A stretch of DNA of 64,000 bases from Arcicella sp. (GCA_025354645.1 JANXML010000158.1:19316-83315); one strand, 5' to 3'. Counted from the first letter of the stretch, positions 1-64,000 are shown. Made by a program: numbers and translations. Notes: a model not told the origin generated them from the letters alone.

Positions 1-187
1 CCATAATAAAATCCTCTACGGCAAACACATCAGGGGCTAAAAAGGGGACATCCGATAACTTAGCGAGGGCTTGTTTGAAGTATAAAACCCCTCGTCGAGA
101 AGGCAACACAATGCATACTTTTGATAATTGTGCGTGGTTATGTTTTGAATAAATGTGTTCTGCTGAACGTTCAAGAAAAGTTTGCAT
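1..187 (-). CDS. PD-(D/E)XK nuclease family / AddB-like protein, N-terminal part only (runs off window start)
   Basis: Not in ORF track. Read by hand from ATG at 187: MQTFLERSAEHIYSKHNHAQLSKVCIVLPSRRGVLYFKQALAKLSDVPFLAPDVFAVEDFIM. The 'IVLPSRR...F.VEDF' pattern resembles the N-terminus of Bacteroidota AddB-like proteins. Starts 13 nt after the miaE stop. Confidence 0.65.
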   Translation of the reverse strand, partial: MQTFLERSAEHIYSKHNHAQLSKVCIVLPSRRGVLYFKQALAKLSDVPFLAPDVFAVEDFIM

Positions 188-199
188 ATTTTTAAATAA

Positions 200-817
200 T
201 CAATGAACTCTGTCGCCTCTAACTTCCAAATTTTTAAGTACATCCGCTTCCATTTCCAACCACTCTGCCCATCTTTTCTTAACGTACGTTGCGGATAGAT
301 ATTCTTTGGCAAGATCAATAAAATTCATGTAATGTCCAGCTTCTGAAATCATTAATTCATGATAAAATTCTCTAAGACTTACCTCTGATATTTCTTGGGA
401 TAAAATTCTAAATCGCTCACAACTTCTGGCTTCAATCATGGCATTCATAAAAAGTCTTTCGCCTAATTGTTCCTCTCGACTGCCTCCACGTTTCATTCCT
501 GCGTATAAATGATGGACATAATCATCTTTTCGAGGGTTGCCAAATTTAATTCCACGAGCATCCATTTCCTTCAAAACCATTCTAAAATGAGTCCATTCTT
601 CGGATACAACTGGCATCAAAACTTCTCGTAATTTTTCTTTTTCAGGAAATTGAATAATCAACGAAATACAGGAAGAAGCGGCTTTCTGTTCACAATAAGC
701 ATGATCAATTAGGATTTCGTCGATACTTTTTTCAGCCACGTTCGCCCATCGTGGATCAGTTGGGAGTTTTAAACCTAATATGGTTCTACTGGCGTTATGT
801 CTTTGTTCATTGTTCAT
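200..817 (-). CDS. miaE: tRNA-(ms2io6A37) hydroxylase, ferritin-like di-iron enzyme
   Basis: LKLPTDPRW, DHAYCEQKAA, EEWTHF, IEARSCERF, SEAGHY motifs. Confidence 0.93.
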   Translation of the reverse strand: MNNEQRHNASRTILGLKLPTDPRWANVAEKSIDEILIDHAYCEQKAASSCISLIIQFPEKEKLREVLMPVVSEEWTHFRMVLKEMDARGIKFGNPRKDDYVHHLYAGMKRGGSREEQLGERLFMNAMIEARSCERFRILSQEISEVSLREFYHELMISEAGHYMNFIDLAKEYLSATYVKKRWAEWLEMEADVLKNLEVRGDRVH

Positions 818-868
818 TCAAGAATCTTTTACCTAAATTTCGTAATAAAAATAGTGTATCTTCATATT

Positions 869-1570
869 ATGAAAAAAATACTTCTTTTCTTTTTACTCAT
901 TCTCCATTTTTCAGTTAAAGCACAAGATGCTGATTCTATATTCATTACACCAGCAAATCGTGCTGTTTTGATGCAACAATTGATCCGTTTACCTTGCAAA
1001 ATAGAACTGAAAGACAAGGTAAAAACTATCTGTGATAAAATTGAAAAATATTTAATTTCCTATAAAAATGACCCCAATTTTGCCGATGATAAATTTGCAA
1101 AAGTTGCCAATCTACAAGCCTTAAAATCAGTTAAAATGGGTGGATATGGAATTGGAGCCTTGATTTATGAAAACAAATCTCGAAAAATTCTTTATGCCGC
1201 TCATAATGCTCAAATGACAAAATTGAGGTCTGATTTACACGGAGAAATGGCTGTATTAAATGATTTTGAAGATAATCCCAAGAATAAAAAATATCGGAAT
1301 AAATACGTTTTTAAGGAAGGATTGACCATTTTCAGTTCGGCTGAACCGTGTCCAATGTGTTTTATAAGAATCGCCACGGTTGGAGCAAACACAAAATTTT
1401 GTACGGCTGGACCCGATGATGGTATGACTCAACGAGTACAGTGTTTACCGCCTTATTGGAGAGATTTAGCTTCAAAAATTTCTATTAAAAAAGCACAATC
1501 TTCGCCTATCATGCAAATGATTGCCCACGTTTTGTTTTATTCATATTTGCTTGATAATCGGCACATTTGA
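869..1570 (+). CDS. Zinc-dependent nucleoside/nucleobase deaminase (CDA/TadA fold) with N-terminal signal peptide
   Basis: HGEMAV (HxE) and SAEPCPMC (PCxxC). Likely start at ATG 869 (MKKILLFFLLILHFSVKAQ), not 797, which overlaps miaE. Confidence 0.8.
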   Translation: MKKILLFFLLILHFSVKAQDADSIFITPANRAVLMQQLIRLPCKIELKDKVKTICDKIEKYLISYKNDPNFADDKFAKVANLQALKSVKMGGYGIGALIYENKSRKILYAAHNAQMTKLRSDLHGEMAVLNDFEDNPKNKKYRNKYVFKEGLTIFSSAEPCPMCFIRIATVGANTKFCTAGPDDGMTQRVQCLPPYWRDLASKISIKKAQSSPIMQMIAHVLFYSYLLDNRHI

Positions 1571-1652
1571 AGTTAATAAAAAGTTAAAAATTTACTTCAA
1601 TTCATTATTTTAAGTATTTTTCTATGTAACCTATCCTCCCCATATGGTTGCT

Positions 1653-3866
1653 CTAATCAAACAACAACCAATGAACCCCAAATGCCAAAACCCTTCCCAT
1701 TCCTGAAAAACCTGGAGAAGCATAATAACCTCCATTAAATAATCCTTGATTAACATGAGCAAATTTTACAAATATTCTCACTCGATTGATGCGTAAATCT
1801 GCAAAAACATCTGCTTGAACGTAGCCTTCTATGTTCTGTTTATCCTGTAAATGAAATTGTTGAATCGCAGGCATGTATCCATCGGCGTAAAAACTTGATT
1901 TATAATGTAATTCTACGCCTGTTTGAATGTATAGTTTTTTCTTGTAAAGTAAATCAAAGGCAAGTCTGGAATTAACGAAAATCTTTGGGAAACGGATTAA
2001 ATCTGGTCCTGTACTTTCAGTATAAAAAATTTGATTGGTTGTTGAAAATTTTCCTCTTCGATAGTCGAACCCCAAACCCATTCTTAAAATACCAATGGCT
2101 GATGCTTTATTTTGACGCACAAAGGCAAGCGTATCAAAATAAATATAATTGGTAATAACATTAAAATCTACGCTTGGATGAAAAATCAACCCGCCAAATT
2201 TCACACTGCCATATCCATAAATATTATTTGTTTGAACCTTATCATTCACGCCTCTTGACCGTGAATAATTTAAAAAAGTAGAATAATCCTCCCATCTTAA
2301 CCCATTATTGAAATTGGCTCTCTGAATCAATGTTGGCGATGAGGATTGACTTTTATAACCTATATTTAACCATTTACCTTGATATTCAAATTTGAATTGA
2401 TAATCATTTCCTATAAAGTATTCTGCCTCCGCAAATGCTCTGGTACTATCTCGAAAATATTGGTTCAACCAAATTCCAACCATGTTTTCTGTACTTCCGT
2501 ACACTTTTGCAGTATCACTGGTATATTTATACAACTGCGTCTCCGAAGGAGAAGTAATTGGAATATCCTTATATTTTAATACAGGAATATTTTGGTAACT
2601 ATTGAATGGATTTTGATACGTGTAAAAACGTTGTCTGATATGTAAACGATAATTAAAACCTTTATAGAATCCTTTAACGCCTGATTTATGCTCAAAAAGT
2701 GTATAACGAGTTTCATTATTTATTGAATCATTTTGTGGACTAATATAATAGTAATTCGGATCAAATTTGGTTGCTTGGGAGAGTTCATCACCAACTCGGC
2801 TGTAAATCGGATAATGTCTAAAACTTAAATTTTTATACTCTTTTGGATAAAATCCATTTGTTAAACCAGAGGCAAAACTGTTATCTTTGAATTGCACCTT
2901 ACGAGTCTGAAAATCAAAGACTTGATATAATTGAAACGCCTTATATCCAGCATATTCATGATAAACGTGAAGGTTATATGATTTGTCTCGGGTGGAAGCA
3001 TTGGTCAAAAGAGGACGATTACCCGTGAAAGATAACATCTCTTGTAAAGTTCTCGTTTTTTGTACTTCTACCCCATTTTGAGTTACGGCATAATTCTCTT
3101 GCACAACCCCACCTTGATCATTCGAATTGTGATCTGAAAGATTAAAATAAGCTAAAACAGAATACTTTTTATTTTTCGTTTGATAATTTGAATGAATCAT
3201 GAAATCCCAATGATTGATGGCTGCATTATCAGCAATTGCCGACTTATCAATCAATTGTTTGTTTGCAGTTATTCGTTGAACGTTGATGCCAACATTCCAA
3301 AGTGAATCAATATTTCTACTTAATTCAAATTGCAATAAATCCTGATCGTTGCCTCCTGGTACGTAAATAATATTTGAAAAAGGAGATTTTGTGTTGAAAT
3401 AACGAACCTGAGAGGGTTTGAATGAATATAGTGAAAAGGCATCATAGCCCAACATTGTTCCAATTTGTTCGGGTGCTTTATAAAAAACAGGATGGATTGC
3501 TGTTCCAATATTCCCTAAATCCTGATAAAGGTTTTTATACCGTTGCACAAAATTATAATTATGCACACCGTCGATAGTTGTGTCTATATTATAAAGTCTT
3601 TTACGATTATTAAAAACATCTTCTTCCAAAAAATATTTGGTTGAAGTGGGTCCATAAATCACTTTCGTGGAATCATCAAGACCAATTCTACCATCAGAAT
3701 TTTGCTTACTTTTATCTTTGGGTGTGGGTTGCGGAAAACCTTGTTGCTGATTTCCCGTCGGAAAACCGCTGCCACCTTGTTGAGGAAGATTCGTAGGAAA
3801 TTGGGCTTTCAATGAGCCTGAAAACAAAAGTCCAATCGTGGTAAGGATATATATACTTAATTTCAC
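1653..3866 (-). CDS. Bacteroidota 'putative porin' outer-membrane beta-barrel
   Basis: Signal peptide, QDLGNIGTA motif, alternating beta-strand pattern, C-terminal FGVHWLLFD; downstream of lpxK. GTG start. Confidence 0.8.
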   Translation of the reverse strand: MKLSIYILTTIGLLFSGSLKAQFPTNLPQQGGSGFPTGNQQQGFPQPTPKDKSKQNSDGRIGLDDSTKVIYGPTSTKYFLEEDVFNNRKRLYNIDTTIDGVHNYNFVQRYKNLYQDLGNIGTAIHPVFYKAPEQIGTMLGYDAFSLYSFKPSQVRYFNTKSPFSNIIYVPGGNDQDLLQFELSRNIDSLWNVGINVQRITANKQLIDKSAIADNAAINHWDFMIHSNYQTKNKKYSVLAYFNLSDHNSNDQGGVVQENYAVTQNGVEVQKTRTLQEMLSFTGNRPLLTNASTRDKSYNLHVYHEYAGYKAFQLYQVFDFQTRKVQFKDNSFASGLTNGFYPKEYKNLSFRHYPIYSRVGDELSQATKFDPNYYYISPQNDSINNETRYTLFEHKSGVKGFYKGFNYRLHIRQRFYTYQNPFNSYQNIPVLKYKDIPITSPSETQLYKYTSDTAKVYGSTENMVGIWLNQYFRDSTRAFAEAEYFIGNDYQFKFEYQGKWLNIGYKSQSSSPTLIQRANFNNGLRWEDYSTFLNYSRSRGVNDKVQTNNIYGYGSVKFGGLIFHPSVDFNVITNYIYFDTLAFVRQNKASAIGILRMGLGFDYRRGKFSTTNQIFYTESTGPDLIRFPKIFVNSRLAFDLLYKKKLYIQTGVELHYKSSFYADGYMPAIQQFHLQDKQNIEGYVQADVFADLRINRVRIFVKFAHVNQGLFNGGYYASPGFSGMGRVLAFGVHWLLFD

Positions 3867-3870
3867 GCAA

Positions 3871-3878
3871 CAAATTTA
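3871..3878 (-). promoter_or_regulatory. Possible Bacteroidota -7 promoter element directly before the porin GTG (possibly leaderless mRNA)
   Basis: TAAATTTG on the minus strand, 4 nt before the GTG. No matching -33 TTTG seen. Confidence 0.4.
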
Positions 3879-3900
3879 GGTAAAAAGAGGTACTTAATAA

Positions 3901-3928
3901 TGAATTCTGAATGTTGAATTATGAATTA
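3901..3928. repeat. Heptamer tandem array (TGAATTN x4)
   Basis: TGAATTC TGAATGT TGAATTA TGAATTA between lpxK and the porin gene. Confidence 0.7.
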
Positions 3929-3951
3929 CTACGCCTTCGAGTGCCTCTGTT

Positions 3952-5001
3952 TTAATTATGAAGGGTATTCTTGTTTATGTTTGAGAGAACCAACTTGTCA
4001 AAGTTTGCCTTCATTTCTTCATTTAAAAATTTAATTTCAATTGGCAAATAATATAATTCGATTCCTATTAATAAATCATTATTCAAAAATGGAATAAATT
4101 TTACCATATCTTTTTCAGTCATCAAAATAACCGTTCCAGGTTTAATATTTTGATTTTTAATTTTTGCAATATCATTTTCAGTAAAATCATGATGATCTCT
4201 GAATATCAGGTGGTTAACTACCTCAAACTGAGTATTTGCATACATTTCAAATTGTTTAGGATTTGCAATACCTGATAATAAAATTGCCTTTTTAAAATCA
4301 TTATTTCCTAATTCTGAACGACAATTTTGAGGTTTTCCGTACATTATCTTTGTAAAAATTAAAAACGTATTTTCAGTTAAATATGGACGAATTTTTTTTT
4401 CAATTTCACCTTGCATTTTATCAGACAAATTCTCGGGACATTTCGTAATTATTATTGCATCCGCTCTTTTTGCCCCATGTCTTCGCTCACGTAAACGCCC
4501 CGCAGGAAAAGTAAAGTCTTCATAAATTGGTCTGGAATAATCTATTAGTAGCAAATTTAAAGAAGGTTTTATGGCTCGATGTTGAAAGGCATCATCAAGA
4601 ATAATTATGTCATTGTTGAATTTTTGTTTTATTATTTCACGAACCGCTTCAACTCTATTTTCACCTACTGCAATGTCAATTATATCATTGAATTTTTGAA
4701 AATATTGGTAAGGTTCATCGCCAATAGTTTGAGCATTTGCATCGGAATCAGCTATGATAAATCCTTTGGTTTTTCTTCCATAACCTCTACTTAATGTCGT
4801 GAGGCTATATTTATCATTCAATAATCGAATCAGATATTCAACATGAGGGGTTTTTCCAGTGCCGCCAACCGTCAAATTTCCAACATTTATTATCGGAAAA
4901 TCAAAACGATATTCTTTCCAAAAACCTTTATCATATAAGTAATTACGAACATCAGTAACGATTCCATATAAAATTGAAAAAGGTAAAAGAAAATATTTCA
5001 T
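3952..5001 (-). CDS. lpxK: Tetraacyldisaccharide 4'-kinase
   Basis: VGNLTVGGTGKTP, LSRGYGR, GDEP, LDDAFQH, PAGRLRE, MTEKD. Confidence 0.97.
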   Translation of the reverse strand: MKYFLLPFSILYGIVTDVRNYLYDKGFWKEYRFDFPIINVGNLTVGGTGKTPHVEYLIRLLNDKYSLTTLSRGYGRKTKGFIIADSDANAQTIGDEPYQYFQKFNDIIDIAVGENRVEAVREIIKQKFNNDIIILDDAFQHRAIKPSLNLLLIDYSRPIYEDFTFPAGRLRERRHGAKRADAIIITKCPENLSDKMQGEIEKKIRPYLTENTFLIFTKIMYGKPQNCRSELGNNDFKKAILLSGIANPKQFEMYANTQFEVVNHLIFRDHHDFTENDIAKIKNQNIKPGTVILMTEKDMVKFIPFLNNDLLIGIELYYLPIEIKFLNEEMKANFDKLVLSNINKNTLHN

Positions 5002-5032
5002 TAAGTTTTAAAATTGATAATTATATTCAAAT

Positions 5033-5067
5033 ACTGTTTACTGATAACTGTTCACTGATAACTGATC
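5033..5067. repeat. Heptamer tandem array (ACTGWTN x5)
   Basis: ACTGTTT ACTGATA ACTGTTC ACTGATA ACTGATC. Same unit family as the array inside mutS at 37378-37412. Confidence 0.8.
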
Positions 5068-5305
5068 AACTACCGTTTAATAAAAAAATATGAATTACGT
5101 TACAAAATTCAGAAAGAGTTGCGACTTTTTAGTATATTCACACCCCTTTTAAGAAACTTTAACGCCCTTACTTTCAGTAAAAGTTTCCTCCCAATTGCCT
5201 AACGCACATAAAATCAGACGATTAATTATTTATTTTAGCTATTATTAATAAAATCATAACCTTGATTTTATATCCCAATACCCCTAACCAAATAGGATTT
5301 TTAAA

Positions 5306-6400
5306 ATGAGTCTCAAAGCTGTCTTTACAAAACATACACTGGATTTTAAATTCGAGGCAGGAACGTCTCGGGGCGTACTCACGCATAAAGATAGTTACTT
5401 TGTTAAGATTTTTGACCACGAAAACCCTTCTGTCTTTGGTTTAGGAGAATGTTCCCCTTTAAAAGGATTAAGTATTGACGATCGTCCTGATTTTGATTTG
5501 CAATTACTAAGTATTTGCGAAAATTTTAATACACTCGATTTAGAAGTTTATCCTTGGAATTTGAATATAATCCTTGACCAAGTACTTGACAAAACTTTCC
5601 CATCCATCGTTTTTGCCTTCGAAACTGCCATGCTTGATTTAATGAATGGGGGTAAAAGAGTCGTTTTCAACAATGCTTTTGCCAAAGCCGAACGAACAAT
5701 TAATATCAATGGTTTGGTGTGGATGGGTAATCGAGATTTTATGCTGAAACAAATTGATGAGAAATTAGAATCTGGATATGATACGATAAAAATGAAGGTT
5801 GGGGCAATAGATTTCAAAAAAGAATGTGAAATTTTAGCTTACATCCGTGACCGCTATGATGAAAGTAAAATTACGCTCAGAGTGGATGCCAATGGTGCAT
5901 TTTCAATTCATGAGGTCTTATCTAAACTTCAAAAATTAGCTGAATTCAAACTTCATTCTATCGAACAACCCATCAAACAAGGTAATGAAGATTTGATGGC
6001 AGAACTTTGTCAGAATACACCCGTACCAATTGCTTTGGATGAAGAATTGATTGGTGTTCGTGAATATACCGATAAATATAAATTATTGAAGAAAATCATG
6101 CCTCAATATATCATTTTGAAACCTACGCTTGTTGGTGGTTTTCAGCAATGTAGAGAATGGATTGAGAATGCTAACCGCTTGAAAATTGGTTGGTGGATGA
6201 CATCCGCTTTGGAATCGAACGTTGGATTAAATGCGATTACTCAATTTACTGCCGAATTTAATAATATCATGCCCCAAGGACTTGGAACTGGACAATTATA
6301 CCACAACAATATCCCATCTCCGCTTGAAATTAGAAATGGGAAAATCTTTCACAATGCTCAAAATCCTTGGAATTTAGGAGTTTTGGAATTTTTGGTTTGA
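5306..6400 (+). CDS. menC: o-succinylbenzoate synthase (enolase superfamily)
   Basis: FEAGTSRG, KMKVG, RVDANG, SIEQP, ALDEEL, ILKP, TSALESNVGL. Confidence 0.9.
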   Translation: MSLKAVFTKHTLDFKFEAGTSRGVLTHKDSYFVKIFDHENPSVFGLGECSPLKGLSIDDRPDFDLQLLSICENFNTLDLEVYPWNLNIILDQVLDKTFPSIVFAFETAMLDLMNGGKRVVFNNAFAKAERTININGLVWMGNRDFMLKQIDEKLESGYDTIKMKVGAIDFKKECEILAYIRDRYDESKITLRVDANGAFSIHEVLSKLQKLAEFKLHSIEQPIKQGNEDLMAELCQNTPVPIALDEELIGVREYTDKYKLLKKIMPQYIILKPTLVGGFQQCREWIENANRLKIGWWMTSALESNVGLNAITQFTAEFNNIMPQGLGTGQLYHNNIPSPLEIRNGKIFHNAQNPWNLGVLEFLV

Positions 6401-6569
6401 GTTTTTTTTGTTGTATCACAAGATTGCATGCCTTCTAATCTGAATCCAAATACGTGAATCAATTCTATATTACTTTAAAAATTCACAAAATAAAAACCCC
6501 TCAAATCTTTGTCTTTAAGTCAGTAGTTTGCAAATTTGCAAAAACAAACCATCGAAAAATCAAATTTCA

Positions 6570-6986
6570 ATGAATATTCAAGCACTTGACAAAGACCTTA
6601 TTTCTTTATTTGAAAAAAGAGTAGCATTAAGCCAAATGGGCTATGATCATCGTGATTATGATGATGTAGAAGAAGTACTACACGATTTAGAAGATGATTT
6701 CAATGAGAAATATGGCAGTTATTTAGAAGGCGTTCTTTCAGATATACATAAAGAATATTGTCCAGAATCTGACGTTTTATTACCAACTGCCTACTTGGCA
6801 AAATCTTTCAAAGAAACTGCCGACGGTGGAATTGAAGTAGGAAAAGATGCAGGAGTTTTAGTTGAATTGGAAGCCGACCCAGATGCAAAAGCAAAATTGA
6901 TTCTATTACCAACGCCAACTCGTATTGTTTTGCAGGTTGGGAAAAAGAAAAATATTGTTTGGGAAGCCGAAGAAATTGATTTTTAA
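6570..6986 (+). CDS. Acidic hypothetical protein
   Basis: Clean ORF with likely start at ATG 6570 (MNIQALDK); no recognisable family. Confidence 0.7.
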   Translation: MNIQALDKDLISLFEKRVALSQMGYDHRDYDDVEEVLHDLEDDFNEKYGSYLEGVLSDIHKEYCPESDVLLPTAYLAKSFKETADGGIEVGKDAGVLVELEADPDAKAKLILLPTPTRIVLQVGKKKNIVWEAEEIDF

Positions 6987-7158
6987 GAAGTTATCAAATA
7001 ATCAATTTTAAATGCCTCGAACAGACGAATTTTTTTTAAATTATTTGTTTGTTCGTGGCATTATTATATAAAAAAACTTCTGTCGAAATGATCAACAGAA
7101 GTCTGAAACATTAACCATTTTATTTATTATTGATTATTTCAAATGTGTAAATGATATT

Positions 7159-8748
7159 TTATTGAACACCATCGCTTTGCCCTCTAAGAATTGCTTTATC
7201 TCCCAGCATTTTTCCAATTTTCAAGCCTCCTTCGCAATCCATTTTGTAATGAATACCTCCGTATAATCTCGATTTAGAAGCCTCGTCAGCTTGTGCTTGA
7301 AAAGTAGTTGCACCATCTGGAAACAAATAACTTAGAACCGTTGAAGCAGCCGCTGAAAACGTTGAATGTCCCGAAGTATATGAGGGGAAATTTGGTAATC
7401 CTGTTAAGGTTTTAATGCTATTATCAATTTGTGAAGGGCGTGGACAATAATAGAAACTCTTTGTGTACCAACAACTTACGGAAGCATCCATCATGGCGGT
7501 ATTTAAAAGTGCTAAGTTACGAGCCATTCTGACCTCCGATTGTTTTGCCGCAACAATATACTTTTCTGCGATTTGATTCCAATGTCCAGGTGGTGTTTGA
7601 GTACCTGCACCATCAGCCCAATAATGTACAATAGCAATGCGTTCACGAGTTGGATTATCAGTGTAGCTTTTTACTTCCGCCACTTGAGCTTTAAACCCTT
7701 CAGAATTAGTTGAAAGTGGAGGAACGGACGTGCTTATATCAGTTAAATTCTTTTTATCCATATTCCACGTCATTACGTTTCCGAACAAAGCTAACATAGG
7801 AGGACGGGGAGATGTTTCCATTGATTTCCAAGCAATTTCTCCTCTTTCTTCACAACGTTTTGTAAGACTATCCCACTTGGATTGAGCACCAACAGCATTT
7901 GCCATTCCATCGGTTCTAAATCGAGCAAAAACCTTTGCAAAAACTGCTTTACCTAATTTTTCGCCTGCCTCAATATCAGAACGAGTTGAAACTCCAGCCC
8001 ATAATTTAAACCATTTTTGTTCTTCTTTCTTTTTATACAAAAATAAAGTATCGGCTGACTGTGGAAATAATCTTTTCAAGAACTCATAACTAACTGCCGC
8101 CATCACTGCGTCTTCGGAAGGAAAAGAATTTAGTTTCGGAGCCGCCAAAATTACAGGAACAATATTCACATCAACCGCATTTGGCGATTTACGAGCATAT
8201 TTTGCTTTTAATGCCATTGCGATAACGAGTGCATCGTACTGAGCCACAGACACGTATGAGTAAGCACGAGCCGCATAAGGAGGATTTGAAAAAGGGAAAG
8301 CCGTTCCAGTTCCATTCAAATTATTTGGGTCTGCTGAACTTGGAATCGGATAAAACCCTTGTTCATTCTCGGCGGGTGGCAAATTATTCTTCGCCACTAA
8401 TTCACGCATGATTTGATTCCAACGTAAAACACCGCCACCACTCCAATAACGAATAGCATCACGGCGAGCATCATCTATTTTACTAACTTCGGTTTTAACC
8501 TCTTCAATTTCTTGCTTGTATTTGTCCGAAGTTACTGCATCTGGTGTTGTCACAACGGATGCATAATCTGCAAGGGTTGTTGCTGTGTAAGTCTTCCAAC
8601 TTCCTGCGTTTGCGTCAAGGTTGGTTGGTGAAAGAGCTGGCAGTTCCGTTCCGTCACGATCAAGATATTTCTCACAAGAAGACATCACAGCTACTAAAAG
8701 CATTGCTGACAGCGTTAATTTTATATTTTCAGTAATTATCATTTTCAT
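7159..8748 (-). CDS. Vanadium-dependent haloperoxidase / PAP2-superfamily lipoprotein
   Basis: Lipobox VMSSC; C-terminal K-x6-RP (KSFYYCPRP), PSYTSGHS and SRLYGGIHY motifs. Start likely at 8748 or 8742. Confidence 0.85.
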   Translation of the reverse strand: MKMIITENIKLTLSAMLLVAVMSSCEKYLDRDGTELPALSPTNLDANAGSWKTYTATTLADYASVVTTPDAVTSDKYKQEIEEVKTEVSKIDDARRDAIRYWSGGGVLRWNQIMRELVAKNNLPPAENEQGFYPIPSSADPNNLNGTGTAFPFSNPPYAARAYSYVSVAQYDALVIAMALKAKYARKSPNAVDVNIVPVILAAPKLNSFPSEDAVMAAVSYEFLKRLFPQSADTLFLYKKKEEQKWFKLWAGVSTRSDIEAGEKLGKAVFAKVFARFRTDGMANAVGAQSKWDSLTKRCEERGEIAWKSMETSPRPPMLALFGNVMTWNMDKKNLTDISTSVPPLSTNSEGFKAQVAEVKSYTDNPTRERIAIVHYWADGAGTQTPPGHWNQIAEKYIVAAKQSEVRMARNLALLNTAMMDASVSCWYTKSFYYCPRPSQIDNSIKTLTGLPNFPSYTSGHSTFSAAASTVLSYLFPDGATTFQAQADEASKSRLYGGIHYKMDCEGGLKIGKMLGDKAILRGQSDGVQ

Positions 8749-8865
8749 TTTATCTTTTAAAAAATTTAGGATTTTAAATTTCAATTCAAAATCATTAAGT
8801 TTCGTAATTTATTTTATGCCTGAAATTTGGGCATTGAAAGTTGCAGATTTAAAATTTAACAATTT

Positions 8866-9864
8866 TTATTTATGCTCCTCTTTTTTCACTTCCATTCCCC
8901 CACTTTTATGATTCATATCTCCTGGACGGCAAATTGGACCGCTTGGTATTCCAGCCGTTTTATTCTTACGAAAATCGATATACTTTGAGATTCCGATTGA
9001 ATACGTTGTTGACTCTCCCACATTACGCCCCGACAAAATCTTTCCGCCTGTAACCATAATTTGCAAATCTTTCAAAACTGGAACACGGTAGGCAGCAATA
9101 AATCCGACTTTATTATAATCAAATTTATCACAAAGTCCAGGCATATCATTCCGACGAATATCAAGTGTTCCCTGAGTGATTTGTTGGTCATAAGTGGCTT
9201 CTAATTGCCATCTATATGAATAATGACCAAACTTTCCACCAAAGTTTACGATGTCTGGCATTATCATTTCGCTTGTGAAATAGCCTTTACCTGCATAATA
9301 CATTTCACGGTCGGCTTTCATATTTGAACGAGCCGTGTAGGTTCCATGAACGGTTAAAGCCAAATTTGCAGGTAAAGTATAATATAAAATTCCTCTCGCA
9401 AAACCCGTCTTAGATTGCATTCCAATCGCAAAAGGAAGATAATCAGCCACGTAGTTATTGGTTGGAATTGAACCACCAATTGAACCAATTACTGAAAGAT
9501 TGTGTGCCTGAATTAAACGATATTTAACTGACATCGTCAAATCTTGAACCCCACTCATTCCCTGAGAAGTACCAGCTGAGGCTTTCGTAGAGATGTATGG
9601 CAGTGAGAACATCAAATTGAATCGGTCAGAGATTCCGTAGTTTCCCATTAAAACTACTGATTGGATTGTGAGCGTTCCAAGATTTTTATTTTCTCTGTAT
9701 AATGCACCTTCCCAGTATTTATTCCAAGAATCATTCATGTAAGTGATTCCTCCACAAAGGTTACCTTTCGCCATAAAAATCCCATCATTCATCATTTGGG
9801 CATTAGCTAAAAAAGTGGTGAAAGTAAGAAGAGTCCAAAGACTAAATTTTGTAAATGTTTTCAT
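8866..9864 (-). CDS. Uncharacterised outer-membrane beta-barrel / transporter-like protein
   Basis: Signal peptide ending in ANAQ, amphipathic strands, YSIGISKYIDF followed by a Cys/Met/His-containing tail. Confidence 0.65.
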   Translation of the reverse strand: MKTFTKFSLWTLLTFTTFLANAQMMNDGIFMAKGNLCGGITYMNDSWNKYWEGALYRENKNLGTLTIQSVVLMGNYGISDRFNLMFSLPYISTKASAGTSQGMSGVQDLTMSVKYRLIQAHNLSVIGSIGGSIPTNNYVADYLPFAIGMQSKTGFARGILYYTLPANLALTVHGTYTARSNMKADREMYYAGKGYFTSEMIMPDIVNFGGKFGHYSYRWQLEATYDQQITQGTLDIRRNDMPGLCDKFDYNKVGFIAAYRVPVLKDLQIMVTGGKILSGRNVGESTTYSIGISKYIDFRKNKTAGIPSGPICRPGDMNHKSGGMEVKKEEHK

Positions 9865-9903
9865 GTTTATCTTAATAATGTATGTGATTCGATTTTAAAA
9901 AGA

Positions 9904-9938
9904 ACTCATAACTAACAATCAGTTACGAATAACTAATC
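9904..9938. repeat. Degenerate heptamer array
   Basis: ACTCATA ACTAACA ATCAGTT ACGAATA ACTAATC between the two barrel genes. Confidence 0.4.
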
Positions 9939-9939
9939 T

Positions 9940-11046
9940 CTAAAATCTATGTGAATAAGTTGCTGAAATAAAATAATCAGCAAATGCCGCATCGCCTTGT
10001 CCGCCATACTTCAAATCTGAGTAGGAACGAGTACGATTTCTTGATGTTGCAATCGGAACATTCAATGCAAAAGTGTTGTGTTTGTTCATGTATGAAACGC
10101 CTGGTTCAACAGAAATTATATAGCCTGGGCGACGAAAGCCTTCACTTTTACCCAAAATATCTTCCGAAGGAACACCCTCAATTCTACCACCAAAACTTAC
10201 TGCAATTCCAGCCTTTGGAATTAGAGCGTAAGCAATTCCTGCACGTGCAGCAAATTGGTCAGAAATTGAATGTTTAACAGTGATTGGGTTTTGAACATTA
10301 TCGCCCAAGATGTTATTAAAGGTGTTATTTGTGTTTTGAGGATTAAATAAATAAAAGGCATTGTAATAAAATGACGCCTTTGAAAGGATTCGTTGGTAAC
10401 CTTGAATTTCAACATTCACACCCCAACCGCCATCACCTAATTGAATTGATTGGTCAACGGCTTTGGTTTGTATAAATTCTACTCCTTCTTTTGATAATTT
10501 ATGGAAATCTCCTTGGACATTTGAATTACCAGTTGGTGCTTTCACACCCAAACCCAAAGAAACATTTCCATTCAAGTGTTTCATTGGCTCGAAAAGCCAA
10601 TAGTTTGCCCCAACACGAATATCACCCAAACCAGAAGATTTTGTTGAAAAATAGGGCGATGGAGCAGCCAATGTACCATTCCCATAATGTTCGTACTTGG
10701 AATCACGAACGTTCATCGCCAATGGAATATTTACAGAAACGCTTAAGCGGTCGGTAACGGAATAAGTTATTCCGATATCTAAACCTTGAGAATAGTTTTT
10801 CACTTCTGTATCATTAATTAAACGCTGTTCTTGATATTCAGTACCCACAAAATGACGATGAGAATAAAGACTACGAAAGCCCGAAGAAACTTGCCATTGA
10901 CCTGGACGCATCATTGAAGTTGCATTTGCACCAGTCCCAGCTGCACAACTCATATGACGAACCGCCACACAACCTTGTGCCAAAACATTTTGAGCTGCCA
11001 ATGATATTCCAAACATGACAACAATTAACTGTAAAGTTTTATACAT
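9940..11046 (-). CDS. Uncharacterised outer-membrane beta-barrel / transporter-like protein
   Basis: Signal peptide (VLAQ), GLGDIRVG and LGVKAPTG strand motifs, C-terminal YSHRF (BAM-type terminal Phe). Confidence 0.7.
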   Translation of the reverse strand: MYKTLQLIVVMFGISLAAQNVLAQGCVAVRHMSCAAGTGANATSMMRPGQWQVSSGFRSLYSHRHFVGTEYQEQRLINDTEVKNYSQGLDIGITYSVTDRLSVSVNIPLAMNVRDSKYEHYGNGTLAAPSPYFSTKSSGLGDIRVGANYWLFEPMKHLNGNVSLGLGVKAPTGNSNVQGDFHKLSKEGVEFIQTKAVDQSIQLGDGGWGVNVEIQGYQRILSKASFYYNAFYLFNPQNTNNTFNNILGDNVQNPITVKHSISDQFAARAGIAYALIPKAGIAVSFGGRIEGVPSEDILGKSEGFRRPGYIISVEPGVSYMNKHNTFALNVPIATSRNRTRSYSDLKYGGQGDAAFADYFISATYSHRF

Positions 11047-11101
11047 ATTGAATTGTGTTATTACTAATTAACAAGATTAAACTAATGCTTTGTCTAATTT
11101 T

Positions 11102-11206
11102 TTCCAGAAATCAGGAATTTTACTTATATTGCAGTACAAAGAAAATAAATTTTATAATAATTTCCAACTTTTTGGAAAAATAATACAAAATTCCTGTTTA
11201 ATGGAA
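11102..11206. promoter_or_regulatory. Three palindromic operator-like sites TTCC-N8-GGAA
   Basis: Sites at 11102-11117, 11162-11177 and 11191-11206; the last overlaps the XRE gene ATG at 11201. Confidence 0.7.
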
Positions 11207-11650
11207 AATAAGTTTGGAGCTAATCTTAAAATTTTAAGAAAAAAGAATAAATTGACTTTGGAAGTTTTAGGTGCGACTTTGGGAGTTAGTAAGAGTGCTT
11301 TATCTGATTATGAGAATGGACATACACTTCCGTCGTTGAACGTTTGTGAATCAATTAGTCAGTATTTTGGATCAAATTTGAACGATTTGCAAAATTTCGA
11401 TTTCTCGGAAATGAGTATTGAAGAAATAAAAGAAAGTGCGTCAAATAGATCTGTTGAAAGAAATAATGAGAACAAAAATGATTACAGTGATCCAATAAAG
11501 CAGTTAGAATTTCAAAATAAATTATTGCATCAACAAGTTCAAGGATTGGAAATTCAGTTACAATTAATAAAACAATTAACGGAGAGTAAGATTTCAGAAA
11601 TCAAGTCATTACAAATTCAGATTAGATTGTTAGAAGAGAAATTAAGTTAA
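11201..11650 (+). CDS. XRE/Cro-CI family HTH regulator with C-terminal coiled coil
   Basis: FGANLKILRKKNKLTLEVLGATLGVSKSALSDYENGHTLPS. Likely start at ATG 11201. Confidence 0.9.
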   Translation: MENKFGANLKILRKKNKLTLEVLGATLGVSKSALSDYENGHTLPSLNVCESISQYFGSNLNDLQNFDFSEMSIEEIKESASNRSVERNNENKNDYSDPIKQLEFQNKLLHQQVQGLEIQLQLIKQLTESKISEIKSLQIQIRLLEEKLS

Positions 11651-12055
11651 TTACAAAGTCGATGATTCATTCAAATTTTGCCCTTTCCTGTTTTCTTCAC
11701 TTGCTTTTCTAATATCGGCAACAAATTTTTGGGTATTTTCAAAGGGTTCGTCAGAGCCTGAAAGTTTCTTTACTAAATTCAATAAATACGTTTGAGTTTG
11801 TTGAATAACATCCAACGTAACCTGATTTTGAGCAATTTGCTTTTGATTTCGAACAATATTCATTTGATTATTAACGATAATTTCTTGGTTGCGAATAATA
11901 GTTGATTGATTCTGAATTACCATCTCGTGATTGTCAGCATTTTGTTGCTGATTTTTAATCATAATATCATAATTATCCACAATTCGTCCTTGAATACTTT
12001 TCAAAAAGTCTTGTTCATCCACTAATTTTTGTAATACTTCATCAAAATTTTTCAT
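11651..12055 (-). CDS. Coiled-coil hypothetical protein with (I/V)xxNQxx heptads
   Basis: Eight consecutive heptads with Asn at the fourth position, residues 25-80. Confidence 0.8.
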   Translation of the reverse strand: MKNFDEVLQKLVDEQDFLKSIQGRIVDNYDIMIKNQQQNADNHEMVIQNQSTIIRNQEIIVNNQMNIVRNQKQIAQNQVTLDVIQQTQTYLLNLVKKLSGSDEPFENTQKFVADIRKASEENRKGQNLNESSTL

Positions 12056-12132
12056 TGCCTAATTTTATAATCTGTTTTATTCTTAAATTTGTGATAGACC
12101 CTTACCAAGTAGTAAATTAACGCAAAAACTTT

Positions 12133-13116
12133 ATGCAATCCAATAAAATCCAGAAAACGAGAATTCCTTGGATATACTTAATTTTTCTAACGGTTGTATT
12201 GTGCGGATGGACTTGGTATATGTTTGAACACAATAGTTTTGAAATATATACTCGTCAATGGGCAACCGTAGTAACCATGATTTTTGGTTCATTTATCGCA
12301 GGAGCCAGCCCAGAAGGAAGTGCCGCCGTTGCTTATCCCATCTTTACATTAATACTTAAAATCGCCCCAGCCGTTGCTCGAAATTTTGCCTTCGCCATTC
12401 AAAGTATTGGGATGACCTCCGCCAGTTTATTAATCATCGGAATGGGTTTGAAAGTAGATTGGAATTATATTATTTTCGTCACAATTGGAGGTGTATTTGG
12501 CTTATTTTTAGGAACCTACTACGTTGTTCCATACATTTCTCCTGTACAAGCTAAGCTATTTTTTGTATCACTTTATCTAAGTTTTGGGATTGCTCTATGG
12601 CTACAAAATCGTCGTCCACAACGAGAAGTATTTGAAAAAATAGAAAGTTTCCAGAATTCTGATAAAGTACGATTGATTGCTTTCGGATTGGTTGGAGGGA
12701 TAATTTCGTCTATTTTTGGAACGGGAATCAATATTTTTACTTTCTGTTTAATGACGATTTACTACAGAGTTTCTGAGAAAGTTGCCACACCTTCGTCCGT
12801 AATTATCATGACGGCTGAGACAATTTTAGGACTATTTATTCATACACAATTAAAGAAAGACTTTCAACCCGAGGCTTTTGAGATTTGGTTAGCTTGCGTA
12901 CCTTTTGTGGCTGTGTTTGCTCCGTTGGGAGCTTTTGTAATTAGCAAAATGGCTCGAAAAGGAATTGCAACGATACTCTATTTCATTTTAATTATTCAAT
13001 TTTTTGGGGCTATGATTGTTATTAAACCTACTTTATTTCAATTTTCATTGTGTATGTTAGTTTTAGCTTCAGGAATTGGATTGTTTAGTTATTTGGCAAA
13101 AGTTCGGAAAGTATAA
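12133..13116 (+). CDS. TauE/SafE (sulfite exporter) family membrane protein
   Basis: About 9 TM segments; GSFIAGASPEGSAAVAYP, GGIISSIFGTG, APLGA. Confidence 0.8.
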   Translation: MQSNKIQKTRIPWIYLIFLTVVLCGWTWYMFEHNSFEIYTRQWATVVTMIFGSFIAGASPEGSAAVAYPIFTLILKIAPAVARNFAFAIQSIGMTSASLLIIGMGLKVDWNYIIFVTIGGVFGLFLGTYYVVPYISPVQAKLFFVSLYLSFGIALWLQNRRPQREVFEKIESFQNSDKVRLIAFGLVGGIISSIFGTGINIFTFCLMTIYYRVSEKVATPSSVIIMTAETILGLFIHTQLKKDFQPEAFEIWLACVPFVAVFAPLGAFVISKMARKGIATILYFILIIQFFGAMIVIKPTLFQFSLCMLVLASGIGLFSYLAKVRKV

Positions 13117-13123
13117 TTTCGCT

Positions 13124-13897
13124 TTACAGATACCACCACGATTGCAAATCTTCCCAATTCAAGTTTAAATAAACATTCAACTGAACTAAATTTAGATTAC
13201 GTAACTCCAATTTTCTATTCCTTATTAAGGTTTGGTAACAATAGCCTAATTCAACTCTTGCCTTACCCAAATTATATCCTCCTGCGAGATGCAACCAGTT
13301 TTCAGAGCAATTAGATGTTTCAAAAACGCCATTTTTTGAACTTACTGGACCATTAGTTGCACCTTCCAAATACCAAAATGCTTCATTAGAAGCGGATAAA
13401 TAAAAGCCTTTTTTTGTCTCTTTGGGATTAAAAAGTTGGAGCGTAACAAAGGTTTGATACCTCAAAATGGAAGCATCATCGAGTACGTTTGTTTTCGTGT
13501 TCAAAGGCATTCTGTACTCGTAACGAAAACGATGGTTTACAACAAATTTTCCAATAGTATGCAGATAAGCAACTTGTCCCAAAAACCGATTTTCTGTTTG
13601 CTTTAAGCCAAAGATATTATGACTTCCATATCCGTAGCCCAATCCAGCGTTCAAGTGTTTATTGAATTTTTGAATTAACATCAATTGAGCGACTAAATGA
13701 GCCTGTGTACCGATAAACTCCTTATTATCAACGTTTTCAGTTAATAATGAAACGGATGAGACACTCAAATTATACCCAAGATTTTTATAAATACTTCCCG
13801 TTTGGTAGTAGTTTGGATTAAAACCTTCGAGATTTAGATTTTGAGCAATTGATTGAAATGAGGTAAGAAAAATTATTCCACATAAGAGTATCTTCAT
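13124..13897 (-). CDS. DUF2490-like outer-membrane beta-barrel
   Basis: Signal peptide from M at 13897; ENRFLGQ, NHRFRYEYR, SASNEAF motifs. Confidence 0.65.
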   Translation of the reverse strand: MKILLCGIIFLTSFQSIAQNLNLEGFNPNYYQTGSIYKNLGYNLSVSSVSLLTENVDNKEFIGTQAHLVAQLMLIQKFNKHLNAGLGYGYGSHNIFGLKQTENRFLGQVAYLHTIGKFVVNHRFRYEYRMPLNTKTNVLDDASILRYQTFVTLQLFNPKETKKGFYLSASNEAFWYLEGATNGPVSSKNGVFETSNCSENWLHLAGGYNLGKARVELGYCYQTLIRNRKLELRNLNLVQLNVYLNLNWEDLQSWWYL

Positions 13898-13923
13898 AAA
13901 AGTTATTGAAATAAAGTGGTAAC

Positions 13924-13954
13924 AAAAAAAGATAGCCAATTGCTTGACTATCTT
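13924..13954 (-). terminator. Intrinsic terminator after hemF
   Basis: Stem AAGATAGCCAA/TTGACTATCTT followed by a U-tract on the minus strand. Confidence 0.6.
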
Positions 13955-13982
13955 ATATTTCGCAAATAATATGCCGATATTT

Positions 13983-14876
13983 TTAAATCCAATTAATTCC
14001 TTTTTTCAATAAATTTAAAGTCTTCTCTTCTTCTGAATCTTTTAAGGCTTCGTAATTATAAACCCAATTCGCCACAGGAGGCATCGACATTAAAATTGAC
14101 TCCGTTCTTCCATTGGTTTCAAGCCCGAATTTTGTTCCTCTATCGTGTACTAAATTAAACTCAACGTATCGTCCACGACGAAGCATTTGAAACGTTTTCT
14201 CATTTTCTGAATAAGGTAAATCCCTATTTTTTTTCATAAAATACGTATAAATCGGAGCAAAAGATTCTCCAATTTCTTTCACAAAATCAAATAACTGTTC
14301 TTTATTTCGAGTTTCATCCGTTTTCTGATAATCAAAAAATATTCCCCCAATTCCACGGGTTTCGTTACGATGCGTATTGAAAAAATAATCATCCGCCCAA
14401 GTTTTAAATTTTGGATAATATTCCTCATTGTGCTTATCACACGCATTTTTCAAGGTTTTATGAAACCAAATTGCATCCTCTTCAACTACATAATGTGGCG
14501 TTAAATCAATACCACCACCAAACCAAAAACTTCCGTTAGACATCTCAAAATATCTAATATTCATGTGTATAATAGGCATTCTTGGACTTTCTGGATGCAA
14601 AACAATCGAAACGCCCGTTGCAAAAAAATCTACTTTTTCAGTAAGCCCCATTGAAGCCAACATTTTTTCGTGTAAATCTCCCCAAACCGCCGAAAACATT
14701 ACGCCTCCTTTTTCAATAATTTTCCCGTTTTGTATAACTCTACTTCTTCCACCGCCTCCGCCTTCACGTTGCCAATAATCTTCATAGAATTTTCCAGATC
14801 CATCGGCTTTTTCCAAGGATTTGCAAATGCTATCTTGTAATTCTTGGAAGTAAGTGGATATGTATTCTTTGGTCAT
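13983..14876 (-). CDS. hemF: Oxygen-dependent coproporphyrinogen III oxidase
   Basis: GGGGRSRV, IEKGGV, HMNIRYF, WFGGGIDLTP, RGIGGIFFD, RRGRYVEFNL, RTESILMSMPP. Confidence 0.97.
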   Translation of the reverse strand: MTKEYISTYFQELQDSICKSLEKADGSGKFYEDYWQREGGGGGRSRVIQNGKIIEKGGVMFSAVWGDLHEKMLASMGLTEKVDFFATGVSIVLHPESPRMPIIHMNIRYFEMSNGSFWFGGGIDLTPHYVVEEDAIWFHKTLKNACDKHNEEYYPKFKTWADDYFFNTHRNETRGIGGIFFDYQKTDETRNKEQLFDFVKEIGESFAPIYTYFMKKNRDLPYSENEKTFQMLRRGRYVEFNLVHDRGTKFGLETNGRTESILMSMPPVANWVYNYEALKDSEEEKTLNLLKKGINWI

Positions 14877-14939
14877 GTTTTTAAATATTTTGCAACCACA
14901 TCGGAAAACAGTTAATACAATAAAAAGAGTAAGGCATCA

Positions 14940-17543
14940 TTATTTTATCGTTGAATCAGGTTTTGCGTCCGCTGGTCGAATCGGAGGCAAAACAATGGAA
15001 TCAGGACGAACGTAAGTGCTGTCATAATAAAGTGTATCAGCTCTTGGAATATAAGCAGAGGTACATGTAAATTCCTTATTAATTCGCTTCGGATCAAGTT
15101 TTTCAAACGGAACGGGATGATATGCTTCTAAACTCGGGTCATTCACAATCTTGGTCATGTATCGTCCAAAAAGAGGTAAGGCAGATTTTGCTCCTTCGCC
15201 ATATTGACCACTTCGGAAATGAATCGAACGGTCATCACCTCCAACCCAAGTTCCCGTAACTAAATTACTTGTCAAACCCATATACCAACCATCTGAATGA
15301 TTTGAAGTTGTTCCTGTTTTTCCTGCAAATCTTGATTTATAGCGATCTTTTCCTCCAAATAAGTCTTTAAATGACCATAAATTCTGCGAAGTCCCGCCTT
15401 GTTCTTCCAAACCACCCTCCAACATATATCGCATCAATTGAGCAGATTCTTTTCTGATTGCCGTGCGACGTTGAGGCTCAAAAGTGAAAATTATATTCCC
15501 ATTTCTATCCTGAATTTCAACCACCAACATCGGCTCGGTGAAAACGCCTTCATTTAAAAAACAACCGTAAGCACCCACCATTTCTAAAAGTGTAACATCA
15601 TTTGAACCTAATCCAATGGATGCCACAGGAGCAATTGGGCTTTTGATTCCCATTTGTTTTGCATACCAAGCAACCGTGTCAGGACCAACTTCATCCGTTA
15701 ATCTGGCAGCACATGAATTAATTGAACGTGCCATTGCTCTTCGTAAAGACATGGTTGCATAACTGAATCGACCATCCGCATTTTGTGGTCGCCATATCTT
15801 TTTCTCGCCATTTTCTTCATATTCTTTTTCAAAAGGAGCATCCTTAATTTGAGAACATGGCGACATATCCTTAGGTCCATCAATGGCGGCTGTATAAACA
15901 AAAGGTTTAAAAGTTGACCCAGGTTGCCGACGCCCTTGGCTGACGTGGTCATATTTGAAATACTGAAAATCAAGTCCCCCAACCCATGATTTAATATGTC
16001 CCGTGAATGGATCCATTGACATCATACCAGCTTGCAAGAAACGTTTATAGTAAACAATTGAGTCGTAAGCACTCATCGTTTTTTGTTCTTCACCCGCTCC
16101 ATTACGTGAATAAACCCACATTTTTCGCTTCACATTTTTCATGTAATGCCAAATAGAATCTGAATTATTCTGGTATTTCTTAGCCAAAAATCTATAATAC
16201 CCTGTCCTTTTCGCCACTGTATCCACAAATCCAGGAATTTCAACGCCCTTTTCATCCGCCCACGGATTTTTGCCCGACCATTGATTATCAAAACTTTTCT
16301 GTAAAAGCTTCATTCCATCTTGCACAGAAGTTTCTGCATAGGCTTGCATACGAGAATCAATGGTAGTTTTAATTATCAGACCATCACGATATAAATCCAA
16401 ATCTACATCACTGGAATCTGCCCATTTTTCCAAAGCTCGGGCAACGGCAGTTTTAAAATAATTACTCGTGCCGTCGTAAGGCGTTTCTTCGTTTACTTTT
16501 AAAACGATTGGCAATTTTATCAGTGATTCATATTCATTCTTTTTTAAATAATTATACTTCAACATTCTTGACAAAACCGTATTCCGTCTTGCAAGAGATT
16601 TTCCGTAATTTCTTCTTGGATTATACGTATTTGTCGCTTTTTGCATACCCACCAAAACCGCTGCTTCTTGCACATTTAAACTATCAGGAGAAGTATTAAA
16701 ATAAGTCTTTGCCGCCACTTTTATTCCGTAAGAATTACTGCCAAAATCAACCGTATTCAAATACCACAGAATGATTTCTTCCTTTGTATAATAACGTTCT
16801 AATTTAACGGCGGTAAGCCACTCTTTCGTCTTGATTACCAGCGTTTTAACTCCTGGAATATAAGCCAATAATCCTTTTTTTTCAATTCCTTCTTTCTTGC
16901 GAGTCTTAAATAAATTTTTCGCTAATTGTTGTGTAATTGTGCTACCTCCCCCACGCTCACTTGCACCAGTAACAACACCAAATGCAACACCAAATAATGC
17001 CCTAAAATCAATGCCAGAATGTTGATAGAAACGTGAATCTTCGGTTGCAACTAAGGCTTTTACTAAATAAGGAGAAAGTTCATCATAATTTTTAACGGGC
17101 GTTCTATTTTCCAAGAAATATTTTCCCATTAAAACGCCATCAGCAGAATAGATTTCAGAAGATTGTGATAATTTAGGATTTTGAAGTTCCCCAACGGATG
17201 GCATTTCACCCGTGAGGTATAAGAAGTTTGTGTTAATACAAAATAGATAGAAAAAACCTGCAAAAACTGTCCAGCCAAAAATTTTCCAATATTTTTTAAT
17301 TCGATTAAAATAGGTAGAATCCTTATCAATTCGCTGAACTACGGCATTTTTTACCTTACCTTTTGTATCCCAATAAGTGTCTTTTGCAACGTCAAGTTTT
17401 TTATACAAAGTGGCTACTTTCTCTTCTCCAAAGATTTTTACCAGCAAAATATCTAACTGAAACCAAATCCAATGTAAAGCATTTGAAATAGTAATTTTGA
17501 GGTTAATCCAAAGATTTTGAATGAGTTGCTTTATTTTGTCCAT
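14940..17543 (-). CDS. mrcA: Class A penicillin-binding protein (PBP1A; transglycosylase + transpeptidase)
   Basis: EDSRFYQHSGID, GGSTITQQLAKNL, QPGSTFKP (SxxK), SIN (SxN), GKTGTT. Confidence 0.9.
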   Translation of the reverse strand: MDKIKQLIQNLWINLKITISNALHWIWFQLDILLVKIFGEEKVATLYKKLDVAKDTYWDTKGKVKNAVVQRIDKDSTYFNRIKKYWKIFGWTVFAGFFYLFCINTNFLYLTGEMPSVGELQNPKLSQSSEIYSADGVLMGKYFLENRTPVKNYDELSPYLVKALVATEDSRFYQHSGIDFRALFGVAFGVVTGASERGGGSTITQQLAKNLFKTRKKEGIEKKGLLAYIPGVKTLVIKTKEWLTAVKLERYYTKEEIILWYLNTVDFGSNSYGIKVAAKTYFNTSPDSLNVQEAAVLVGMQKATNTYNPRRNYGKSLARRNTVLSRMLKYNYLKKNEYESLIKLPIVLKVNEETPYDGTSNYFKTAVARALEKWADSSDVDLDLYRDGLIIKTTIDSRMQAYAETSVQDGMKLLQKSFDNQWSGKNPWADEKGVEIPGFVDTVAKRTGYYRFLAKKYQNNSDSIWHYMKNVKRKMWVYSRNGAGEEQKTMSAYDSIVYYKRFLQAGMMSMDPFTGHIKSWVGGLDFQYFKYDHVSQGRRQPGSTFKPFVYTAAIDGPKDMSPCSQIKDAPFEKEYEENGEKKIWRPQNADGRFSYATMSLRRAMARSINSCAARLTDEVGPDTVAWYAKQMGIKSPIAPVASIGLGSNDVTLLEMVGAYGCFLNEGVFTEPMLVVEIQDRNGNIIFTFEPQRRTAIRKESAQLMRYMLEGGLEEQGGTSQNLWSFKDLFGGKDRYKSRFAGKTGTTSNHSDGWYMGLTSNLVTGTWVGGDDRSIHFRSGQYGEGAKSALPLFGRYMTKIVNDPSLEAYHPVPFEKLDPKRINKEFTCTSAYIPRADTLYYDSTYVRPDSIVLPPIRPADAKPDSTIK

Positions 17544-17588
17544 ATTAAGCTTATTTGTGTATCTAAAATAATGGACAATTTACGAATA

Positions 17589-17700
17589 AAGTTTAAGAAG
17601 TTTAAGAAGTTGAAGAGTTATAAAGTTAGAGAGTTACAAGTCTTCATCTTTTAACCCTACGACTCTTTAACTTTTTAACCCTATAACTTTTCAACTTTAA
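17589..17700. repeat. Paired inverted octamer-repeat cassette
   Basis: Left arm AGTTANAG-like units at 17589-17640; right arm YTNTAACY-like units at 17648-17700. Confidence 0.75.
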
Positions 17701-17704
17701 TACC

Positions 17705-18178
17705 TCATTTCTTAACAAAACTCAGCGAAGCCGAATTCATGCAGAAACGTTTTCCAGTTGGCTTTGGACCATCATCAAAAACGTGACCCAAGTGGGCTCC
17801 ACAACGATTACACAACACCTCATCACGTGACATTCCCAGAGAATTATCACTTGAAATTAAAATGTTTTCTTTCTTTACAGGAGCGTAAAATGAAGGCCAA
17901 CCCGTTCCAGATTCAAATTTCGTATCGGAACTAAACAATTCTTGCTTACAACAAACACAATCGTATTTTCCTTTTTGGTGATTATCCCACGTATCACCTG
18001 TGTAAGGACGTTCGGTACCTTTCTGACGAGTAACGGTGTATTGTTCAGGTGTTAATTGCTTTTTCCACTCCATTTCCGTTTTCACTACCTCAAATTTTTT
18101 GGGCTTATCTTGTTGAGTATAACTACTACAAGCGAAAATAATAACTGCAATAAATAAAATTACTCCTAAATTTTTCAT
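17705..18178 (-). CDS. msrB: Peptide-methionine (R)-S-oxide reductase, lipoprotein form
   Basis: Lipobox IFAC; [38 protein letters not shown]. Confidence 0.95.
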
Positions 18179-18361
18179 GTTGATATTTGTGTTTTTAAAT
18201 TAAAAATAAAAAAATTCCAAAATTGGTGAAATACCCTAAATCTCTTTCCTAATACTATATACGAAATAATGGAAGAAAAAGTTTTTACAAATTTATCTAC
18301 TTGATAATCAGCCATTGGTAAGCAAAATGACCAATTTTATAAAAAATATTTTCCTTTTAGA

Positions 18362-18393
18362 TTTGTATGGAAAGAAAGAAAGACCTAATTTTG
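18362..18393 (+). promoter_or_regulatory. Bacteroidota housekeeping promoter for tRNA-Ser
   Basis: -33 TTTG (18362-18365), 20-nt spacer, -7 TAATTTTG (18386-18393). Confidence 0.8.
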
Positions 18394-18406
18394 CATCATC
18401 AAACAA

Positions 18407-18491
18407 AGAGAGCTGGCAGAGTGGTCGATTGCGGCAGTCTTGAAAACTGTTGACTGTAACAGGTCCTGGGGTTCGAATCCCTAGCTCTCTA
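18407..18491 (+). tRNA. tRNA-Ser (anticodon TGA), long variable arm, CCA not encoded
   Basis: Acceptor stem AGAGAGC/GCTCTCT; D-arm GGCAGAGTGGTCGATTGC; anticodon stem GCAGT-CTTGAAA-ACTGT; T-arm TGGGG-TTCGAAT-CCCTA. Confidence 0.97.
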
Positions 18492-18502
18492 CTGACAATT
18501 GA

Positions 18503-18535
18503 AAAGAATTACCTAATAGGTGATTCTTTCTTTTT
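18503..18535 (+). terminator. Intrinsic terminator after tRNA-Ser
   Basis: AAAGAATTACCT-AAT-AGGTGATTCTTT followed by a T-tract. Confidence 0.7.
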
Positions 18536-18869
18536 GTTTTAAATAATTAGTTAAAATAGCTTCTCTTCAATTTTCCAATCATCCCTTTAACTTCTTTAAA
18601 GTTTTTTTTCACGATGTAAATAATTTATTTTTTAGAAATAGTTTTTAAACTACAACTTAAAAAATATTTTATCACCATATAACACAGAAAAATAATAAAA
18701 TATTTATATAATCCGTTATTTTTAGTAGTTTAGTAAATAAATTTGAATTGATATTTTTTAAGAATTGAAAATGGTATGAATGCTTAATTCAACATTATTT
18801 CATCTCAATTTGAATTGAAAAACAAATAATCATTATTATAAGAATCAGTAAAAACCCACTATTTTTATC

Positions 18870-19877
18870 ATGTTACAGCACAAAGCCCTTCAATGGACTC
18901 CAGAAAAAGCTAATGACTGGTATGTTAAACAACCGCTGTTAGTTGGAGCCAACTTCGTTCCAAGCACTGCCATCAATGAACTCGAAATGTGGCAAGCCGA
19001 AACTTTTGACCCTCTTACAATCGATCGAGAATTAGGTTGGGCAAAGGTCTTGGGCATGAACATTATGCGTGTCTTCCTTCATAACATTCCTTACGAAAAC
19101 GACAAGGAAGGATTTATTGACAGAATTAATCAATTCTTAACGATTGCCGACAAATATCAAATCAAAATTATGCTTGTTTTGTTTGATTCTTGCTGGAATG
19201 ATGACCCAAAACCAGGTAAACAAATGCCTCCGAAAGCAGGTGTTCATAACTCGGGTTGGGCGAGATGTCCTGGTTCTAAAATGCTTTTTGATGCCCGTAC
19301 TTGGGATAAATTAGAGGATTATACCAAGGGAATTATAGGCACTTTTGCTCATGACGAAAGAGTGATTATTTGGGATATATTCAATGAACCTTCTAATTCG
19401 GGATATATGGATGCGGTAATGCCTCTTTTGAAAAAATCTTTTGAATGGGCAAAAGAAGTTCATCCTTCTCAACCAATCACATCTGGATGGTGGCACGATC
19501 ATGAAGTAAGTAATGAATTTATGCTTTCATATTCTGACATTATCACTTTCCATAATTATTGTACATCTGAAAACTTGGAAAGTTGTATTAAAAATTTTCA
19601 AGAACGGTATAAACGCCCTGTAATTTGTACAGAATATATGGCTCGGAAGCACCAAAGCACGTTCGAGGCTTGTTTACCAGTTTTTGAAAAATACAAGGTT
19701 GGAGCCATCAATTGGGGACTCGTTCAAGGAAAAACAAATACTATTTATGCTTGGGATGAACCAATTTCAAATGGAGAAGAACCTAAATTATGGTTTCATG
19801 ATATTTTTAGACCAGACGGTTCTGTTTACAAACAAAGCGAGATTGATGCCATTAAGATGGTAACGAGAAGTAACTAA
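18870..19877 (+). CDS. Clan GH-A glycoside hydrolase (GH5-like), no signal peptide
   Basis: GANFVPSTAINELEMWQ, WDIFNEP (acid/base Glu), CTEYMAR (nucleophile Glu). Confidence 0.8.
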   Translation: MLQHKALQWTPEKANDWYVKQPLLVGANFVPSTAINELEMWQAETFDPLTIDRELGWAKVLGMNIMRVFLHNIPYENDKEGFIDRINQFLTIADKYQIKIMLVLFDSCWNDDPKPGKQMPPKAGVHNSGWARCPGSKMLFDARTWDKLEDYTKGIIGTFAHDERVIIWDIFNEPSNSGYMDAVMPLLKKSFEWAKEVHPSQPITSGWWHDHEVSNEFMLSYSDIITFHNYCTSENLESCIKNFQERYKRPVICTEYMARKHQSTFEACLPVFEKYKVGAINWGLVQGKTNTIYAWDEPISNGEEPKLWFHDIFRPDGSVYKQSEIDAIKMVTRSN

Positions 19878-19895
19878 TTTTAAAATAATTTAATT

Positions 19896-19930
19896 AATCC
19901 GCAGCTACTTAGAATAGCTGCGGATTTTTA
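19896..19930 (+). terminator. Intrinsic terminator
   Basis: 12-bp stem AATCCGCAGCTA/TAGCTGCGGATT plus T-tract. Confidence 0.8.
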
Positions 19931-20002
19931 ATTTGTAGTGATTTTTGCTTGTAAAATGGCTTATTTGAAGTAATTTTATTTAAAATTAAATCCTTTAAAA
20001 CT

Positions 20003-20233
20003 ATGTGGAAAGAAGAAAACAATAAATTGAAAAGAACCTTTGAATTTAAAGATTTTTCAGAGGCTTTTGCCTTTATGACAAGGGTAGCGTTGATAGCAGA
20101 AAAGCAAAATCATCACCCTTGGTGGTCAAATGTTTATAACAAAATTGAAATGGAACTCAACACCCATGATGCTGGTGATGTTGTTACAGAAAAAGATTGG
20201 AAATTAGCGAAAGCAATTGATAAATTAATTTAA
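20003..20233 (+). CDS. phhB: Pterin-4-alpha-carbinolamine dehydratase
   Basis: [26 protein letters not shown]...VTEKD. Confidence 0.9.
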
Positions 20234-20907
20234 TGAAATTATACCTCGTGCCAACCCCCATTGGCAATCTTGATGATATTACTTTGCGAGCTATAAAAGT
20301 ATTGCAATCTGTTGATGCCATTTTGGCAGAAGATACTCGCAATTCGGGCGTTTTGATGAAACATTTAGGCATTCAAAAGCCTCTCTACGCTCACCATGCT
20401 CACAATGAACATCATGGAACGATGGGAATTATCAAATTGTTGAAAGAGGGAAAAACCTTAGCATTGGTTTCAGATGCTGGTACACCCGCTATCTCGGACC
20501 CAGGTTTTTTGTTGGTTAGAGAATGTTTAAAACAAGGTATTGAAATTGAATGCTTGCCTGGTGCAACCGCCTTCGTGCCTGCCTTAGTTAATTCTGGACT
20601 ACCGTCTAATCGTTTCACTTTTGAAGGTTTTCTACCACACAAAAAAGGGAGACAAACGCATTTAAAAAGTTTAGTTGAAGAAGAACGAACGATGATTTTT
20701 TATGAATCTCCCCACCGATTGCTCAAAACCCTTGAACAATTTGGCGAATATTTAGGAACCGATCGACAAATTTGCGTTTCTCGTGAACTTACAAAGATTT
20801 TTGAGGAAAATAGAAGAGGAAGTGTTCTGGAAATATTGACCCATTATCAGCAAAATCCCAATACAATAAAAGGAGAAATTGTAATTATTGTTGCAGGTAA
20901 AGCGTGA
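20233..20907 (+). CDS. rsmI: 16S rRNA (cytidine1402-2'-O)-methyltransferase
   Basis: LYLVPTPIGNLDDIT, AEDTR, SDAGTPAISDPG, FYESPHR, RELTK. TAATG overlap with the upstream stop. Confidence 0.97.
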   Translation: MKLYLVPTPIGNLDDITLRAIKVLQSVDAILAEDTRNSGVLMKHLGIQKPLYAHHAHNEHHGTMGIIKLLKEGKTLALVSDAGTPAISDPGFLLVRECLKQGIEIECLPGATAFVPALVNSGLPSNRFTFEGFLPHKKGRQTHLKSLVEEERTMIFYESPHRLLKTLEQFGEYLGTDRQICVSRELTKIFEENRRGSVLEILTHYQQNPNTIKGEIVIIVAGKA

Positions 20908-20952
20908 AATCATTATTTTAGAGTTGCAATGGCAATAATCCATTATTAATTT

Positions 20953-22248
20953 ATGAAAAATCTCCATTTAATTTCAAGAATTTTTTATGTATGCCTTTTT
21001 TTGTATTTGGCAAACTCTCCTATTGTTGCCCAAAAACTTTCTGGAAGTACAAAAGTAAGCCTTATTACTATTGCCCCAGGAAATGAACTCAACGATTCTT
21101 TTGGCCATACCCTTTTATGGATTTATGACCCTGCTAATAGAGTAGATAAAGCCTATAATTTCGGAGGATATGACTACGATACAAAAGATTTTTATTGGAA
21201 ATTTGTTAAAGGTCAATTGCCTTATGAGATGTCATATGCTTCATTGGATGCTTATAAAGAATACTATCAAAAGAATAACAGAAAAATGACCGAGCAAATT
21301 ATGAGCTTGGCAATGGGACAAAAACAATTATTATTCGATAATTTAGAAAAAACATATAATAATCCAAAAACAAGAAATTATATGTATAAATTTTATACCG
21401 ATAATTGTTCAACTCGCATTCGAGATGCTTTGATGGAGGCTTGTTCAGATAGTATGCACTTGCAGAATATCCCTGGTATGAATGATAGTACTTACCGTCA
21501 ATGGATGAACAAATGTTTATTAAGAAAACATCATTATTGGGCTGCTGTGGGCATGAATGCGGGTTTAGGCACACCCGCTGACGAGCGAGTATTACAAATT
21601 AATGCTTGTTATATTCCAGAGAATTTGATGAAGAGTATGGCTTCTGCAAGACGAATGGCTGCACAACATCATCTCTATTATTTCGTGAAGAGTACAAAGG
21701 AATTATTTCCAACCAAAGAAATTGATGATGAACCTTCATTCTTTTTAACGCCCCGTTTTTGGTTTTTTTTACTTCTGATTTTTACCTTTTATAGAACTTT
21801 TAGACATTGGAAAAAACGCCAAAAAGGATATTTATTCGATAAAATATTATTCGGTTTTGTCGGGTTATTGGGATGGGTATTATTATTCTTGTGGTTTGGC
21901 ACTGATCATGGCGTAACTAACAATAATATGAATTTGCTCTGGGCTTTTCCATTTCATTTACCCATAATTTTTTGGCTTTCGCAGGAAAAAGCCGCCAGAG
22001 ATTATTGGTACGGCTATTATTTTATCTTAATTGGGCTAATGATTATCATGGGACTAATCTTTGTTGTTCAATATTCCTACGACACAGTTCCGTTGGTTTT
22101 AACTTTATTTGTAAGAGCATTATACCATGCAGCCTTTGAACGTGAACATCGTATGACAAATACCAAATTTCGTAAAATTATTAAAGGAAGACATTTGGAA
22201 GTAATCCATTTGGAACATGAACAAAGCATGGAAGACGGAACAGAATAA
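20953..22248 (+). CDS. DUF4105 / Lnb-type lipoprotein N-acyltransferase-like membrane protein
   Basis: Signal peptide; SFGHT, YNFG, FYTDNCSTR motifs; C-terminal TM bundle. Confidence 0.75.
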   Translation: MKNLHLISRIFYVCLFLYLANSPIVAQKLSGSTKVSLITIAPGNELNDSFGHTLLWIYDPANRVDKAYNFGGYDYDTKDFYWKFVKGQLPYEMSYASLDAYKEYYQKNNRKMTEQIMSLAMGQKQLLFDNLEKTYNNPKTRNYMYKFYTDNCSTRIRDALMEACSDSMHLQNIPGMNDSTYRQWMNKCLLRKHHYWAAVGMNAGLGTPADERVLQINACYIPENLMKSMASARRMAAQHHLYYFVKSTKELFPTKEIDDEPSFFLTPRFWFFLLLIFTFYRTFRHWKKRQKGYLFDKILFGFVGLLGWVLLFLWFGTDHGVTNNNMNLLWAFPFHLPIIFWLSQEKAARDYWYGYYFILIGLMIIMGLIFVVQYSYDTVPLVLTLFVRALYHAAFEREHRMTNTKFRKIIKGRHLEVIHLEHEQSMEDGTE

Positions 22249-22290
22249 AAATAAGGGTGAGATAATTAATTTATTTCACCCTTATTTTTT
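22248..22290. terminator. Bidirectional terminator between convergent genes
   Basis: AAAATAAGGGTGA...TCACCCTTATTTT. Confidence 0.75.
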
Positions 22291-22838
22291 TACATTTTTA
22301 ACATCAGATAATAATAGTTATTGCCATTAAATTGAAAATCTTTAACAATTTTCCAACCTAATTTTTCTACATGAGCTTTTCTTGAACGTTCATTTATTTT
22401 GTTGATAAAAGTTACACTAATTGGAAATTTATTGACCATATTAATTCTCATAAACTCAAAAAGCAAATTAATCAATCCTGAACCTCTAAATTCCAAATCA
22501 ATACAAATTGGACCGTATTGAAAGCTATTCTCAAACGTAACTTCTTGATTTTCAAAGTTAATAGGCAACATTTTACCCATCTCTTCAATTATTTTCCATT
22601 GCGAAAAATAAGCCCAAGTTCCTGCAAAAGCATATCCAATCACTTTTTCTCGGATTTTTGCTACAAATAATCCCTCTGTTTTAATAATTTCTTTAAGTTG
22701 TTCAATAGTAAATGGCGTTGTTACGAAACCATCTTTTCTTTGCTCTTCCGAAAGATTTGAAACAAGATATTTTGCTTGTAATTCAAGGAAACTTTCAATA
22801 TCATCAACAAATGCAATTTGCATTTTTATATCGTTCAT
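22290..22838 (-). CDS. GNAT family acetyltransferase
   Basis: GPICIDLEFRGSGL acetyl-CoA loop; NERSRKAH. Confidence 0.8.
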   Translation of the reverse strand: MNDIKMQIAFVDDIESFLELQAKYLVSNLSEEQRKDGFVTTPFTIEQLKEIIKTEGLFVAKIREKVIGYAFAGTWAYFSQWKIIEEMGKMLPINFENQEVTFENSFQYGPICIDLEFRGSGLINLLFEFMRINMVNKFPISVTFINKINERSRKAHVEKLGWKIVKDFQFNGNNYYYLMLKM

Positions 22839-22850
22839 TTTATTTTTCTT

Positions 22851-22880
22851 AAAAAAAGCCTTGTTTATAAATCAAGGCTT
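22851..22880 (-). terminator. Intrinsic terminator after fumC
   Basis: AAGCCTTG/CAAGGCTT stem plus U-tract on the minus strand. Confidence 0.65.
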
Positions 22881-22902
22881 CAACTAATTTTATTCAAGTT
22901 TT

Positions 22903-24300
22903 TTAAAGCTCCCCAACCATTTCCTCAGGTTTTACCCAAGCATCAAATTCGTCGGCCGTTACGTAACCCAAAGCAATTGCCGTTTCTTTCAACGTAGAAC
23001 CATTTTTGTGGGCAGTTTGAGCAATTTCGGCTGATTTATAGTAACCAATTTTAGTATTTAAAGCTGTTACTAACATCAAAGAATTATTGACGTGCTTTTT
23101 AATATTTTCGTGCAATGGCTGAATTCCCAAGGCACATTTATCATTAAAAGCCACACACACATCGCCAATCAAACGGGCTGAATGCAAGAAATTAAAAATC
23201 ATAACGGGCTTAAATACATTTAACTCAAAATGTCCCATCGAACCGCCAATCCCAATCGTAACGTCATTTCCCATTACTTGTGCCGATACCATCGTCATTG
23301 CCTCACATTGCGTTGGATTCACTTTTCCTGGCATAATTGACGACCCTGGCTCATTATCGGGAATATGAATTTCACCAATCCCTGAACGTGGACCCGAAGA
23401 CAACATACGAATATCATTGCCAATTTTCATCAAACTCACCGCAACAGTTTTTAAGGCTCCGTGGGTTTCAACAATCGCATCGTGAGCCGCCAAAGCCTCA
23501 AATTTATTTTCTGCGGTGATAAAAGGTAAACCCGTTAATTCAGCAATATGCCTTGCCACGTTCTCAGAATATCCTTTTGGTGTATTTATTCCCGTTCCAA
23601 CTGCCGTGCCACCCAATGCCAATTCAGACAAATGAGATAAAGTATTATTGATGGCTCGAAGACCGTGATCCAATTGGGAGACATAACCAGAGAATTCTTG
23701 TCCGAGCGTCAAAGGTGTTGCATCCATAAAATGCGTTCGACCAATTTTTACCACATTTTTGAATTCCTTTGCTTTGGCATCCAATGTATTTCTCAATTTT
23801 GTAATTCCAGGAATGGTCACTTCCATCAAAATTTTATACGCCGCAATGTGCATTGCCGTTGGAAAAGTATCATTGGAAGATTGAGATTTATTAACATCAT
23901 CATTCGGATGTACATATTTTGTTTCATCCATCAAATTTCCACCATTGATAACGTGGGCTCTATACGCAACAACTTCATTACAGTTCATGTTCGACTGTGT
24001 TCCCGAACCTGTTTGCCAAACGACTAACGGGAATTGGTCATCTAATTTTCCTTCTAAGATTTCATCACAAACTTGTCCAATAAGATTTTTTTTATCTTCT
24101 GGTAAAATTCCTGCCTCAAAATTGGTATTTGCCGCTGCCTTTTTTAAGTAAGCAAACGCACGAATGATTTCCTTTGGCATTTTATTAATGTCCTGTGCAA
24201 TCGGAAAATTCATGATTGAGCGTTGCGTTTGGGCTCCCCAATACACATTGGCAGGCACTTCCACCTTACCCATCGTATCTTTTTCTATTCTGTATTCCAT
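22903..24300 (-). CDS. fumC: Class II fumarate hydratase
   Basis: [48 protein letters not shown]. Confidence 0.98.
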
Positions 24301-24325
24301 GTTTTGTTAAATTTTTTAATTGATA

Positions 24326-24333
24326 CAAAGGTA
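24326..24333 (-). promoter_or_regulatory. -7 promoter element for fumC
   Basis: TACCTTTG on the minus strand, 25 nt upstream of the ATG. Confidence 0.55.
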
Positions 24334-24614
24334 AAGATGAAAGAGATTTCCGAGTAATTTTACTTAAAATAAAGTTCTGAAATTTATTGAAGATTAAAGG
24401 GGGAGGAATTTAGAAAGTATTGAAATACATGAAAACAAAAAAGAGTACAAACCATAAAGTTCGTACCCTTTCAATTCAACCTTTCAAAACACAATTTTCA
24501 TTATGCAAAACTTACGTTTTTACAATGAAAAAATAATTGTACTCTTTATAAATTATCAACTATAAAAATGGTTAATGATTAGGATACAAATTTATGCAAA
24601 CTTTTTTGTATTTT

Positions 24615-24650
24615 ATAAATTATTTTGCAAATATTTGCAAAATAATTTAT
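24615..24650. promoter_or_regulatory. Perfect 36-bp palindrome upstream of the DeoR gene (candidate operator)
   Basis: ATAAATTATTTTGCAAATATTTGCAAAATAATTTAT. The core TGCAAA-NN-TTTGCA recurs at 25448-25461. Confidence 0.6.
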
Positions 24651-24693
24651 TCATATTCATAGAAAAAATTGTACGCTATTTAAAATTTCTAAA

Positions 24694-25443
24694 ATGTTAA
24701 AAGAAGAAAGGCAACAGGTTATATTAGAAAAATTAGGCACTGATAAAAAAGTGACCCTCGTAGATTTAGGTCAAATTTTGAATGTTTCTTATGACAGCGT
24801 GCGTAGAGACGTGATTGAATTGGAAGACAGAGGGCTTTTGAAGAAGGTTCATGGTGGTGCGATTGCCCATTCTTATCTTGCTATGAAGTCGAGTAAAGGT
24901 TTGGGTGTTGTTAATACTGAGTTTGTAACGATTGCAAAAAAAGCTTTGAAATTAGTTGAAAACAACAAAATAATTTTGATGGATGGCGGTACTACAAATT
25001 TTTATATTGCCGAACAACTACCTAAAAATCTGGAAGTTACAGTAGTTACTAATAATCCCCATTTAGCTACTGTTTTATCAGAACACCCCAAAATTGAAAT
25101 AATTTTATTGGGTGGTTCCTTCTATAAAAGATACCAAATCACCTTAGGAAGCAAGACAATCCAAGATTTAGAAAACATCCAAGCTGACCTTTATTTTATG
25201 GGAACAAACAGCATCAGTATTGAATCTGGATTAGCGATTAGACATTATGAGGAATCTATCTTAAAACAAAAAATGATGAGTATTTCAAGAAAAACGATTG
25301 TTTGTGCTTTGGAAGAAAAAATTAACCGAGAAGAAAACTACAAAGTTTGCAATTTTACTGATTTAGATTGTTTAATCACCAGTTTGAATTCATCCGATGA
25401 TCAATTATCTGGATTTTGGAATAAAGGAGTTGACATTTTATAA
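24694..25443 (+). CDS. DeoR/GlpR family transcriptional regulator
   Basis: MLKEERQQVIL, SVRRDVIELE, VHGGA, MDGGTT, TNN. Confidence 0.93.
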   Translation: MLKEERQQVILEKLGTDKKVTLVDLGQILNVSYDSVRRDVIELEDRGLLKKVHGGAIAHSYLAMKSSKGLGVVNTEFVTIAKKALKLVENNKIILMDGGTTNFYIAEQLPKNLEVTVVTNNPHLATVLSEHPKIEIILLGGSFYKRYQITLGSKTIQDLENIQADLYFMGTNSISIESGLAIRHYEESILKQKMMSISRKTIVCALEEKINREENYKVCNFTDLDCLITSLNSSDDQLSGFWNKGVDIL

Positions 25444-25462
25444 AACTTGCAAAAATTTGCAT

Positions 25463-25502
25463 AAAAAAAGAGCGTAAATTAGTTTACGCTCTTTTCGTTT
25501 TT
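25463..25502. terminator. Bidirectional terminator
   Basis: 13-bp stem AAAAGAGCGTAAA/TTTACGCTCTTTT between convergent genes. Confidence 0.75.
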
Positions 25503-25517
25503 ATGGTTTTGTTTCTT

Positions 25518-25982
25518 TTATAACATTAATAAAATACTTGCTAATAATAATCCAGTTCCTAAAACAAAAAATACCGATGGCTTTATACCTGGAATATTTC
25601 TTTCTCCCAAGGCAGATTCATAAGGGTTTTCTGGATTATATCGTACTTGCATTTTTTGTCCCACCTTGCTCAAAATGGACATCCCTTTGTCTGCTTCAAT
25701 TTTGAATTGTCTTTCATTAACGATGAATGAAACTACTGGGAAGAAAATTGGATGTTGTCCACGACGGTCGCTTCTGTCATAACGCTTGCTCACTTCCACA
25801 ATTTCTCCCTGCGTAAGTTGAGAATGTTGAAGCCACGCTTTACGTTTTTGACTAAGAAAAATTCCTAATAAAATTAAAGCTGTTGAGACTACTGCAAAAC
25901 CAGCCATAACCATTGGAGGTACGCCAGTGAAAGCACCATGTCTTCCCGAAATTAAAAATATTGAATTTAATATGTTTAACAT
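25518..25982 (-). CDS. DUF3592-like membrane protein
   Basis: TM, then 'TQGEIV...FPVVSF...GQKMQVRYNPENP', then TM. Confidence 0.75.
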   Translation of the reverse strand: MLNILNSIFLISGRHGAFTGVPPMVMAGFAVVSTALILLGIFLSQKRKAWLQHSQLTQGEIVEVSKRYDRSDRRGQHPIFFPVVSFIVNERQFKIEADKGMSILSKVGQKMQVRYNPENPYESALGERNIPGIKPSVFFVLGTGLLLASILLML

Positions 25983-26399
25983 TTTATTTAAAGCTATTGC
26001 TAATTACGTTCTAAAAACTTGAAGGATTGAATCATTAATACGTAAAAATCGTGCAAAAGTTATTAATAGTCAAGTAGTTGTACCTGAAGTGCCAAGTTGT
26101 TGAAAGTTGAGAAATGAAGTGTTTTTTTATAAATTTTCTACTTTTTATTAAATAAATTTAAAATATTAAAGTCATTTTTTGGCTATTTACACTTTTTGAA
26201 GATTGAAGACATTATTTACAAACTTGCTTGTCCAAAAAAAGTATTTTCAAAAATATCAAAAACATTATATAGCATTATTTTAATAAAAAGTTTAATTTTA
26301 ATACTATTTTAACTTTAAAAATTATTTTATCAATAAATCAGGTTCAATAATTAGTTTCTACGTGGGTTTTTAATAGGTATTTGCATAAAAGAGGTCAAA

Positions 26400-26450
26400 A
26401 AAATGGGTAGTTTCTCTAAAAATATTTTTTTTAGAGAAACTACCCATTTT
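26400..26450 (-). terminator. Long (23-bp) perfect hairpin terminator after corA
   Basis: AAAATGGGTAGTTTCTCTAAAAA / TTTTTAGAGAAACTACCCATTTT. Confidence 0.75.
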
Positions 26451-26474
26451 AATATCATTGGACAAAATTTGTAA

Positions 26475-27545
26475 TTACAACCAATCTTTTCTCTTAAAAT
26501 AAATTAACATTCCTAATACCAGAATAATCATAAAACCCCAGACATAATAATAACCGTTGTGCCAGTGAAGTTCAGGAATATTATCAAAATTCATTCCGTA
26601 TATGCCTGCAATAAAAGTTAAAGGCATGAAAATTACCGAAATAACTGTCAGTACTTTCATTACATTATTCATCCGATTGCCCGCTTGGGAGAGGTATAAA
26701 TCCATCAAAGAAGCCACCAATTCTCGGTATGAATCAATGGTTTCAATTACTTGTGAAACGTGATCATGAACATCTCGTAGATACAAAACTGTATTGGCAG
26801 TGATAAGTGGTGCATCCTCACGAATTAAATTTGAGAGCATTTCTCGGAGTGGAAAAATTACTTTTCGCATTAACATTAACTCTCGTTTCATCGAATATAT
26901 TTCAGTCATCGATTTTTGCCTTGTTGTTTTAATGATTGTATCTTCAAGGCGTTCAATATTTTCAGAAATTTGTTCCAAGACGGTGAAATAATTATCAACC
27001 ACTAAATCCATCAAAGAGTAGAGGAGATAATCGGCTCCATTTTTTCGGGTCTTACCTGCGGATGTTTTCAATCTTGTGGTAATAGCTTCAAAAATATCCC
27101 TCGAACGTTCTTCTTGAAAAGAAATCAAATAGTTTTTTCCTAAAATAAAACTCAAATGTTCCACCTCAATTTCACCAGTGTGAGGGTTATATTCAATCAT
27201 TTTGAGGGTGATAAACAATTGATTATCATTGTAATACTCGAATTTGGGTTTTTGTTGAGAATTCAAAATATCTTCCATCACTAAAGGATGTAAATCAAAA
27301 ATTTTCCCTGCCGTTTCAATAACTTTTGGTTCGTGAATGCCATCTATATTTAACCAATAGGTTTTATCTGGGTCTAATTTAAATTGAAAATCTAAGAGTT
27401 TCGGAAAGATATGAGTCTTATAGTTTTCAAGATTATATTCAGTCCAATATACTTTTGTATCGAATTTAACTTCATCACCGACATAAGTAAGCGTGCCAGG
27501 CGAAGTGCCCAGATTTGTATTTTTAATTTTGAAGCGATTTGACAT
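26475..27545 (-). CDS. corA: Magnesium/cobalt transporter
   Basis: GTSPGTL, HPLVMEDI, PLTFIAGIYGMNF (GMN signature). Confidence 0.96.
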   Translation of the reverse strand: MSNRFKIKNTNLGTSPGTLTYVGDEVKFDTKVYWTEYNLENYKTHIFPKLLDFQFKLDPDKTYWLNIDGIHEPKVIETAGKIFDLHPLVMEDILNSQQKPKFEYYNDNQLFITLKMIEYNPHTGEIEVEHLSFILGKNYLISFQEERSRDIFEAITTRLKTSAGKTRKNGADYLLYSLMDLVVDNYFTVLEQISENIERLEDTIIKTTRQKSMTEIYSMKRELMLMRKVIFPLREMLSNLIREDAPLITANTVLYLRDVHDHVSQVIETIDSYRELVASLMDLYLSQAGNRMNNVMKVLTVISVIFMPLTFIAGIYGMNFDNIPELHWHNGYYYVWGFMIILVLGMLIYFKRKDWL

Positions 27546-27657
27546 AATAATAATTTTGTATTTGTCTAAATTAAAAAAGGATTGGCATTAATCAAATTCA
27601 AACCGTAAATTTACGTTGTAATACATACCACAAAATCATTATAAATCCTTATCAAAC

Positions 27658-28890
27658 GTGATACTTTTGAAGATTACAAAATACGTCCTGATTGTTAGTT
27701 TTTTATTCGGTCTCGGCATACTATCTTGCTCCCATCAACCCAAACAACTCTCAGCGGAACCCACAAGCAGTATCGTGTTTCGAAATGATAGTATTTCACG
27801 ACTTTTCGATGTAAAACTTGCCAACAAAAAGGCAGTTAAGTTGGACACTTTTTTTAAGAAACTTCATAAATTTAGCGGTTTCAACGGAGCTGTTTTGGTT
27901 TCTCAAAACGGAAAAATTATCTATAAACATGCTTTTGGTTTTTCGAGTTTTTCTAAAAAAGATTCAAATACCACGCAAACCCAGTTTCAATTAGCCTCTG
28001 TTTCTAAACAATTCACGGCGGTTGCAATTATGCAATTGCATGAAAAAGGATTAGTCAACTACGATACTCCTGTGTACAAATATATTCCAAGTTTTCCGTA
28101 TGATTCTTCCATTACGATTAGAAGTTTGCTCACTCACCGTTCGGGCATACCTAATTATGTGTATTGTTTAGATAAAATTGTGGACAAAAAAGTACCAATG
28201 TCAAATGATCAAGTGGTTAATCTTTTTGCTCAATATCATCCTGGAATTAATTATTTGCCTAATTCAAGATTTAGCTACAATAATTCTAATTACGTTTTAT
28301 TAGCTTACATTGTTGAGAAACTATCGGGCATGAACTTTAGAGATTATGCCCAAAAACATCTTTTTGCACCCGCAGGAATGTCTCATAGTTTTATTTATGA
28401 CCCATATAAATCTGACCAAATGGCAACTGCAGCCGTTGGATATATGCCAAGAAGAAATGGTTTTTGGCAAGTTCCATTTGATCACTTAGACGGAGCAACT
28501 GGCGACAAAGGGGTTTATTCAACCGTTGAAGACCTTTTTAAATGGGATATGGCATTGAATTCCGAGAAATTAGTTAAAATGCAAACTTTGAATGAAGCAT
28601 TTCAACCTGCTCATACTTTCAAATTTGCTACAAACAGAAATTATGGTTTTGGCTGGCGTTTGCAATTAATGGATGATGGTTCGTGGTTAACTTTTCATAC
28701 GGGATGGTGGCATGGTTTCAAGAATTATTACATGCACAATAATCGTGATAATTCTTCAATAATTATTCTTCAAAACGTTGCTAACCGTGCTTTAGGACGT
28801 ATTAAAGTTGCCCAATCAATTCTGTATCCAGACAAGGCTTGGTATTTTATGAGCGGTGAAGGCTTGCCCGAGGAATTGGAAGGAGAATAA
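27658..28890 (+). CDS. Serine hydrolase, beta-lactamase/AmpC-like family, lipoprotein
   Basis: Lipobox ILSC; ASVSK (SxxK), YNN (YxN), HTG. GTG start. Confidence 0.88.
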   Translation: MILLKITKYVLIVSFLFGLGILSCSHQPKQLSAEPTSSIVFRNDSISRLFDVKLANKKAVKLDTFFKKLHKFSGFNGAVLVSQNGKIIYKHAFGFSSFSKKDSNTTQTQFQLASVSKQFTAVAIMQLHEKGLVNYDTPVYKYIPSFPYDSSITIRSLLTHRSGIPNYVYCLDKIVDKKVPMSNDQVVNLFAQYHPGINYLPNSRFSYNNSNYVLLAYIVEKLSGMNFRDYAQKHLFAPAGMSHSFIYDPYKSDQMATAAVGYMPRRNGFWQVPFDHLDGATGDKGVYSTVEDLFKWDMALNSEKLVKMQTLNEAFQPAHTFKFATNRNYGFGWRLQLMDDGSWLTFHTGWWHGFKNYYMHNNRDNSSIIILQNVANRALGRIKVAQSILYPDKAWYFMSGEGLPEELEGE

Positions 28891-28968
28891 ACAATAAAAA
28901 GTCTAATAACTTCGTTTAATCACAAAATAATACTAATTTTAGGCGTAAAACCTAAACGCAATCCAATC

Positions 28969-29514
28969 ATGAAGATTTCAAAAATTATCCTCTTTTTGTT
29001 TTTTATTTCGGTAAGTATCGTGTCTGTCAAAGCACAGTCTGAAGACGAAGCCGTGAAAATGTGTGTCAATAATTACCTTGATGGTGTTTCAAAAGGAGAT
29101 GGTGCTAAATTGAATCAGGCTTTTCACCCAACGGCAATGCTTAGAACAGTTAGTGCTACGGGTGCAATTCAAGATATTCCAGTGGCAAAATTTGTGGCAT
29201 CAATGCCCGCAGGAGGTATTTCAACGAAAGGTGGTTCAACAAAAATGGTTTCATATTCTTATGTAGGCGTTTCTGCCTTAGCGACGGTTGAACTTATTTT
29301 TGGTGATTTCAAATACATTGACTTATTGAGTATGTTGAAGTTTGGCAATGAGTGGAAAATCGTTAGTCGTGTATTTAGCCGTGCTGAATTGGATGCTCAA
29401 GTGAAAGGCATGGGAGCAAGTTCTTCAACGGTTGTGGCAAATGCACCTATGAAAGCTGCCCCTAAGAAATCTTCAACCGCAAATGTTAAGCCTAAATCGG
29501 ATGATGGTTGGTGA
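28969..29514 (+). CDS. Secreted NTF2-like (putative lumazine-binding / SnoaL-like) protein with low-complexity tail
   Basis: Signal peptide; 'NYLDG...LNQAFHP...YIDLLSMLK...WKIVSRVF'. Confidence 0.75.
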   Translation: MKISKIILFLFFISVSIVSVKAQSEDEAVKMCVNNYLDGVSKGDGAKLNQAFHPTAMLRTVSATGAIQDIPVAKFVASMPAGGISTKGGSTKMVSYSYVGVSALATVELIFGDFKYIDLLSMLKFGNEWKIVSRVFSRAELDAQVKGMGASSSTVVANAPMKAAPKKSSTANVKPKSDDGW

Positions 29515-29518
29515 TTTT

Positions 29519-29546
29519 TCAATGAACAATTATCAATGAGCAATCA
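29519..29546. repeat. Heptamer array
   Basis: TCAATGA ACAATTA TCAATGA GCAATCA, just after the stop codon. Confidence 0.55.
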
Positions 29547-29572
29547 GCAAAAAATAAAATATTACTTTCTCT

Positions 29573-29600
29573 AAGCCCATTTTTTAATGGGCTTTTTGTT
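29573..29600 (+). terminator. Intrinsic terminator
   Basis: AAGCCCATT/AATGGGCTT plus T-tract. Confidence 0.75.
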
Positions 29601-29606
29601 TTTGTT

Positions 29607-29638
29607 TTTGCGAAAAAAAGGATTAATTTCTAACTTTG
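29607..29638 (+). promoter_or_regulatory. Bacteroidota promoter for yebC
   Basis: TTTG (29607-29610), 20-nt spacer, TAACTTTG (29631-29638). Confidence 0.7.
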
Positions 29639-29728
29639 TTAAATTGCAAAAAAACAATTTTTTAATAATAAATAATTTCAATCTAAAATATTTTAAGTCA
29701 CTGATTATAAGTTAATTACGTAATTTTT

Positions 29729-29763
29729 ACCAATAACTAATAACCATTAACTAATCACCAACC
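29729..29763. repeat. Heptamer array abutting the yebC start codon
   Basis: ACCAATA ACTAATA ACCATTA ACTAATC ACCAACC, then A-ATG. Confidence 0.7.
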
Positions 29764-29764
29764 A

Positions 29765-30481
29765 ATGGGAAGAGCATTTGAATTTAGAAAAGCCAGAAAA
29801 TTTAAGAGATGGGGACAGATGGCAAAAACGTTTACCAAAATAGGTAAAGATATCGTAATTGCTGTAAAATCAGGTGGACCTGATCCACATTCAAATTCAC
29901 GTTTACGAGCCATTATTCAAAATGCAAAGGCAGTAAATATGCCTAAGGACAACGTTGAAAGAGCGATTAAAAAAGCGTCTTCAAAAGAACAAGAAGATTA
30001 TAAAGAAATTGTTTACGAAGGATATGCGGCTCACGGAATTGCAATTTTAGTAGAATGTACTACTGATAACACCAATCGAAGCATTGCCAACATAAGAAAC
30101 CATTTTACGAAATGCGGAGGGACTATTGGAACAACTGGAATGTTAGATTTTATCTTCGACCGTAAATGTGTTTTCAAAATTGCTAAAACAGAAGATATAG
30201 ACACAGAAGAATTGGAATTTGAATTAATTGACTATGGTGCAGACGAAGTTTTCTTGGATTTAGAGTCTAATCAAATCAATATTTATGGAGAATTTACGGC
30301 GTATGGTTCCCTTCAAAAAGTTTTAGAAGAGAAAGGATTTGAGCTTTTGGGAGCTGATTTTGAGCGTATCCCTAATGATTCAAAAGAAGTAACAGAAACG
30401 CAAATGGCTGATGTTGATAAACTTTTAGAACGATTGGAAGAAGATGATGATGTGCAGAATGTTTATCATAATATGAGATAA
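29765..30481 (+). CDS. yebC: YebC/PmpR family protein
   Basis: MGRAFEFRKARK, NMPKDNVERAI, YEGY, TDNTNRS, DDDVQNVYHN. Confidence 0.95.
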   Translation: MGRAFEFRKARKFKRWGQMAKTFTKIGKDIVIAVKSGGPDPHSNSRLRAIIQNAKAVNMPKDNVERAIKKASSKEQEDYKEIVYEGYAAHGIAILVECTTDNTNRSIANIRNHFTKCGGTIGTTGMLDFIFDRKCVFKIAKTEDIDTEELEFELIDYGADEVFLDLESNQINIYGEFTAYGSLQKVLEEKGFELLGADFERIPNDSKEVTETQMADVDKLLERLEEDDDVQNVYHNMR

Positions 30482-30482
30482 G

Positions 30483-30512
30483 AAAAAAGCCAGAAAATTA
30501 TCTGGCTTTTTT
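30483..30512 (+). terminator. Intrinsic terminator after yebC
   Basis: AAAAAAGCCAGA/TCTGGCTTTTTT. Confidence 0.75.
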
Positions 30513-30662
30513 GCTGTATTGCTTCTTGCTATTATTTGATAAAGATTCTGTTAAGAAAATTTATCGTACACAAAAATAACAATTATCTTAACAATTGATT
30601 AGTTTTTATTGTGGATGACCATATTTTGTATGTAAAAGTGGCTCATAATTTATTAAACGTAT

Positions 30663-31394
30663 ATGCGATACTTCATAGAGTGTGCTTATCGAGGTACAAA
30701 TTACAGTGGATGGCAAATTCAAAATAATGCTTTAACCGTCCAAGAAGAAATTGAAAAGGCATTATTTACGCTTCTAAAACAAAAAGTTGACATTACAGGA
30801 AGCAGTCGAACCGATGCTGGTGTACATGCTGTACAACAGATTGCCCATTTTGAATTGGAGGATGAAATAATTGATTGCGAAAATTTGGTTTATAGAATGA
30901 ACAAGTTATTGACTCATGAAATATCTGTTCAAAAAATATTTAAGGTTGCTGATTACTACCATTCAAGATTTGAGGCAATTTCACGGAAATATGAATATAG
31001 AATATCGAGAAAAAAGAATCCATTTCAAAGAGGAATTTCTTATGAATTTAATGGAGATTTGGACATTAAATTAATGAATAATGCTTGTAAAACTCTTTTT
31101 AAATTTGTTGATTATCAATGTTTTAGTAAAATAAATACTGATGTTTTAACATTTAACTGCACAATTTCAGAAGCCTATTGGATAGAAGAGTCAAAAGATT
31201 TATTAGTATTTAAAATTAAAGCAAATCGTTTTCTTCGTGGCATGGTTAGGGCAATAGTTGGAACACTTTTGGAAGTTGGAATGGGAAAACTTTCTGATTT
31301 AGATTTTGAAGAAATTATTCTTTCAAAAGATAGAAAAAATGCTGGAAGGGCTGTGCCAGCCGAAGGATTATTTTTGATGGAAGTAAACTACTGA
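30663..31394 (+). CDS. truA: tRNA pseudouridine(38-40) synthase
   Basis: YRGTNYSGWQIQ, GSSRTDAGVHA, FLRGMVR, PAEGLFL. Confidence 0.96.
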   Translation: MRYFIECAYRGTNYSGWQIQNNALTVQEEIEKALFTLLKQKVDITGSSRTDAGVHAVQQIAHFELEDEIIDCENLVYRMNKLLTHEISVQKIFKVADYYHSRFEAISRKYEYRISRKKNPFQRGISYEFNGDLDIKLMNNACKTLFKFVDYQCFSKINTDVLTFNCTISEAYWIEESKDLLVFKIKANRFLRGMVRAIVGTLLEVGMGKLSDLDFEEIILSKDRKNAGRAVPAEGLFLMEVNY

Positions 31395-31428
31395 ATGTTA
31401 TATAAAACGGCGTTTAATAAATTTTTTC

Positions 31429-31514
31429 AGAAAAGGATTTTAAAGATTATCAAGAACAATAGGATTAGTACTTTTTAATCCTGTTGTTCCTGATAACCTT
31501 TAAAATCCTTTTCT
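31429..31514. repeat. 39-bp inverted repeat (36/39) between convergent truA and T9SS esterase genes
   Basis: AGAAAAGGATTTTAAAGATTATCAAGAACAATAGGATTA, 8-nt loop, then its near-perfect reverse complement. Confidence 0.9.
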
Positions 31515-31536
31515 AATTTTTACGTAAGAAAACCTT

Positions 31537-34500
31537 TTAATTAATGATTAGTTTTTTACTAAAAAGCAAATCTTGATTTTGAAAAATTAAAATGTAACTT
31601 CCTGATTGATAATAATTTAACTGGATTACTAATTCATTAGTTTTCGTAATATCTTTACTAAAAATCTCGGTTCCTCTCAAATCTATAATCTTAACTTGTC
31701 CTGTTGTCGGTTTTGAAAATCTTAACATTACTTGCGTATTTGAAGGATTTGGGAACAATTCAAATACACCAAATATCTCTTGCTCATTCGCTAAAATCGT
31801 TGCCGTTGTGCCTTTTGCTGTAATGAAATCAGATTCTGTTTTGTCACCGTATGCTTTTAAACGATAGAAATAAGTTGTTTTTCCTTTCAACGATATATCA
31901 ACGTATTCGGTTTTTGAAGCATCTAATTTCGTTAATTCTATGTAATCTTCGCTTTCAGAATTCTTTTTTTCTAAAATGTATTGGGTGGCATTTGGAATAG
32001 GTTTCCAAGCAATTTTTAGAGCATCAAATGAAGTTGAGGTAATGGTTAATTCTGGGATTGAAAGTAAACTTGGTGTTGTTGCCTCAACCGTCAATGGAAG
32101 TGATTCCGTTAAGCCTCCAACCGCCTTGATCCTGTATGAATAAAGTGTGTTGGGAGCTAAATCTTTATCCGTAAATGATAATACAGTTGGTTCATAAGTT
32201 CCTAAAACTTTATAATCTTGGGTTGGTGATTTTCTTTCTAAAATGAAAGAACTTGAATTTGGAACTGCTTTCCAATTTAATCTTATTGAATTGTAATATA
32301 AAACTGTTATTATTGGTTCGGGACTTTGAAGAGGAACAAGCGTTTTTACCTCAATGTTGGCAAACGCAGATTCTGTAAATGCTCCAATTGCTTTAACCCT
32401 ATAAGTGTATAATGTGCTGCTTTTCAATGACTTATCATCATATTCAAGAGTTTTTGCATCAATTTTTATAATATTTTCAAAAGTATTTGATGTTAAGTTT
32501 TTCCTTTCAATTACATAATTAATTGCTTCTCCAACCGCTTTCCAAGATAGTTTTACTGATTCAGTTCCTGTGGCAGTTGCCGTTAAATTTGGTAAATCTA
32601 AGGCTTTGGGTGTTATGATTTGAACATTTGAATATTCCGATTCTACATTATCTGCTATTGCCCTAATTCTAAAAGTATAATTGGTATTTCCAGCTAAGTT
32701 ATCTATTAAAAATGAAAGCGTTCCTCTTGGAATAGATTTCACAAAAGTGTATTTATCAACCTGCAAATCCTTGATTTCTACTTGGTAAGAATTTGCATTT
32801 GCAACCTCTTTCCAGGTCAATTGAACAGATGAAGCCGTTTGAATTTTTGCCGATAATGTGGGAATACTTAACGGGTCAGCAATGGCTTGTTTATGGAATG
32901 AAAAAGCACTCATACCTCGCTGATTCTTCAAAAATGGACCACCAAAAAAACCTCTTAAATCTGTTGAGTAATTCAGTGGATAATAAGGTGGTAAATACGT
33001 AAGTGTCTGATTACCAGTATATTCAGAAGTTTTTATAATGATTTTATTATTTTCTGCACGACCCGATAAAACTTTATCCGTTGCATTATTCAAATAAATA
33101 TAATCCTTCATAAAATACTTTCGAGAAGTTCCGTCATCCTGTTTATAAGTTGAATCAGAAGTCCAAACCATCTTTTGGGAATCTTCAAAAAGTATCGTTA
33201 TTTCATCTTTTGCTACTGTAGAATAATAAACTTTCTGAACGTTTGGTGAGGTAATTTGAAGCGTATCGGTTGCTCCATAAAAGTCACGAGAAACCAGTTT
33301 AAACACATCAGAGGCTATCTTTTTATAGCCATCAACGGTATAATGACCGCCATCATATCCGTTATTTCCAACGGTTGAAACGACTTCAGTTTTAGGAAAT
33401 ATTTTTTTAATTTGACGTTGATAATCACGCAAATCTGCGGCTTCGGCAAAAGGGAAAGCAGTGATATTTATTTGAAAAACATAAAACTTTCCAACGGTTG
33501 GATAATCCGTTTTCCAGAAATTATATAATTTTTCAAATTCAGGTTTCCAAATTGAAGGTTTGTCAATCGCTTCCGCTTCGCCTTGCCAAAAGAAAAATCC
33601 TTTCAAATCATTAAAATGACCAGATTTTTTTGCTCTGTATAAAAGCCTTCCGTAAACATTTGAAACATTACTTGGATTTGAAGCATCACGATTAGCGTGT
33701 TCTGTAATGGACGAACCGCTGATGGCTTCATTAATAAAACAAATTGGAATACCATATTTTTCAACCAATTGTCTTTGCAATTCTATCCCCCAAACACCCA
33801 CAAAAGGCTTTGCATTATTGGATAAAGCCCAAGTGGTATCCGCTTCAGTAATGAAAGCATTACCACTTTTTGCCTGACCAAAAGTTCTACAAAAATCGTT
33901 TCTATAATCTGAATTTGGAAAATTATTTGAAACATTCCACGATGCTGCATTCGATTGTCCATTAATGAGGTAACTATCACCAGCCACAATATTCTCACGG
34001 GACGTAACTAACACAGAATCAGCACCTTTGATGGCGTAAAGTCTGAAATTATAATTTGCTAATTCTGATTTTATCGTCTGTGAAAAAGAGAAATTTGCAG
34101 AATTGCCAGTATAATTTAAGGTTGATTTGAAGTATTTTAGAGATGAATTATTTCGTAGTACCAAAAGCGATAAAGCATTATAACCTGTGGTTTCAATCTT
34201 TCCAACAATTGAAACTATTGCTTCATTTTTTCCATTTCGAGGAAACACCTGAAAATTTTGTGGGACAGATGAAAAATTTACTTTTGGAACTTCAACAATG
34301 ATAAATGGATCAATCTTAACTTCATAAAAAGACAAAGCTCGTAAGCCTTTTTTATTTTTAATATAGGGTCCTGTATATGGAAAATCTGGACTTTTTGAAT
34401 CAATAAAAGGTGGTAAATAAGAAATCAAAGTAGCAATAGTCGGGGCATTTAATTTTAAAATAACTTGATTTCCAGAAGCAAATCCCGATGAAACAACGCC

Positions 34501-35745
34501 ATTAATTCCGTTCAAATAATATTGATTTTTCATTAACAAATTTCTTTCTTGGTCAATCCAACTCAAATCTTGTCCAATGTCAAATTGAAGCGTTATTTCT
34601 GTTTTTTCTTTATTGGAGAAAAACGCTTTTCTAATATTTGGAAAGTTAATATTGTCTGTATCAATTGAGTTATAAAAGTCTCGTCCAACCAATCTTGAAA
34701 ACTCTTGTGCATTCTGATTATATCCGTCAGATGAATAATGCAAACCATCAAAACCAAGCGTTCCAACGGATGCAACTACTTGAATATCAGGGTATTTATC
34801 GGCTTCTTTTCTTTGAATATCTCTCACCTGTGGAGCATCAGGACGGGCAAAATCAATGATGTCAATTTGAAAAAGATAGATTTTTTTGATGGAAGGTAAA
34901 TCAGTTTTTAGATTTTTATAATATATATCAAAATTACCTCCCCAATCTGAACCTTCTCCATAGGCTTCTGTTTCTCCTTGTCGGTAAATCATTGCTTTCA
35001 CTGATTGAGTAACCCCCGCTTTTTGGATTCTATACAACATTCTGCCGTATCCATTCGTCAAATCTGTTGGATTATTTGCAGTTCTGGTGGCGTGCTGTTT
35101 CATAGAAGACCAATTGAATCCACCATTAATTAAGCAAGTAGGAATTCCGTATTTCTCTAAAATAGTCTGTTGAAATTCAAAACCCATTGTTCCAACGCCT
35201 TGATTATAAGCATCTTGGTTGGATAATGCCCAAAGTGTGTCAGCTGGATTTGTGTTTTCTGTTCCCCAAGTACCAGAAATTTTTCCGAAGGTTCGGCAAA
35301 ATTCATTTTTCCGAATATCATTAAAAAATACGGTTGCATTTGATTGCCCAGACATGATATATACATCTCCTGAAACAACGTTCTCACGATTAATCAGATT
35401 TAGAGAGTCTTTTGCTCTAACTGCATAAATTTTAAAGTCATATTCGGCTTTCTCAGCCTTAATTTTTATGGAAGAAAAAGAAAATTTTCCGATTGAATTG
35501 GAGTAAGTAATTGGAGCTTTTTGATAACCTATTAATTGTTTATTTCTAAAAATTTGTACCGAAAAATAATCCCAACCCGTTTCTTCAATCTTTCCAGAAA
35601 TTGGCACAAAAGCTTCATTCAGTTCATTTCGAGGGTATAATTGATAATTTTGCGGAAGTTTATCAAAGGTTGTAGCAAAGTATTTTTGTGCTTTGATGGA
35701 TGCACAAAAAAGTAAAAAGAAAAAGAGTGTGTTGTAAATTTTCAT
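31537..35745 (-). CDS. T9SS cargo: two tandem SGNH (SASA/CE6-like) O-acetylesterase modules + four FN3 repeats + type A C-terminal domain
   Basis: GQSNA...QGE...DGLHY and GQSNA...QGE...DGGHY; four W-containing FN3 repeats; LFPNP...GSYIL...KKLII C-terminal domain. Confidence 0.85.
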   Translation of the reverse strand: MKIYNTLFFFLLFCASIKAQKYFATTFDKLPQNYQLYPRNELNEAFVPISGKIEETGWDYFSVQIFRNKQLIGYQKAPITYSNSIGKFSFSSIKIKAEKAEYDFKIYAVRAKDSLNLINRENVVSGDVYIMSGQSNATVFFNDIRKNEFCRTFGKISGTWGTENTNPADTLWALSNQDAYNQGVGTMGFEFQQTILEKYGIPTCLINGGFNWSSMKQHATRTANNPTDLTNGYGRMLYRIQKAGVTQSVKAMIYRQGETEAYGEGSDWGGNFDIYYKNLKTDLPSIKKIYLFQIDIIDFARPDAPQVRDIQRKEADKYPDIQVVASVGTLGFDGLHYSSDGYNQNAQEFSRLVGRDFYNSIDTDNINFPNIRKAFFSNKEKTEITLQFDIGQDLSWIDQERNLLMKNQYYLNGINGVVSSGFASGNQVILKLNAPTIATLISYLPPFIDSKSPDFPYTGPYIKNKKGLRALSFYEVKIDPFIIVEVPKVNFSSVPQNFQVFPRNGKNEAIVSIVGKIETTGYNALSLLVLRNNSSLKYFKSTLNYTGNSANFSFSQTIKSELANYNFRLYAIKGADSVLVTSRENIVAGDSYLINGQSNAASWNVSNNFPNSDYRNDFCRTFGQAKSGNAFITEADTTWALSNNAKPFVGVWGIELQRQLVEKYGIPICFINEAISGSSITEHANRDASNPSNVSNVYGRLLYRAKKSGHFNDLKGFFFWQGEAEAIDKPSIWKPEFEKLYNFWKTDYPTVGKFYVFQINITAFPFAEAADLRDYQRQIKKIFPKTEVVSTVGNNGYDGGHYTVDGYKKIASDVFKLVSRDFYGATDTLQITSPNVQKVYYSTVAKDEITILFEDSQKMVWTSDSTYKQDDGTSRKYFMKDYIYLNNATDKVLSGRAENNKIIIKTSEYTGNQTLTYLPPYYPLNYSTDLRGFFGGPFLKNQRGMSAFSFHKQAIADPLSIPTLSAKIQTASSVQLTWKEVANANSYQVEIKDLQVDKYTFVKSIPRGTLSFLIDNLAGNTNYTFRIRAIADNVESEYSNVQIITPKALDLPNLTATATGTESVKLSWKAVGEAINYVIERKNLTSNTFENIIKIDAKTLEYDDKSLKSSTLYTYRVKAIGAFTESAFANIEVKTLVPLQSPEPIITVLYYNSIRLNWKAVPNSSSFILERKSPTQDYKVLGTYEPTVLSFTDKDLAPNTLYSYRIKAVGGLTESLPLTVEATTPSLLSIPELTITSTSFDALKIAWKPIPNATQYILEKKNSESEDYIELTKLDASKTEYVDISLKGKTTYFYRLKAYGDKTESDFITAKGTTATILANEQEIFGVFELFPNPSNTQVMLRFSKPTTGQVKIIDLRGTEIFSKDITKTNELVIQLNYYQSGSYILIFQNQDLLFSKKLIIN

Positions 35746-35867
35746 TCAGATTCTATAGGTTTATTTTTTTGAATTAATTATGACATTACTTATCAATTAA
35801 TATACGTAATTTTTTTACTATGAGATTGTTAATTTAAGTTTTGGAATTTCAAAACGCTAATAATCAA

Positions 35868-38753
35868 CTATTTACCCTCAAAAATCCGTTTCACTTCATT
35901 CAATTTTAATAACGCTTCAATGGGAGACATCGTATTAATATCCAAATTTTTTAAAAGGCTTTCAATTTTTTCAGTCTTCGGATTTTTTTCAGCCTCAAAA
36001 ATTGCCATTTGAAAATTCTGTTTAGGCATTTCTCTGATGGTCTGTCTATGTTGTTCTTTTGAACGATTTTTCTCTAATTCCACCAAAATTTCACTGGCAC
36101 GATACACCACATTTTGTGGGATTCCAGCCAATTGAGCCACGTGAATTCCAAAACTATGTTCCGAACCACCTTCTTGCAACTTACGCATAAAAATTACTTT
36201 CCCATTGATTTCTTTTACAGAAACATTGAAATTCTTAACCCTCGAAAAATCATTTGCCAATTCATTCAATTCGTGATAATGCGTAGCAAAAAGCGTTTTC
36301 GGACGACAATCCGAGTGGTTATGCAAGTATTCAGCAATCGCCCAAGCAATCGAAACGCCATCATACGTACTGGTTCCACGACCAATTTCATCCATTAAAA
36401 CGAGACTTCTATCGGAAAGGTTGTTTAGAATACTGGCAGTTTCTGTCATTTCAACCATAAAAGTTGATTCTCCTTTCGAGAGATTATCGCTCGCTCCAAC
36501 TCGGGTAAAAACTTTATCGACTATCCCAATCTTTGCTTCGGTGGCAGGAACAAAACAGCCAATTTGAGCCATTAGAACTATCAATGCGGTTTGCCGTAAA
36601 AGGGCTGATTTCCCTGCCATATTTGGACCCGTAATAATGATAATCTGTTGCGTTACATCATCCAAATATAAATCGTTCGGAACGTATTTTTCACCCAATG
36701 GCAATTGTTGTTCGATTACGGGATGTCGTCCATTAATTACGTTAAGTATCTTACTATCAGTAACTTCTGGCTTTGAATAATTGTTTTTAACCGCCACTTT
36801 TGCAAAATTTGTTAACACATCAAGCACTGCAATTATCTTGGCATTTTGTTGAATTTGGTGGATATATTCGTTCGCAACGTTTACTAATTCGTTAAAAATT
36901 CGTTGCTCGATTACATTGATTTTATCCTCCGCACCCAAAATAGTTTCCTCATATTCTTTGAGTTCGGGCGTGATGTATCTCTCCGCATTTACAAGCGTTT
37001 GCTTACGAATCCAATCTTCGGGAACTTTATCTTTGTGTGAATTAGTCACTTCTAAGTAATATCCAAAAACTCGATTAAACGAAATCTTCAAAGAAGTGAT
37101 ACCCGTACGTTCAATTTCACGGTTTTGAATTTGCATCAAAAAGTCCTTTCCCGTAAAAGCAATAGATAAAAGGGAATCTAAATCTTCATCAATGCCCTGA
37201 CGAATCATCCCGCCCGCATTGCTCAAAACTGGTGGGTCGTCACGAAGTTCTTTCTGGATTTTATCCAATAAAAATTGACAAGGATTTAATTGGTCGGCGT
37301 ACTTAATCAGGATTTGGGATTTAGGATTTGGGATTTGGGATTTGGTAAAATTATTCTCTAAATTATTATCTTCTTTAACTGTTAATTGTTCACTGTTAAC
37401 TGTTAACTGTTTATATTCTGGATTCAAAACTTCATTTAAAAAATCGTCACTACTAATTTCATTTCTTTCAGTATCATCGTCAAAAATGCCTCCACCCACT
37501 GCTAATTCACGAGCATCTTTTTCTGACCGAAAACCTCCTAAAACCTCCAAAGGCTTTCCATTAATCAATTGCCAACGGATGGGCTCGATGTGAAGTAAGG
37601 CTTTTTTAAGCGATAAAAGTTCTCTTGGATTAATTCTTCTCACAGCAACCTTGGAGATAAGTCGCTCTAAATCACCAATTTGCTTCAAATGTGATTCTAA
37701 ACTTTCTCGTAATTCTTCATTTTCTTTAAAGTAAGAAACCGTATTTAATCTTTCTTGAATTTGTGATTTTTCTTTGAGGGGCAAAACCAACCATTTTCTC
37801 AATAACCTTGCCCCCATGGGAGTCATGGTGTTGTCCAAAATCTGAATTAACGGAATGCCGCCTTCTTGCTGTGCCGATACCAATTCCAAGTTCCGAATCG
37901 TGAATTTATCTAACCATACATATTTTTCTTCCTCTAAACGATTGATGCGAGAAATGTGTCCTACTTGCTTGTGTTCAGTCTCCGATAAATAGTGCATAAT
38001 CACACCCGCCGCAATGATTCCTTCGGTGAGCGATTCAATGCCAAAACCTTTTAAGTTGTTAGTTTTGAAGTGATTAGTTAAAAGTGGATACGCAAAATCG
38101 TGTTTGAAAGCCCAATCATCTAAGCCAAATGTTAGGTATTTCTCGCCAAATATTTGGGTATATTCCTGACGATTTTTTTTACAAAATAAGACTTCCGAAG
38201 GGGAAAAACTTTGTAATAATTTTTCAATATAAGACACATTTCCTTGCGAACATAAAAACTCTCCCGTTGAAATATCTAAGAATGCAATCCCCACAACTTC
38301 CTTTGAAAACGATGAAAAACTGATTGAAGCCAAGTAATTATTTTGCTTCATGTCCAACACATTATCGTTGTAGGAGACCCCAGGCGTAACCAATTCCGTA
38401 ACCCCTCTTTTCACGATTCCTTTTGCCGTTGCGGGGTCTTCTAATTGGTCGCAAATCGCTACTCGTTCGCCCGCACGCACCAATCTGGGGAGATAATTGT
38501 CCAAGGAATGATGAGGAAAACCTGCCAAATGATCGTCGGCATTTCCGTTATTTCGTCGGGTTAAAGTAATGTTCAGAATCTTTGAAGCACGAACGGCATC
38601 TTCCCCAAAAGTCTCATAAAAATCACCCACCCGAAACAGCAACATTGCCCCAGGATATTTAAGTTTTATCTGGTTGTATTGTTTAGAGAGGGGCGTTTCG
38701 TGGGATTTTTTCTCTTTATTTTTATCGTTAGGATTATTGGAAGGTCTTGCCAT
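35868..38753 (-). CDS. mutS: DNA mismatch repair protein MutS with an internal insertion
   Basis: FRVGDFYE, TGPNMAGKS, STFMVEM, MDEIGRGTST, FATHYHEL, SFGIHVA. Confidence 0.97.
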   Translation of the reverse strand: MARPSNNPNDKNKEKKSHETPLSKQYNQIKLKYPGAMLLFRVGDFYETFGEDAVRASKILNITLTRRNNGNADDHLAGFPHHSLDNYLPRLVRAGERVAICDQLEDPATAKGIVKRGVTELVTPGVSYNDNVLDMKQNNYLASISFSSFSKEVVGIAFLDISTGEFLCSQGNVSYIEKLLQSFSPSEVLFCKKNRQEYTQIFGEKYLTFGLDDWAFKHDFAYPLLTNHFKTNNLKGFGIESLTEGIIAAGVIMHYLSETEHKQVGHISRINRLEEEKYVWLDKFTIRNLELVSAQQEGGIPLIQILDNTMTPMGARLLRKWLVLPLKEKSQIQERLNTVSYFKENEELRESLESHLKQIGDLERLISKVAVRRINPRELLSLKKALLHIEPIRWQLINGKPLEVLGGFRSEKDARELAVGGGIFDDDTERNEISSDDFLNEVLNPEYKQLTVNSEQLTVKEDNNLENNFTKSQIPNPKSQILIKYADQLNPCQFLLDKIQKELRDDPPVLSNAGGMIRQGIDEDLDSLLSIAFTGKDFLMQIQNREIERTGITSLKISFNRVFGYYLEVTNSHKDKVPEDWIRKQTLVNAERYITPELKEYEETILGAEDKINVIEQRIFNELVNVANEYIHQIQQNAKIIAVLDVLTNFAKVAVKNNYSKPEVTDSKILNVINGRHPVIEQQLPLGEKYVPNDLYLDDVTQQIIIITGPNMAGKSALLRQTALIVLMAQIGCFVPATEAKIGIVDKVFTRVGASDNLSKGESTFMVEMTETASILNNLSDRSLVLMDEIGRGTSTYDGVSIAWAIAEYLHNHSDCRPKTLFATHYHELNELANDFSRVKNFNVSVKEINGKVIFMRKLQEGGSEHSFGIHVAQLAGIPQNVVYRASEILVELEKNRSKEQHRQTIREMPKQNFQMAIFEAEKNPKTEKIESLLKNLDINTMSPIEALLKLNEVKRIFEGK
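37310..37344. repeat. In-frame heptamer array inside mutS (GGATTTR x5)
   Basis: GGATTTG GGATTTA GGATTTG GGATTTG GGATTTG; encodes KSQIPNPKSQI. Confidence 0.9.
37378..37412. repeat. In-frame heptamer array inside mutS (ACTGTTN x5)
   Basis: ACTGTTA ATTGTTC ACTGTTA ACTGTTA ACTGTTT; encodes KQLTVNSEQLTV. Confidence 0.9.
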
Positions 38754-38932
38754 TGGGGGAATTGGATGGTATATTTTTGTTTGTAACTCTCAATGATAAA
38801 TATTCAATTTTCAAGTAAATGTTACTTAAATAATTATCACTTTAACAAAAATACAAACAGCAAGGCAAAGAGTTTATAAAGTGAAGAAAAGAATTAGGCT
38901 TTAAGTAATTATATTGTTAACTCATTTTCTTT

Positions 38933-38965
38933 ACTTCCCGAAAGTTATTTCTACTTTCAGGAAGT
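38933..38965. repeat. REP-like palindrome, ACTTCCCGAAAG family
   Basis: ACTTCCCGAAAGT-TATTTCT-ACTTTCAGGAAGT; related copy at 51152-51197. Confidence 0.6.
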
Positions 38966-38980
38966 TCTCAATCTGATATT

Positions 38981-39694
38981 CTACAAATTATTTTTATGCC
39001 GAATACTAACCGCCGAACCTTTCGCCATAAACACACTATCAGCTTGATTTTTATTCAAAAAGGCAAACTGGTTTCCGTATAATTTCTCGAAATCACATTC
39101 AATATTATAGTTTTTGACCTTATGAATTAACCATGAAGGATGTTCAACGCCATATTCAAAAGTGGTTTTCTCGCTATATTTTGCATAGCCCCAATAGTGT
39201 TCCGCAATGAATTGTTCCTTGCTTCCTGCAATTAATGATGAGGTGGTTTTCTCAGTGGTTGCTTCTAATTTATTCCAAATTCCTTTAAACTTCCAATGAT
39301 ACCCCAAATTGATTTCATTTTCTGTTTCTTTGTGAAAATGATTCATCGGTAATGTTACGTATTTCTCTCGATATAACGTATTGGCAATTAGTGTAATAGC
39401 AAATTTTGGTACGATTTCTTTAATAAAAACTGCTCCTCTTTTCCAAATATTTCCATCTTTAACTCGAACATAAAACCTAAGATTTACCTCTTCAAAATTG
39501 ATGTGAAAAGGAAAAGACAAACCTAAAATTTTCGTTTTTTCAAACATGAAACCAATCAAACTAACGTAGCACACACCATTAAAAAAGTCTAATTCTGTTT
39601 TGGGAGGTAGATAGGGTACTAATATTTTGGGGTCAATAACGTAATTCGCCATGATGAGATTATTCCATTCGGCGGTTAAAAATTTGTTTGGCAT
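38981..39694 (-). CDS. YqjF / DUF2071 family protein
   Basis: FLTAEWNNLIMANY, FEEVNLRFYV, EHYWGY, VEHPSW. Confidence 0.85.
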   Translation of the reverse strand: MPNKFLTAEWNNLIMANYVIDPKILVPYLPPKTELDFFNGVCYVSLIGFMFEKTKILGLSFPFHINFEEVNLRFYVRVKDGNIWKRGAVFIKEIVPKFAITLIANTLYREKYVTLPMNHFHKETENEINLGYHWKFKGIWNKLEATTEKTTSSLIAGSKEQFIAEHYWGYAKYSEKTTFEYGVEHPSWLIHKVKNYNIECDFEKLYGNQFAFLNKNQADSVFMAKGSAVSIRHKNNL

Positions 39695-39828
39695 GATGTT
39701 TTTTATTGTTGATGTATATAGAAAACTACGTAATGATAAAAGTGTTTTAAATCCTTTAATTCGTATTTTTTGATAGATAAATTGTGTAAATTGTATTTAA
39801 AATTGTTGTCCCTCTAAAATTTAAAGCT

Positions 39829-40398
39829 ATGAAAAAAATATATTCTATCGCCTTTCTGGTCATTGTCAGCATTATTTTAATAAGCATAAGTTCCTTTCAA
39901 ATTCAGAATGAATCTTCGCTAAAAAAAGAAAAATCCTTAGCATCTTTCAAGCAAATGCTCACGGTTATTAAGCACCCTCGTTGTATGAATTGCCATCCTT
40001 CCGACGATAGCCCAAGACAAGGAGATGACCGACACGTTCATCTTTTTAATGTTCAACGGGGAAATGATAATGAAGGATTAGCAGCAATGCGATGTAATGC
40101 TTGTCACCAAAAAACAAACAATCCATATTCAAACGTACCAGGAGCTCCAAAATGGCATTTAGCACCCATAGGAATGGCTTGGCAAGGACTCACGGACGAA
40201 CAAATTGGCGAATCCATCTTGAATGAGAAAACAAATGGAGGTAAAAATTTGGAAGAATTAGTACACCACATGACCGAAGATACGTTAGTATTGTGGGCGT
40301 GGAATCCTGGAAAAGGACGTGCATTACCTCCACTAAATCAAGCACAATTTGCCAAAGCCGTGAAAGATTGGGCGGAGAACGGGGCGGTGGTGAAGTAA
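39829..40398 (+). CDS. Exported di-heme c-type cytochrome associated with an IorAB-type oxidoreductase
   Basis: Signal/TM segment; HPRCMNCH and CNACH heme motifs; first gene of the operon. Confidence 0.8.
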   Translation: MKKIYSIAFLVIVSIILISISSFQIQNESSLKKEKSLASFKQMLTVIKHPRCMNCHPSDDSPRQGDDRHVHLFNVQRGNDNEGLAAMRCNACHQKTNNPYSNVPGAPKWHLAPIGMAWQGLTDEQIGESILNEKTNGGKNLEELVHHMTEDTLVLWAWNPGKGRALPPLNQAQFAKAVKDWAENGAVVK

Positions 40399-40416
40399 GT
40401 TATTTGGTTGAAAGTT

Positions 40417-40449
40417 AACGCAGGCAGGGTTTTGAACCCTGCCTGCGTT
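40417..40449. repeat. GC-rich perfect 15-bp hairpin (REP-like) inside the operon
   Basis: AACGCAGGCAGGGTT-TTG-AACCCTGCCTGCGTT; no U-tract. Confidence 0.8.
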
Positions 40450-40485
40450 CTCACAATAAATTTAAGAAAATTAAACTTCCCCAAA

Positions 40486-40941
40486 ATGAAAATTGATTTT
40501 ACCGTTAATGGCAATCCCCAAACAGTTGATGTGCCTGAAAATATGCCTCTTTTGTGGGTGATTCGTGATGTTTTGGATATGAAAGGCACAAAGTTCGGTT
40601 GTGGACAAGCGGCTTGTGGATCTTGCACGATTCATATTGACGGTGATGCCGTGCGTTCGTGTTCTTTTGCGGCACAATATGCTCAAAATAAGCACATTAC
40701 GACAATTGAAGGGCTTTCAACTGCTGAAAAATTACACCCCGTTCAACAGGCTTGGATTGAGGAAATTGTGCCTCAATGTGGGTATTGCCAGCCAGGTTTT
40801 ATGATGTCAGTAGCTAATTTACTGGATAAAATACCAAATCCTACCGATGAAGAAATTGATGACTATATCACGAATATTTGTCGTTGTGGAACGTATTATC
40901 GTATGCGAAAAGCCATTCATCGGGCAGTTCAACTGAAATAA
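40486..40941 (+). CDS. 2x[2Fe-2S] small subunit (IorA/CoxS-like)
   Basis: [36 protein letters not shown]. Start at ATG 40486. Confidence 0.93.
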
Positions 40942-40942
40942 G

Positions 40943-41179
40943 GATGTTCGTTTTTCGATGTTCGATGTTCGATGTTTGGGATTCGATGTCCGTTTTCGAT
41001 GTTTGGGATTCGATGTTCGATTTTTGATGTTCGGATTATCAATATTTAGAAACGTAAATAATATCAAATAACAAACATCGTAAACTCGAATATCGAAAAA
41101 CAAACATCGAAACTCTAATATCGAAAAACGAATATCGAAAACTCGAACATCTAACATCGAAAAACAAGCATCGAAAAAA
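40943..41179. repeat. Large paired inverted heptamer cassette (GATGTTC / GAACATC)
   Basis: About 13 GATGTTC-like units (40943-41032), ~40-nt spacer, about 15 GAACATC-like units (41073-41179). Confidence 0.92.
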
Positions 41180-41182
41180 AAT

Positions 41183-43363
41183 ATGAAAAAGAAAACGGTA
41201 AATCGTCGAGGTTTTATCCTCAAAACGGGCGTTGGTCTGGGGGTTTTGTTGGGCGTTGGCGTAATTGCTTGCGGACCTCTAAGAAGAACTAGTGCACAAA
41301 AAGTTGATGAAGGTCCCCCTGGATATAAAAATGAATACGAAGCCTTCATTTGGTTTGAATTACAACAAGATGGAAGCATAATTCTACATTCTCCGAAAGT
41401 TGAAATGGGGCAAGGAATTTTTACAGCCTTAGCTCAAATTGCCGCTGATGAACTTGAAATGGATTTTAAAAATATTAAAGTTGTTCATGCAACTACCGCT
41501 CACGGACCGATTGATTCGCTTTCAACGGGTGGTAGCTTAACGGTTTCGAGTCTTTATCAACCGCTTCGTGAATTGGCTGCCACCATGCGAGAAATGATTA
41601 AAATGAATGCAGCAACCATTATGGGCGTTTCTGCCAATACCTTAACCGTAAAAAACGGTGAAGTAATTGGAACAAATGCAAAATTGTCTTTTGCAGAAAT
41701 TGCCACAAAATCAACTAATTGGAATCTTAAAATAAAGGAGTCAGTACTGAAATCACCGAAAGATTTTACAGTTATTGGCAAACCACTTCCACGCATTGAT
41801 TTAGTGCCAAAGGTGAAAGGCGAAACGTTGTATGGCATTGATTCAACTTTTCCTGATATGCTTTTTGGGTCGGTTGTTCGCCCACCCGTTTTTGGAGCAA
41901 TTTTTAAAAGTGCCGAGGTTGGAAATGCTTCAAATATGCCTGGCGTAGTGAAAGTGGTGATTGAAAAAGATTTTGCAGGGGTCGTTGCAAAGTCTCGTGT
42001 GCAAGCCGAAGATGCGAAAAAAGCCTTGAAAATTAATTGGGGAATGCCCAAGAAATTAGTCAAACAAGCCGATGTTGATGCTTTGGTAAAAGTAGGAGTT
42101 GGAAAAGATGTTAAAATTCAAAAAGAAGGAAATACTGACATTTTGAAGGGGGAGGGAACAATTACCAGAGAATATTTTAGTCCGTTGGGTGTTCATGGAC
42201 ACATTGAACCAAATGGTGCAGCGGCTCATTTTCAAGGTGATAAAGTAGTTATAAAAATGAGTACCCAAGTTGCCAGTATTACCCGTGATGAAGTGTCAAA
42301 AGCGTTGAAATTAGATAAAGAAAATGTTGATATTCAGTCACAATTTTTGGGTGGAGGTTTTGGTAGGAGATTGCAAACACCTCATGCCATCGAAGCCGCT
42401 TTAATGTCAAAAGCAGTTGGAAAGCCCGTTCACGTGTTTTTTGAGCGTACCGAAGAATTTCAAAATGGGGTTTTGCGTCCACCAACGCACAATATTCTAA
42501 AAGCAAAATTAGATGCCAATGGAACTATTGAAGCAATCGAACATCATACTGCGAGTGCCGATGTTGCTTTTAATTCCTCCATTTTAGCCAACGTTTTCAA
42601 ACCATTAAGTGCTTCTTTAGCAGAAGGAATTGTTGGGGCAGATTTTGGTGCTTGGCGAGGCGGCATGATTCATTACAAAAATATCAAAAATTACAGCACA
42701 ACCGCCTACCACAAAGAACTCCCTTTTCAAACCAGTTGGTGGCGTGGTTTAGGACTTTTGGCAAACACATTTGCGATAGAATCTTTCATGGACGAACTCG
42801 CTCATCAATCTAAACAAGATCCTTTGGCTTTCAGATTAAAACACCTTGCCGATGATGAACGAGGGCAATCTATTAAAAATGTTTTAAAGGCAGCTTGTGA
42901 AAAAGCGGGTTGGGGAAAATCCCTCCCAGAAGGGCGTGGAATAGGTTTAGCCTGTTCGATTGACGTAAATACGCCTGTGGCACAAGTGGCAGAAGTTGAA
43001 ATTAAAAATGGTCAAATTAAGGTTAAAAAAGTTACCTGTGCGATTGACCCTGGAATTATTATTAATCCAGATGGCGTAAAAGCACAGTCGGAAGGAGCAA
43101 TTATTATGGGTTTGAGTGCCACACTTTTTGAGGAAGTTACCATTAAAGATGGAAAAGTAATACCAAATGCTTTTGGGTATTATCCAATTGCATACATGCG
43201 TGATGCTCCAGAAATCGAGGTCATTTTATTATCAAGCGGCGATAAACCCCGTGGTGTTGGCGAACCCCCAATTGGACCAATCGGAGCAGCAATTGCCAAT
43301 GCAGTTTTTAATTTGACAGGAAAAAGATTAAATAAAATTCCTTTGCAAATGGATATTTCGTAG
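41183..43363 (+). CDS. Molybdopterin-binding large subunit (IorB / xanthine dehydrogenase family) with Tat-like signal
   Basis: NRRGFILK, KVEMGQG, LGGGFGRR, WWRGLG, NPDGVKAQSEG, GVGEP. Confidence 0.92.
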   Translation: MKKKTVNRRGFILKTGVGLGVLLGVGVIACGPLRRTSAQKVDEGPPGYKNEYEAFIWFELQQDGSIILHSPKVEMGQGIFTALAQIAADELEMDFKNIKVVHATTAHGPIDSLSTGGSLTVSSLYQPLRELAATMREMIKMNAATIMGVSANTLTVKNGEVIGTNAKLSFAEIATKSTNWNLKIKESVLKSPKDFTVIGKPLPRIDLVPKVKGETLYGIDSTFPDMLFGSVVRPPVFGAIFKSAEVGNASNMPGVVKVVIEKDFAGVVAKSRVQAEDAKKALKINWGMPKKLVKQADVDALVKVGVGKDVKIQKEGNTDILKGEGTITREYFSPLGVHGHIEPNGAAAHFQGDKVVIKMSTQVASITRDEVSKALKLDKENVDIQSQFLGGGFGRRLQTPHAIEAALMSKAVGKPVHVFFERTEEFQNGVLRPPTHNILKAKLDANGTIEAIEHHTASADVAFNSSILANVFKPLSASLAEGIVGADFGAWRGGMIHYKNIKNYSTTAYHKELPFQTSWWRGLGLLANTFAIESFMDELAHQSKQDPLAFRLKHLADDERGQSIKNVLKAACEKAGWGKSLPEGRGIGLACSIDVNTPVAQVAEVEIKNGQIKVKKVTCAIDPGIIINPDGVKAQSEGAIIMGLSATLFEEVTIKDGKVIPNAFGYYPIAYMRDAPEIEVILLSSGDKPRGVGEPPIGPIGAAIANAVFNLTGKRLNKIPLQMDIS

Positions 43364-43393
43364 ATTCTAAGCATCCAAAATGGAGTTAATAAA

Positions 43394-43498
43394 AATAGGT
43401 CGGTTTTCCCACTAAGGCTTGATAAAATGCAAAAATCAAGCACTTTACCAAGTTCCAACGAGACAACCGACTTATTGACAACGGATTTCAACCCGTTG
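43394..43498. repeat. Composite REP-like element
   Basis: AATAGGTCGGTT/AACCGACTTATT stem enclosing CTTGAT/ATCAAG, followed by the hairpin CAACGG-ATTTCAAC-CCGTTG. Confidence 0.5.
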
Positions 43499-43714
43499 AG
43501 ATGTGCAAGTAACTATTAATCAAGTACTTATAATTTCAATTATTTTTTAATATAAAATAAGTATTTCAATTTAATTTTATCCTACAACAATATCTTCAAT
43601 TCATTTTTTTCGTAATTTTATATTATTACTGGTAAAATATTTTTAACCAATAATTATACAGCCACCAAAAAACGGCATAATTTTAGGTTACATTAATCGT
43701 GTAACGTAAAATTA

Positions 43715-44962
43715 TTGATGAATATGAAAAAACTACTTTTGGTAGCTTTTGTAATCCTTACAAACTCAACTTTCGCTCAAACTTTCATGGCACAAACAGA
43801 CCCACCGATGTTAGGGAAAGTTTGTCCTGAATTCAACATGTCTGTCATAACACCCAATGGCACCGAAAAAAATCTTTCATTAAGTGACCTTCGAGGAAAA
43901 ATTATTGTGATGGAATTTTGGGCAACTTATTGTGCTCCTTGTATTCCTTCCTTAAAACACTTTGATAAACTGCAAGCCCAATTTGGCGATGCCGTAAAAT
44001 TCATTGCAATTTCTGAGGAAAATAGAGATAAAGTTGATGCGTTTATGGCAAAAAGAGGAAACACAAATATTACTTATGCAATGGATTGGGGACGAAAATT
44101 GAATGCGATGTTTTATCACCATTTTATTCCTCATACGGTTGTGATTGACCAAGATGGCGTGGTGCAAGCATTTTGTTCGCCCGATGAAATTGACCAGTTT
44201 GTCATTGGTAAATTAATCAACCGTGAACCCGTTGCTTTCACGATGAAACATGAATATCAAGAAGCCTCATACTCGCAATCAACGGGGATTTTGCAAAATT
44301 ATGACCAACCAATTATTGTTAATAAACCCAAAAACCAGACTTACAAAATTGAGTTTTCAAATTATAAAGAAGGATACGCTACTGAATTTGTGAAAGAATC
44401 TTCAACCGAATACAAGTTTGTGAATTGCCCGTTGACCTTAATTTACCAAATTTTATACGATCAAAAGACCAGTAGAGTTTTATTGGATGTCAATGATAAA
44501 TCGAAATATTCATTTGAAAATCAAAATCTTTACTGTTTAGAATTAAGTGTCCCAGATTATTTAGGGAAAAATATTCAAGAAGTAGGATTGCAACAATTAG
44601 AATCACTTTTTCCTTTAAAATCAAAGATTGAAGCCAGAATACAAAAAGTTTTTTCTATTCAAAAATCAGATTTACAAAGAGCAACTAAAAGCGTTGATAG
44701 TACTGGAATTATTCAGAAAGGCTTGACAATCAAAGACTTGATGAATTATTTGGAAAGTAATCCGCAATTAGTTGGAAATTTGCCAATAATTAATGAGTCA
44801 GGTTTACCAGATAACACGCTTTTAGATTTGGATTGGTTTCAAAATTACCCTGATTCTGTCGAAAATCGATTGCGTACACTTGGTTTAAAAGGGGAGTTTA
44901 AGATGGCAGATATTGCTTGTTTAGTTCTTTTTGAACCGAGATTGGTAAGTAAAAATGAATAA
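43715..44962 (+). CDS. TlpA-family thioredoxin-like protein with C-terminal extension (DUF3738-like)
   Basis: Signal peptide; LRGKIIVMEFWATYCAPC; IPHTVVID. The C-terminal family assignment is tentative. Confidence 0.75.
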   Translation: MMNMKKLLLVAFVILTNSTFAQTFMAQTDPPMLGKVCPEFNMSVITPNGTEKNLSLSDLRGKIIVMEFWATYCAPCIPSLKHFDKLQAQFGDAVKFIAISEENRDKVDAFMAKRGNTNITYAMDWGRKLNAMFYHHFIPHTVVIDQDGVVQAFCSPDEIDQFVIGKLINREPVAFTMKHEYQEASYSQSTGILQNYDQPIIVNKPKNQTYKIEFSNYKEGYATEFVKESSTEYKFVNCPLTLIYQILYDQKTSRVLLDVNDKSKYSFENQNLYCLELSVPDYLGKNIQEVGLQQLESLFPLKSKIEARIQKVFSIQKSDLQRATKSVDSTGIIQKGLTIKDLMNYLESNPQLVGNLPIINESGLPDNTLLDLDWFQNYPDSVENRLRTLGLKGEFKMADIACLVLFEPRLVSKNE

Positions 44963-44963
44963 T

Positions 44964-45092
44964 TAATTAGTTGTTAGGTGTTATAAATTAGTTTTCAAAT
45001 CGTTGATTAATGAAATAAATTTGTTTTAAAATAGTTGATAATTAGAGTTTTACAATTATTTTTTACCAATAACCGATAACCAATAACTAATT
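44964..45092. repeat. Degenerate paired heptamer cassette
   Basis: Weak left arm TTAGTTG TTAGGTG; right arm ACCAATA ACCGATA ACCAATA ACTAATT (45065-45092). Confidence 0.5.
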
Positions 45093-45154
45093 ACTACTAA
45101 ATATTCGGTTCTCGTTTCTTATCTTTACCACCATAATTAATTTTAAGTTTAAAT

Positions 45155-45523
45155 ATGAAAAAAGTCTTAATTGCCGAAGATAGCTCTGTTATTCAAAACC
45201 TTGCTAAGAAAATATTAGAATTTCAGAACTTTGAAATTCATTCAGTAAAAAATGGTCAGCAAGTATTAGATGCTCTTGAAAAAGAAGATTTTGATATTCT
45301 ATTGCTCGACATCAATATGCCCGTGATGGACGGAATGGAGTGTGCAAAAGCCGTTCGTGGGTTGAAAGATGAAAAGAAAGCGAAATTGCCAATGATTGCT
45401 ATTACTGGTAATGCCCGCAACTATTCAATGGACGATTTTAAAGAAGCGGGTTTTGACGATATGTTGGCAAAACCATTAAATTTCGATGCCTTAGTGGCAC
45501 AAGTTAAAGCCTTAACGGAATAA
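45155..45523 (+). CDS. Single-domain response regulator (CheY-like)
   Basis: IAEDS, LLDINMPVMDG, AITG, LAKP. Confidence 0.93.
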   Translation: MKKVLIAEDSSVIQNLAKKILEFQNFEIHSVKNGQQVLDALEKEDFDILLLDINMPVMDGMECAKAVRGLKDEKKAKLPMIAITGNARNYSMDDFKEAGFDDMLAKPLNFDALVAQVKALTE

Positions 45524-45529
45524 TTTTTC

Positions 45530-45666
45530 AGGTATGAGATATGAGGTTGTAGGTATGAGGTAGTAAAAATAAGGTATTAAAAAATTGCAGAAAATGAAAA
45601 TTCTGTAATTTTTGCCTAAAACTTCACATCTATGACCTCATACCTTATACCTACAACCTCATATCT
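45530..45666. repeat. Paired inverted heptamer cassette (AGGTATG / CATACCT)
   Basis: Left arm AGGTATG AGATATG AGGTTGT AGGTATG AGGTAGT; the right arm contains the exact reverse complement ATACCTACAACCTCATATCT. Confidence 0.88.
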
Positions 45667-45672
45667 AACATC

Positions 45673-46437
45673 ATGCAAATCACCTTCTTAGGCACTGGTA
45701 CATCGCAGGGCGTTCCCGTAATTGCCTGTGGATGCGAGGTTTGCCAATCCCTTGATTTTCGAGATAAAAGACTTCGAGTTTCCATTCACATTGAAGTGGA
45801 TGGAAAAAGTTTTGTTGTGGATACAGGTCCCGATTTTAGACAGCAAATGTTGCGTGAAAGAGTTAAAAATGTTGATACAATTCTGTTTACCCACGAACAT
45901 AAAGATCATACTGCTGGATTGGACGACGTGAGAGCCTATAATTTTTTCCAAAAACGTGATATGCCTATTTACGCAAGAAAACACGTTTTGGAGCAAATTA
46001 AGCGTGAATTTCATTATGCTTTTACGGAAATAAAATATCCAGGAACTCCTCAAATTACTTTAAATGAAATCGAAAATCAACTTTTTCAAGTAGAAGGAAT
46101 TGATATTTTGCCCATTGAAGTGATGCACTATAAACTACCTGTTTTTGGGTTTCGGATAAAAGATTTTACGTATATAACGGATGTGAATTTTATTTCAGAG
46201 GAAGAACTTGAAAAAGTAAAAGGCTCAAAAGTAGTTGTGATTGGGGCTTTGAGAAAACAAGAACATCTTTCTCATTTTACGCTCTTGGAAGCAGTTGAGG
46301 TTTTAGAAAAAATTGCTCCCGAACAAGCATACATTACACACATAAGTCATCAAATGGGCTTGCATCGAGAAGTCAATGAAGAATTACCAGCATATATCAA
46401 TTTAGCCTACGATGGGTTGGTCATTAATTTAGATTAA
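45673..46437 (+). CDS. MBL-fold metallo-hydrolase (PhnP-like)
   Basis: LGTGTSQGVP...C.C..C, DTGPD, THEHKDH, HISH. Confidence 0.9.
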   Translation: MQITFLGTGTSQGVPVIACGCEVCQSLDFRDKRLRVSIHIEVDGKSFVVDTGPDFRQQMLRERVKNVDTILFTHEHKDHTAGLDDVRAYNFFQKRDMPIYARKHVLEQIKREFHYAFTEIKYPGTPQITLNEIENQLFQVEGIDILPIEVMHYKLPVFGFRIKDFTYITDVNFISEEELEKVKGSKVVVIGALRKQEHLSHFTLLEAVEVLEKIAPEQAYITHISHQMGLHREVNEELPAYINLAYDGLVINLD

Positions 46438-46443
46438 CAAAAA

Positions 46444-47202
46444 ATGAAAAATATCCTATATTCCATTGCATTTTTAAGTTTGGTAACTTCTTGTACTCAA
46501 ACCAAAACTACCATCGAAACGACTGATACAGACGTCGTAACTAAAATTAATACTGTTGCAACGGACTCATCTACTTCAAAAGTTATGTATGTTGAAGAAG
46601 TTTTGGAATGTGTTGATTTACAAGGACTTGAGAAAAAATACGGGGCTAAAAATATTGTAAAAATTGATTCTATTGAATCTGGTGAAGGTTCTTTTGAAAC
46701 GACAAAGCTTTACGGAAATACAAACAAAGAAGTTGATATTTATTGGCAAGATGGTCATAAATTTAAACAAATTCAAGATGTTGTCATCAAAGGAAGATTG
46801 GATGAAAATGCCAAGTTGAAAAAAAATAGTCCGTGGGTTTCAAAACTTGGTTTGCGTTTAGGCATGAAAATGTCGGAAGTGATTGCTTTGAATGGTAAAA
46901 CTTTTACCATCACAGGAATCGGCTGGGATTTAGGAGGAAATGTAGTGAGTTGGGAAGGAGGAAAATTAGCCAATAAAAATGCAAATGTTCGTTTTAATGA
47001 TTATTCAGACAATATGGGAGGTTTAAAAGAATCTGAATATAGTTCCATTAGCGGTGACAGAGAATTTGACACGAAACATCCTGCTATTCAAAAATTAAAT
47101 CCAACAGTTGATGAATTTTCAATCTATAAAACTTTTGAAATTACGCCTGAATTAGGGCAAAAAATGACAAAAGAGGTTGAAAAAAAGCAAAATAAACGAT
47201 AA
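46444..47202 (+). CDS. Hypothetical lipoprotein
   Basis: Lipobox VTSC; no family recognised. Confidence 0.7.
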   Translation: MKNILYSIAFLSLVTSCTQTKTTIETTDTDVVTKINTVATDSSTSKVMYVEEVLECVDLQGLEKKYGAKNIVKIDSIESGEGSFETTKLYGNTNKEVDIYWQDGHKFKQIQDVVIKGRLDENAKLKKNSPWVSKLGLRLGMKMSEVIALNGKTFTITGIGWDLGGNVVSWEGGKLANKNANVRFNDYSDNMGGLKESEYSSISGDREFDTKHPAIQKLNPTVDEFSIYKTFEITPELGQKMTKEVEKKQNKR

Positions 47203-48519
47203 TTAATACATTACAAAATTTAAAAGCATCACGCCTATAATTCCTACCACCGAAACTATACTTTCCATCATCGACCACGAGCGAATAGTGTCCTTGATAC
47301 TCAAATTAAAATACTCCTTAAATAGCCAAAATCCAGGGTCATTCACGTGCGAAAACATTAAACTTCCTGAGCCAATTGCCAGCACCATTAATTCAGGATT
47401 CGCACCCGTTTGTTGAACCATCGGGGCAATTATGCCTGCCGTAGTCAATCCCGCTACTGTGGCGGACCCAACGCATATACGTATAACAGCAGCAGCTAAC
47501 CACCCGACAATCAGAGGATTAAGTGGTAATGTTTTTAAAATATCCGCAATTTCATTACTAACGCCACTCTCAACCAACACTTGTTTCAATGCTCCTGCCC
47601 CAGCAATAATCAGTATTATCATTGACACATCTTTGACGGCATGGGTATAATAATCCATGATTTTTTTCATGGTAAATCCCATATTTATTCCGAGTGTATA
47701 AGTGGCAACGGTAACCGAAATTAACATTACAATTTGAGGGTCGCCGATAAATGAACTGATGGATTTCAGTGTCGGATTGTTTTTAGTGTAAACAGAAATT
47801 ATAGTTGTGAAAGCTAACAAAAATACGGGTAAAAGAGCCGTAAAAAAACTGTTAATAGTACTTGGTAAATGCTCTTCTGCAAGGGTTTCGTTTTGAAAAG
47901 TTTTTAAGGGATTTGAAGGGATTTTCTTTAAAGTAGTGGCAAAAAGCGGTCCACCGATGATAATGGCTGGAATGGCAATGGCAAATCCATATAATAAAGT
48001 AACACCCATATTGGCACTAAATTGAGCCACCAAAGCCGCTGGCGATGGATGAGGAGGCAAAAACCCGTGAGCGACTGACAACGAAGCCAACATGGGAAGC
48101 CCCACATAAACGGCAGGCAGTTTGTATTGATTAACAACTGAAAAAATCAAAGGAATCATCAACACAAAACCAACATTATAGAAGAGAGGAATTCCAATAA
48201 TAAAACCCGTACAGACCAATCCCCAGTGAATATTTTTCTCTCCAAAAATGCCCATCATTACCGATGCAATCCGCTGAGCTGCTCCACTTTCAGCCACTAT
48301 TTTACCTAACATTGCACCCAAAGCAATCACAATCACTAACGACCCCAACATATCTCCAATGCCTTTTTGGAGGGATTTACTGATATTTTCGATGGGAATT
48401 CCTGTGAAAATTCCTGCAATAATTGAAACGACAAGGAAAGCTAAGAATGGATTTATTTTTCCCCAGGTTATTAATAAAACTAAGAGTCCGATACAGATGG
48501 CAATGGTTAGTAGGGTCAT
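47203..48519 (-). CDS. gntP: Gluconate:H+ symporter (GntP family)
   Basis: HGFLPPHPSP, GSATVA, SHVNDPGFWLFKEYF. Confidence 0.93.
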   Translation of the reverse strand: MTLLTIAICIGLLVLLITWGKINPFLAFLVVSIIAGIFTGIPIENISKSLQKGIGDMLGSLVIVIALGAMLGKIVAESGAAQRIASVMMGIFGEKNIHWGLVCTGFIIGIPLFYNVGFVLMIPLIFSVVNQYKLPAVYVGLPMLASLSVAHGFLPPHPSPAALVAQFSANMGVTLLYGFAIAIPAIIIGGPLFATTLKKIPSNPLKTFQNETLAEEHLPSTINSFFTALLPVFLLAFTTIISVYTKNNPTLKSISSFIGDPQIVMLISVTVATYTLGINMGFTMKKIMDYYTHAVKDVSMIILIIAGAGALKQVLVESGVSNEIADILKTLPLNPLIVGWLAAAVIRICVGSATVAGLTTAGIIAPMVQQTGANPELMVLAIGSGSLMFSHVNDPGFWLFKEYFNLSIKDTIRSWSMMESIVSVVGIIGVMLLNFVMY

Positions 48520-48598
48520 TTTGTTTTGGTTTTGTTCCGCATAAACCCATAAAGACTCAAGGAAAATTTAGAATTAAAAGTGTCTAATTGAATCAATC

Positions 48599-50017
48599 TT
48601 ACAAATCTTTTAAAGCCTCATATACTTTGCTGAATTTCCTAAAATTTTCTTGATATATACGTTGATTGTCTTTATTCGGATAAAATATTTTTTCTTCAAT
48701 ATCGTGATGATTGGTTTGTAAGTTTAAAGCCATAAATCCAATAAGAACAGCTCCCCAAGCTGAACCTTCAACTTTTTGAGAGACTGCCACTTTCATTTGA
48801 AAAATATCAGCAGCAATCTGTAACCAAACATCATTTTTTGTAAATCCTCCACTCGCCATGATGATGATTTGTTCCCGTTCTTTTTGAATTGGAAGTAATA
48901 TTTCAGTTATACTCCAAAGTCCGAATAAAATTCCTTCGAGTGTTGCACGAATGAGATGGGCTTTTGTGTGATTTATGGTGATTCCGAGGAGAGTTCCTTT
49001 TACGGAGGCATCCCAAATTGGTGCCCTTTCTCCCAATAAATATGGCACAAATATTAATCCGTTGGAACCTGCAGGAGCATTTTGGGCTTGTAAAATTAAT
49101 TCATCAAACGATTCATTGGTATGCAAAATGGATTCTTTTAACCATTGCAATATGATGGCACCATTATTAACAGCTCCTAATGTAAGATACTGACTATCAA
49201 CGAGATGATAACACTGAGTTCTCATTTTTGCATCAATAAATGGTTTCTCAATCGGCAAGCGAACGGCTCCGCTTGTACCAATCGTCAAGGACATTCTACC
49301 TTTTTTCATAGCTCCTGTTCCCAAATTTGCCAAAGCTCCATCTCCCCCTCCCAAAATTAAAGTGTGATTTTTTGTTAGACTTTTAGCTGTATGAGTTGGC
49401 GAAACAACCGTAGAAAGTTTATCCCGTGAAATGCCTAAATGATTCAAAATTTGTTCATTCCAACATAAACATTCAATATTCAACATTCCAGTACCAGAAG
49501 CCAATGAAGAATCAATCACATATTCCCCTGTAAAATGATGCCAAATATACTCTTTCAAACTGATGAACTTATACGTTTTTGCGAAGATTTCGGGTTCATT
49601 TTCTTTCAACCAAAGAATTTTGGTCATCGGGCAAAATGTATGAATTGGAATACCTGTTTTTTCGTAAAATTGTTTGCCTAAATCACTTTCTCGCAGGTTT
49701 TGGGCAATTTCGGAAGCTCGATTATCAGCCCATAGAATTACATCAGTCAGCGGTTTTCCGTTAGTGTCAATAGCGATAAGACTTTGCATGGCGGCACTAA
49801 AACTGATGAATTGAGGCGTAATTTTATAGGTTAAATTTTCGATACAATCAACAACAGCCTTCAAAACAACGAATGGTTTTTGAATGCTCCAATCGGGTTT
49901 AGGATGGTGCATTTCGTAGCTAATACACTGATAATCAACCACTTTCCCTTCTTTGGTAAAAACCATAGCTTTCGTTGCGGTCGTCCCAATATCTATGCCT
50001 ATATAAAATTGATTCAT
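48599..50017 (-). CDS. gntK: Gluconokinase, FGGY family
   Basis: GIDIGTTATK, SAAMQS, TGIPIH, GDGALAN, TIGTSGA, PYLLGERAP, SGGF. In an operon with gnd and gntP. Confidence 0.88.
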   Translation of the reverse strand: MNQFYIGIDIGTTATKAMVFTKEGKVVDYQCISYEMHHPKPDWSIQKPFVVLKAVVDCIENLTYKITPQFISFSAAMQSLIAIDTNGKPLTDVILWADNRASEIAQNLRESDLGKQFYEKTGIPIHTFCPMTKILWLKENEPEIFAKTYKFISLKEYIWHHFTGEYVIDSSLASGTGMLNIECLCWNEQILNHLGISRDKLSTVVSPTHTAKSLTKNHTLILGGGDGALANLGTGAMKKGRMSLTIGTSGAVRLPIEKPFIDAKMRTQCYHLVDSQYLTLGAVNNGAIILQWLKESILHTNESFDELILQAQNAPAGSNGLIFVPYLLGERAPIWDASVKGTLLGITINHTKAHLIRATLEGILFGLWSITEILLPIQKEREQIIIMASGGFTKNDVWLQIAADIFQMKVAVSQKVEGSAWGAVLIGFMALNLQTNHHDIEEKIFYPNKDNQRIYQENFRKFSKVYEALKDL

Positions 50018-50029
50018 TGAGTAAATATT

Positions 50030-50200
50030 GGAACGCAGATGACGCAGATGCCTTCGGCAACGCAGATTTACGCAGATTTTAATTTTGTGTGTCCATAAAC
50101 TAATTTACAGTAAATCAAATTTTGAACAATTGGAAACCTAATAATTTTCAAAAAATTTGTGAAAATCTGCGTTGCGAAGCATCTGTGTCATCTGCGTGCC
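50030..50200. repeat. Paired inverted nonamer cassette (ACGCAGATN)
   Basis: ACGCAGAT at 50033, 50042, 50060 and 50070; ~40-bp near-perfect inverted arm at 50162-50200. Confidence 0.9.
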
Positions 50201-50211
50201 ATTTTACAGTT

Positions 50212-51108
50212 TTATTTTTTTTCAACCGCATGACCGCCAAATTCATTTCTTAACGCAGCCACTACTTTTCCTGAAAAAGTATCGGTCATTTGGGAACGGT
50301 AACGCATCATTACTGACATGGCAATCACGGGCGTTGGTACACCTAAATCTAATGCTGTTTCCAACGTCCATTTTCCTTCTCCAGATGAGTGCATGATGCC
50401 TTTTATGGTATCTAAATTGGGGTCTTTTGAAAAAGCATTTTCAGTTAATTCCATCAACCAACCTCTCACCACTGAGCCATGATTTAACATTTTGGCAGTT
50501 TTTTGAAAGTCAATATTAAATTCTGAATGTTCAAAAACCTCAAATCCTTCGGCAATTGATTGCATCATTCCGTATTCAATTCCGTTATGAACCATCTTTG
50601 TGAAATGACCACTTCCTGCTTCGCCTGTGTGCAAGTATCCGTCCACAACTGAAATATCTTTGAATACTTTTTCAACGTACTTAAACACTTCGTCGTCTCC
50701 ACCAACCATCGTGCAGGCACCTTTCAATGCTCCCGATGTTCCTCCCGAAGTTCCACAATCCAAAAAGTCTAATGATTTGGTTTTAAGATAGTTATACCGT
50801 TTTTTGGAATCTTTGTAATTTGAATTTCCCCCATCAATAATGATGTCATGAGGATTTAGAAAGGGTATTAATGATTCAATCACATCATCCACAATTTTAC
50901 CCGCAGGAACCATTAACCAAATCACTTTTCTTTTCGTTAATTGCAGGCATAAATCTTGAATAGAACGTGCAATTTTGATGTTTTCAGCGGCTATATTCTG
51001 AATAAAATCTGTATTGACATCATTAGCAATTACTTCATAACCATTTCTTTTAAAATTTAGGGCAAGATTAAAACCCATTTTACCCAATCCAATTATTCCT
51101 ATTTGCAT
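50212..51108 (-). CDS. gnd: 6-phosphogluconate dehydrogenase, decarboxylating, short (GntZ-like) form
   Basis: IGLGKMG, WLMVPAG, IDGGNS, DCGTSGG, KMVHNGIEYG, SGEGKW, RNEFGGHAV. Confidence 0.95.
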   Translation of the reverse strand: MQIGIIGLGKMGFNLALNFKRNGYEVIANDVNTDFIQNIAAENIKIARSIQDLCLQLTKRKVIWLMVPAGKIVDDVIESLIPFLNPHDIIIDGGNSNYKDSKKRYNYLKTKSLDFLDCGTSGGTSGALKGACTMVGGDDEVFKYVEKVFKDISVVDGYLHTGEAGSGHFTKMVHNGIEYGMMQSIAEGFEVFEHSEFNIDFQKTAKMLNHGSVVRGWLMELTENAFSKDPNLDTIKGIMHSSGEGKWTLETALDLGVPTPVIAMSVMMRYRSQMTDTFSGKVVAALRNEFGGHAVEKK

Positions 51109-51139
51109 TTTCTATTTTATTACTGATATTTTACTATTT

Positions 51140-51147
51140 CAAAGGTA
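51140..51147 (-). promoter_or_regulatory. -7 promoter element upstream of gnd
   Basis: TACCTTTG on the minus strand, 31 nt upstream of the ATG. Confidence 0.45.
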
Positions 51148-51151
51148 GTTC

Positions 51152-51197
51152 AACTTCCCGAAAGATTCCCATTACGAGCTCAAACTTTCGGGAAGTT
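51152..51197. repeat. REP-like palindrome, ACTTCCCGAAAG family
   Basis: AACTTCCCGAAAG-N20-CTTTCGGGAAGTT, perfect 13-bp arms. Confidence 0.7.
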
Positions 51198-51232
51198 ATT
51201 AAGAGTTATACCGCTTCTATAAAATACTATTT

Positions 51233-52771
51233 TTACTTATCCCACCAAACTCTTGTATCTAAATCATCCGCACCCATTCTGGTTATTGCTTCGCCAACAA
51301 GTTTACTATTAACCGATATTTCAGAATTTGGGTAGGTCAATCTTCTGATAAAATTCCCTTTGATGCCCTTACCTGGGAATGGATTAGGAGAAAGATTTGG
51401 AAATCCACTTCTTCGGAAATTAGCAAATGCTTCGGGTCCATTTAAGAAAGATGAAATCCAATATTGCGTATTTATTTGCTCTAATGCTGTGCTTGCATTG
51501 TAAGGATTTGCTTTCTGATAAGCATCAATTGCAGAGGCAGAAACCGCTGAATTGCCATCATATAAAGCCATTTGTTCCATGTGCAATCTTGTACCTTTAT
51601 TGAAAAATGTTTCCGCAGTAGTTCCAGTAATCCATCCTCTTTGTGTTGCCTCTGCTAATAATAATTGTGTTTGAGACGCTGTGACCAAGAACATTGGAGA
51701 AGTGGTCTTCGCCATTCTGGTTCTATCTAACTGACTATAATCATAAAAACTCGCCAATTTCGATTTGTTAACTTCCGAACTTATTGAAGCGTTATCGAAT
51801 CCGAAAGGCATTCCAATTTGTAGGGATGGGTCGCTGGTTGCACGAGCGTTTGTTTGGTCATTTCCAGATTTTGCTCCGACATAACGTAAGGCAATGGATT
51901 TTAATCTTGGGTCGTTGGTTTGTTGTAGATAATTCACAAATGGAGCTCCCAAATATATATTACTTGATTCTGTTGAATTCAATGTTGCACCAATACTGTT
52001 CAAATAATTGGCATCGTGTTTTATAAAAGCATTTTCAGAATTCAATTCCATCACTCCTGCTTGAAATGCTTTTTGGACTAATTGTTGAGCCTGTGCAGCA
52101 TCAATTTTTGTGAGTCTCATGCCTGCACGAAGCAAAACCGAATTACCAAATTTCTTCCAAAGATTTACATTTCCACCGTATAAAATATCCGCAGTTTCAA
52201 TCGTTTTTGAGGCATCCAATGCAGCAGTTGCCTCAGTTAATTCCTTGATAATTCCTGCATAAACTGCTTGCTGGGTATCATATTTCGGAAAAGTTAATTG
52301 ATCAGTATATCCTTTTCCAGCCTCTGAATAGGGAATATCACCGTAAGAGTCTGTTAAAACCAAAAACGCATAAGATTGCAATATGCGAGCCATGTTGAAT
52401 AGGTTACTCCGATTCGTAAGCGACTTAGTTGTATTAATCACATCATACGTATTGCGGATTACCGAACGATAATACCGTTGCCAATTTTGTGCAGTATTAT
52501 CTCTAATATCCTGATTAAAATTTGCACCCGCCAAAACCCCAGAATTAGGCGAAACCATTTGTTGAACAATGCCCATTTCATACAAAACTGTGCCCGTTGG
52601 AAACGATAAATTTACCGTTGCATTATTAAGCGTAAAGGCTGGATTGAGAGAAGTTGGAGCGGTTTTATTGACATTTAATTCATCAAAACCTTTGTCGCAA
52701 CTACTTGCCAAAAAGCAAAGCAAGAAGCTGATAATCAATGTTTTAGTAAAATATTTATACCTAAGTTTCAT
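51233..52771 (-). CDS. SusD/RagB family surface lipoprotein
   Basis: Lipobox ASSCDK; YGDIPYSEA, W.KFGNS..LR, EAFANFRRSGFP, TRVWWD. Confidence 0.93.
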   Translation of the reverse strand: MKLRYKYFTKTLIISFLLCFLASSCDKGFDELNVNKTAPTSLNPAFTLNNATVNLSFPTGTVLYEMGIVQQMVSPNSGVLAGANFNQDIRDNTAQNWQRYYRSVIRNTYDVINTTKSLTNRSNLFNMARILQSYAFLVLTDSYGDIPYSEAGKGYTDQLTFPKYDTQQAVYAGIIKELTEATAALDASKTIETADILYGGNVNLWKKFGNSVLLRAGMRLTKIDAAQAQQLVQKAFQAGVMELNSENAFIKHDANYLNSIGATLNSTESSNIYLGAPFVNYLQQTNDPRLKSIALRYVGAKSGNDQTNARATSDPSLQIGMPFGFDNASISSEVNKSKLASFYDYSQLDRTRMAKTTSPMFLVTASQTQLLLAEATQRGWITGTTAETFFNKGTRLHMEQMALYDGNSAVSASAIDAYQKANPYNASTALEQINTQYWISSFLNGPEAFANFRRSGFPNLSPNPFPGKGIKGNFIRRLTYPNSEISVNSKLVGEAITRMGADDLDTRVWWDK

Positions 52772-52849
52772 AAGAATTTCTGTTAAATTTTTTAAATAAT
52801 TTATTTGATTTGAAAACTATCAAAAGTATAATTTTATCAAATCTTTCCT

Positions 52850-52887
52850 AAAATATGCGTTGCGAATTATCTGAATCATTAGCGTAC
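52850..52887. repeat. Decayed solo copy of the nonamer cassette arm
   Basis: 30/38 identical to 50162-50199, same orientation, in the susC-susD spacer. Confidence 0.65.
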
Positions 52888-52892
52888 TAAAT

Positions 52893-55800
52893 TTAAAACT
52901 TAGCATTTAAGTTAAATCCAATACTGCGTGTTGTTGGCAAACCCGTTGATTCCATGCCGACAAGATTATCCGAAGAATATCCAAAAGAGTCTGGATCAAT
53001 ATTTGGAACCCATTTTTTAAGGATAAATACGTTGTTGGCTGTTATGCTTAATTTCAAAGATTTTAAAGGAAAACTTTTGGGTAAAAGTTTACTCAAATTG
53101 TACCCAGCCGTTATTTGGCGTAATTTCCAATATCCTCCGTCATAAACCACTGGTTCAACAATGGCTTGTGAACGCACAACCGACCAGTAATCCTGAACGG
53201 GAGCTTTAACGGTATTTGGCTCACCTTTATCATTAACACCAATACCTAAAACGCCTCCTTCACGCCCCTCTAACGTGATTTGATGCAAACCATGACGAAC
53301 TGCGTTGAAATTAGAACCCGAAAGCATCATGTTTCCTAATTTAAAATCAATCAAAAATGATAACGAAATGCCTTTATAATTGAAAGTGTTTGTGATTCCA
53401 CCAACCCATTTTGGCAAGGCACTTCCGTAAGAAATTAAGTCTGATGTTCTTAATGGAATTCCGTTTGCCCCAAAAATCATTTGCCCTTGAGCATTTCTTT
53501 TAAAGCCAAAACCATAGATTTGACCCATTTCTTGTCCAACAACTTGTCGGAGTTCGCCATTGAAAACGTGCGTTCCAGTGGTGATTCTTTCTCCTTCTTT
53601 ATCAGTTGTTAAACTCAGTACTTTTGTGATATTATATGACCCATTAACGGTTACGTTCCACTGAAAATTTTTCATTTTGACAGGCGAAAAACCAACTAAC
53701 ATTTCAAAACCATCATTTTGACTTACTCCACTATTGATTAATGTGTTTGTGAAACCCGAAGCGTCCGATACCTGTGCAGACACAATTTGATCTCTCGTAA
53801 CTTTGTGATAAGCCGCCATATCAAGTGAAACACGATTGTCGAATAATTTCAATTCCAGACCAACCTCTGATTCTGACGTTCTACTCGGTTTTAAATTAGC
53901 ATTGGGTAAGATAGTTCCCTGAGAACCTCCAACGGGTTGCAAAAGCCCAGAAGGGTTTGCGAGTAGATTGGAATTAATACCGTAAAATAAATTATTAGAA
54001 TATGGACTCACAGAACCATCCGTCCCCACTTCTGCATAAGCCAATCTTAGTTTTCCAAAACTTAGCCAAGTCGGAAGGTTTGAAATTGACTGAGAAAAAA
54101 CATAACTACTTGATATTGAAGGATATAAAATACTTCTATTATCTTTTGAAAGCGTTGAAAACCAATCATTTCTGGCAGTTGCATTGATGAATAATACGTT
54201 TTTATAAGAGAATTCAGCCGCTCCGTAAATTGAATTTACGGCATTTTCAGTAAGTCCGTAATAAGTATCTCTTACTCGTGAATACGTGACAGTATATAAA
54301 TCCCGTACTGGAAAATCAGTCGCTTGCGTTGAATTCACATCAGAACGTCTATACATTTGATTCCCTCCAACGTTCAAATCTATCCCAAAATTTCCAAAAG
54401 TTTTATTGGCTGTTATCAATATATCGGTATTAATTTCACGAAATCTGCGAGCTTCTTGTGTATAAACTCCATTCACAAAACCTGCTGGAGCGGGTCCGAG
54501 CGATGCTTGACCCGTTGGAAAATTGTTATAATCTTGATCACGAGACCAATAATCCTGACCGATTCGTCCTTGAACGGCAAGCCAATCCAGAAACTTATAT
54601 TTTAGGGATATATTTCCAAAAATTCTATCACGAATAATGTTTTGGAATTGTTGAGAAAGAGTAAAATATGGATTGGTTCTATTTTTGAATCTTGAATAAA
54701 CGTATTCGTCACCGTTGGCATCAAATTTCTTAGCTTCCAATAAATCCAAAGGCATTGAATTGGCTAAATTTGCAATGGTTGTTGGAATAGAGTTATCCTG
54801 ATTTGCAATATTGGGAGGATTCTTATTGGACTCGTTTGAATAGTTAATATTACCCGCAAAACTGAGTTTTTTATTAACTTCATAAGCAAAACCTAAATTG
54901 ATGGTTTTACGGTTGAAACTGTTATTTGGAACAATTCCTCGGTTGTCGGCATTTGCAAAAGAGAGAGTCAAACCACCTTTTTCGGAAGTAGATGAAAGGG
55001 AAATTGTATTCGTAAAATTAGTACCATTTCTATAAAATTTGCTAATTCTGTTATAAACTGGTTCGTAAGGAACCGTTACATTATCAAACAAAACCTGGGT
55101 CATTCCTGGTTGAAATTTTTCTCCAAACGACCATTGTCCCGACGTTGGATTGGCAGAAGTTGGACGAATTCCATTTTCTCCTTGCCCATAAATGTATTGA
55201 TAGTCTGTGAAATCTAAGGGAGAATCATTTGTAAAATTGGCATTGTAAGTAACGCCAATTCCGTTGGAATCTCCCTTGGTTTTTGTCGTGATGATTATTA
55301 CACCATTGCTGGCACGAGAACCGTAAAGTGCAGAAGCTGCCGCTCCTTTTAAAACCGACATAGATTCAATATCGTCTGGATTTATACTCGAAAGTCCATC
55401 GCCTCCATCAGAAGTATTCCCCCCCCCACGAACAACAATTGAATTATCCGAACCCGAATTTCCAGGGTTTGTTCCGAAGTTGGTATTATCAATCGGAACA
55501 CCGTTAACAACGATTAAAGGGCTATTTTGCCCTGAAATAGAACTTTGACCTCTGATTCTAATTTTGGAAGTTCCTGCTGGTCCCGTTCCCAAGGGAGAGA
55601 TATTCACCCCTGCAATTTGCCCTTGCAAGGCATTCATAAAGTTGGGCGTTCGGTTTTCGGTTAATGCTTCACGGGTGATGGTTGAAACTGAATAACCCAA
55701 CTTTTTAGCATCCTTTTTAATCCCCAAAGCCGTCACGACTACTTCTCCTAAATTCTGAACTTCATCTGAAAGTGAAATGTCAATTGTTGTTTTACTACCA

Positions 55801-56087
55801 ACCGTAACTTCTTTTGTTCCATAACCAATGGCACTAAAAATTAAAGTTGTATTTTTTCCAACGGATAATTTATAATTCCCTGTGGCATCGGTGCTTGTTC
55901 CCCGAGTGGTTCCCTTAATCTTAACGGCAACTCCTGCAATTCCACTGTTGGATTTATCAGAGATTGTACCTTTTAAAGTAATATCTTGGGCAAAAGTTGC
56001 GATGGAAAGAAGGGCAAAAACTAATCCTAAGCCTATTCTGGATAGCTTTTGAAATATTATAAAAGCATTTAGTCTAATTTTTTTCAT
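52893..56087 (-). CDS. SusC/RagA family TonB-dependent transporter
   Basis: N-terminal CarboxypepD-like domain, EVVVTALG, PLIVVNGVP, INPDDIES.SVLKG..A.ALYGSRA..GVIIITTK, C-terminal FNLNAKF. Confidence 0.96.
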   Translation of the reverse strand: MKKIRLNAFIIFQKLSRIGLGLVFALLSIATFAQDITLKGTISDKSNSGIAGVAVKIKGTTRGTSTDATGNYKLSVGKNTTLIFSAIGYGTKEVTVGSKTTIDISLSDEVQNLGEVVVTALGIKKDAKKLGYSVSTITREALTENRTPNFMNALQGQIAGVNISPLGTGPAGTSKIRIRGQSSISGQNSPLIVVNGVPIDNTNFGTNPGNSGSDNSIVVRGGGNTSDGGDGLSSINPDDIESMSVLKGAAASALYGSRASNGVIIITTKTKGDSNGIGVTYNANFTNDSPLDFTDYQYIYGQGENGIRPTSANPTSGQWSFGEKFQPGMTQVLFDNVTVPYEPVYNRISKFYRNGTNFTNTISLSSTSEKGGLTLSFANADNRGIVPNNSFNRKTINLGFAYEVNKKLSFAGNINYSNESNKNPPNIANQDNSIPTTIANLANSMPLDLLEAKKFDANGDEYVYSRFKNRTNPYFTLSQQFQNIIRDRIFGNISLKYKFLDWLAVQGRIGQDYWSRDQDYNNFPTGQASLGPAPAGFVNGVYTQEARRFREINTDILITANKTFGNFGIDLNVGGNQMYRRSDVNSTQATDFPVRDLYTVTYSRVRDTYYGLTENAVNSIYGAAEFSYKNVLFINATARNDWFSTLSKDNRSILYPSISSSYVFSQSISNLPTWLSFGKLRLAYAEVGTDGSVSPYSNNLFYGINSNLLANPSGLLQPVGGSQGTILPNANLKPSRTSESEVGLELKLFDNRVSLDMAAYHKVTRDQIVSAQVSDASGFTNTLINSGVSQNDGFEMLVGFSPVKMKNFQWNVTVNGSYNITKVLSLTTDKEGERITTGTHVFNGELRQVVGQEMGQIYGFGFKRNAQGQMIFGANGIPLRTSDLISYGSALPKWVGGITNTFNYKGISLSFLIDFKLGNMMLSGSNFNAVRHGLHQITLEGREGGVLGIGVNDKGEPNTVKAPVQDYWSVVRSQAIVEPVVYDGGYWKLRQITAGYNLSKLLPKSFPLKSLKLSITANNVFILKKWVPNIDPDSFGYSSDNLVGMESTGLPTTRSIGFNLNAKF

Positions 56088-56236
56088 AATTTTTACAATT
56101 GTTTTAATGAGTGAATATTTCGATGATGCAAAGTTTTATTATTATTCAAAGAAAAACTTTCATTTTTTTACAGCGGTGAATTTTGTAATATTTTTATGAA
56201 AAATTGACCTAATTTTACTTTCAGAATAAAAAACAA

Positions 56237-57115
56237 ATGAATCCATTTATACTGTACCAAGAAAAGTCAAAGGAATTAGCGACTTTTCCGTACATTATTG
56301 AGTTTGCCAATCATAAAATTCAACATATTCAACTTCATTCTCAGGAAATAAAACGCAGTAAAGGCATTAAAATTTGTTTTATTACAGAAGGAAAATTTGA
56401 CTGGAATATCGACGGACAGCAATATTTGCTTTATCCAAATGACACTTCTGTGACTTGTCCTTGGCAAATGATTGGTGGAAATAGAGGCGTTTTTGACATT
56501 GGTTCTTTGATGTGGATAACGATTAAACCACAAGTTTTTGAACAAAATGGCGAATTAATTTTGGGAGAGTGGAGTGGTATTTCTGAAACTGACCAACGAG
56601 TAATTGGTAAAATTTTAACCCTCAATAAAAAACCGATTTTAACCCGTTTGAAATCTTGTCAACAAATTTTCCAAAACCTGGAAATGGAATTTTATAACAA
56701 AGAATTAGGCTATCGAACTCGGATAAATCATTTAATTGATGAACTTTTAATTACGGCTATAAGACATTTAAGCAAGCAAGATAACCTCAGAAGGGACTTT
56801 CCGCAGACATTTTTAAAATTAGAACAAACCCTTAGAAATAATTTGTCTGACCCTTGGACGGTTGAAGAAATGGCAGGTTTAGTAGGCTTAGGAACAACCG
56901 CTTTCACGGAAAAAGTTAAGGCATTTTCAGGCTTTTCACCCTTAAATTATTTGATAAATATTAGAATTTCGGAAGCTATTAAATTACTCAATAGAAAAGA
57001 TTTGAGCTTGACAGACATTGCCTTAGAAACAGGGTTTTATTCATCCCAACATTTTTCCTCAACATTCAAAAAACTCACAGGTTACACGCCTCGGGAATTT
57101 AGGAAAAAAGAGTAG
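56237..57115 (+). CDS. AraC family transcriptional regulator
   Basis: C-terminal double HTH: WTVEEMA...IRISEAIKLL...LTDIALETGFYSSQHFSSTFKK..G.TP. Confidence 0.93.
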   Translation: MNPFILYQEKSKELATFPYIIEFANHKIQHIQLHSQEIKRSKGIKICFITEGKFDWNIDGQQYLLYPNDTSVTCPWQMIGGNRGVFDIGSLMWITIKPQVFEQNGELILGEWSGISETDQRVIGKILTLNKKPILTRLKSCQQIFQNLEMEFYNKELGYRTRINHLIDELLITAIRHLSKQDNLRRDFPQTFLKLEQTLRNNLSDPWTVEEMAGLVGLGTTAFTEKVKAFSGFSPLNYLINIRISEAIKLLNRKDLSLTDIALETGFYSSQHFSSTFKKLTGYTPREFRKKE

Positions 57116-57208
57116 GACAGGTTTCCAACCTGTTTTAAAAACTTTGAACTGACAGGTTAGAAACCTGTTTAAAAAACTTTGAACTGACAGGTTAGAAACC
57201 TGTCCTAC
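57112..57208. repeat. GTAG-type REP doublet with internal 35-bp tandem duplication
   Basis: GTAGGACAGGTTTCCAACCTGT ... ACAGGTTAGAAACCTGTCCTAC; 57134-57168 and 57169-57203 are 34/35 identical. Confidence 0.85.
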
Positions 57209-57218
57209 TTAAAAAAAT

Positions 57219-58739
57219 ATGGATTGTCTTCTTACTATCGACATCAATACATCAGCAGTCAAAATTCACGCATTTGATATGAATGGACGGGTAATTTGCT
57301 GGAAAAAAGGCTCGTACCCAACCTTTCACCCACAACCAGATTACAGCGAACAAGACCCCGAACAAATATTTATAACAACTTTATACATCCTTAAAAATCT
57401 CTTGAATGAGCATATTCATCCGAAAAAATTTAAGGTTAAAGCCATCTGTTTCAGTTCGTCCATGCACAGCGTTCTTCCAGTCGATAAAAGTGGCAATCCG
57501 CTTGGTAATGCCATTATTTGGGCGGATAATCGAGGTGTAAAAGAGGCTGAAATATTGAAGAAATTACCACAACATGAAAGCATTTTTCATACAACGGGAA
57601 CGCCTATTCACCCGATGTCCCCATTAATAAAAATCTCTTGGTTAAAAAATCATGATAAAGAAAGGTTTGCTCAAACCTATAAATTTATTTCCGTTAAAGA
57701 ATACGTGATTAAACAATTAACGGGTGAATATGTAATCGATCACAGTATTGCATCTTCGACAGGGCTTTTTGATATTCATAAACTCAAATGGCATCAAGAA
57801 TCCCTCAATTTTGCAGGAATTTCAACGGAAAATCTATCAGAACCAGTTTCGGTTTTTAATGATGATTTAATGCTAAAAAAAGAATATTGTGTAACCTTAG
57901 GCTTATCTCAGAAAACTAAATTAATTATTGGTTCAAGTGATGGCTGTTTGGCAACTCTGGGAGCAGGAATTATGGGCGAAGGAAAAGCAACCATTACCAT
58001 CGGTTCAAGTGGGGCTGTGAGGGTTGCAGGCAGACAAGTTTTAAGAGACGAAAAGCAACGGTTTTTCAATTATTTGTTAACAGATGGTTACTATATTTCG
58101 GGTGGTCCAACCAACAATGGAGGAGTAGTCTTTGAATGGTTTGCAAGACAATTTGGCGATTTTTCGGAGGGTTTAGAATTTGACGACGTTTTGAATGATT
58201 TGTTTAAAATAGCCTCTCAGGTAAAATTAGGAGCAGATGGACTATTATTTTTGCCTTATTTATTAGGAGAAAGGGCACCACTCTGGAACGCAAATGCTCG
58301 TGGAATGTATTTCGGATTGAATATTAATCACGAACAAAAACATTTTGTGCGAGCAACGTTGGAAGGCATTTTATTTGAAATATACAGCATCGGGAAAATT
58401 CTTGAAACGCATCGAAATTTTGAAGATATTTATATTAATGGTGCCTACGCTTCGTTGCCTTTGTGGACTCAAATACTGGCAGATATGTTCGGCAAAACTG
58501 TTCATATTAACGATAATCATGACAGTGTAGCAATGGGTGCTGCACTTTTAGGACTCACAAAATTAGGAATTTATAGTAATTTGGAAGAAGCAGCAACAAC
58601 GGTAAAATCAATTGAAACTTATTATCCGAACCTCAAAAATCATGATATTTACATGAAATATTTCAAGATTTTTGAAAGGTTAAGTCATAAACTTTCCGAA
58701 GATTTTGAGGAGATTGTCTTATTGCAACAAGGTTTTTAA
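57219..58739 (+). CDS. Second gluconokinase-like FGGY protein with atypical ATP-binding motifs
   Basis: TGTPIHPMSP, TIGSSGAVR, PYLLGERAP conserved. DIGT is DINT and SGG is NGA. Confidence 0.8.
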   Translation: MDCLLTIDINTSAVKIHAFDMNGRVICWKKGSYPTFHPQPDYSEQDPEQIFITTLYILKNLLNEHIHPKKFKVKAICFSSSMHSVLPVDKSGNPLGNAIIWADNRGVKEAEILKKLPQHESIFHTTGTPIHPMSPLIKISWLKNHDKERFAQTYKFISVKEYVIKQLTGEYVIDHSIASSTGLFDIHKLKWHQESLNFAGISTENLSEPVSVFNDDLMLKKEYCVTLGLSQKTKLIIGSSDGCLATLGAGIMGEGKATITIGSSGAVRVAGRQVLRDEKQRFFNYLLTDGYYISGGPTNNGGVVFEWFARQFGDFSEGLEFDDVLNDLFKIASQVKLGADGLLFLPYLLGERAPLWNANARGMYFGLNINHEQKHFVRATLEGILFEIYSIGKILETHRNFEDIYINGAYASLPLWTQILADMFGKTVHINDNHDSVAMGAALLGLTKLGIYSNLEEAATTVKSIETYYPNLKNHDIYMKYFKIFERLSHKLSEDFEEIVLLQQGF

Positions 58740-58787
58740 TGGGTAAAAATTTCAATTAAGTTCTAAATAAACTAATTTATAAAAAAT

Positions 58788-58840
58788 AATGCTAACAAAT
58801 TGTAGAGCGTATTGCACATTCTCTACAATTTGTTAGCATT
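58788..58840. terminator. Perfect 20-bp hairpin between convergent genes
   Basis: AATGCTAACAAATTGTAGAG-N13-CTCTACAATTTGTTAGCATT. Confidence 0.75.
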
Positions 58841-58854
58841 GTTTCAATCCACTT

Positions 58855-59850
58855 TTATTCCTCACTCTTTCCCTTACGAGCCTGCAAGAGACCATTTTTA
58901 ATCAATTCATTATTCTTCCAAATTTTCTTTTCAGATTTTAATTTCACTTTGTCTTCATCGCTAAACGCTTGTAGATCAGACAAATCTGGACAACCCGCAT
59001 CCACCCATGCCGTAAACCAAAAGTCAGCAACCGTTTTGGAAGCATCTAACATTCTTTCGTTAACAGTATTTCCTAATTTTAAAGCATACGCTTTTGCAAA
59101 ATCACCAGTGTAATTCTTACGCATTTGCCCAAATCTTTCCGAACGCTTAAACTTCTTTTCATCCGTAAACCCTTCCGAAGCTGATATTTCATCTGAAAGC
59201 ACTTTTTCTAACATCGTATTCGACTCTCTTATTTTCACCCAGATTACTTCCAAAGGTTTTTTTAAATATTTTGCTTTATGATTTTGATAAAGATTGTAGC
59301 TCTCAATGTTCATTTCAGGAACCGTACTTTCCCAGAGTGAATGCAAACCCCTTTGATTACTCATTTGCCCATCATAATTAACCGTCGTGTGCAAGGGTAC
59401 GTGTGAGTCGGCAATATAATGTCCCAAATCGGCTGAGTAATATAAGATGCTGTCTTTCAACTTATTACGAAAGGCATTTGTAAGTTTTTCCTGCAATTTC
59501 ATAATTTCCCAAGGCACAGTTCCATATTTTCTCAGGGTATCAATGGAATATTTTTTGACGGCTTCATTCCAAGTTTTTGGCATTGAATCTAAGGGGTTTT
59601 TTCCAAAAATAGGTGCATCAATGTCAATAAAATGTTTAGTTGCCTCGGTTGGGTCGTCTTTACGTCGAACGTCTGGTCTAACGGAATTATAGACTAAATA
59701 ATCCACATTTTTAAAGAAAAAAGTTTGAAGTTTTTTCGGAAGGGAATAAATGGCAAGTTGATGAATTGTTTTATGGGCTAAAAAACCCCACGAACAACAA
59801 CTTAACACAACAACTAAGGTCGTGATTTTCAATAAAAGCGGATATCTCAT
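58855..59850 (-). CDS. Zinc-dependent phospholipase C / S1-P1 nuclease family protein
   Basis: Signal, then WGFLAH (W1/H6); HFIDID, HYIADSHVPLH, LHSLWE. Confidence 0.82.
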   Translation of the reverse strand: MRYPLLLKITTLVVVLSCCSWGFLAHKTIHQLAIYSLPKKLQTFFFKNVDYLVYNSVRPDVRRKDDPTEATKHFIDIDAPIFGKNPLDSMPKTWNEAVKKYSIDTLRKYGTVPWEIMKLQEKLTNAFRNKLKDSILYYSADLGHYIADSHVPLHTTVNYDGQMSNQRGLHSLWESTVPEMNIESYNLYQNHKAKYLKKPLEVIWVKIRESNTMLEKVLSDEISASEGFTDEKKFKRSERFGQMRKNYTGDFAKAYALKLGNTVNERMLDASKTVADFWFTAWVDAGCPDLSDLQAFSDEDKVKLKSEKKIWKNNELIKNGLLQARKGKSEE

Positions 59851-60000
59851 ACTAAAATAATAAGGTAATTTTGTTAAGAAAAGGAATATATTAAAAAATT
59901 GAATAATGAATTATCAGTAGAATGCAGTCAAAATAATGCACAATAAACGACCTATGTTTTTAATGACTTATTTAAACCTATTTGACTTTGTAGTTCAATA

Positions 60001-60465
60001 TCAAAAGGTTAGTTCAAAATAAAGCACATCAGAAAGCGGATTATAAACATACGGTTCGGTTTTGACAAAACCTTTTGATTGGTATAGATTAATTGCCTCT
60101 TTTAAGGAAGAAATGGTATCTAATTTCATGGTTTTATAACCTACTTTTTTAGCAAAATCGATTAGTTCTTCCACCAACTTTTTCCCCAAACTTTTGCCTC
60201 TTGCACCAGGACGAACGTACAACCTTTTCATCTCGCAAACCCCTTCTCCAATAGGTTTCAAAGCAATGCACCCTAAAACTTGAGAATGGTCTTTTGCTAA
60301 AATTATGCAACCCATTGGTGGAACATAAACTTGGTGCAAGGTTTCTAACTCTTTCTCGAAATCTTGAAAACTTAAATCAACTTTTAAGAATTCCGCATAT
60401 TCAATAAATATTTCTCTCACCTCTTGCAACTCTACAATCGAATATTTTACGTAATGTAATTGCAT
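60001..60465 (-). CDS. GNAT family acetyltransferase
   Basis: CEMKRLYVRPGARGKSLG, LDT, AINLY...GF. Confidence 0.9.
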   Translation of the reverse strand: MQLHYVKYSIVELQEVREIFIEYAEFLKVDLSFQDFEKELETLHQVYVPPMGCIILAKDHSQVLGCIALKPIGEGVCEMKRLYVRPGARGKSLGKKLVEELIDFAKKVGYKTMKLDTISSLKEAINLYQSKGFVKTEPYVYNPLSDVLYFELTF

Positions 60466-60945
60466 TATGTGATTAATATTTTTTAATAATCAAAGAAGTG
60501 AAAATCATTCAAAAACAAAGAATTACTTTTGAAAATGAAATTACAACAAATATTCCGAACAATCATTTACGACAATAAAATTCATCCCAAGTTTTTAAAC
60601 AATTTGTCGCTCATGGAAAATTCAATATAAACAAAAAAATTTCTTCCGAACATAAAACTATGATTTTTAATTGAGTTAAAATGTGCTGATTAAGAGTTTA
60701 AAATGTATTTTGTCTTAAAAAAGAGTTTCCGAAGAAAGGAAATTTTATAATTTGTCTTTTTCTATAATTATATATAATTCGACATCTTTCGCCAGTTATA
60801 CAAATTTGAAATGTTGAAATATTTAAGTTTATAAATTTTGAAAATACGTTGAAATTGATACAAAAGTGATCGTTTTTTTAATATTTATTGACTCCCATCT
60901 TTCACCTTTTTTACTTTTTCTCTCACTTTTAAACCAAAAATAATC

Positions 60946-60980
60946 TAATTTTGCAGATTCAAAACCTGTCAATCTGACAG
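60946..60980 (+). promoter_or_regulatory. grpE promoter -7 element followed by palindrome CTGTCA-ATC-TGACAG
   Basis: TAATTTTG at 60946-60953; palindrome at 60966-60980. Confidence 0.55.
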
Positions 60981-60991
60981 AAAATCAAGAT

Positions 60992-61594
60992 ATGGCAAAA
61001 CTTTTGAACATCATAGAGAATTATAAAAATAAAGCGAAAAGTGCATTTAAAATGGAAAATAAAGACGAATTGCCAATCGATAGCGAAGAAGTAACACAAA
61101 GTACTGACATTGTTTCAGAAGAAATTGAAACACCAATAGAGGAAGTACCTGAATTGACGGAGGCAGAAAAACTCCAAGCTGAATTGTACGAATTGAAGGA
61201 TAAATATTTAAGACTTTATTCAGATTTTGATAATTTCAGAAAACGTACTGCCAAAGAAAAATTAGAAATGATTCAGTCGGCTTCTGAAAGAGTAATTGTG
61301 GATATAATTCCTGTGATTGACGACATCGAAAGAGCAACTGCAAACGCACAAGAAGGAGAAATTACAGAAGGTATATCTCTGATTTTCAACAAGTTATTCA
61401 ATACGTTGGCAGTAAAAGGTTTAAAAGTGATGGATGCCAAAGGAGCAGTTTTTAATGCTGATTTACATGAAGCCATTACACAATTTCCCGCCCCAACCGA
61501 GGAAGACAAAGGTAAGGTTTTTGATGTAGTTGAAAAAGGATATTTTTTAAATGATAAAGTAATTCGATTTGCAAAAGTCGTAGTCGCTAATTAG
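60992..61594 (+). CDS. grpE: Nucleotide exchange factor GrpE
   Basis: LRLYSDFDNFRKR, IPVIDDIERA, FNADLHEAI, KGY...DKVIRFAKVVV. Start could be the later ATG (MENKDE). Confidence 0.96.
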   Translation: MAKLLNIIENYKNKAKSAFKMENKDELPIDSEEVTQSTDIVSEEIETPIEEVPELTEAEKLQAELYELKDKYLRLYSDFDNFRKRTAKEKLEMIQSASERVIVDIIPVIDDIERATANAQEGEITEGISLIFNKLFNTLAVKGLKVMDAKGAVFNADLHEAITQFPAPTEEDKGKVFDVVEKGYFLNDKVIRFAKVVVAN

Positions 61595-61686
61595 GTTTTA
61601 GGGCTTAGGTTTTAGGGGTTAGTTGTTCAAGTTATTGAATGATTTAACTTTTATCTAAAACCTAATCCCCAACACCTAACCCCTAA
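61591..61686. repeat. Paired inverted heptamer cassette (TTAGGNN / NNCCTAA) between grpE and dnaJ
   Basis: TTAGGTT TTAGGGC TTAGGTT TTAGGGG TTAG ... CTAAAAC CTAATCC CCAACAC CTAACCC CTAA. Confidence 0.85.
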
Positions 61687-61693
61687 TAAAGTT

Positions 61694-62854
61694 ATGGCAA
61701 AAAGAGATTTTTACGAAGTTTTAGAGATTTCTAAATCAGCTTCGGAAGACGAAATAAAGAAGGCTTATCGAAAGATGGCAATTAAGTTTCACCCTGATAA
61801 AAACCCTGGCGATAAAGCCGCAGAGGAAAAATTCAAGGAAGCTGCGGAAGCGTATGAAGTTTTATCGGATGATAAGAAAAAGGCTCAATACGATCGTTTT
61901 GGACATGCTGGCATGGGCGGAGCCGCTGGTGGTGGAGGTTATGGAGGGCAGGGAATGAATATGGAAGATATTTTCAGTCAATTTGGAAATATTTTTGGTG
62001 GTGGCGATGAAAGTCCTTTCGGCAATATGTTTAGTGGCGGTGGTCAGCAACAACGTAGAATGCGAAAAGGAACTGACCTAAGAATCAAACTAAAACTCAA
62101 CTTAGAAGAAGTTGCGAATGGCGTTGAGAAAAAAATCAAAGTTAAACGCCATGTCACCTGTAAAGCCTGCACAGGGAATGGTGCAAAAAATGGAACTGAA
62201 TTAAGCACTTGCCAAACCTGTGGTGGGGCGGGTCAAGTTCGTCGAGTGCAACAAACCATGTTAGGGCAAATGGTTACTACTTCTCCGTGTCCAACTTGTA
62301 ATGGTGAAGGCAAGCAAGTGAAAACACGTTGCGATGTGTGTTTTGGCGAAGGTCGTGTTTTAGAAGAAGAAATCATTCCAATCAAGATTCCAGCGGGTGT
62401 TGCCGATAACATGCAATTGTCGATGTCGGGCAAAGGAAACGTTCCTCCACGTGGTGGTGTTGCGGGAGATTTATTGATAATCATAGAAGAAGAACCAGAT
62501 GAAGTTTTGCACAGAGATGGCACAAACGTAATATTTGACCTTTATTTGAACTTTGCCGATGCTGCCCTGGGAACATCAATTGAAGTGCCAACCATTGGTG
62601 GAAAAGCCCGAATAACGATTGAACCTGGCACACAAGCAGGAAAAATTCTACGTTTGAAAGGCAAAGGAATAAAAGAATTGAATGGTTATGGCGTTGGTGA
62701 TGAATTGATTCATGTGAATTTGTGGACTCCCAAAAATCTCACAAAAGAAGAAACCGATATGTTGGAAAAAATGCGTACTTCGCCAAATTTTGAACCCAAG
62801 CCAAGCAAAACTGATAAAAATTTCTTCGAGAAAATGAAAGATTTTTTTAATTAA
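61694..62854 (+). CDS. dnaJ: Chaperone DnaJ
   Basis: J-domain with HPD, G/F region, four CxxCxGxG repeats. Confidence 0.98.
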
Positions 62855-62942
62855 ATAACCCTTTAAAAAACATAGATATTATTTATTTAGAGAATTAATA
62901 TTATGATTGAAGTTTCATCTAATTCTATAAGCATTTAATCAT

Positions 62943-62977
62943 AAATGCCCTGAAATTACAATTTGAGGGCATTTTTT
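62943..62977 (+). terminator. Intrinsic terminator after dnaJ
   Basis: AAATGCCCT/AGGGCATTT plus T-tract. Confidence 0.65.
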
Positions 62978-63148
62978 ATGGACTTTTCTTAGAAATGAAA
63001 CTAAACATTTGATTTTTCGTTATGTATTCGGAAAACAATTTTCCAATAATCATCAAATCAATCAACCACTTATTAGTGAGATATAGAACAACTATTAAAA
63101 CAATTGTTCCTAAATCTTTCTATGTGGTTTCAAAATCCATTAACAAAA

Positions 63149-63673
63149 ATGAAAAAATTACTTTTATTGGCAACATTTGCCCTTGGTGCTTTCATGAGCA
63201 ATGCTCAACACGACATGAGTAAAGACAAAGCAAAGATGCCTTCACCTCCAGCCTCTGCTTCGGCAACTGTTTCGAGTGGTGCAAATCTTACAATCAATTA
63301 TTCTCAACCAGCTGTGAAAGGGCGTAATGTATGGGCGGGTGACCTTGCTCCTTACGGGAAAGTATGGCGTACAGGGGCAAATGATGCAACAACTTTCGAT
63401 GTAAGCAAAGATGTAATGATTAACGGGAAAGCCTTAAAAGCTGGCAAATATGCCCTTTTTACTATTCCTGGCGAAAAAGAATGGACAATTATTTTCAATA
63501 AAACGCCAAAACAATGGGGTGCATATAGCTATAAAGAAGCGGATGATGTTTTGCGTGTAACGGCAAAATCAGAAGCAAATGAAATGATGGAGAGATTCAC
63601 GATTAAAGCTGAAAATTCAGGCATGGTAATGATGATGTGGGATAAAGTGAAAGTTGGTTTTATGGTTAAGTAA
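63149..63673 (+). CDS. DUF2911 family secreted protein
   Basis: Signal peptide from ATG 63149; PSPPA, YSQP.VKGR, PYGKVWRTGAN, AGKYALFTIP, WTIIFN. Confidence 0.88.
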   Translation: MKKLLLLATFALGAFMSNAQHDMSKDKAKMPSPPASASATVSSGANLTINYSQPAVKGRNVWAGDLAPYGKVWRTGANDATTFDVSKDVMINGKALKAGKYALFTIPGEKEWTIIFNKTPKQWGAYSYKEADDVLRVTAKSEANEMMERFTIKAENSGMVMMMWDKVKVGFMVK

Positions 63674-63692
63674 TTAATTGGTTATTCTTCAC

Positions 63693-63730
63693 AAAAAGGG
63701 TCGTTTGATTAAATCAAGCGACCCTTTTTT
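63693..63730 (+). terminator. Intrinsic terminator
   Basis: AAAAAGGGTCG..TTGATT/AATCAA..CGACCCTTTTTT. Confidence 0.8.
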
Positions 63731-63856
63731 GTGTATTATTTTAATTAATATTGGGTTTTAATGAATGTTTTTCTACTTTTGAACATCAATTAAAATTTTG
63801 AAGTAATAAAAAAACATTTTATATTTCTTCATTTGTTATATTTAAAAACTACTGGT

Positions 63857-64000
63857 TTGAAATATTTTTATTCTGTTTTTACAACTCAACAAAATAATAG
63901 AGTTTTCGGTCTCGATTTATTAAGAGCAATTGCTATTTTACTTGTATTATTTATTCATGGATTTGATCCTTTTTTGGCTGAATACTTTCCGAATCTCCGA
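63857..64000 (+). CDS. Acyltransferase family 3 (OafA-like) protein, N-terminus only (runs off window end)
   Basis: Not in ORF track. Read by hand from a TTG: ...NNRVFGLDLLRAIAILLVLFIHG, matching the family's R..GLD.LR..A...V...H start. Confidence 0.75.
   Translation, partial: MKYFYSVFTTQQNNRVFGLDLLRAIAILLVLFIHGFDPFLAEYFPNLR

Follow-up and report, generated by a model that had tools for sequence, protein, structure and literature searches.

A CAZyme-free susC/susD locus of Arcicella associated with gluconate-catabolism genes, as a putative small-sugar-acid uptake module

In Bacillus subtilis, the gntRKPZ operon encodes an FGGY gluconokinase, the GntP permease, an NAD+-preferring 6-phosphogluconate dehydrogenase (6PGDH) and the GntR repressor together, the dehydrogenase GntZ being of the long form (~468 aa). 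A SusCD-containing locus for a monomeric sugar is the ribose (rus) system of Bacteroides thetaiotaomicron (BT2802-2809), which combines SusCD with a regulator, a permease and two kinases. Induction requires the product of one of these kinases, and SusCD is thought to raise affinity without being essential (10.1101/574913). In Pseudoalteromonas, oxidised chitin products are taken up by the ong TonB-dependent receptors, which show induction on the aldonic acid GlcNAc1A (PMC9537276).

The locus described here belongs to a freshwater Arcicella bacterium and lies in a window (the whole stretch of DNA analysed) of 64,000 nucleotides. The order on the minus strand is susC, susD, gnd, an FGGY kinase gene (FGGY1) and gntP, and the genes of an AraC regulator and a second FGGY kinase (FGGY2) lie on the plus strand, divergent from susC. 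The open reading frames of these five genes and of the divergent pair occur exactly at the coordinates given earlier:

52893..56087, minus strand: susC, SusC/RagA-type TonB-dependent outer-membrane transporter, 1064 aa (TIGR04056, TIGR04057, Plug, barrel, CarboxypepD_reg)
51233..52771, minus strand: susD, 512-aa surface lipoprotein forming the transporter's lid, with Cys25 in its lipobox (PF12771, PF12741)
50212..51108, minus strand: gnd, short-form 6-phosphogluconate dehydrogenase, probably NAD+-preferring, 298 aa (TIGR00872, NF007161)
48599..50017, minus strand: FGGY1, gluconokinase-like FGGY carbohydrate kinase, 472 aa (best model TIGR01314 gntK_FGGY, below its cut-off)
47203..48519, minus strand: gntP, GntP-family gluconate:H+ symporter, 438 aa (TIGR00791)
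56237..57115, plus strand: AraC-family regulator, 292 aa (HTH_18, HTH_AraC)
57219..58739, plus strand: FGGY2, second FGGY protein of gluconokinase-like type, 506 aa; its nucleotide-binding loops are altered (TIGR01314, below its cut-off)
56126..56218, minus strand: araC-susC block, candidate AraC operator and susC promoter (~93 nt conserved in the genus)
51151..51198, minus strand: hairpin with a 14-bp stem in the susD-gnd spacer (centroid fold of the spacer)
51140..51147, minus strand: TACCTTTG, box resembling the Bacteroidota -7 element, with the gnd ATG ~32 nt downstream
50018..50211, minus strand: gnd-FGGY1 spacer with inverted ACGCAGAT-type repeats (species-specific; read directly from the sequence)

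The absence of a glycoside hydrolase, lyase or esterase, claimed earlier, is borne out by the domain search of the flanking genes: no such CAZyme domain was found in any open reading frame from 43715 to 62854, about 10 kb around the locus being clear, and the flanking genes encode a thioredoxin-like protein, an MBL-fold protein, an S1/P1-like nuclease, GNAT, GrpE and DnaJ. There is also no gene for an SGBP-like lipoprotein or a hydrolase 3' of susD at the locus. Like most of its orthologous loci, it falls outside the canonical definition of a PUL, which requires susC/susD to be accompanied by one or more CAZymes active on the imported glycan. The lack of a CAZyme does not by itself make the locus unusual (the earlier note had spoken of an unusual 'monomer PUL'), as about half of the PULDB loci carry none (PMC6499787).

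SusC exceeds the cut-offs of TIGR04056 (619 bits versus 368) and of the TIGR04057 signature (64 bits versus 46), and contains the PF13715 (CarboxypepD_reg), PF07715 (Plug) and PF00593 (barrel) domains, which places it in the SusC/RagA family; its orthologues share 62-86% identity across 69 public loci. The susD start is 121 nt downstream of susC. SusD scores 278 bits with PF12771 and 219 bits with PF12741 and bears the lipobox LASSC (Cys25), as expected for SusD/RagB, and it matches solved SusD homologues, the best of which, 5J5U, has an unknown ligand. At least 543 SusD relatives occur in species genomes, the best 80 at 64-86% identity.

Gnd belongs to the short NAD+-dependent 6PGDHs by score (404 bits with TIGR00872 versus a cut-off of 297; 414 bits with NF007161), by its length of ~300 aa and by the Asp closing β2, where NADP+ enzymes have Asn-Arg. 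This residue, Asp30 in the 'ANDVN' segment, was pointed out before; in the alignment, an Asp also occupies this position in the NAD+-dependent Gnd2 (8IHE), 4E21, 6VPB and 6XEQ, whereas the long-form 7CB0 has Asn-Arg there. With 4E21, 6VPB and 8IHE as the best PDB matches, Gnd is probably an NAD+-preferring 6-phosphogluconate dehydrogenase. The window genome encodes no other 6PGDH homologue. A zwf gene (TIGR00871) is absent from all 25 Arcicella genomes, the window genome included, nine of which are at least 99% complete, while it was detected in control genomes; a housekeeping oxidative pentose-phosphate role for gnd is thus not supported in the window genome and its 24 congeners. For Edd, no match reaches the cut-off. 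Since zwf is absent and gnd is the sole 6PGDH homologue, 6-phosphogluconate can arise only from imported gluconate.

FGGY1 and FGGY2, which are 37% identical, are gluconokinase-like. TIGR01314 gntK_FGGY is the best NCBIfam model for FGGY1 (421.6 bits) and gives 453.1 bits for FGGY2, both below the curated cut-off of 648.55, so that by score neither protein falls within this equivalog of FGGY-type gluconokinases. Among solved structures, the gluconate kinase 3GBT scores 324 bits with FGGY1 and 292 bits with FGGY2, as compared with at most 156 bits for other FGGY kinases. The ATP motifs of FGGY1 are canonical (GIDIGTT, GGGDGA, ASGGF); FGGY2 orthologues have TIDI[N/G/E]T[S/T] and xNG[ATKS][YF]A and retain the catalytic Asp. 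GntP is a member of the GntP gluconate:H+ symporter family (TIGR00791, 516 bits versus a subfamily cut-off of 293). Its exact substrate is not fixed thereby, because equivalog-level models are not reached (e.g. NF011560, 490 versus 744). The gene is present in all 25 Arcicella genomes, usually solitary and elsewhere, and adjoins the locus in some species only; therefore, gntP is a genus-wide stand-alone gene rather than the module member proposed earlier.

By analogy, the closest precedent is the Bacteroides rus system, where a SusC/SusD pair likewise shares a monomer-sugar locus with an inner-membrane permease, a regulator and two kinase paralogues. As there is no orthology between the proteins, the analogy is functional only. 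The rus locus carries a glycoside hydrolase, a nucleoside hydrolase and ribokinases, whereas the Arcicella locus has no hydrolase but FGGY kinases, an AraC-type regulator, a presumed acid substrate and the dehydrogenase gene gnd. The parallel with the Bacillus gntKPZ genes drawn in the earlier note is valid only for the FGGY-type kinase and the GntP family; a 6PGDH, probably NAD+-preferring in Arcicella, is encoded together with them in both. The parallel fails in the regulator (AraC-type, with no GntR), in the gene order (gnd-kinase-permease), in the short dehydrogenase (298 aa; TIGR00872, 4E21, 8IHE) and in the facultative linkage of gntP, and the Arcicella locus adds a second kinase and the outer-membrane SusCD; accordingly, it is not a Bacillus-type gntRKPZ operon. 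With the ong system it shares a TonB-dependent receptor for a supposed aldonic-acid sugar, a symporter in the inner membrane and subsequent catabolism in the cytoplasm. However, the ong receptors are classical ones that have no SusD lid and take oxidised chito-oligosaccharides as substrates, the pathway proceeds through deacetylation and deamination to KDG-6-P, and the cluster encodes the periplasmic hydrolase OngA (PMC9537276).

A survey of locus conservation, which the earlier note had suggested, covered 78 public loci from two orders with a SusD orthologue (64-86% identity). Sugar-acid genes lie near susCD in 66 of them, in several arrangements: FGGY and/or gnd alone accompany susCD in 35, only an exported enolase-type acid-sugar dehydratase, an RraA-like protein or a BASS transporter in 17, both kinds of module in 13, and gntP alone in a single decayed locus. 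The remaining 12 have no sugar-acid genes; three of these lie on contigs no longer than ~3 kb, and one more on a contig of 8 kb. Orthologous loci show at least four gene orders. In one of them, a tight AraC-FGGY-gnd-susC-susD operon, the gnd-susC gap is 21 nt and susC and susD overlap by 14 nt. The steadiest partners of susCD are the divergent AraC (its orthologue adjoins susC in 45/78) and FGGY2 (41/78), not gnd, gntK or gntP. Since this neighbourhood is kept in related genomes, the association of susCD with gluconate genes is far beyond chance. Within Arcicella, 17 of 25 genomes have SusD together with gnd, six have neither, and each is found alone in one (Fisher p = 0.0003, uncorrected for phylogeny), so that susCD and the gluconate half appear to be gained and lost jointly within the genus.

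The araC-susC block, of about 93 nt and nearly invariant across Arcicella, is a candidate AraC operator and susC promoter. Its elements AAAAATATTACAA, TTCACCGC and GRAAGTTT recur in loci of Emticicia, Runella, Lacihabitans and Haliscomenobacter, and the motif common to the five genera accompanies either catabolic module. ATTCACCGC has a single exact occurrence in the window (56173-56181), and no second copy of the operator element lies before gnd, FGGY1 or gntP. In a relative that deleted susCD the block is kept and now faces gnd-FGGY1. The susD-gnd spacer (124 nt) is predicted to fold with -26.2 kcal/mol (centroid -21.2; z = -2.3); most congeners have a hairpin in the same place with another stem (GACTCCATG...CATGGAGTC), followed by a T-rich run. 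The -7-like box is kept in eight of ten aligned Arcicella loci, and the pattern TAnnTTTG occurs at chance frequency in the AT-rich window (105 found versus 97.7 expected). Because the hairpin and the box separate susD from gnd and no second operator copy precedes gnd, FGGY1 or gntP, co-regulation of susCD and gnd can only be called putative. The gnd-FGGY1 spacer is not conserved, being 40-50 nt in relatives.

Since susCD is kept beside the sole gluconate-burning genes, also in relatives, it is probably an importer of a small sugar acid rather than of a polysaccharide fragment. We infer that the substrate is free gluconate or an aldonate-ended oligomer, and we consider it moderately probable that the module serves as an accessory system for uptake and catabolism of gluconate or another free hexose acid closely resembling it. 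The SusD lid and the TonB-dependent SusC barrel would capture the acid when its outside concentration is low, passing it to the periplasm, and GntP would carry it across the inner membrane. FGGY1 and/or FGGY2 would then act as gluconokinase to give 6-phosphogluconate, which the short NAD+-type Gnd would convert to ribulose-5-phosphate, CO2 and NADH and thereby supply the non-oxidative pentose-phosphate pathway. The AraC-type regulator would work at the single conserved operator block before susC, and FGGY2, encoded just 3' of araC, probably makes or senses the inducer, as does RusK1 in the Bacteroides ribose system; the hairpin trailing susD and the -7-like box before gnd probably set the transporter:enzyme transcript ratio. 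The family-level identities of the genes, the kept neighbourhood and the lack of another route to 6-phosphogluconate are established by the analysis; the SusCD ligand, the substrates of the kinases, the AraC effector and the structure of the transcripts are inferred. As a whole, the earlier assignment of SusCD to a sugar acid stands in part: comparative genomics strongly supports the link of SusCD to a gluconate pathway rather than to a glycan-enzyme set. What had to be given up are the membership of gntP, the full Bacillus parallel and the 'unusual' character.

Several observations count against the gluconate explanation. Both FGGY proteins score below the TIGR01314 cut-off, the hairpin and the -7-like box stand between susD and gnd, and a few orthologous loci have xylan-type CAZymes as neighbours. 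Nor does gntP co-vary with the module: six species retain it without gnd or the kinases, in many others it is solitary elsewhere, and species lacking susCD have it as well. In rus, deletion of rusC/D only lengthened the lag on ribose (10.1101/574913). In the complete relative G006, gnd and both kinases are retained while susCD is missing. An anion of 196 Da might also pass the outer membrane without a TonB-dependent transporter.

Characterised SusCD pairs mostly import oligomers, and it is conceivable, if rather unlikely, that the present pair takes up aldonate-ended oligosaccharides (cellobionate, C1-oxidised cello-/xylo-oligosaccharides, lactobionate), which glycosidases or phosphorylases encoded elsewhere would trim so that only the released gluconate enters the locus pathway. 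The full-size SusD (512 aa), whose solved relatives are glycan binders, is consistent with such a ligand, as are the few orthologous loci adjoining xylan-type CAZymes (GH10, GH43, GH39, CE1-type esterases) and the known TonB-dependent receptors for oxidised chito-oligosaccharides (PMC9537276). Nevertheless, the large majority of the 78 loci have no glycosidase or phosphorylase nearby, and the most compact loci consist of AraC-FGGY-gnd-susC-susD alone. An SGBP-like lipoprotein gene is absent 3' of susD. Loci that need dedicated cleavage usually hold that gene nearby. That the adjacency is meaningless, SusCD importing an unrelated glycan or nutrient and merely neighbouring a gluconate operon, seems very improbable. 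The hairpin and promoter-like box between susD and gnd would agree with it, half of all susC/D loci have no informative neighbours (PMC6499787), and G006 and G021 demonstrate that the halves can exist apart. However, G021 is decaying, with araC, gnd and FGGY1 in fragments, and hence is no stable alternative, and at least 48 loci, drawn from two orders and several families, retain the linkage; their gene orders number at least four and include tight operons, and the two halves are gained and lost together in the genus.

Another possibility, which we regard as quite improbable, is that SusCD is a broad or different sugar-acid importer (glucarate/galactarate, uronates, keto-aldonates) for which the downstream module decides the use, gluconate being, in the window genome, only one of the transported species or not the main one. 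The enolase/RraA-like/BASS loci of Lacihabitans, Leadbetterella, Telluribacter, Lewinella and Aquirufa have orthologous SusC and SusD (64-73% identity), often with AraC, FGGY2 and operator motif orthologous to those of Arcicella, and some carry both modules. In 30 loci, the same SusCD orthogroup, AraC, FGGY2 and operator motif occur with these genes, whose exported dehydratases carry Tat or Sec signals and are sometimes found alongside gnd and FGGY1; the RraA-family FlDet converts 2-keto-3-deoxyglucarate to α-ketoglutarate semialdehyde (PMC8563752). By contrast, homologues of the enolase, RraA-like and BASS proteins are all missing from the window genome, which thus has none of these exported enzymes, and the chemistry of its locus, a cytoplasmic kinase and 6PGDH route only, fits gluconate. 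In addition, the shared regulator and operator suggest one common inducer.

Returning to the uptake of a free hexose acid, we tentatively propose, at slightly less than even confidence, that the SusCD orthogroup is a dedicated high-affinity importer of such an acid (e.g. gluconate), with 6-phosphogluconate made by FGGY2 as the AraC inducer. The orthogroup spans hundreds of freshwater and soil Cytophagales and Saprospirales. If the proposal is true, no SusC/SusD system would have been assigned to a monomeric sugar acid before this one, and a considerable fraction of the CAZyme-free half of susC/D loci would serve to scavenge small molecules, feeding on acids that other microbes release, for example through periplasmic glucose oxidation or oxidative polysaccharide cleavage.

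ORF calling and family scans of the window, which is contig C83 in a 5.36-Mb assembly (completeness 95%) of a freshwater Arcicella (Cytophagales) and has its nearest public counterparts in Arcicella records, bore out the genes and coordinates that the earlier note had listed:

47203-48519, minus strand: gntP, GntP-family permease; above the curated family cut-off
48599-50017, minus strand: FGGY1, FGGY kinase; best family gntK_FGGY, 422 bits, below the cut-off of 649
50212-51108, minus strand: gnd, short-form 6-phosphogluconate dehydrogenase (6PGDH) of 298 aa; above the curated family cut-off
51233-52771, minus strand: susD, lipoprotein lid; above the curated family cut-off
52893-56087, minus strand: susC, TonB-dependent barrel; above the curated family cut-off
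56237-57115, plus strand: AraC-family regulator, divergent from susC
57219-58739, plus strand: FGGY2, second FGGY protein; best family gntK_FGGY, 453 bits, below the cut-off of 649

Although neither FGGY protein reaches the gntK_FGGY equivalog cut-off of 649 bits, the nearest solved kinase is the gluconate kinase 3GBT for both (324 bits for FGGY1, 292 bits for FGGY2), and glycerol and xylulose kinases match them far more weakly, at 156 bits or less. Two further claims of the earlier note were upheld. In alignments, the Asp of Gnd proposed as a sign of NAD preference, Asp30, has its counterpart in an Asp of the NAD+-dependent Gnd2 (8IHE) and other short 6PGDHs, at a position where the long-form 6PGDH 7CB0 has Asn-Arg; and family scans of the neighbouring genes detected zero CAZyme domains. 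The coding strand of susC contains nine consecutive G (55419-55427), which specify Gly-Gly-Gly in the invariant plug-loop motif SIGVRGGGNTSDG; more than 70 orthologues write these residues with mixed Gly codons. G/C runs of nine or more occur only six times across the whole genome. The run in susC may be prone to slippage and phase variation, or may have arisen by chance or in assembly.

SusD orthologues of five genomes were aligned, and the scan for relatives covered a single genome for each prokaryotic species. At least 543 stretches encode a relative in this set; the best 80 are 64-86% identical, an unusually strong conservation for SusD, and belong to two orders, the Cytophagales (Arcicella, Emticicia, Runella, Lacihabitans, Leadbetterella, Telluribacter, Dyadobacter and Aquirufa) and the Saprospirales (Haliscomenobacter, Lewinella and Saprospiraceae). 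We then mapped the window proteins onto these loci and grouped the ORFs around them into clusters. At the 78 loci whose SusD is full-length, the recurring neighbours include AraC (45/78), gnd (30/78), FGGY1 (25/78) and, at only five, gntP, together with three genes missing from the window: an enolase-superfamily acid-sugar dehydratase bearing a Tat signal (29/78), a Sec-signal RraA-like protein (27/78) and a BASS/PanS-like transporter (24/78). The kinase and/or gnd genes occur alone at 35 loci, the exported-enzyme module (dehydratase, RraA-like protein, BASS transporter) alone at 17, and both at 13; one decayed locus has gntP only, and 12 have neither module, among them three on contigs no longer than about 3 kb and one on a contig of 8 kb.

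Loci with either module are interspersed in the SusD tree, and some hold both, as in Emticicia sp. SJ17W-69 (FGGY2-AraC / susC-susD-gnd-FGGY1-RraA-enolase). The order FGGY2-AraC / susC-susD-gnd-FGGY1, with or without gntP, loses FGGY1 in Runella and gnd in Haliscomenobacter, and is replaced in a congener and a Spirosomataceae MAG by a single-strand AraC-FGGY-gnd-susC-susD operon with a gnd-susC gap of 21 nt and a susC/susD overlap of 14 nt. Because the linkage survives the shuffling of gene order and such tight operons exist, the comparison provides strong evidence that susCD and the linked catabolic genes would share a function.

Several neighbourhoods deserve separate description. At the exported-enzyme loci (L052-L058, L063-L066, L076, L087-L090 and L103-L105; for example L087:11538-16220), one or two gene pairs come after SusCD, each for a Tat-exported enolase-superfamily acid-sugar dehydratase and a Sec-exported RraA-like protein, along with the BASS/PanS-like transporter. 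The set apparently constitutes a periplasmic sugar-acid pathway, of which our literature search found no published description. In the Spirosomataceae MAG, a GMC-family oxidoreductase (L061:1183-2886) lies divergent from the AraC-FGGY-gnd-susC-susD operon and may be a sugar-oxidising enzyme tied to the module in that genome. At five Emticicia loci (L037, L040, L041, L048 and L049; for example L049:15091-16140), two more genes lie 3' of FGGY1, one for an exported metallophosphoesterase and the other for an NHL/six-bladed beta-propeller protein with a Tat signal. A lactonase-like role is conceivable for the latter, and the window genome encodes a 66% identical copy away from the locus (C223:2507-3574).

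Within the genus, 17 of 25 Arcicella genomes have both SusD and gnd, six have neither, and each gene occurs alone once (Fisher p = 0.0003, with no phylogeny correction). The genome with SusD alone, G021, contains a decaying locus (L118, G021:C256:17000-27000), in which susC, susD and gntP are intact, and araC, gnd and FGGY1 are reduced to frameshifted or truncated fragments. The genome with gnd alone, G006 (completeness 99%), shows a clean deletion of susCD (L116, G006:C7:64000-75999, at 5062-5748) that left a ATGAAATAA stub of susC, the araC-side operator block and the susD-gnd hairpin, so that the FGGY2-AraC promoter side is now directly opposite gnd-FGGY1. G006 is a natural susCD deletion of use for comparison.

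The locus gnd is the sole 6PGDH homologue of the window genome; zwf was absent from this genome and from all 24 congeners (nine with a completeness of 99% or more) in a search that detected it in control genomes, and it adjoins a long-form gnd in two outgroup genomes. A housekeeping pentose-phosphate gnd was ruled out on these grounds, as a genus devoid of zwf has no oxidative pentose-phosphate entry from glucose-6-phosphate. We also set aside an Entner-Doudoroff route, since no match reached the Edd cut-off; the weaker matches look like IlvD-family paralogues, judged by score range alone. In the genus, 6-phosphogluconate can thus arise only by phosphorylation of imported gluconate, and the main trivial reading, in which gnd is a housekeeping bystander, falls. 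The kinase and Gnd are thus predicted to form a self-contained accessory route from gluconate through 6-phosphogluconate to ribulose-5-phosphate, CO2 and NADH.

FGGY2 is the steadiest enzyme partner of susCD (41/78 loci) and neighbours araC without exception. Its orthologues form a distinct conserved subfamily which retains the catalytic Asp and has a non-canonical phosphate-1 loop, TIDI[N/G/E]T[S/T], and an adenosine loop of xNG[ATKS][YF]A instead of the canonical SGGF. The fact that it is the sole kinase beside gnd at Runella-type loci argues for a real kinase activity, and in the window genome FGGY1 and FGGY2 are mutual closest paralogues. Its place beside the regulator resembles that of RusK1 in the ribose utilization system (rus) of Bacteroides thetaiotaomicron, the product of which is required for induction of rus (10.1101/574913). 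FGGY2 may act as catalyst, sensor or both.

The assignment of gntP to the susCD-gluconate locus, as made in the earlier note, did not survive the comparison of the 25 Arcicella genomes. All of them, including six species devoid of the module, have an orthologue (77-94% identity), in many cases alone among unrelated neighbours such as integrase, MgtC, ExbBD and MgtE, and we therefore rejected gntP as a module member. In the window genome, a gntP query matches itself alone. Since its adjacency is lineage-specific, GntP is a plausible but non-dedicated inner-membrane step.

Within the araC-susC spacer, some 93 nt (56126-56218) form a block almost invariant across the genus. Its elements AAAAATATTACAA, TTCACCGC and GRAAGTTT recur, with their distance to susC unchanged, in Emticicia, Runella, Lacihabitans and Haliscomenobacter, and occur at loci of either catabolic module, which points to one orthologous regulator and probably a single common inducer. 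The exact element is present once in the window, where a search 5' of gnd, FGGY1 and gntP yielded no second operator. The remaining spacer features are:

51151-51198: stable hairpin between susD and gnd
51140-51147: box TACCTTTG, after the hairpin and before gnd
50018-50211, 52772-52892 and 57116-57218: species-specific inverted and direct repeats of the ACGCAGAT and ACAGGTTTCTAACCTGT types, in the gnd-FGGY1, susC-susD and araC-FGGY2 spacers

Congeners have, at the susD-gnd position, a hairpin of another stem sequence, a T-rich tail and the identical box, an arrangement that would fit attenuation after susD plus an internal promoter. The two stems could reflect covariation or, equally, independent insertion of spacer hairpin repeats, which are common in the spacers of the genus, including that between susC and susD. 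The -7 element placed before gnd by the earlier note is present as this box, but its TAnnTTTG motif occurs at chance frequency in the AT-rich window. A sigma-70 and terminator scan likewise gave matches no commoner than in shuffled sequence; on sequence alone, susCD and gnd may or may not be co-regulated. The other spacers are not conserved. In relatives the gnd-FGGY1 spacer shrinks to 40 nt and the FGGY1-gntP spacer to 14 nt, in favour of a putative single gnd-FGGY1-gntP transcript. Being missing or different in congeners, the ACGCAGAT- and ACAGGTTTCTAACCTGT-type repeats have the look of mobile hairpin repeats and not of regulatory sites.

On balance, we lean towards a model in which SusCD would scavenge free gluconate or a closely similar hexose acid, to be consumed by GntP, the FGGY kinase(s) and Gnd under the control of AraC. 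The cargo might instead be an oligosaccharide with an aldonate end, for which the trimming enzymes would be encoded elsewhere in the genome. SusCD precedent and the GH10, GH43, GH39 and CE1-type genes adjoining a few orthologous loci speak for such a cargo, but a hydrolase is missing from most loci and from the most compact operons, and we regard this cargo as a doubtful alternative. A broader transporter that also takes aldarates or uronates seems rather unlikely; in its favour are the exported enolase and RraA-like module and the finding that 2-keto-3-deoxyglucarate is the substrate of an RraA-family enzyme (PMC8563752). That susCD should stand beside gluconate genes by chance alone is very improbable in view of the retained linkage.

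The absence of CAZymes, which the earlier note considered unusual, is common: about half of the susC/susD loci in PULDB have none, and their substrates are unknown (PMC6499787). The closest functional precedent is rus, in which SusCD and a permease serve a monomer together with two kinases and a regulator, and in which deletion of rusC/D only lengthened the lag on ribose (10.1101/574913). The ong cluster of Pseudoalteromonas is a known case of TonB-dependent import of aldonic-acid sugars (PMC9537276). The locus would accordingly be a SusCD locus for scavenging a monomer or small acid. The parallel with the Bacillus gnt operon drawn in the earlier note extends to the FGGY-type kinase, the GntP family and the NAD+-type dehydrogenase, but not to the regulator or gene order; the dehydrogenase form of that operon also differs from the short Gnd. 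Our literature search, which covered few subscription journals, turned up no account of a gluconate-linked SusCD system.

The interest of the locus lies mainly in its being a widespread, sharply defined and conserved CAZyme-free case with a simple candidate ligand, directly testable in cultured carriers such as Arcicella aurantiaca DSM 22214, Runella limosa DSM 17973 and Emticicia aquatilis. Should gluconate scavenging be true, monomeric sugar acids would join glycans, peptides and cofactors in the range of SusCD, and the kinase/6PGDH module would be tied to the uncharacterised exported enolase/RraA-like module via a common transporter and regulator. It would also show a route by which oligotrophic freshwater Bacteroidota harvest the gluconate that other organisms release.
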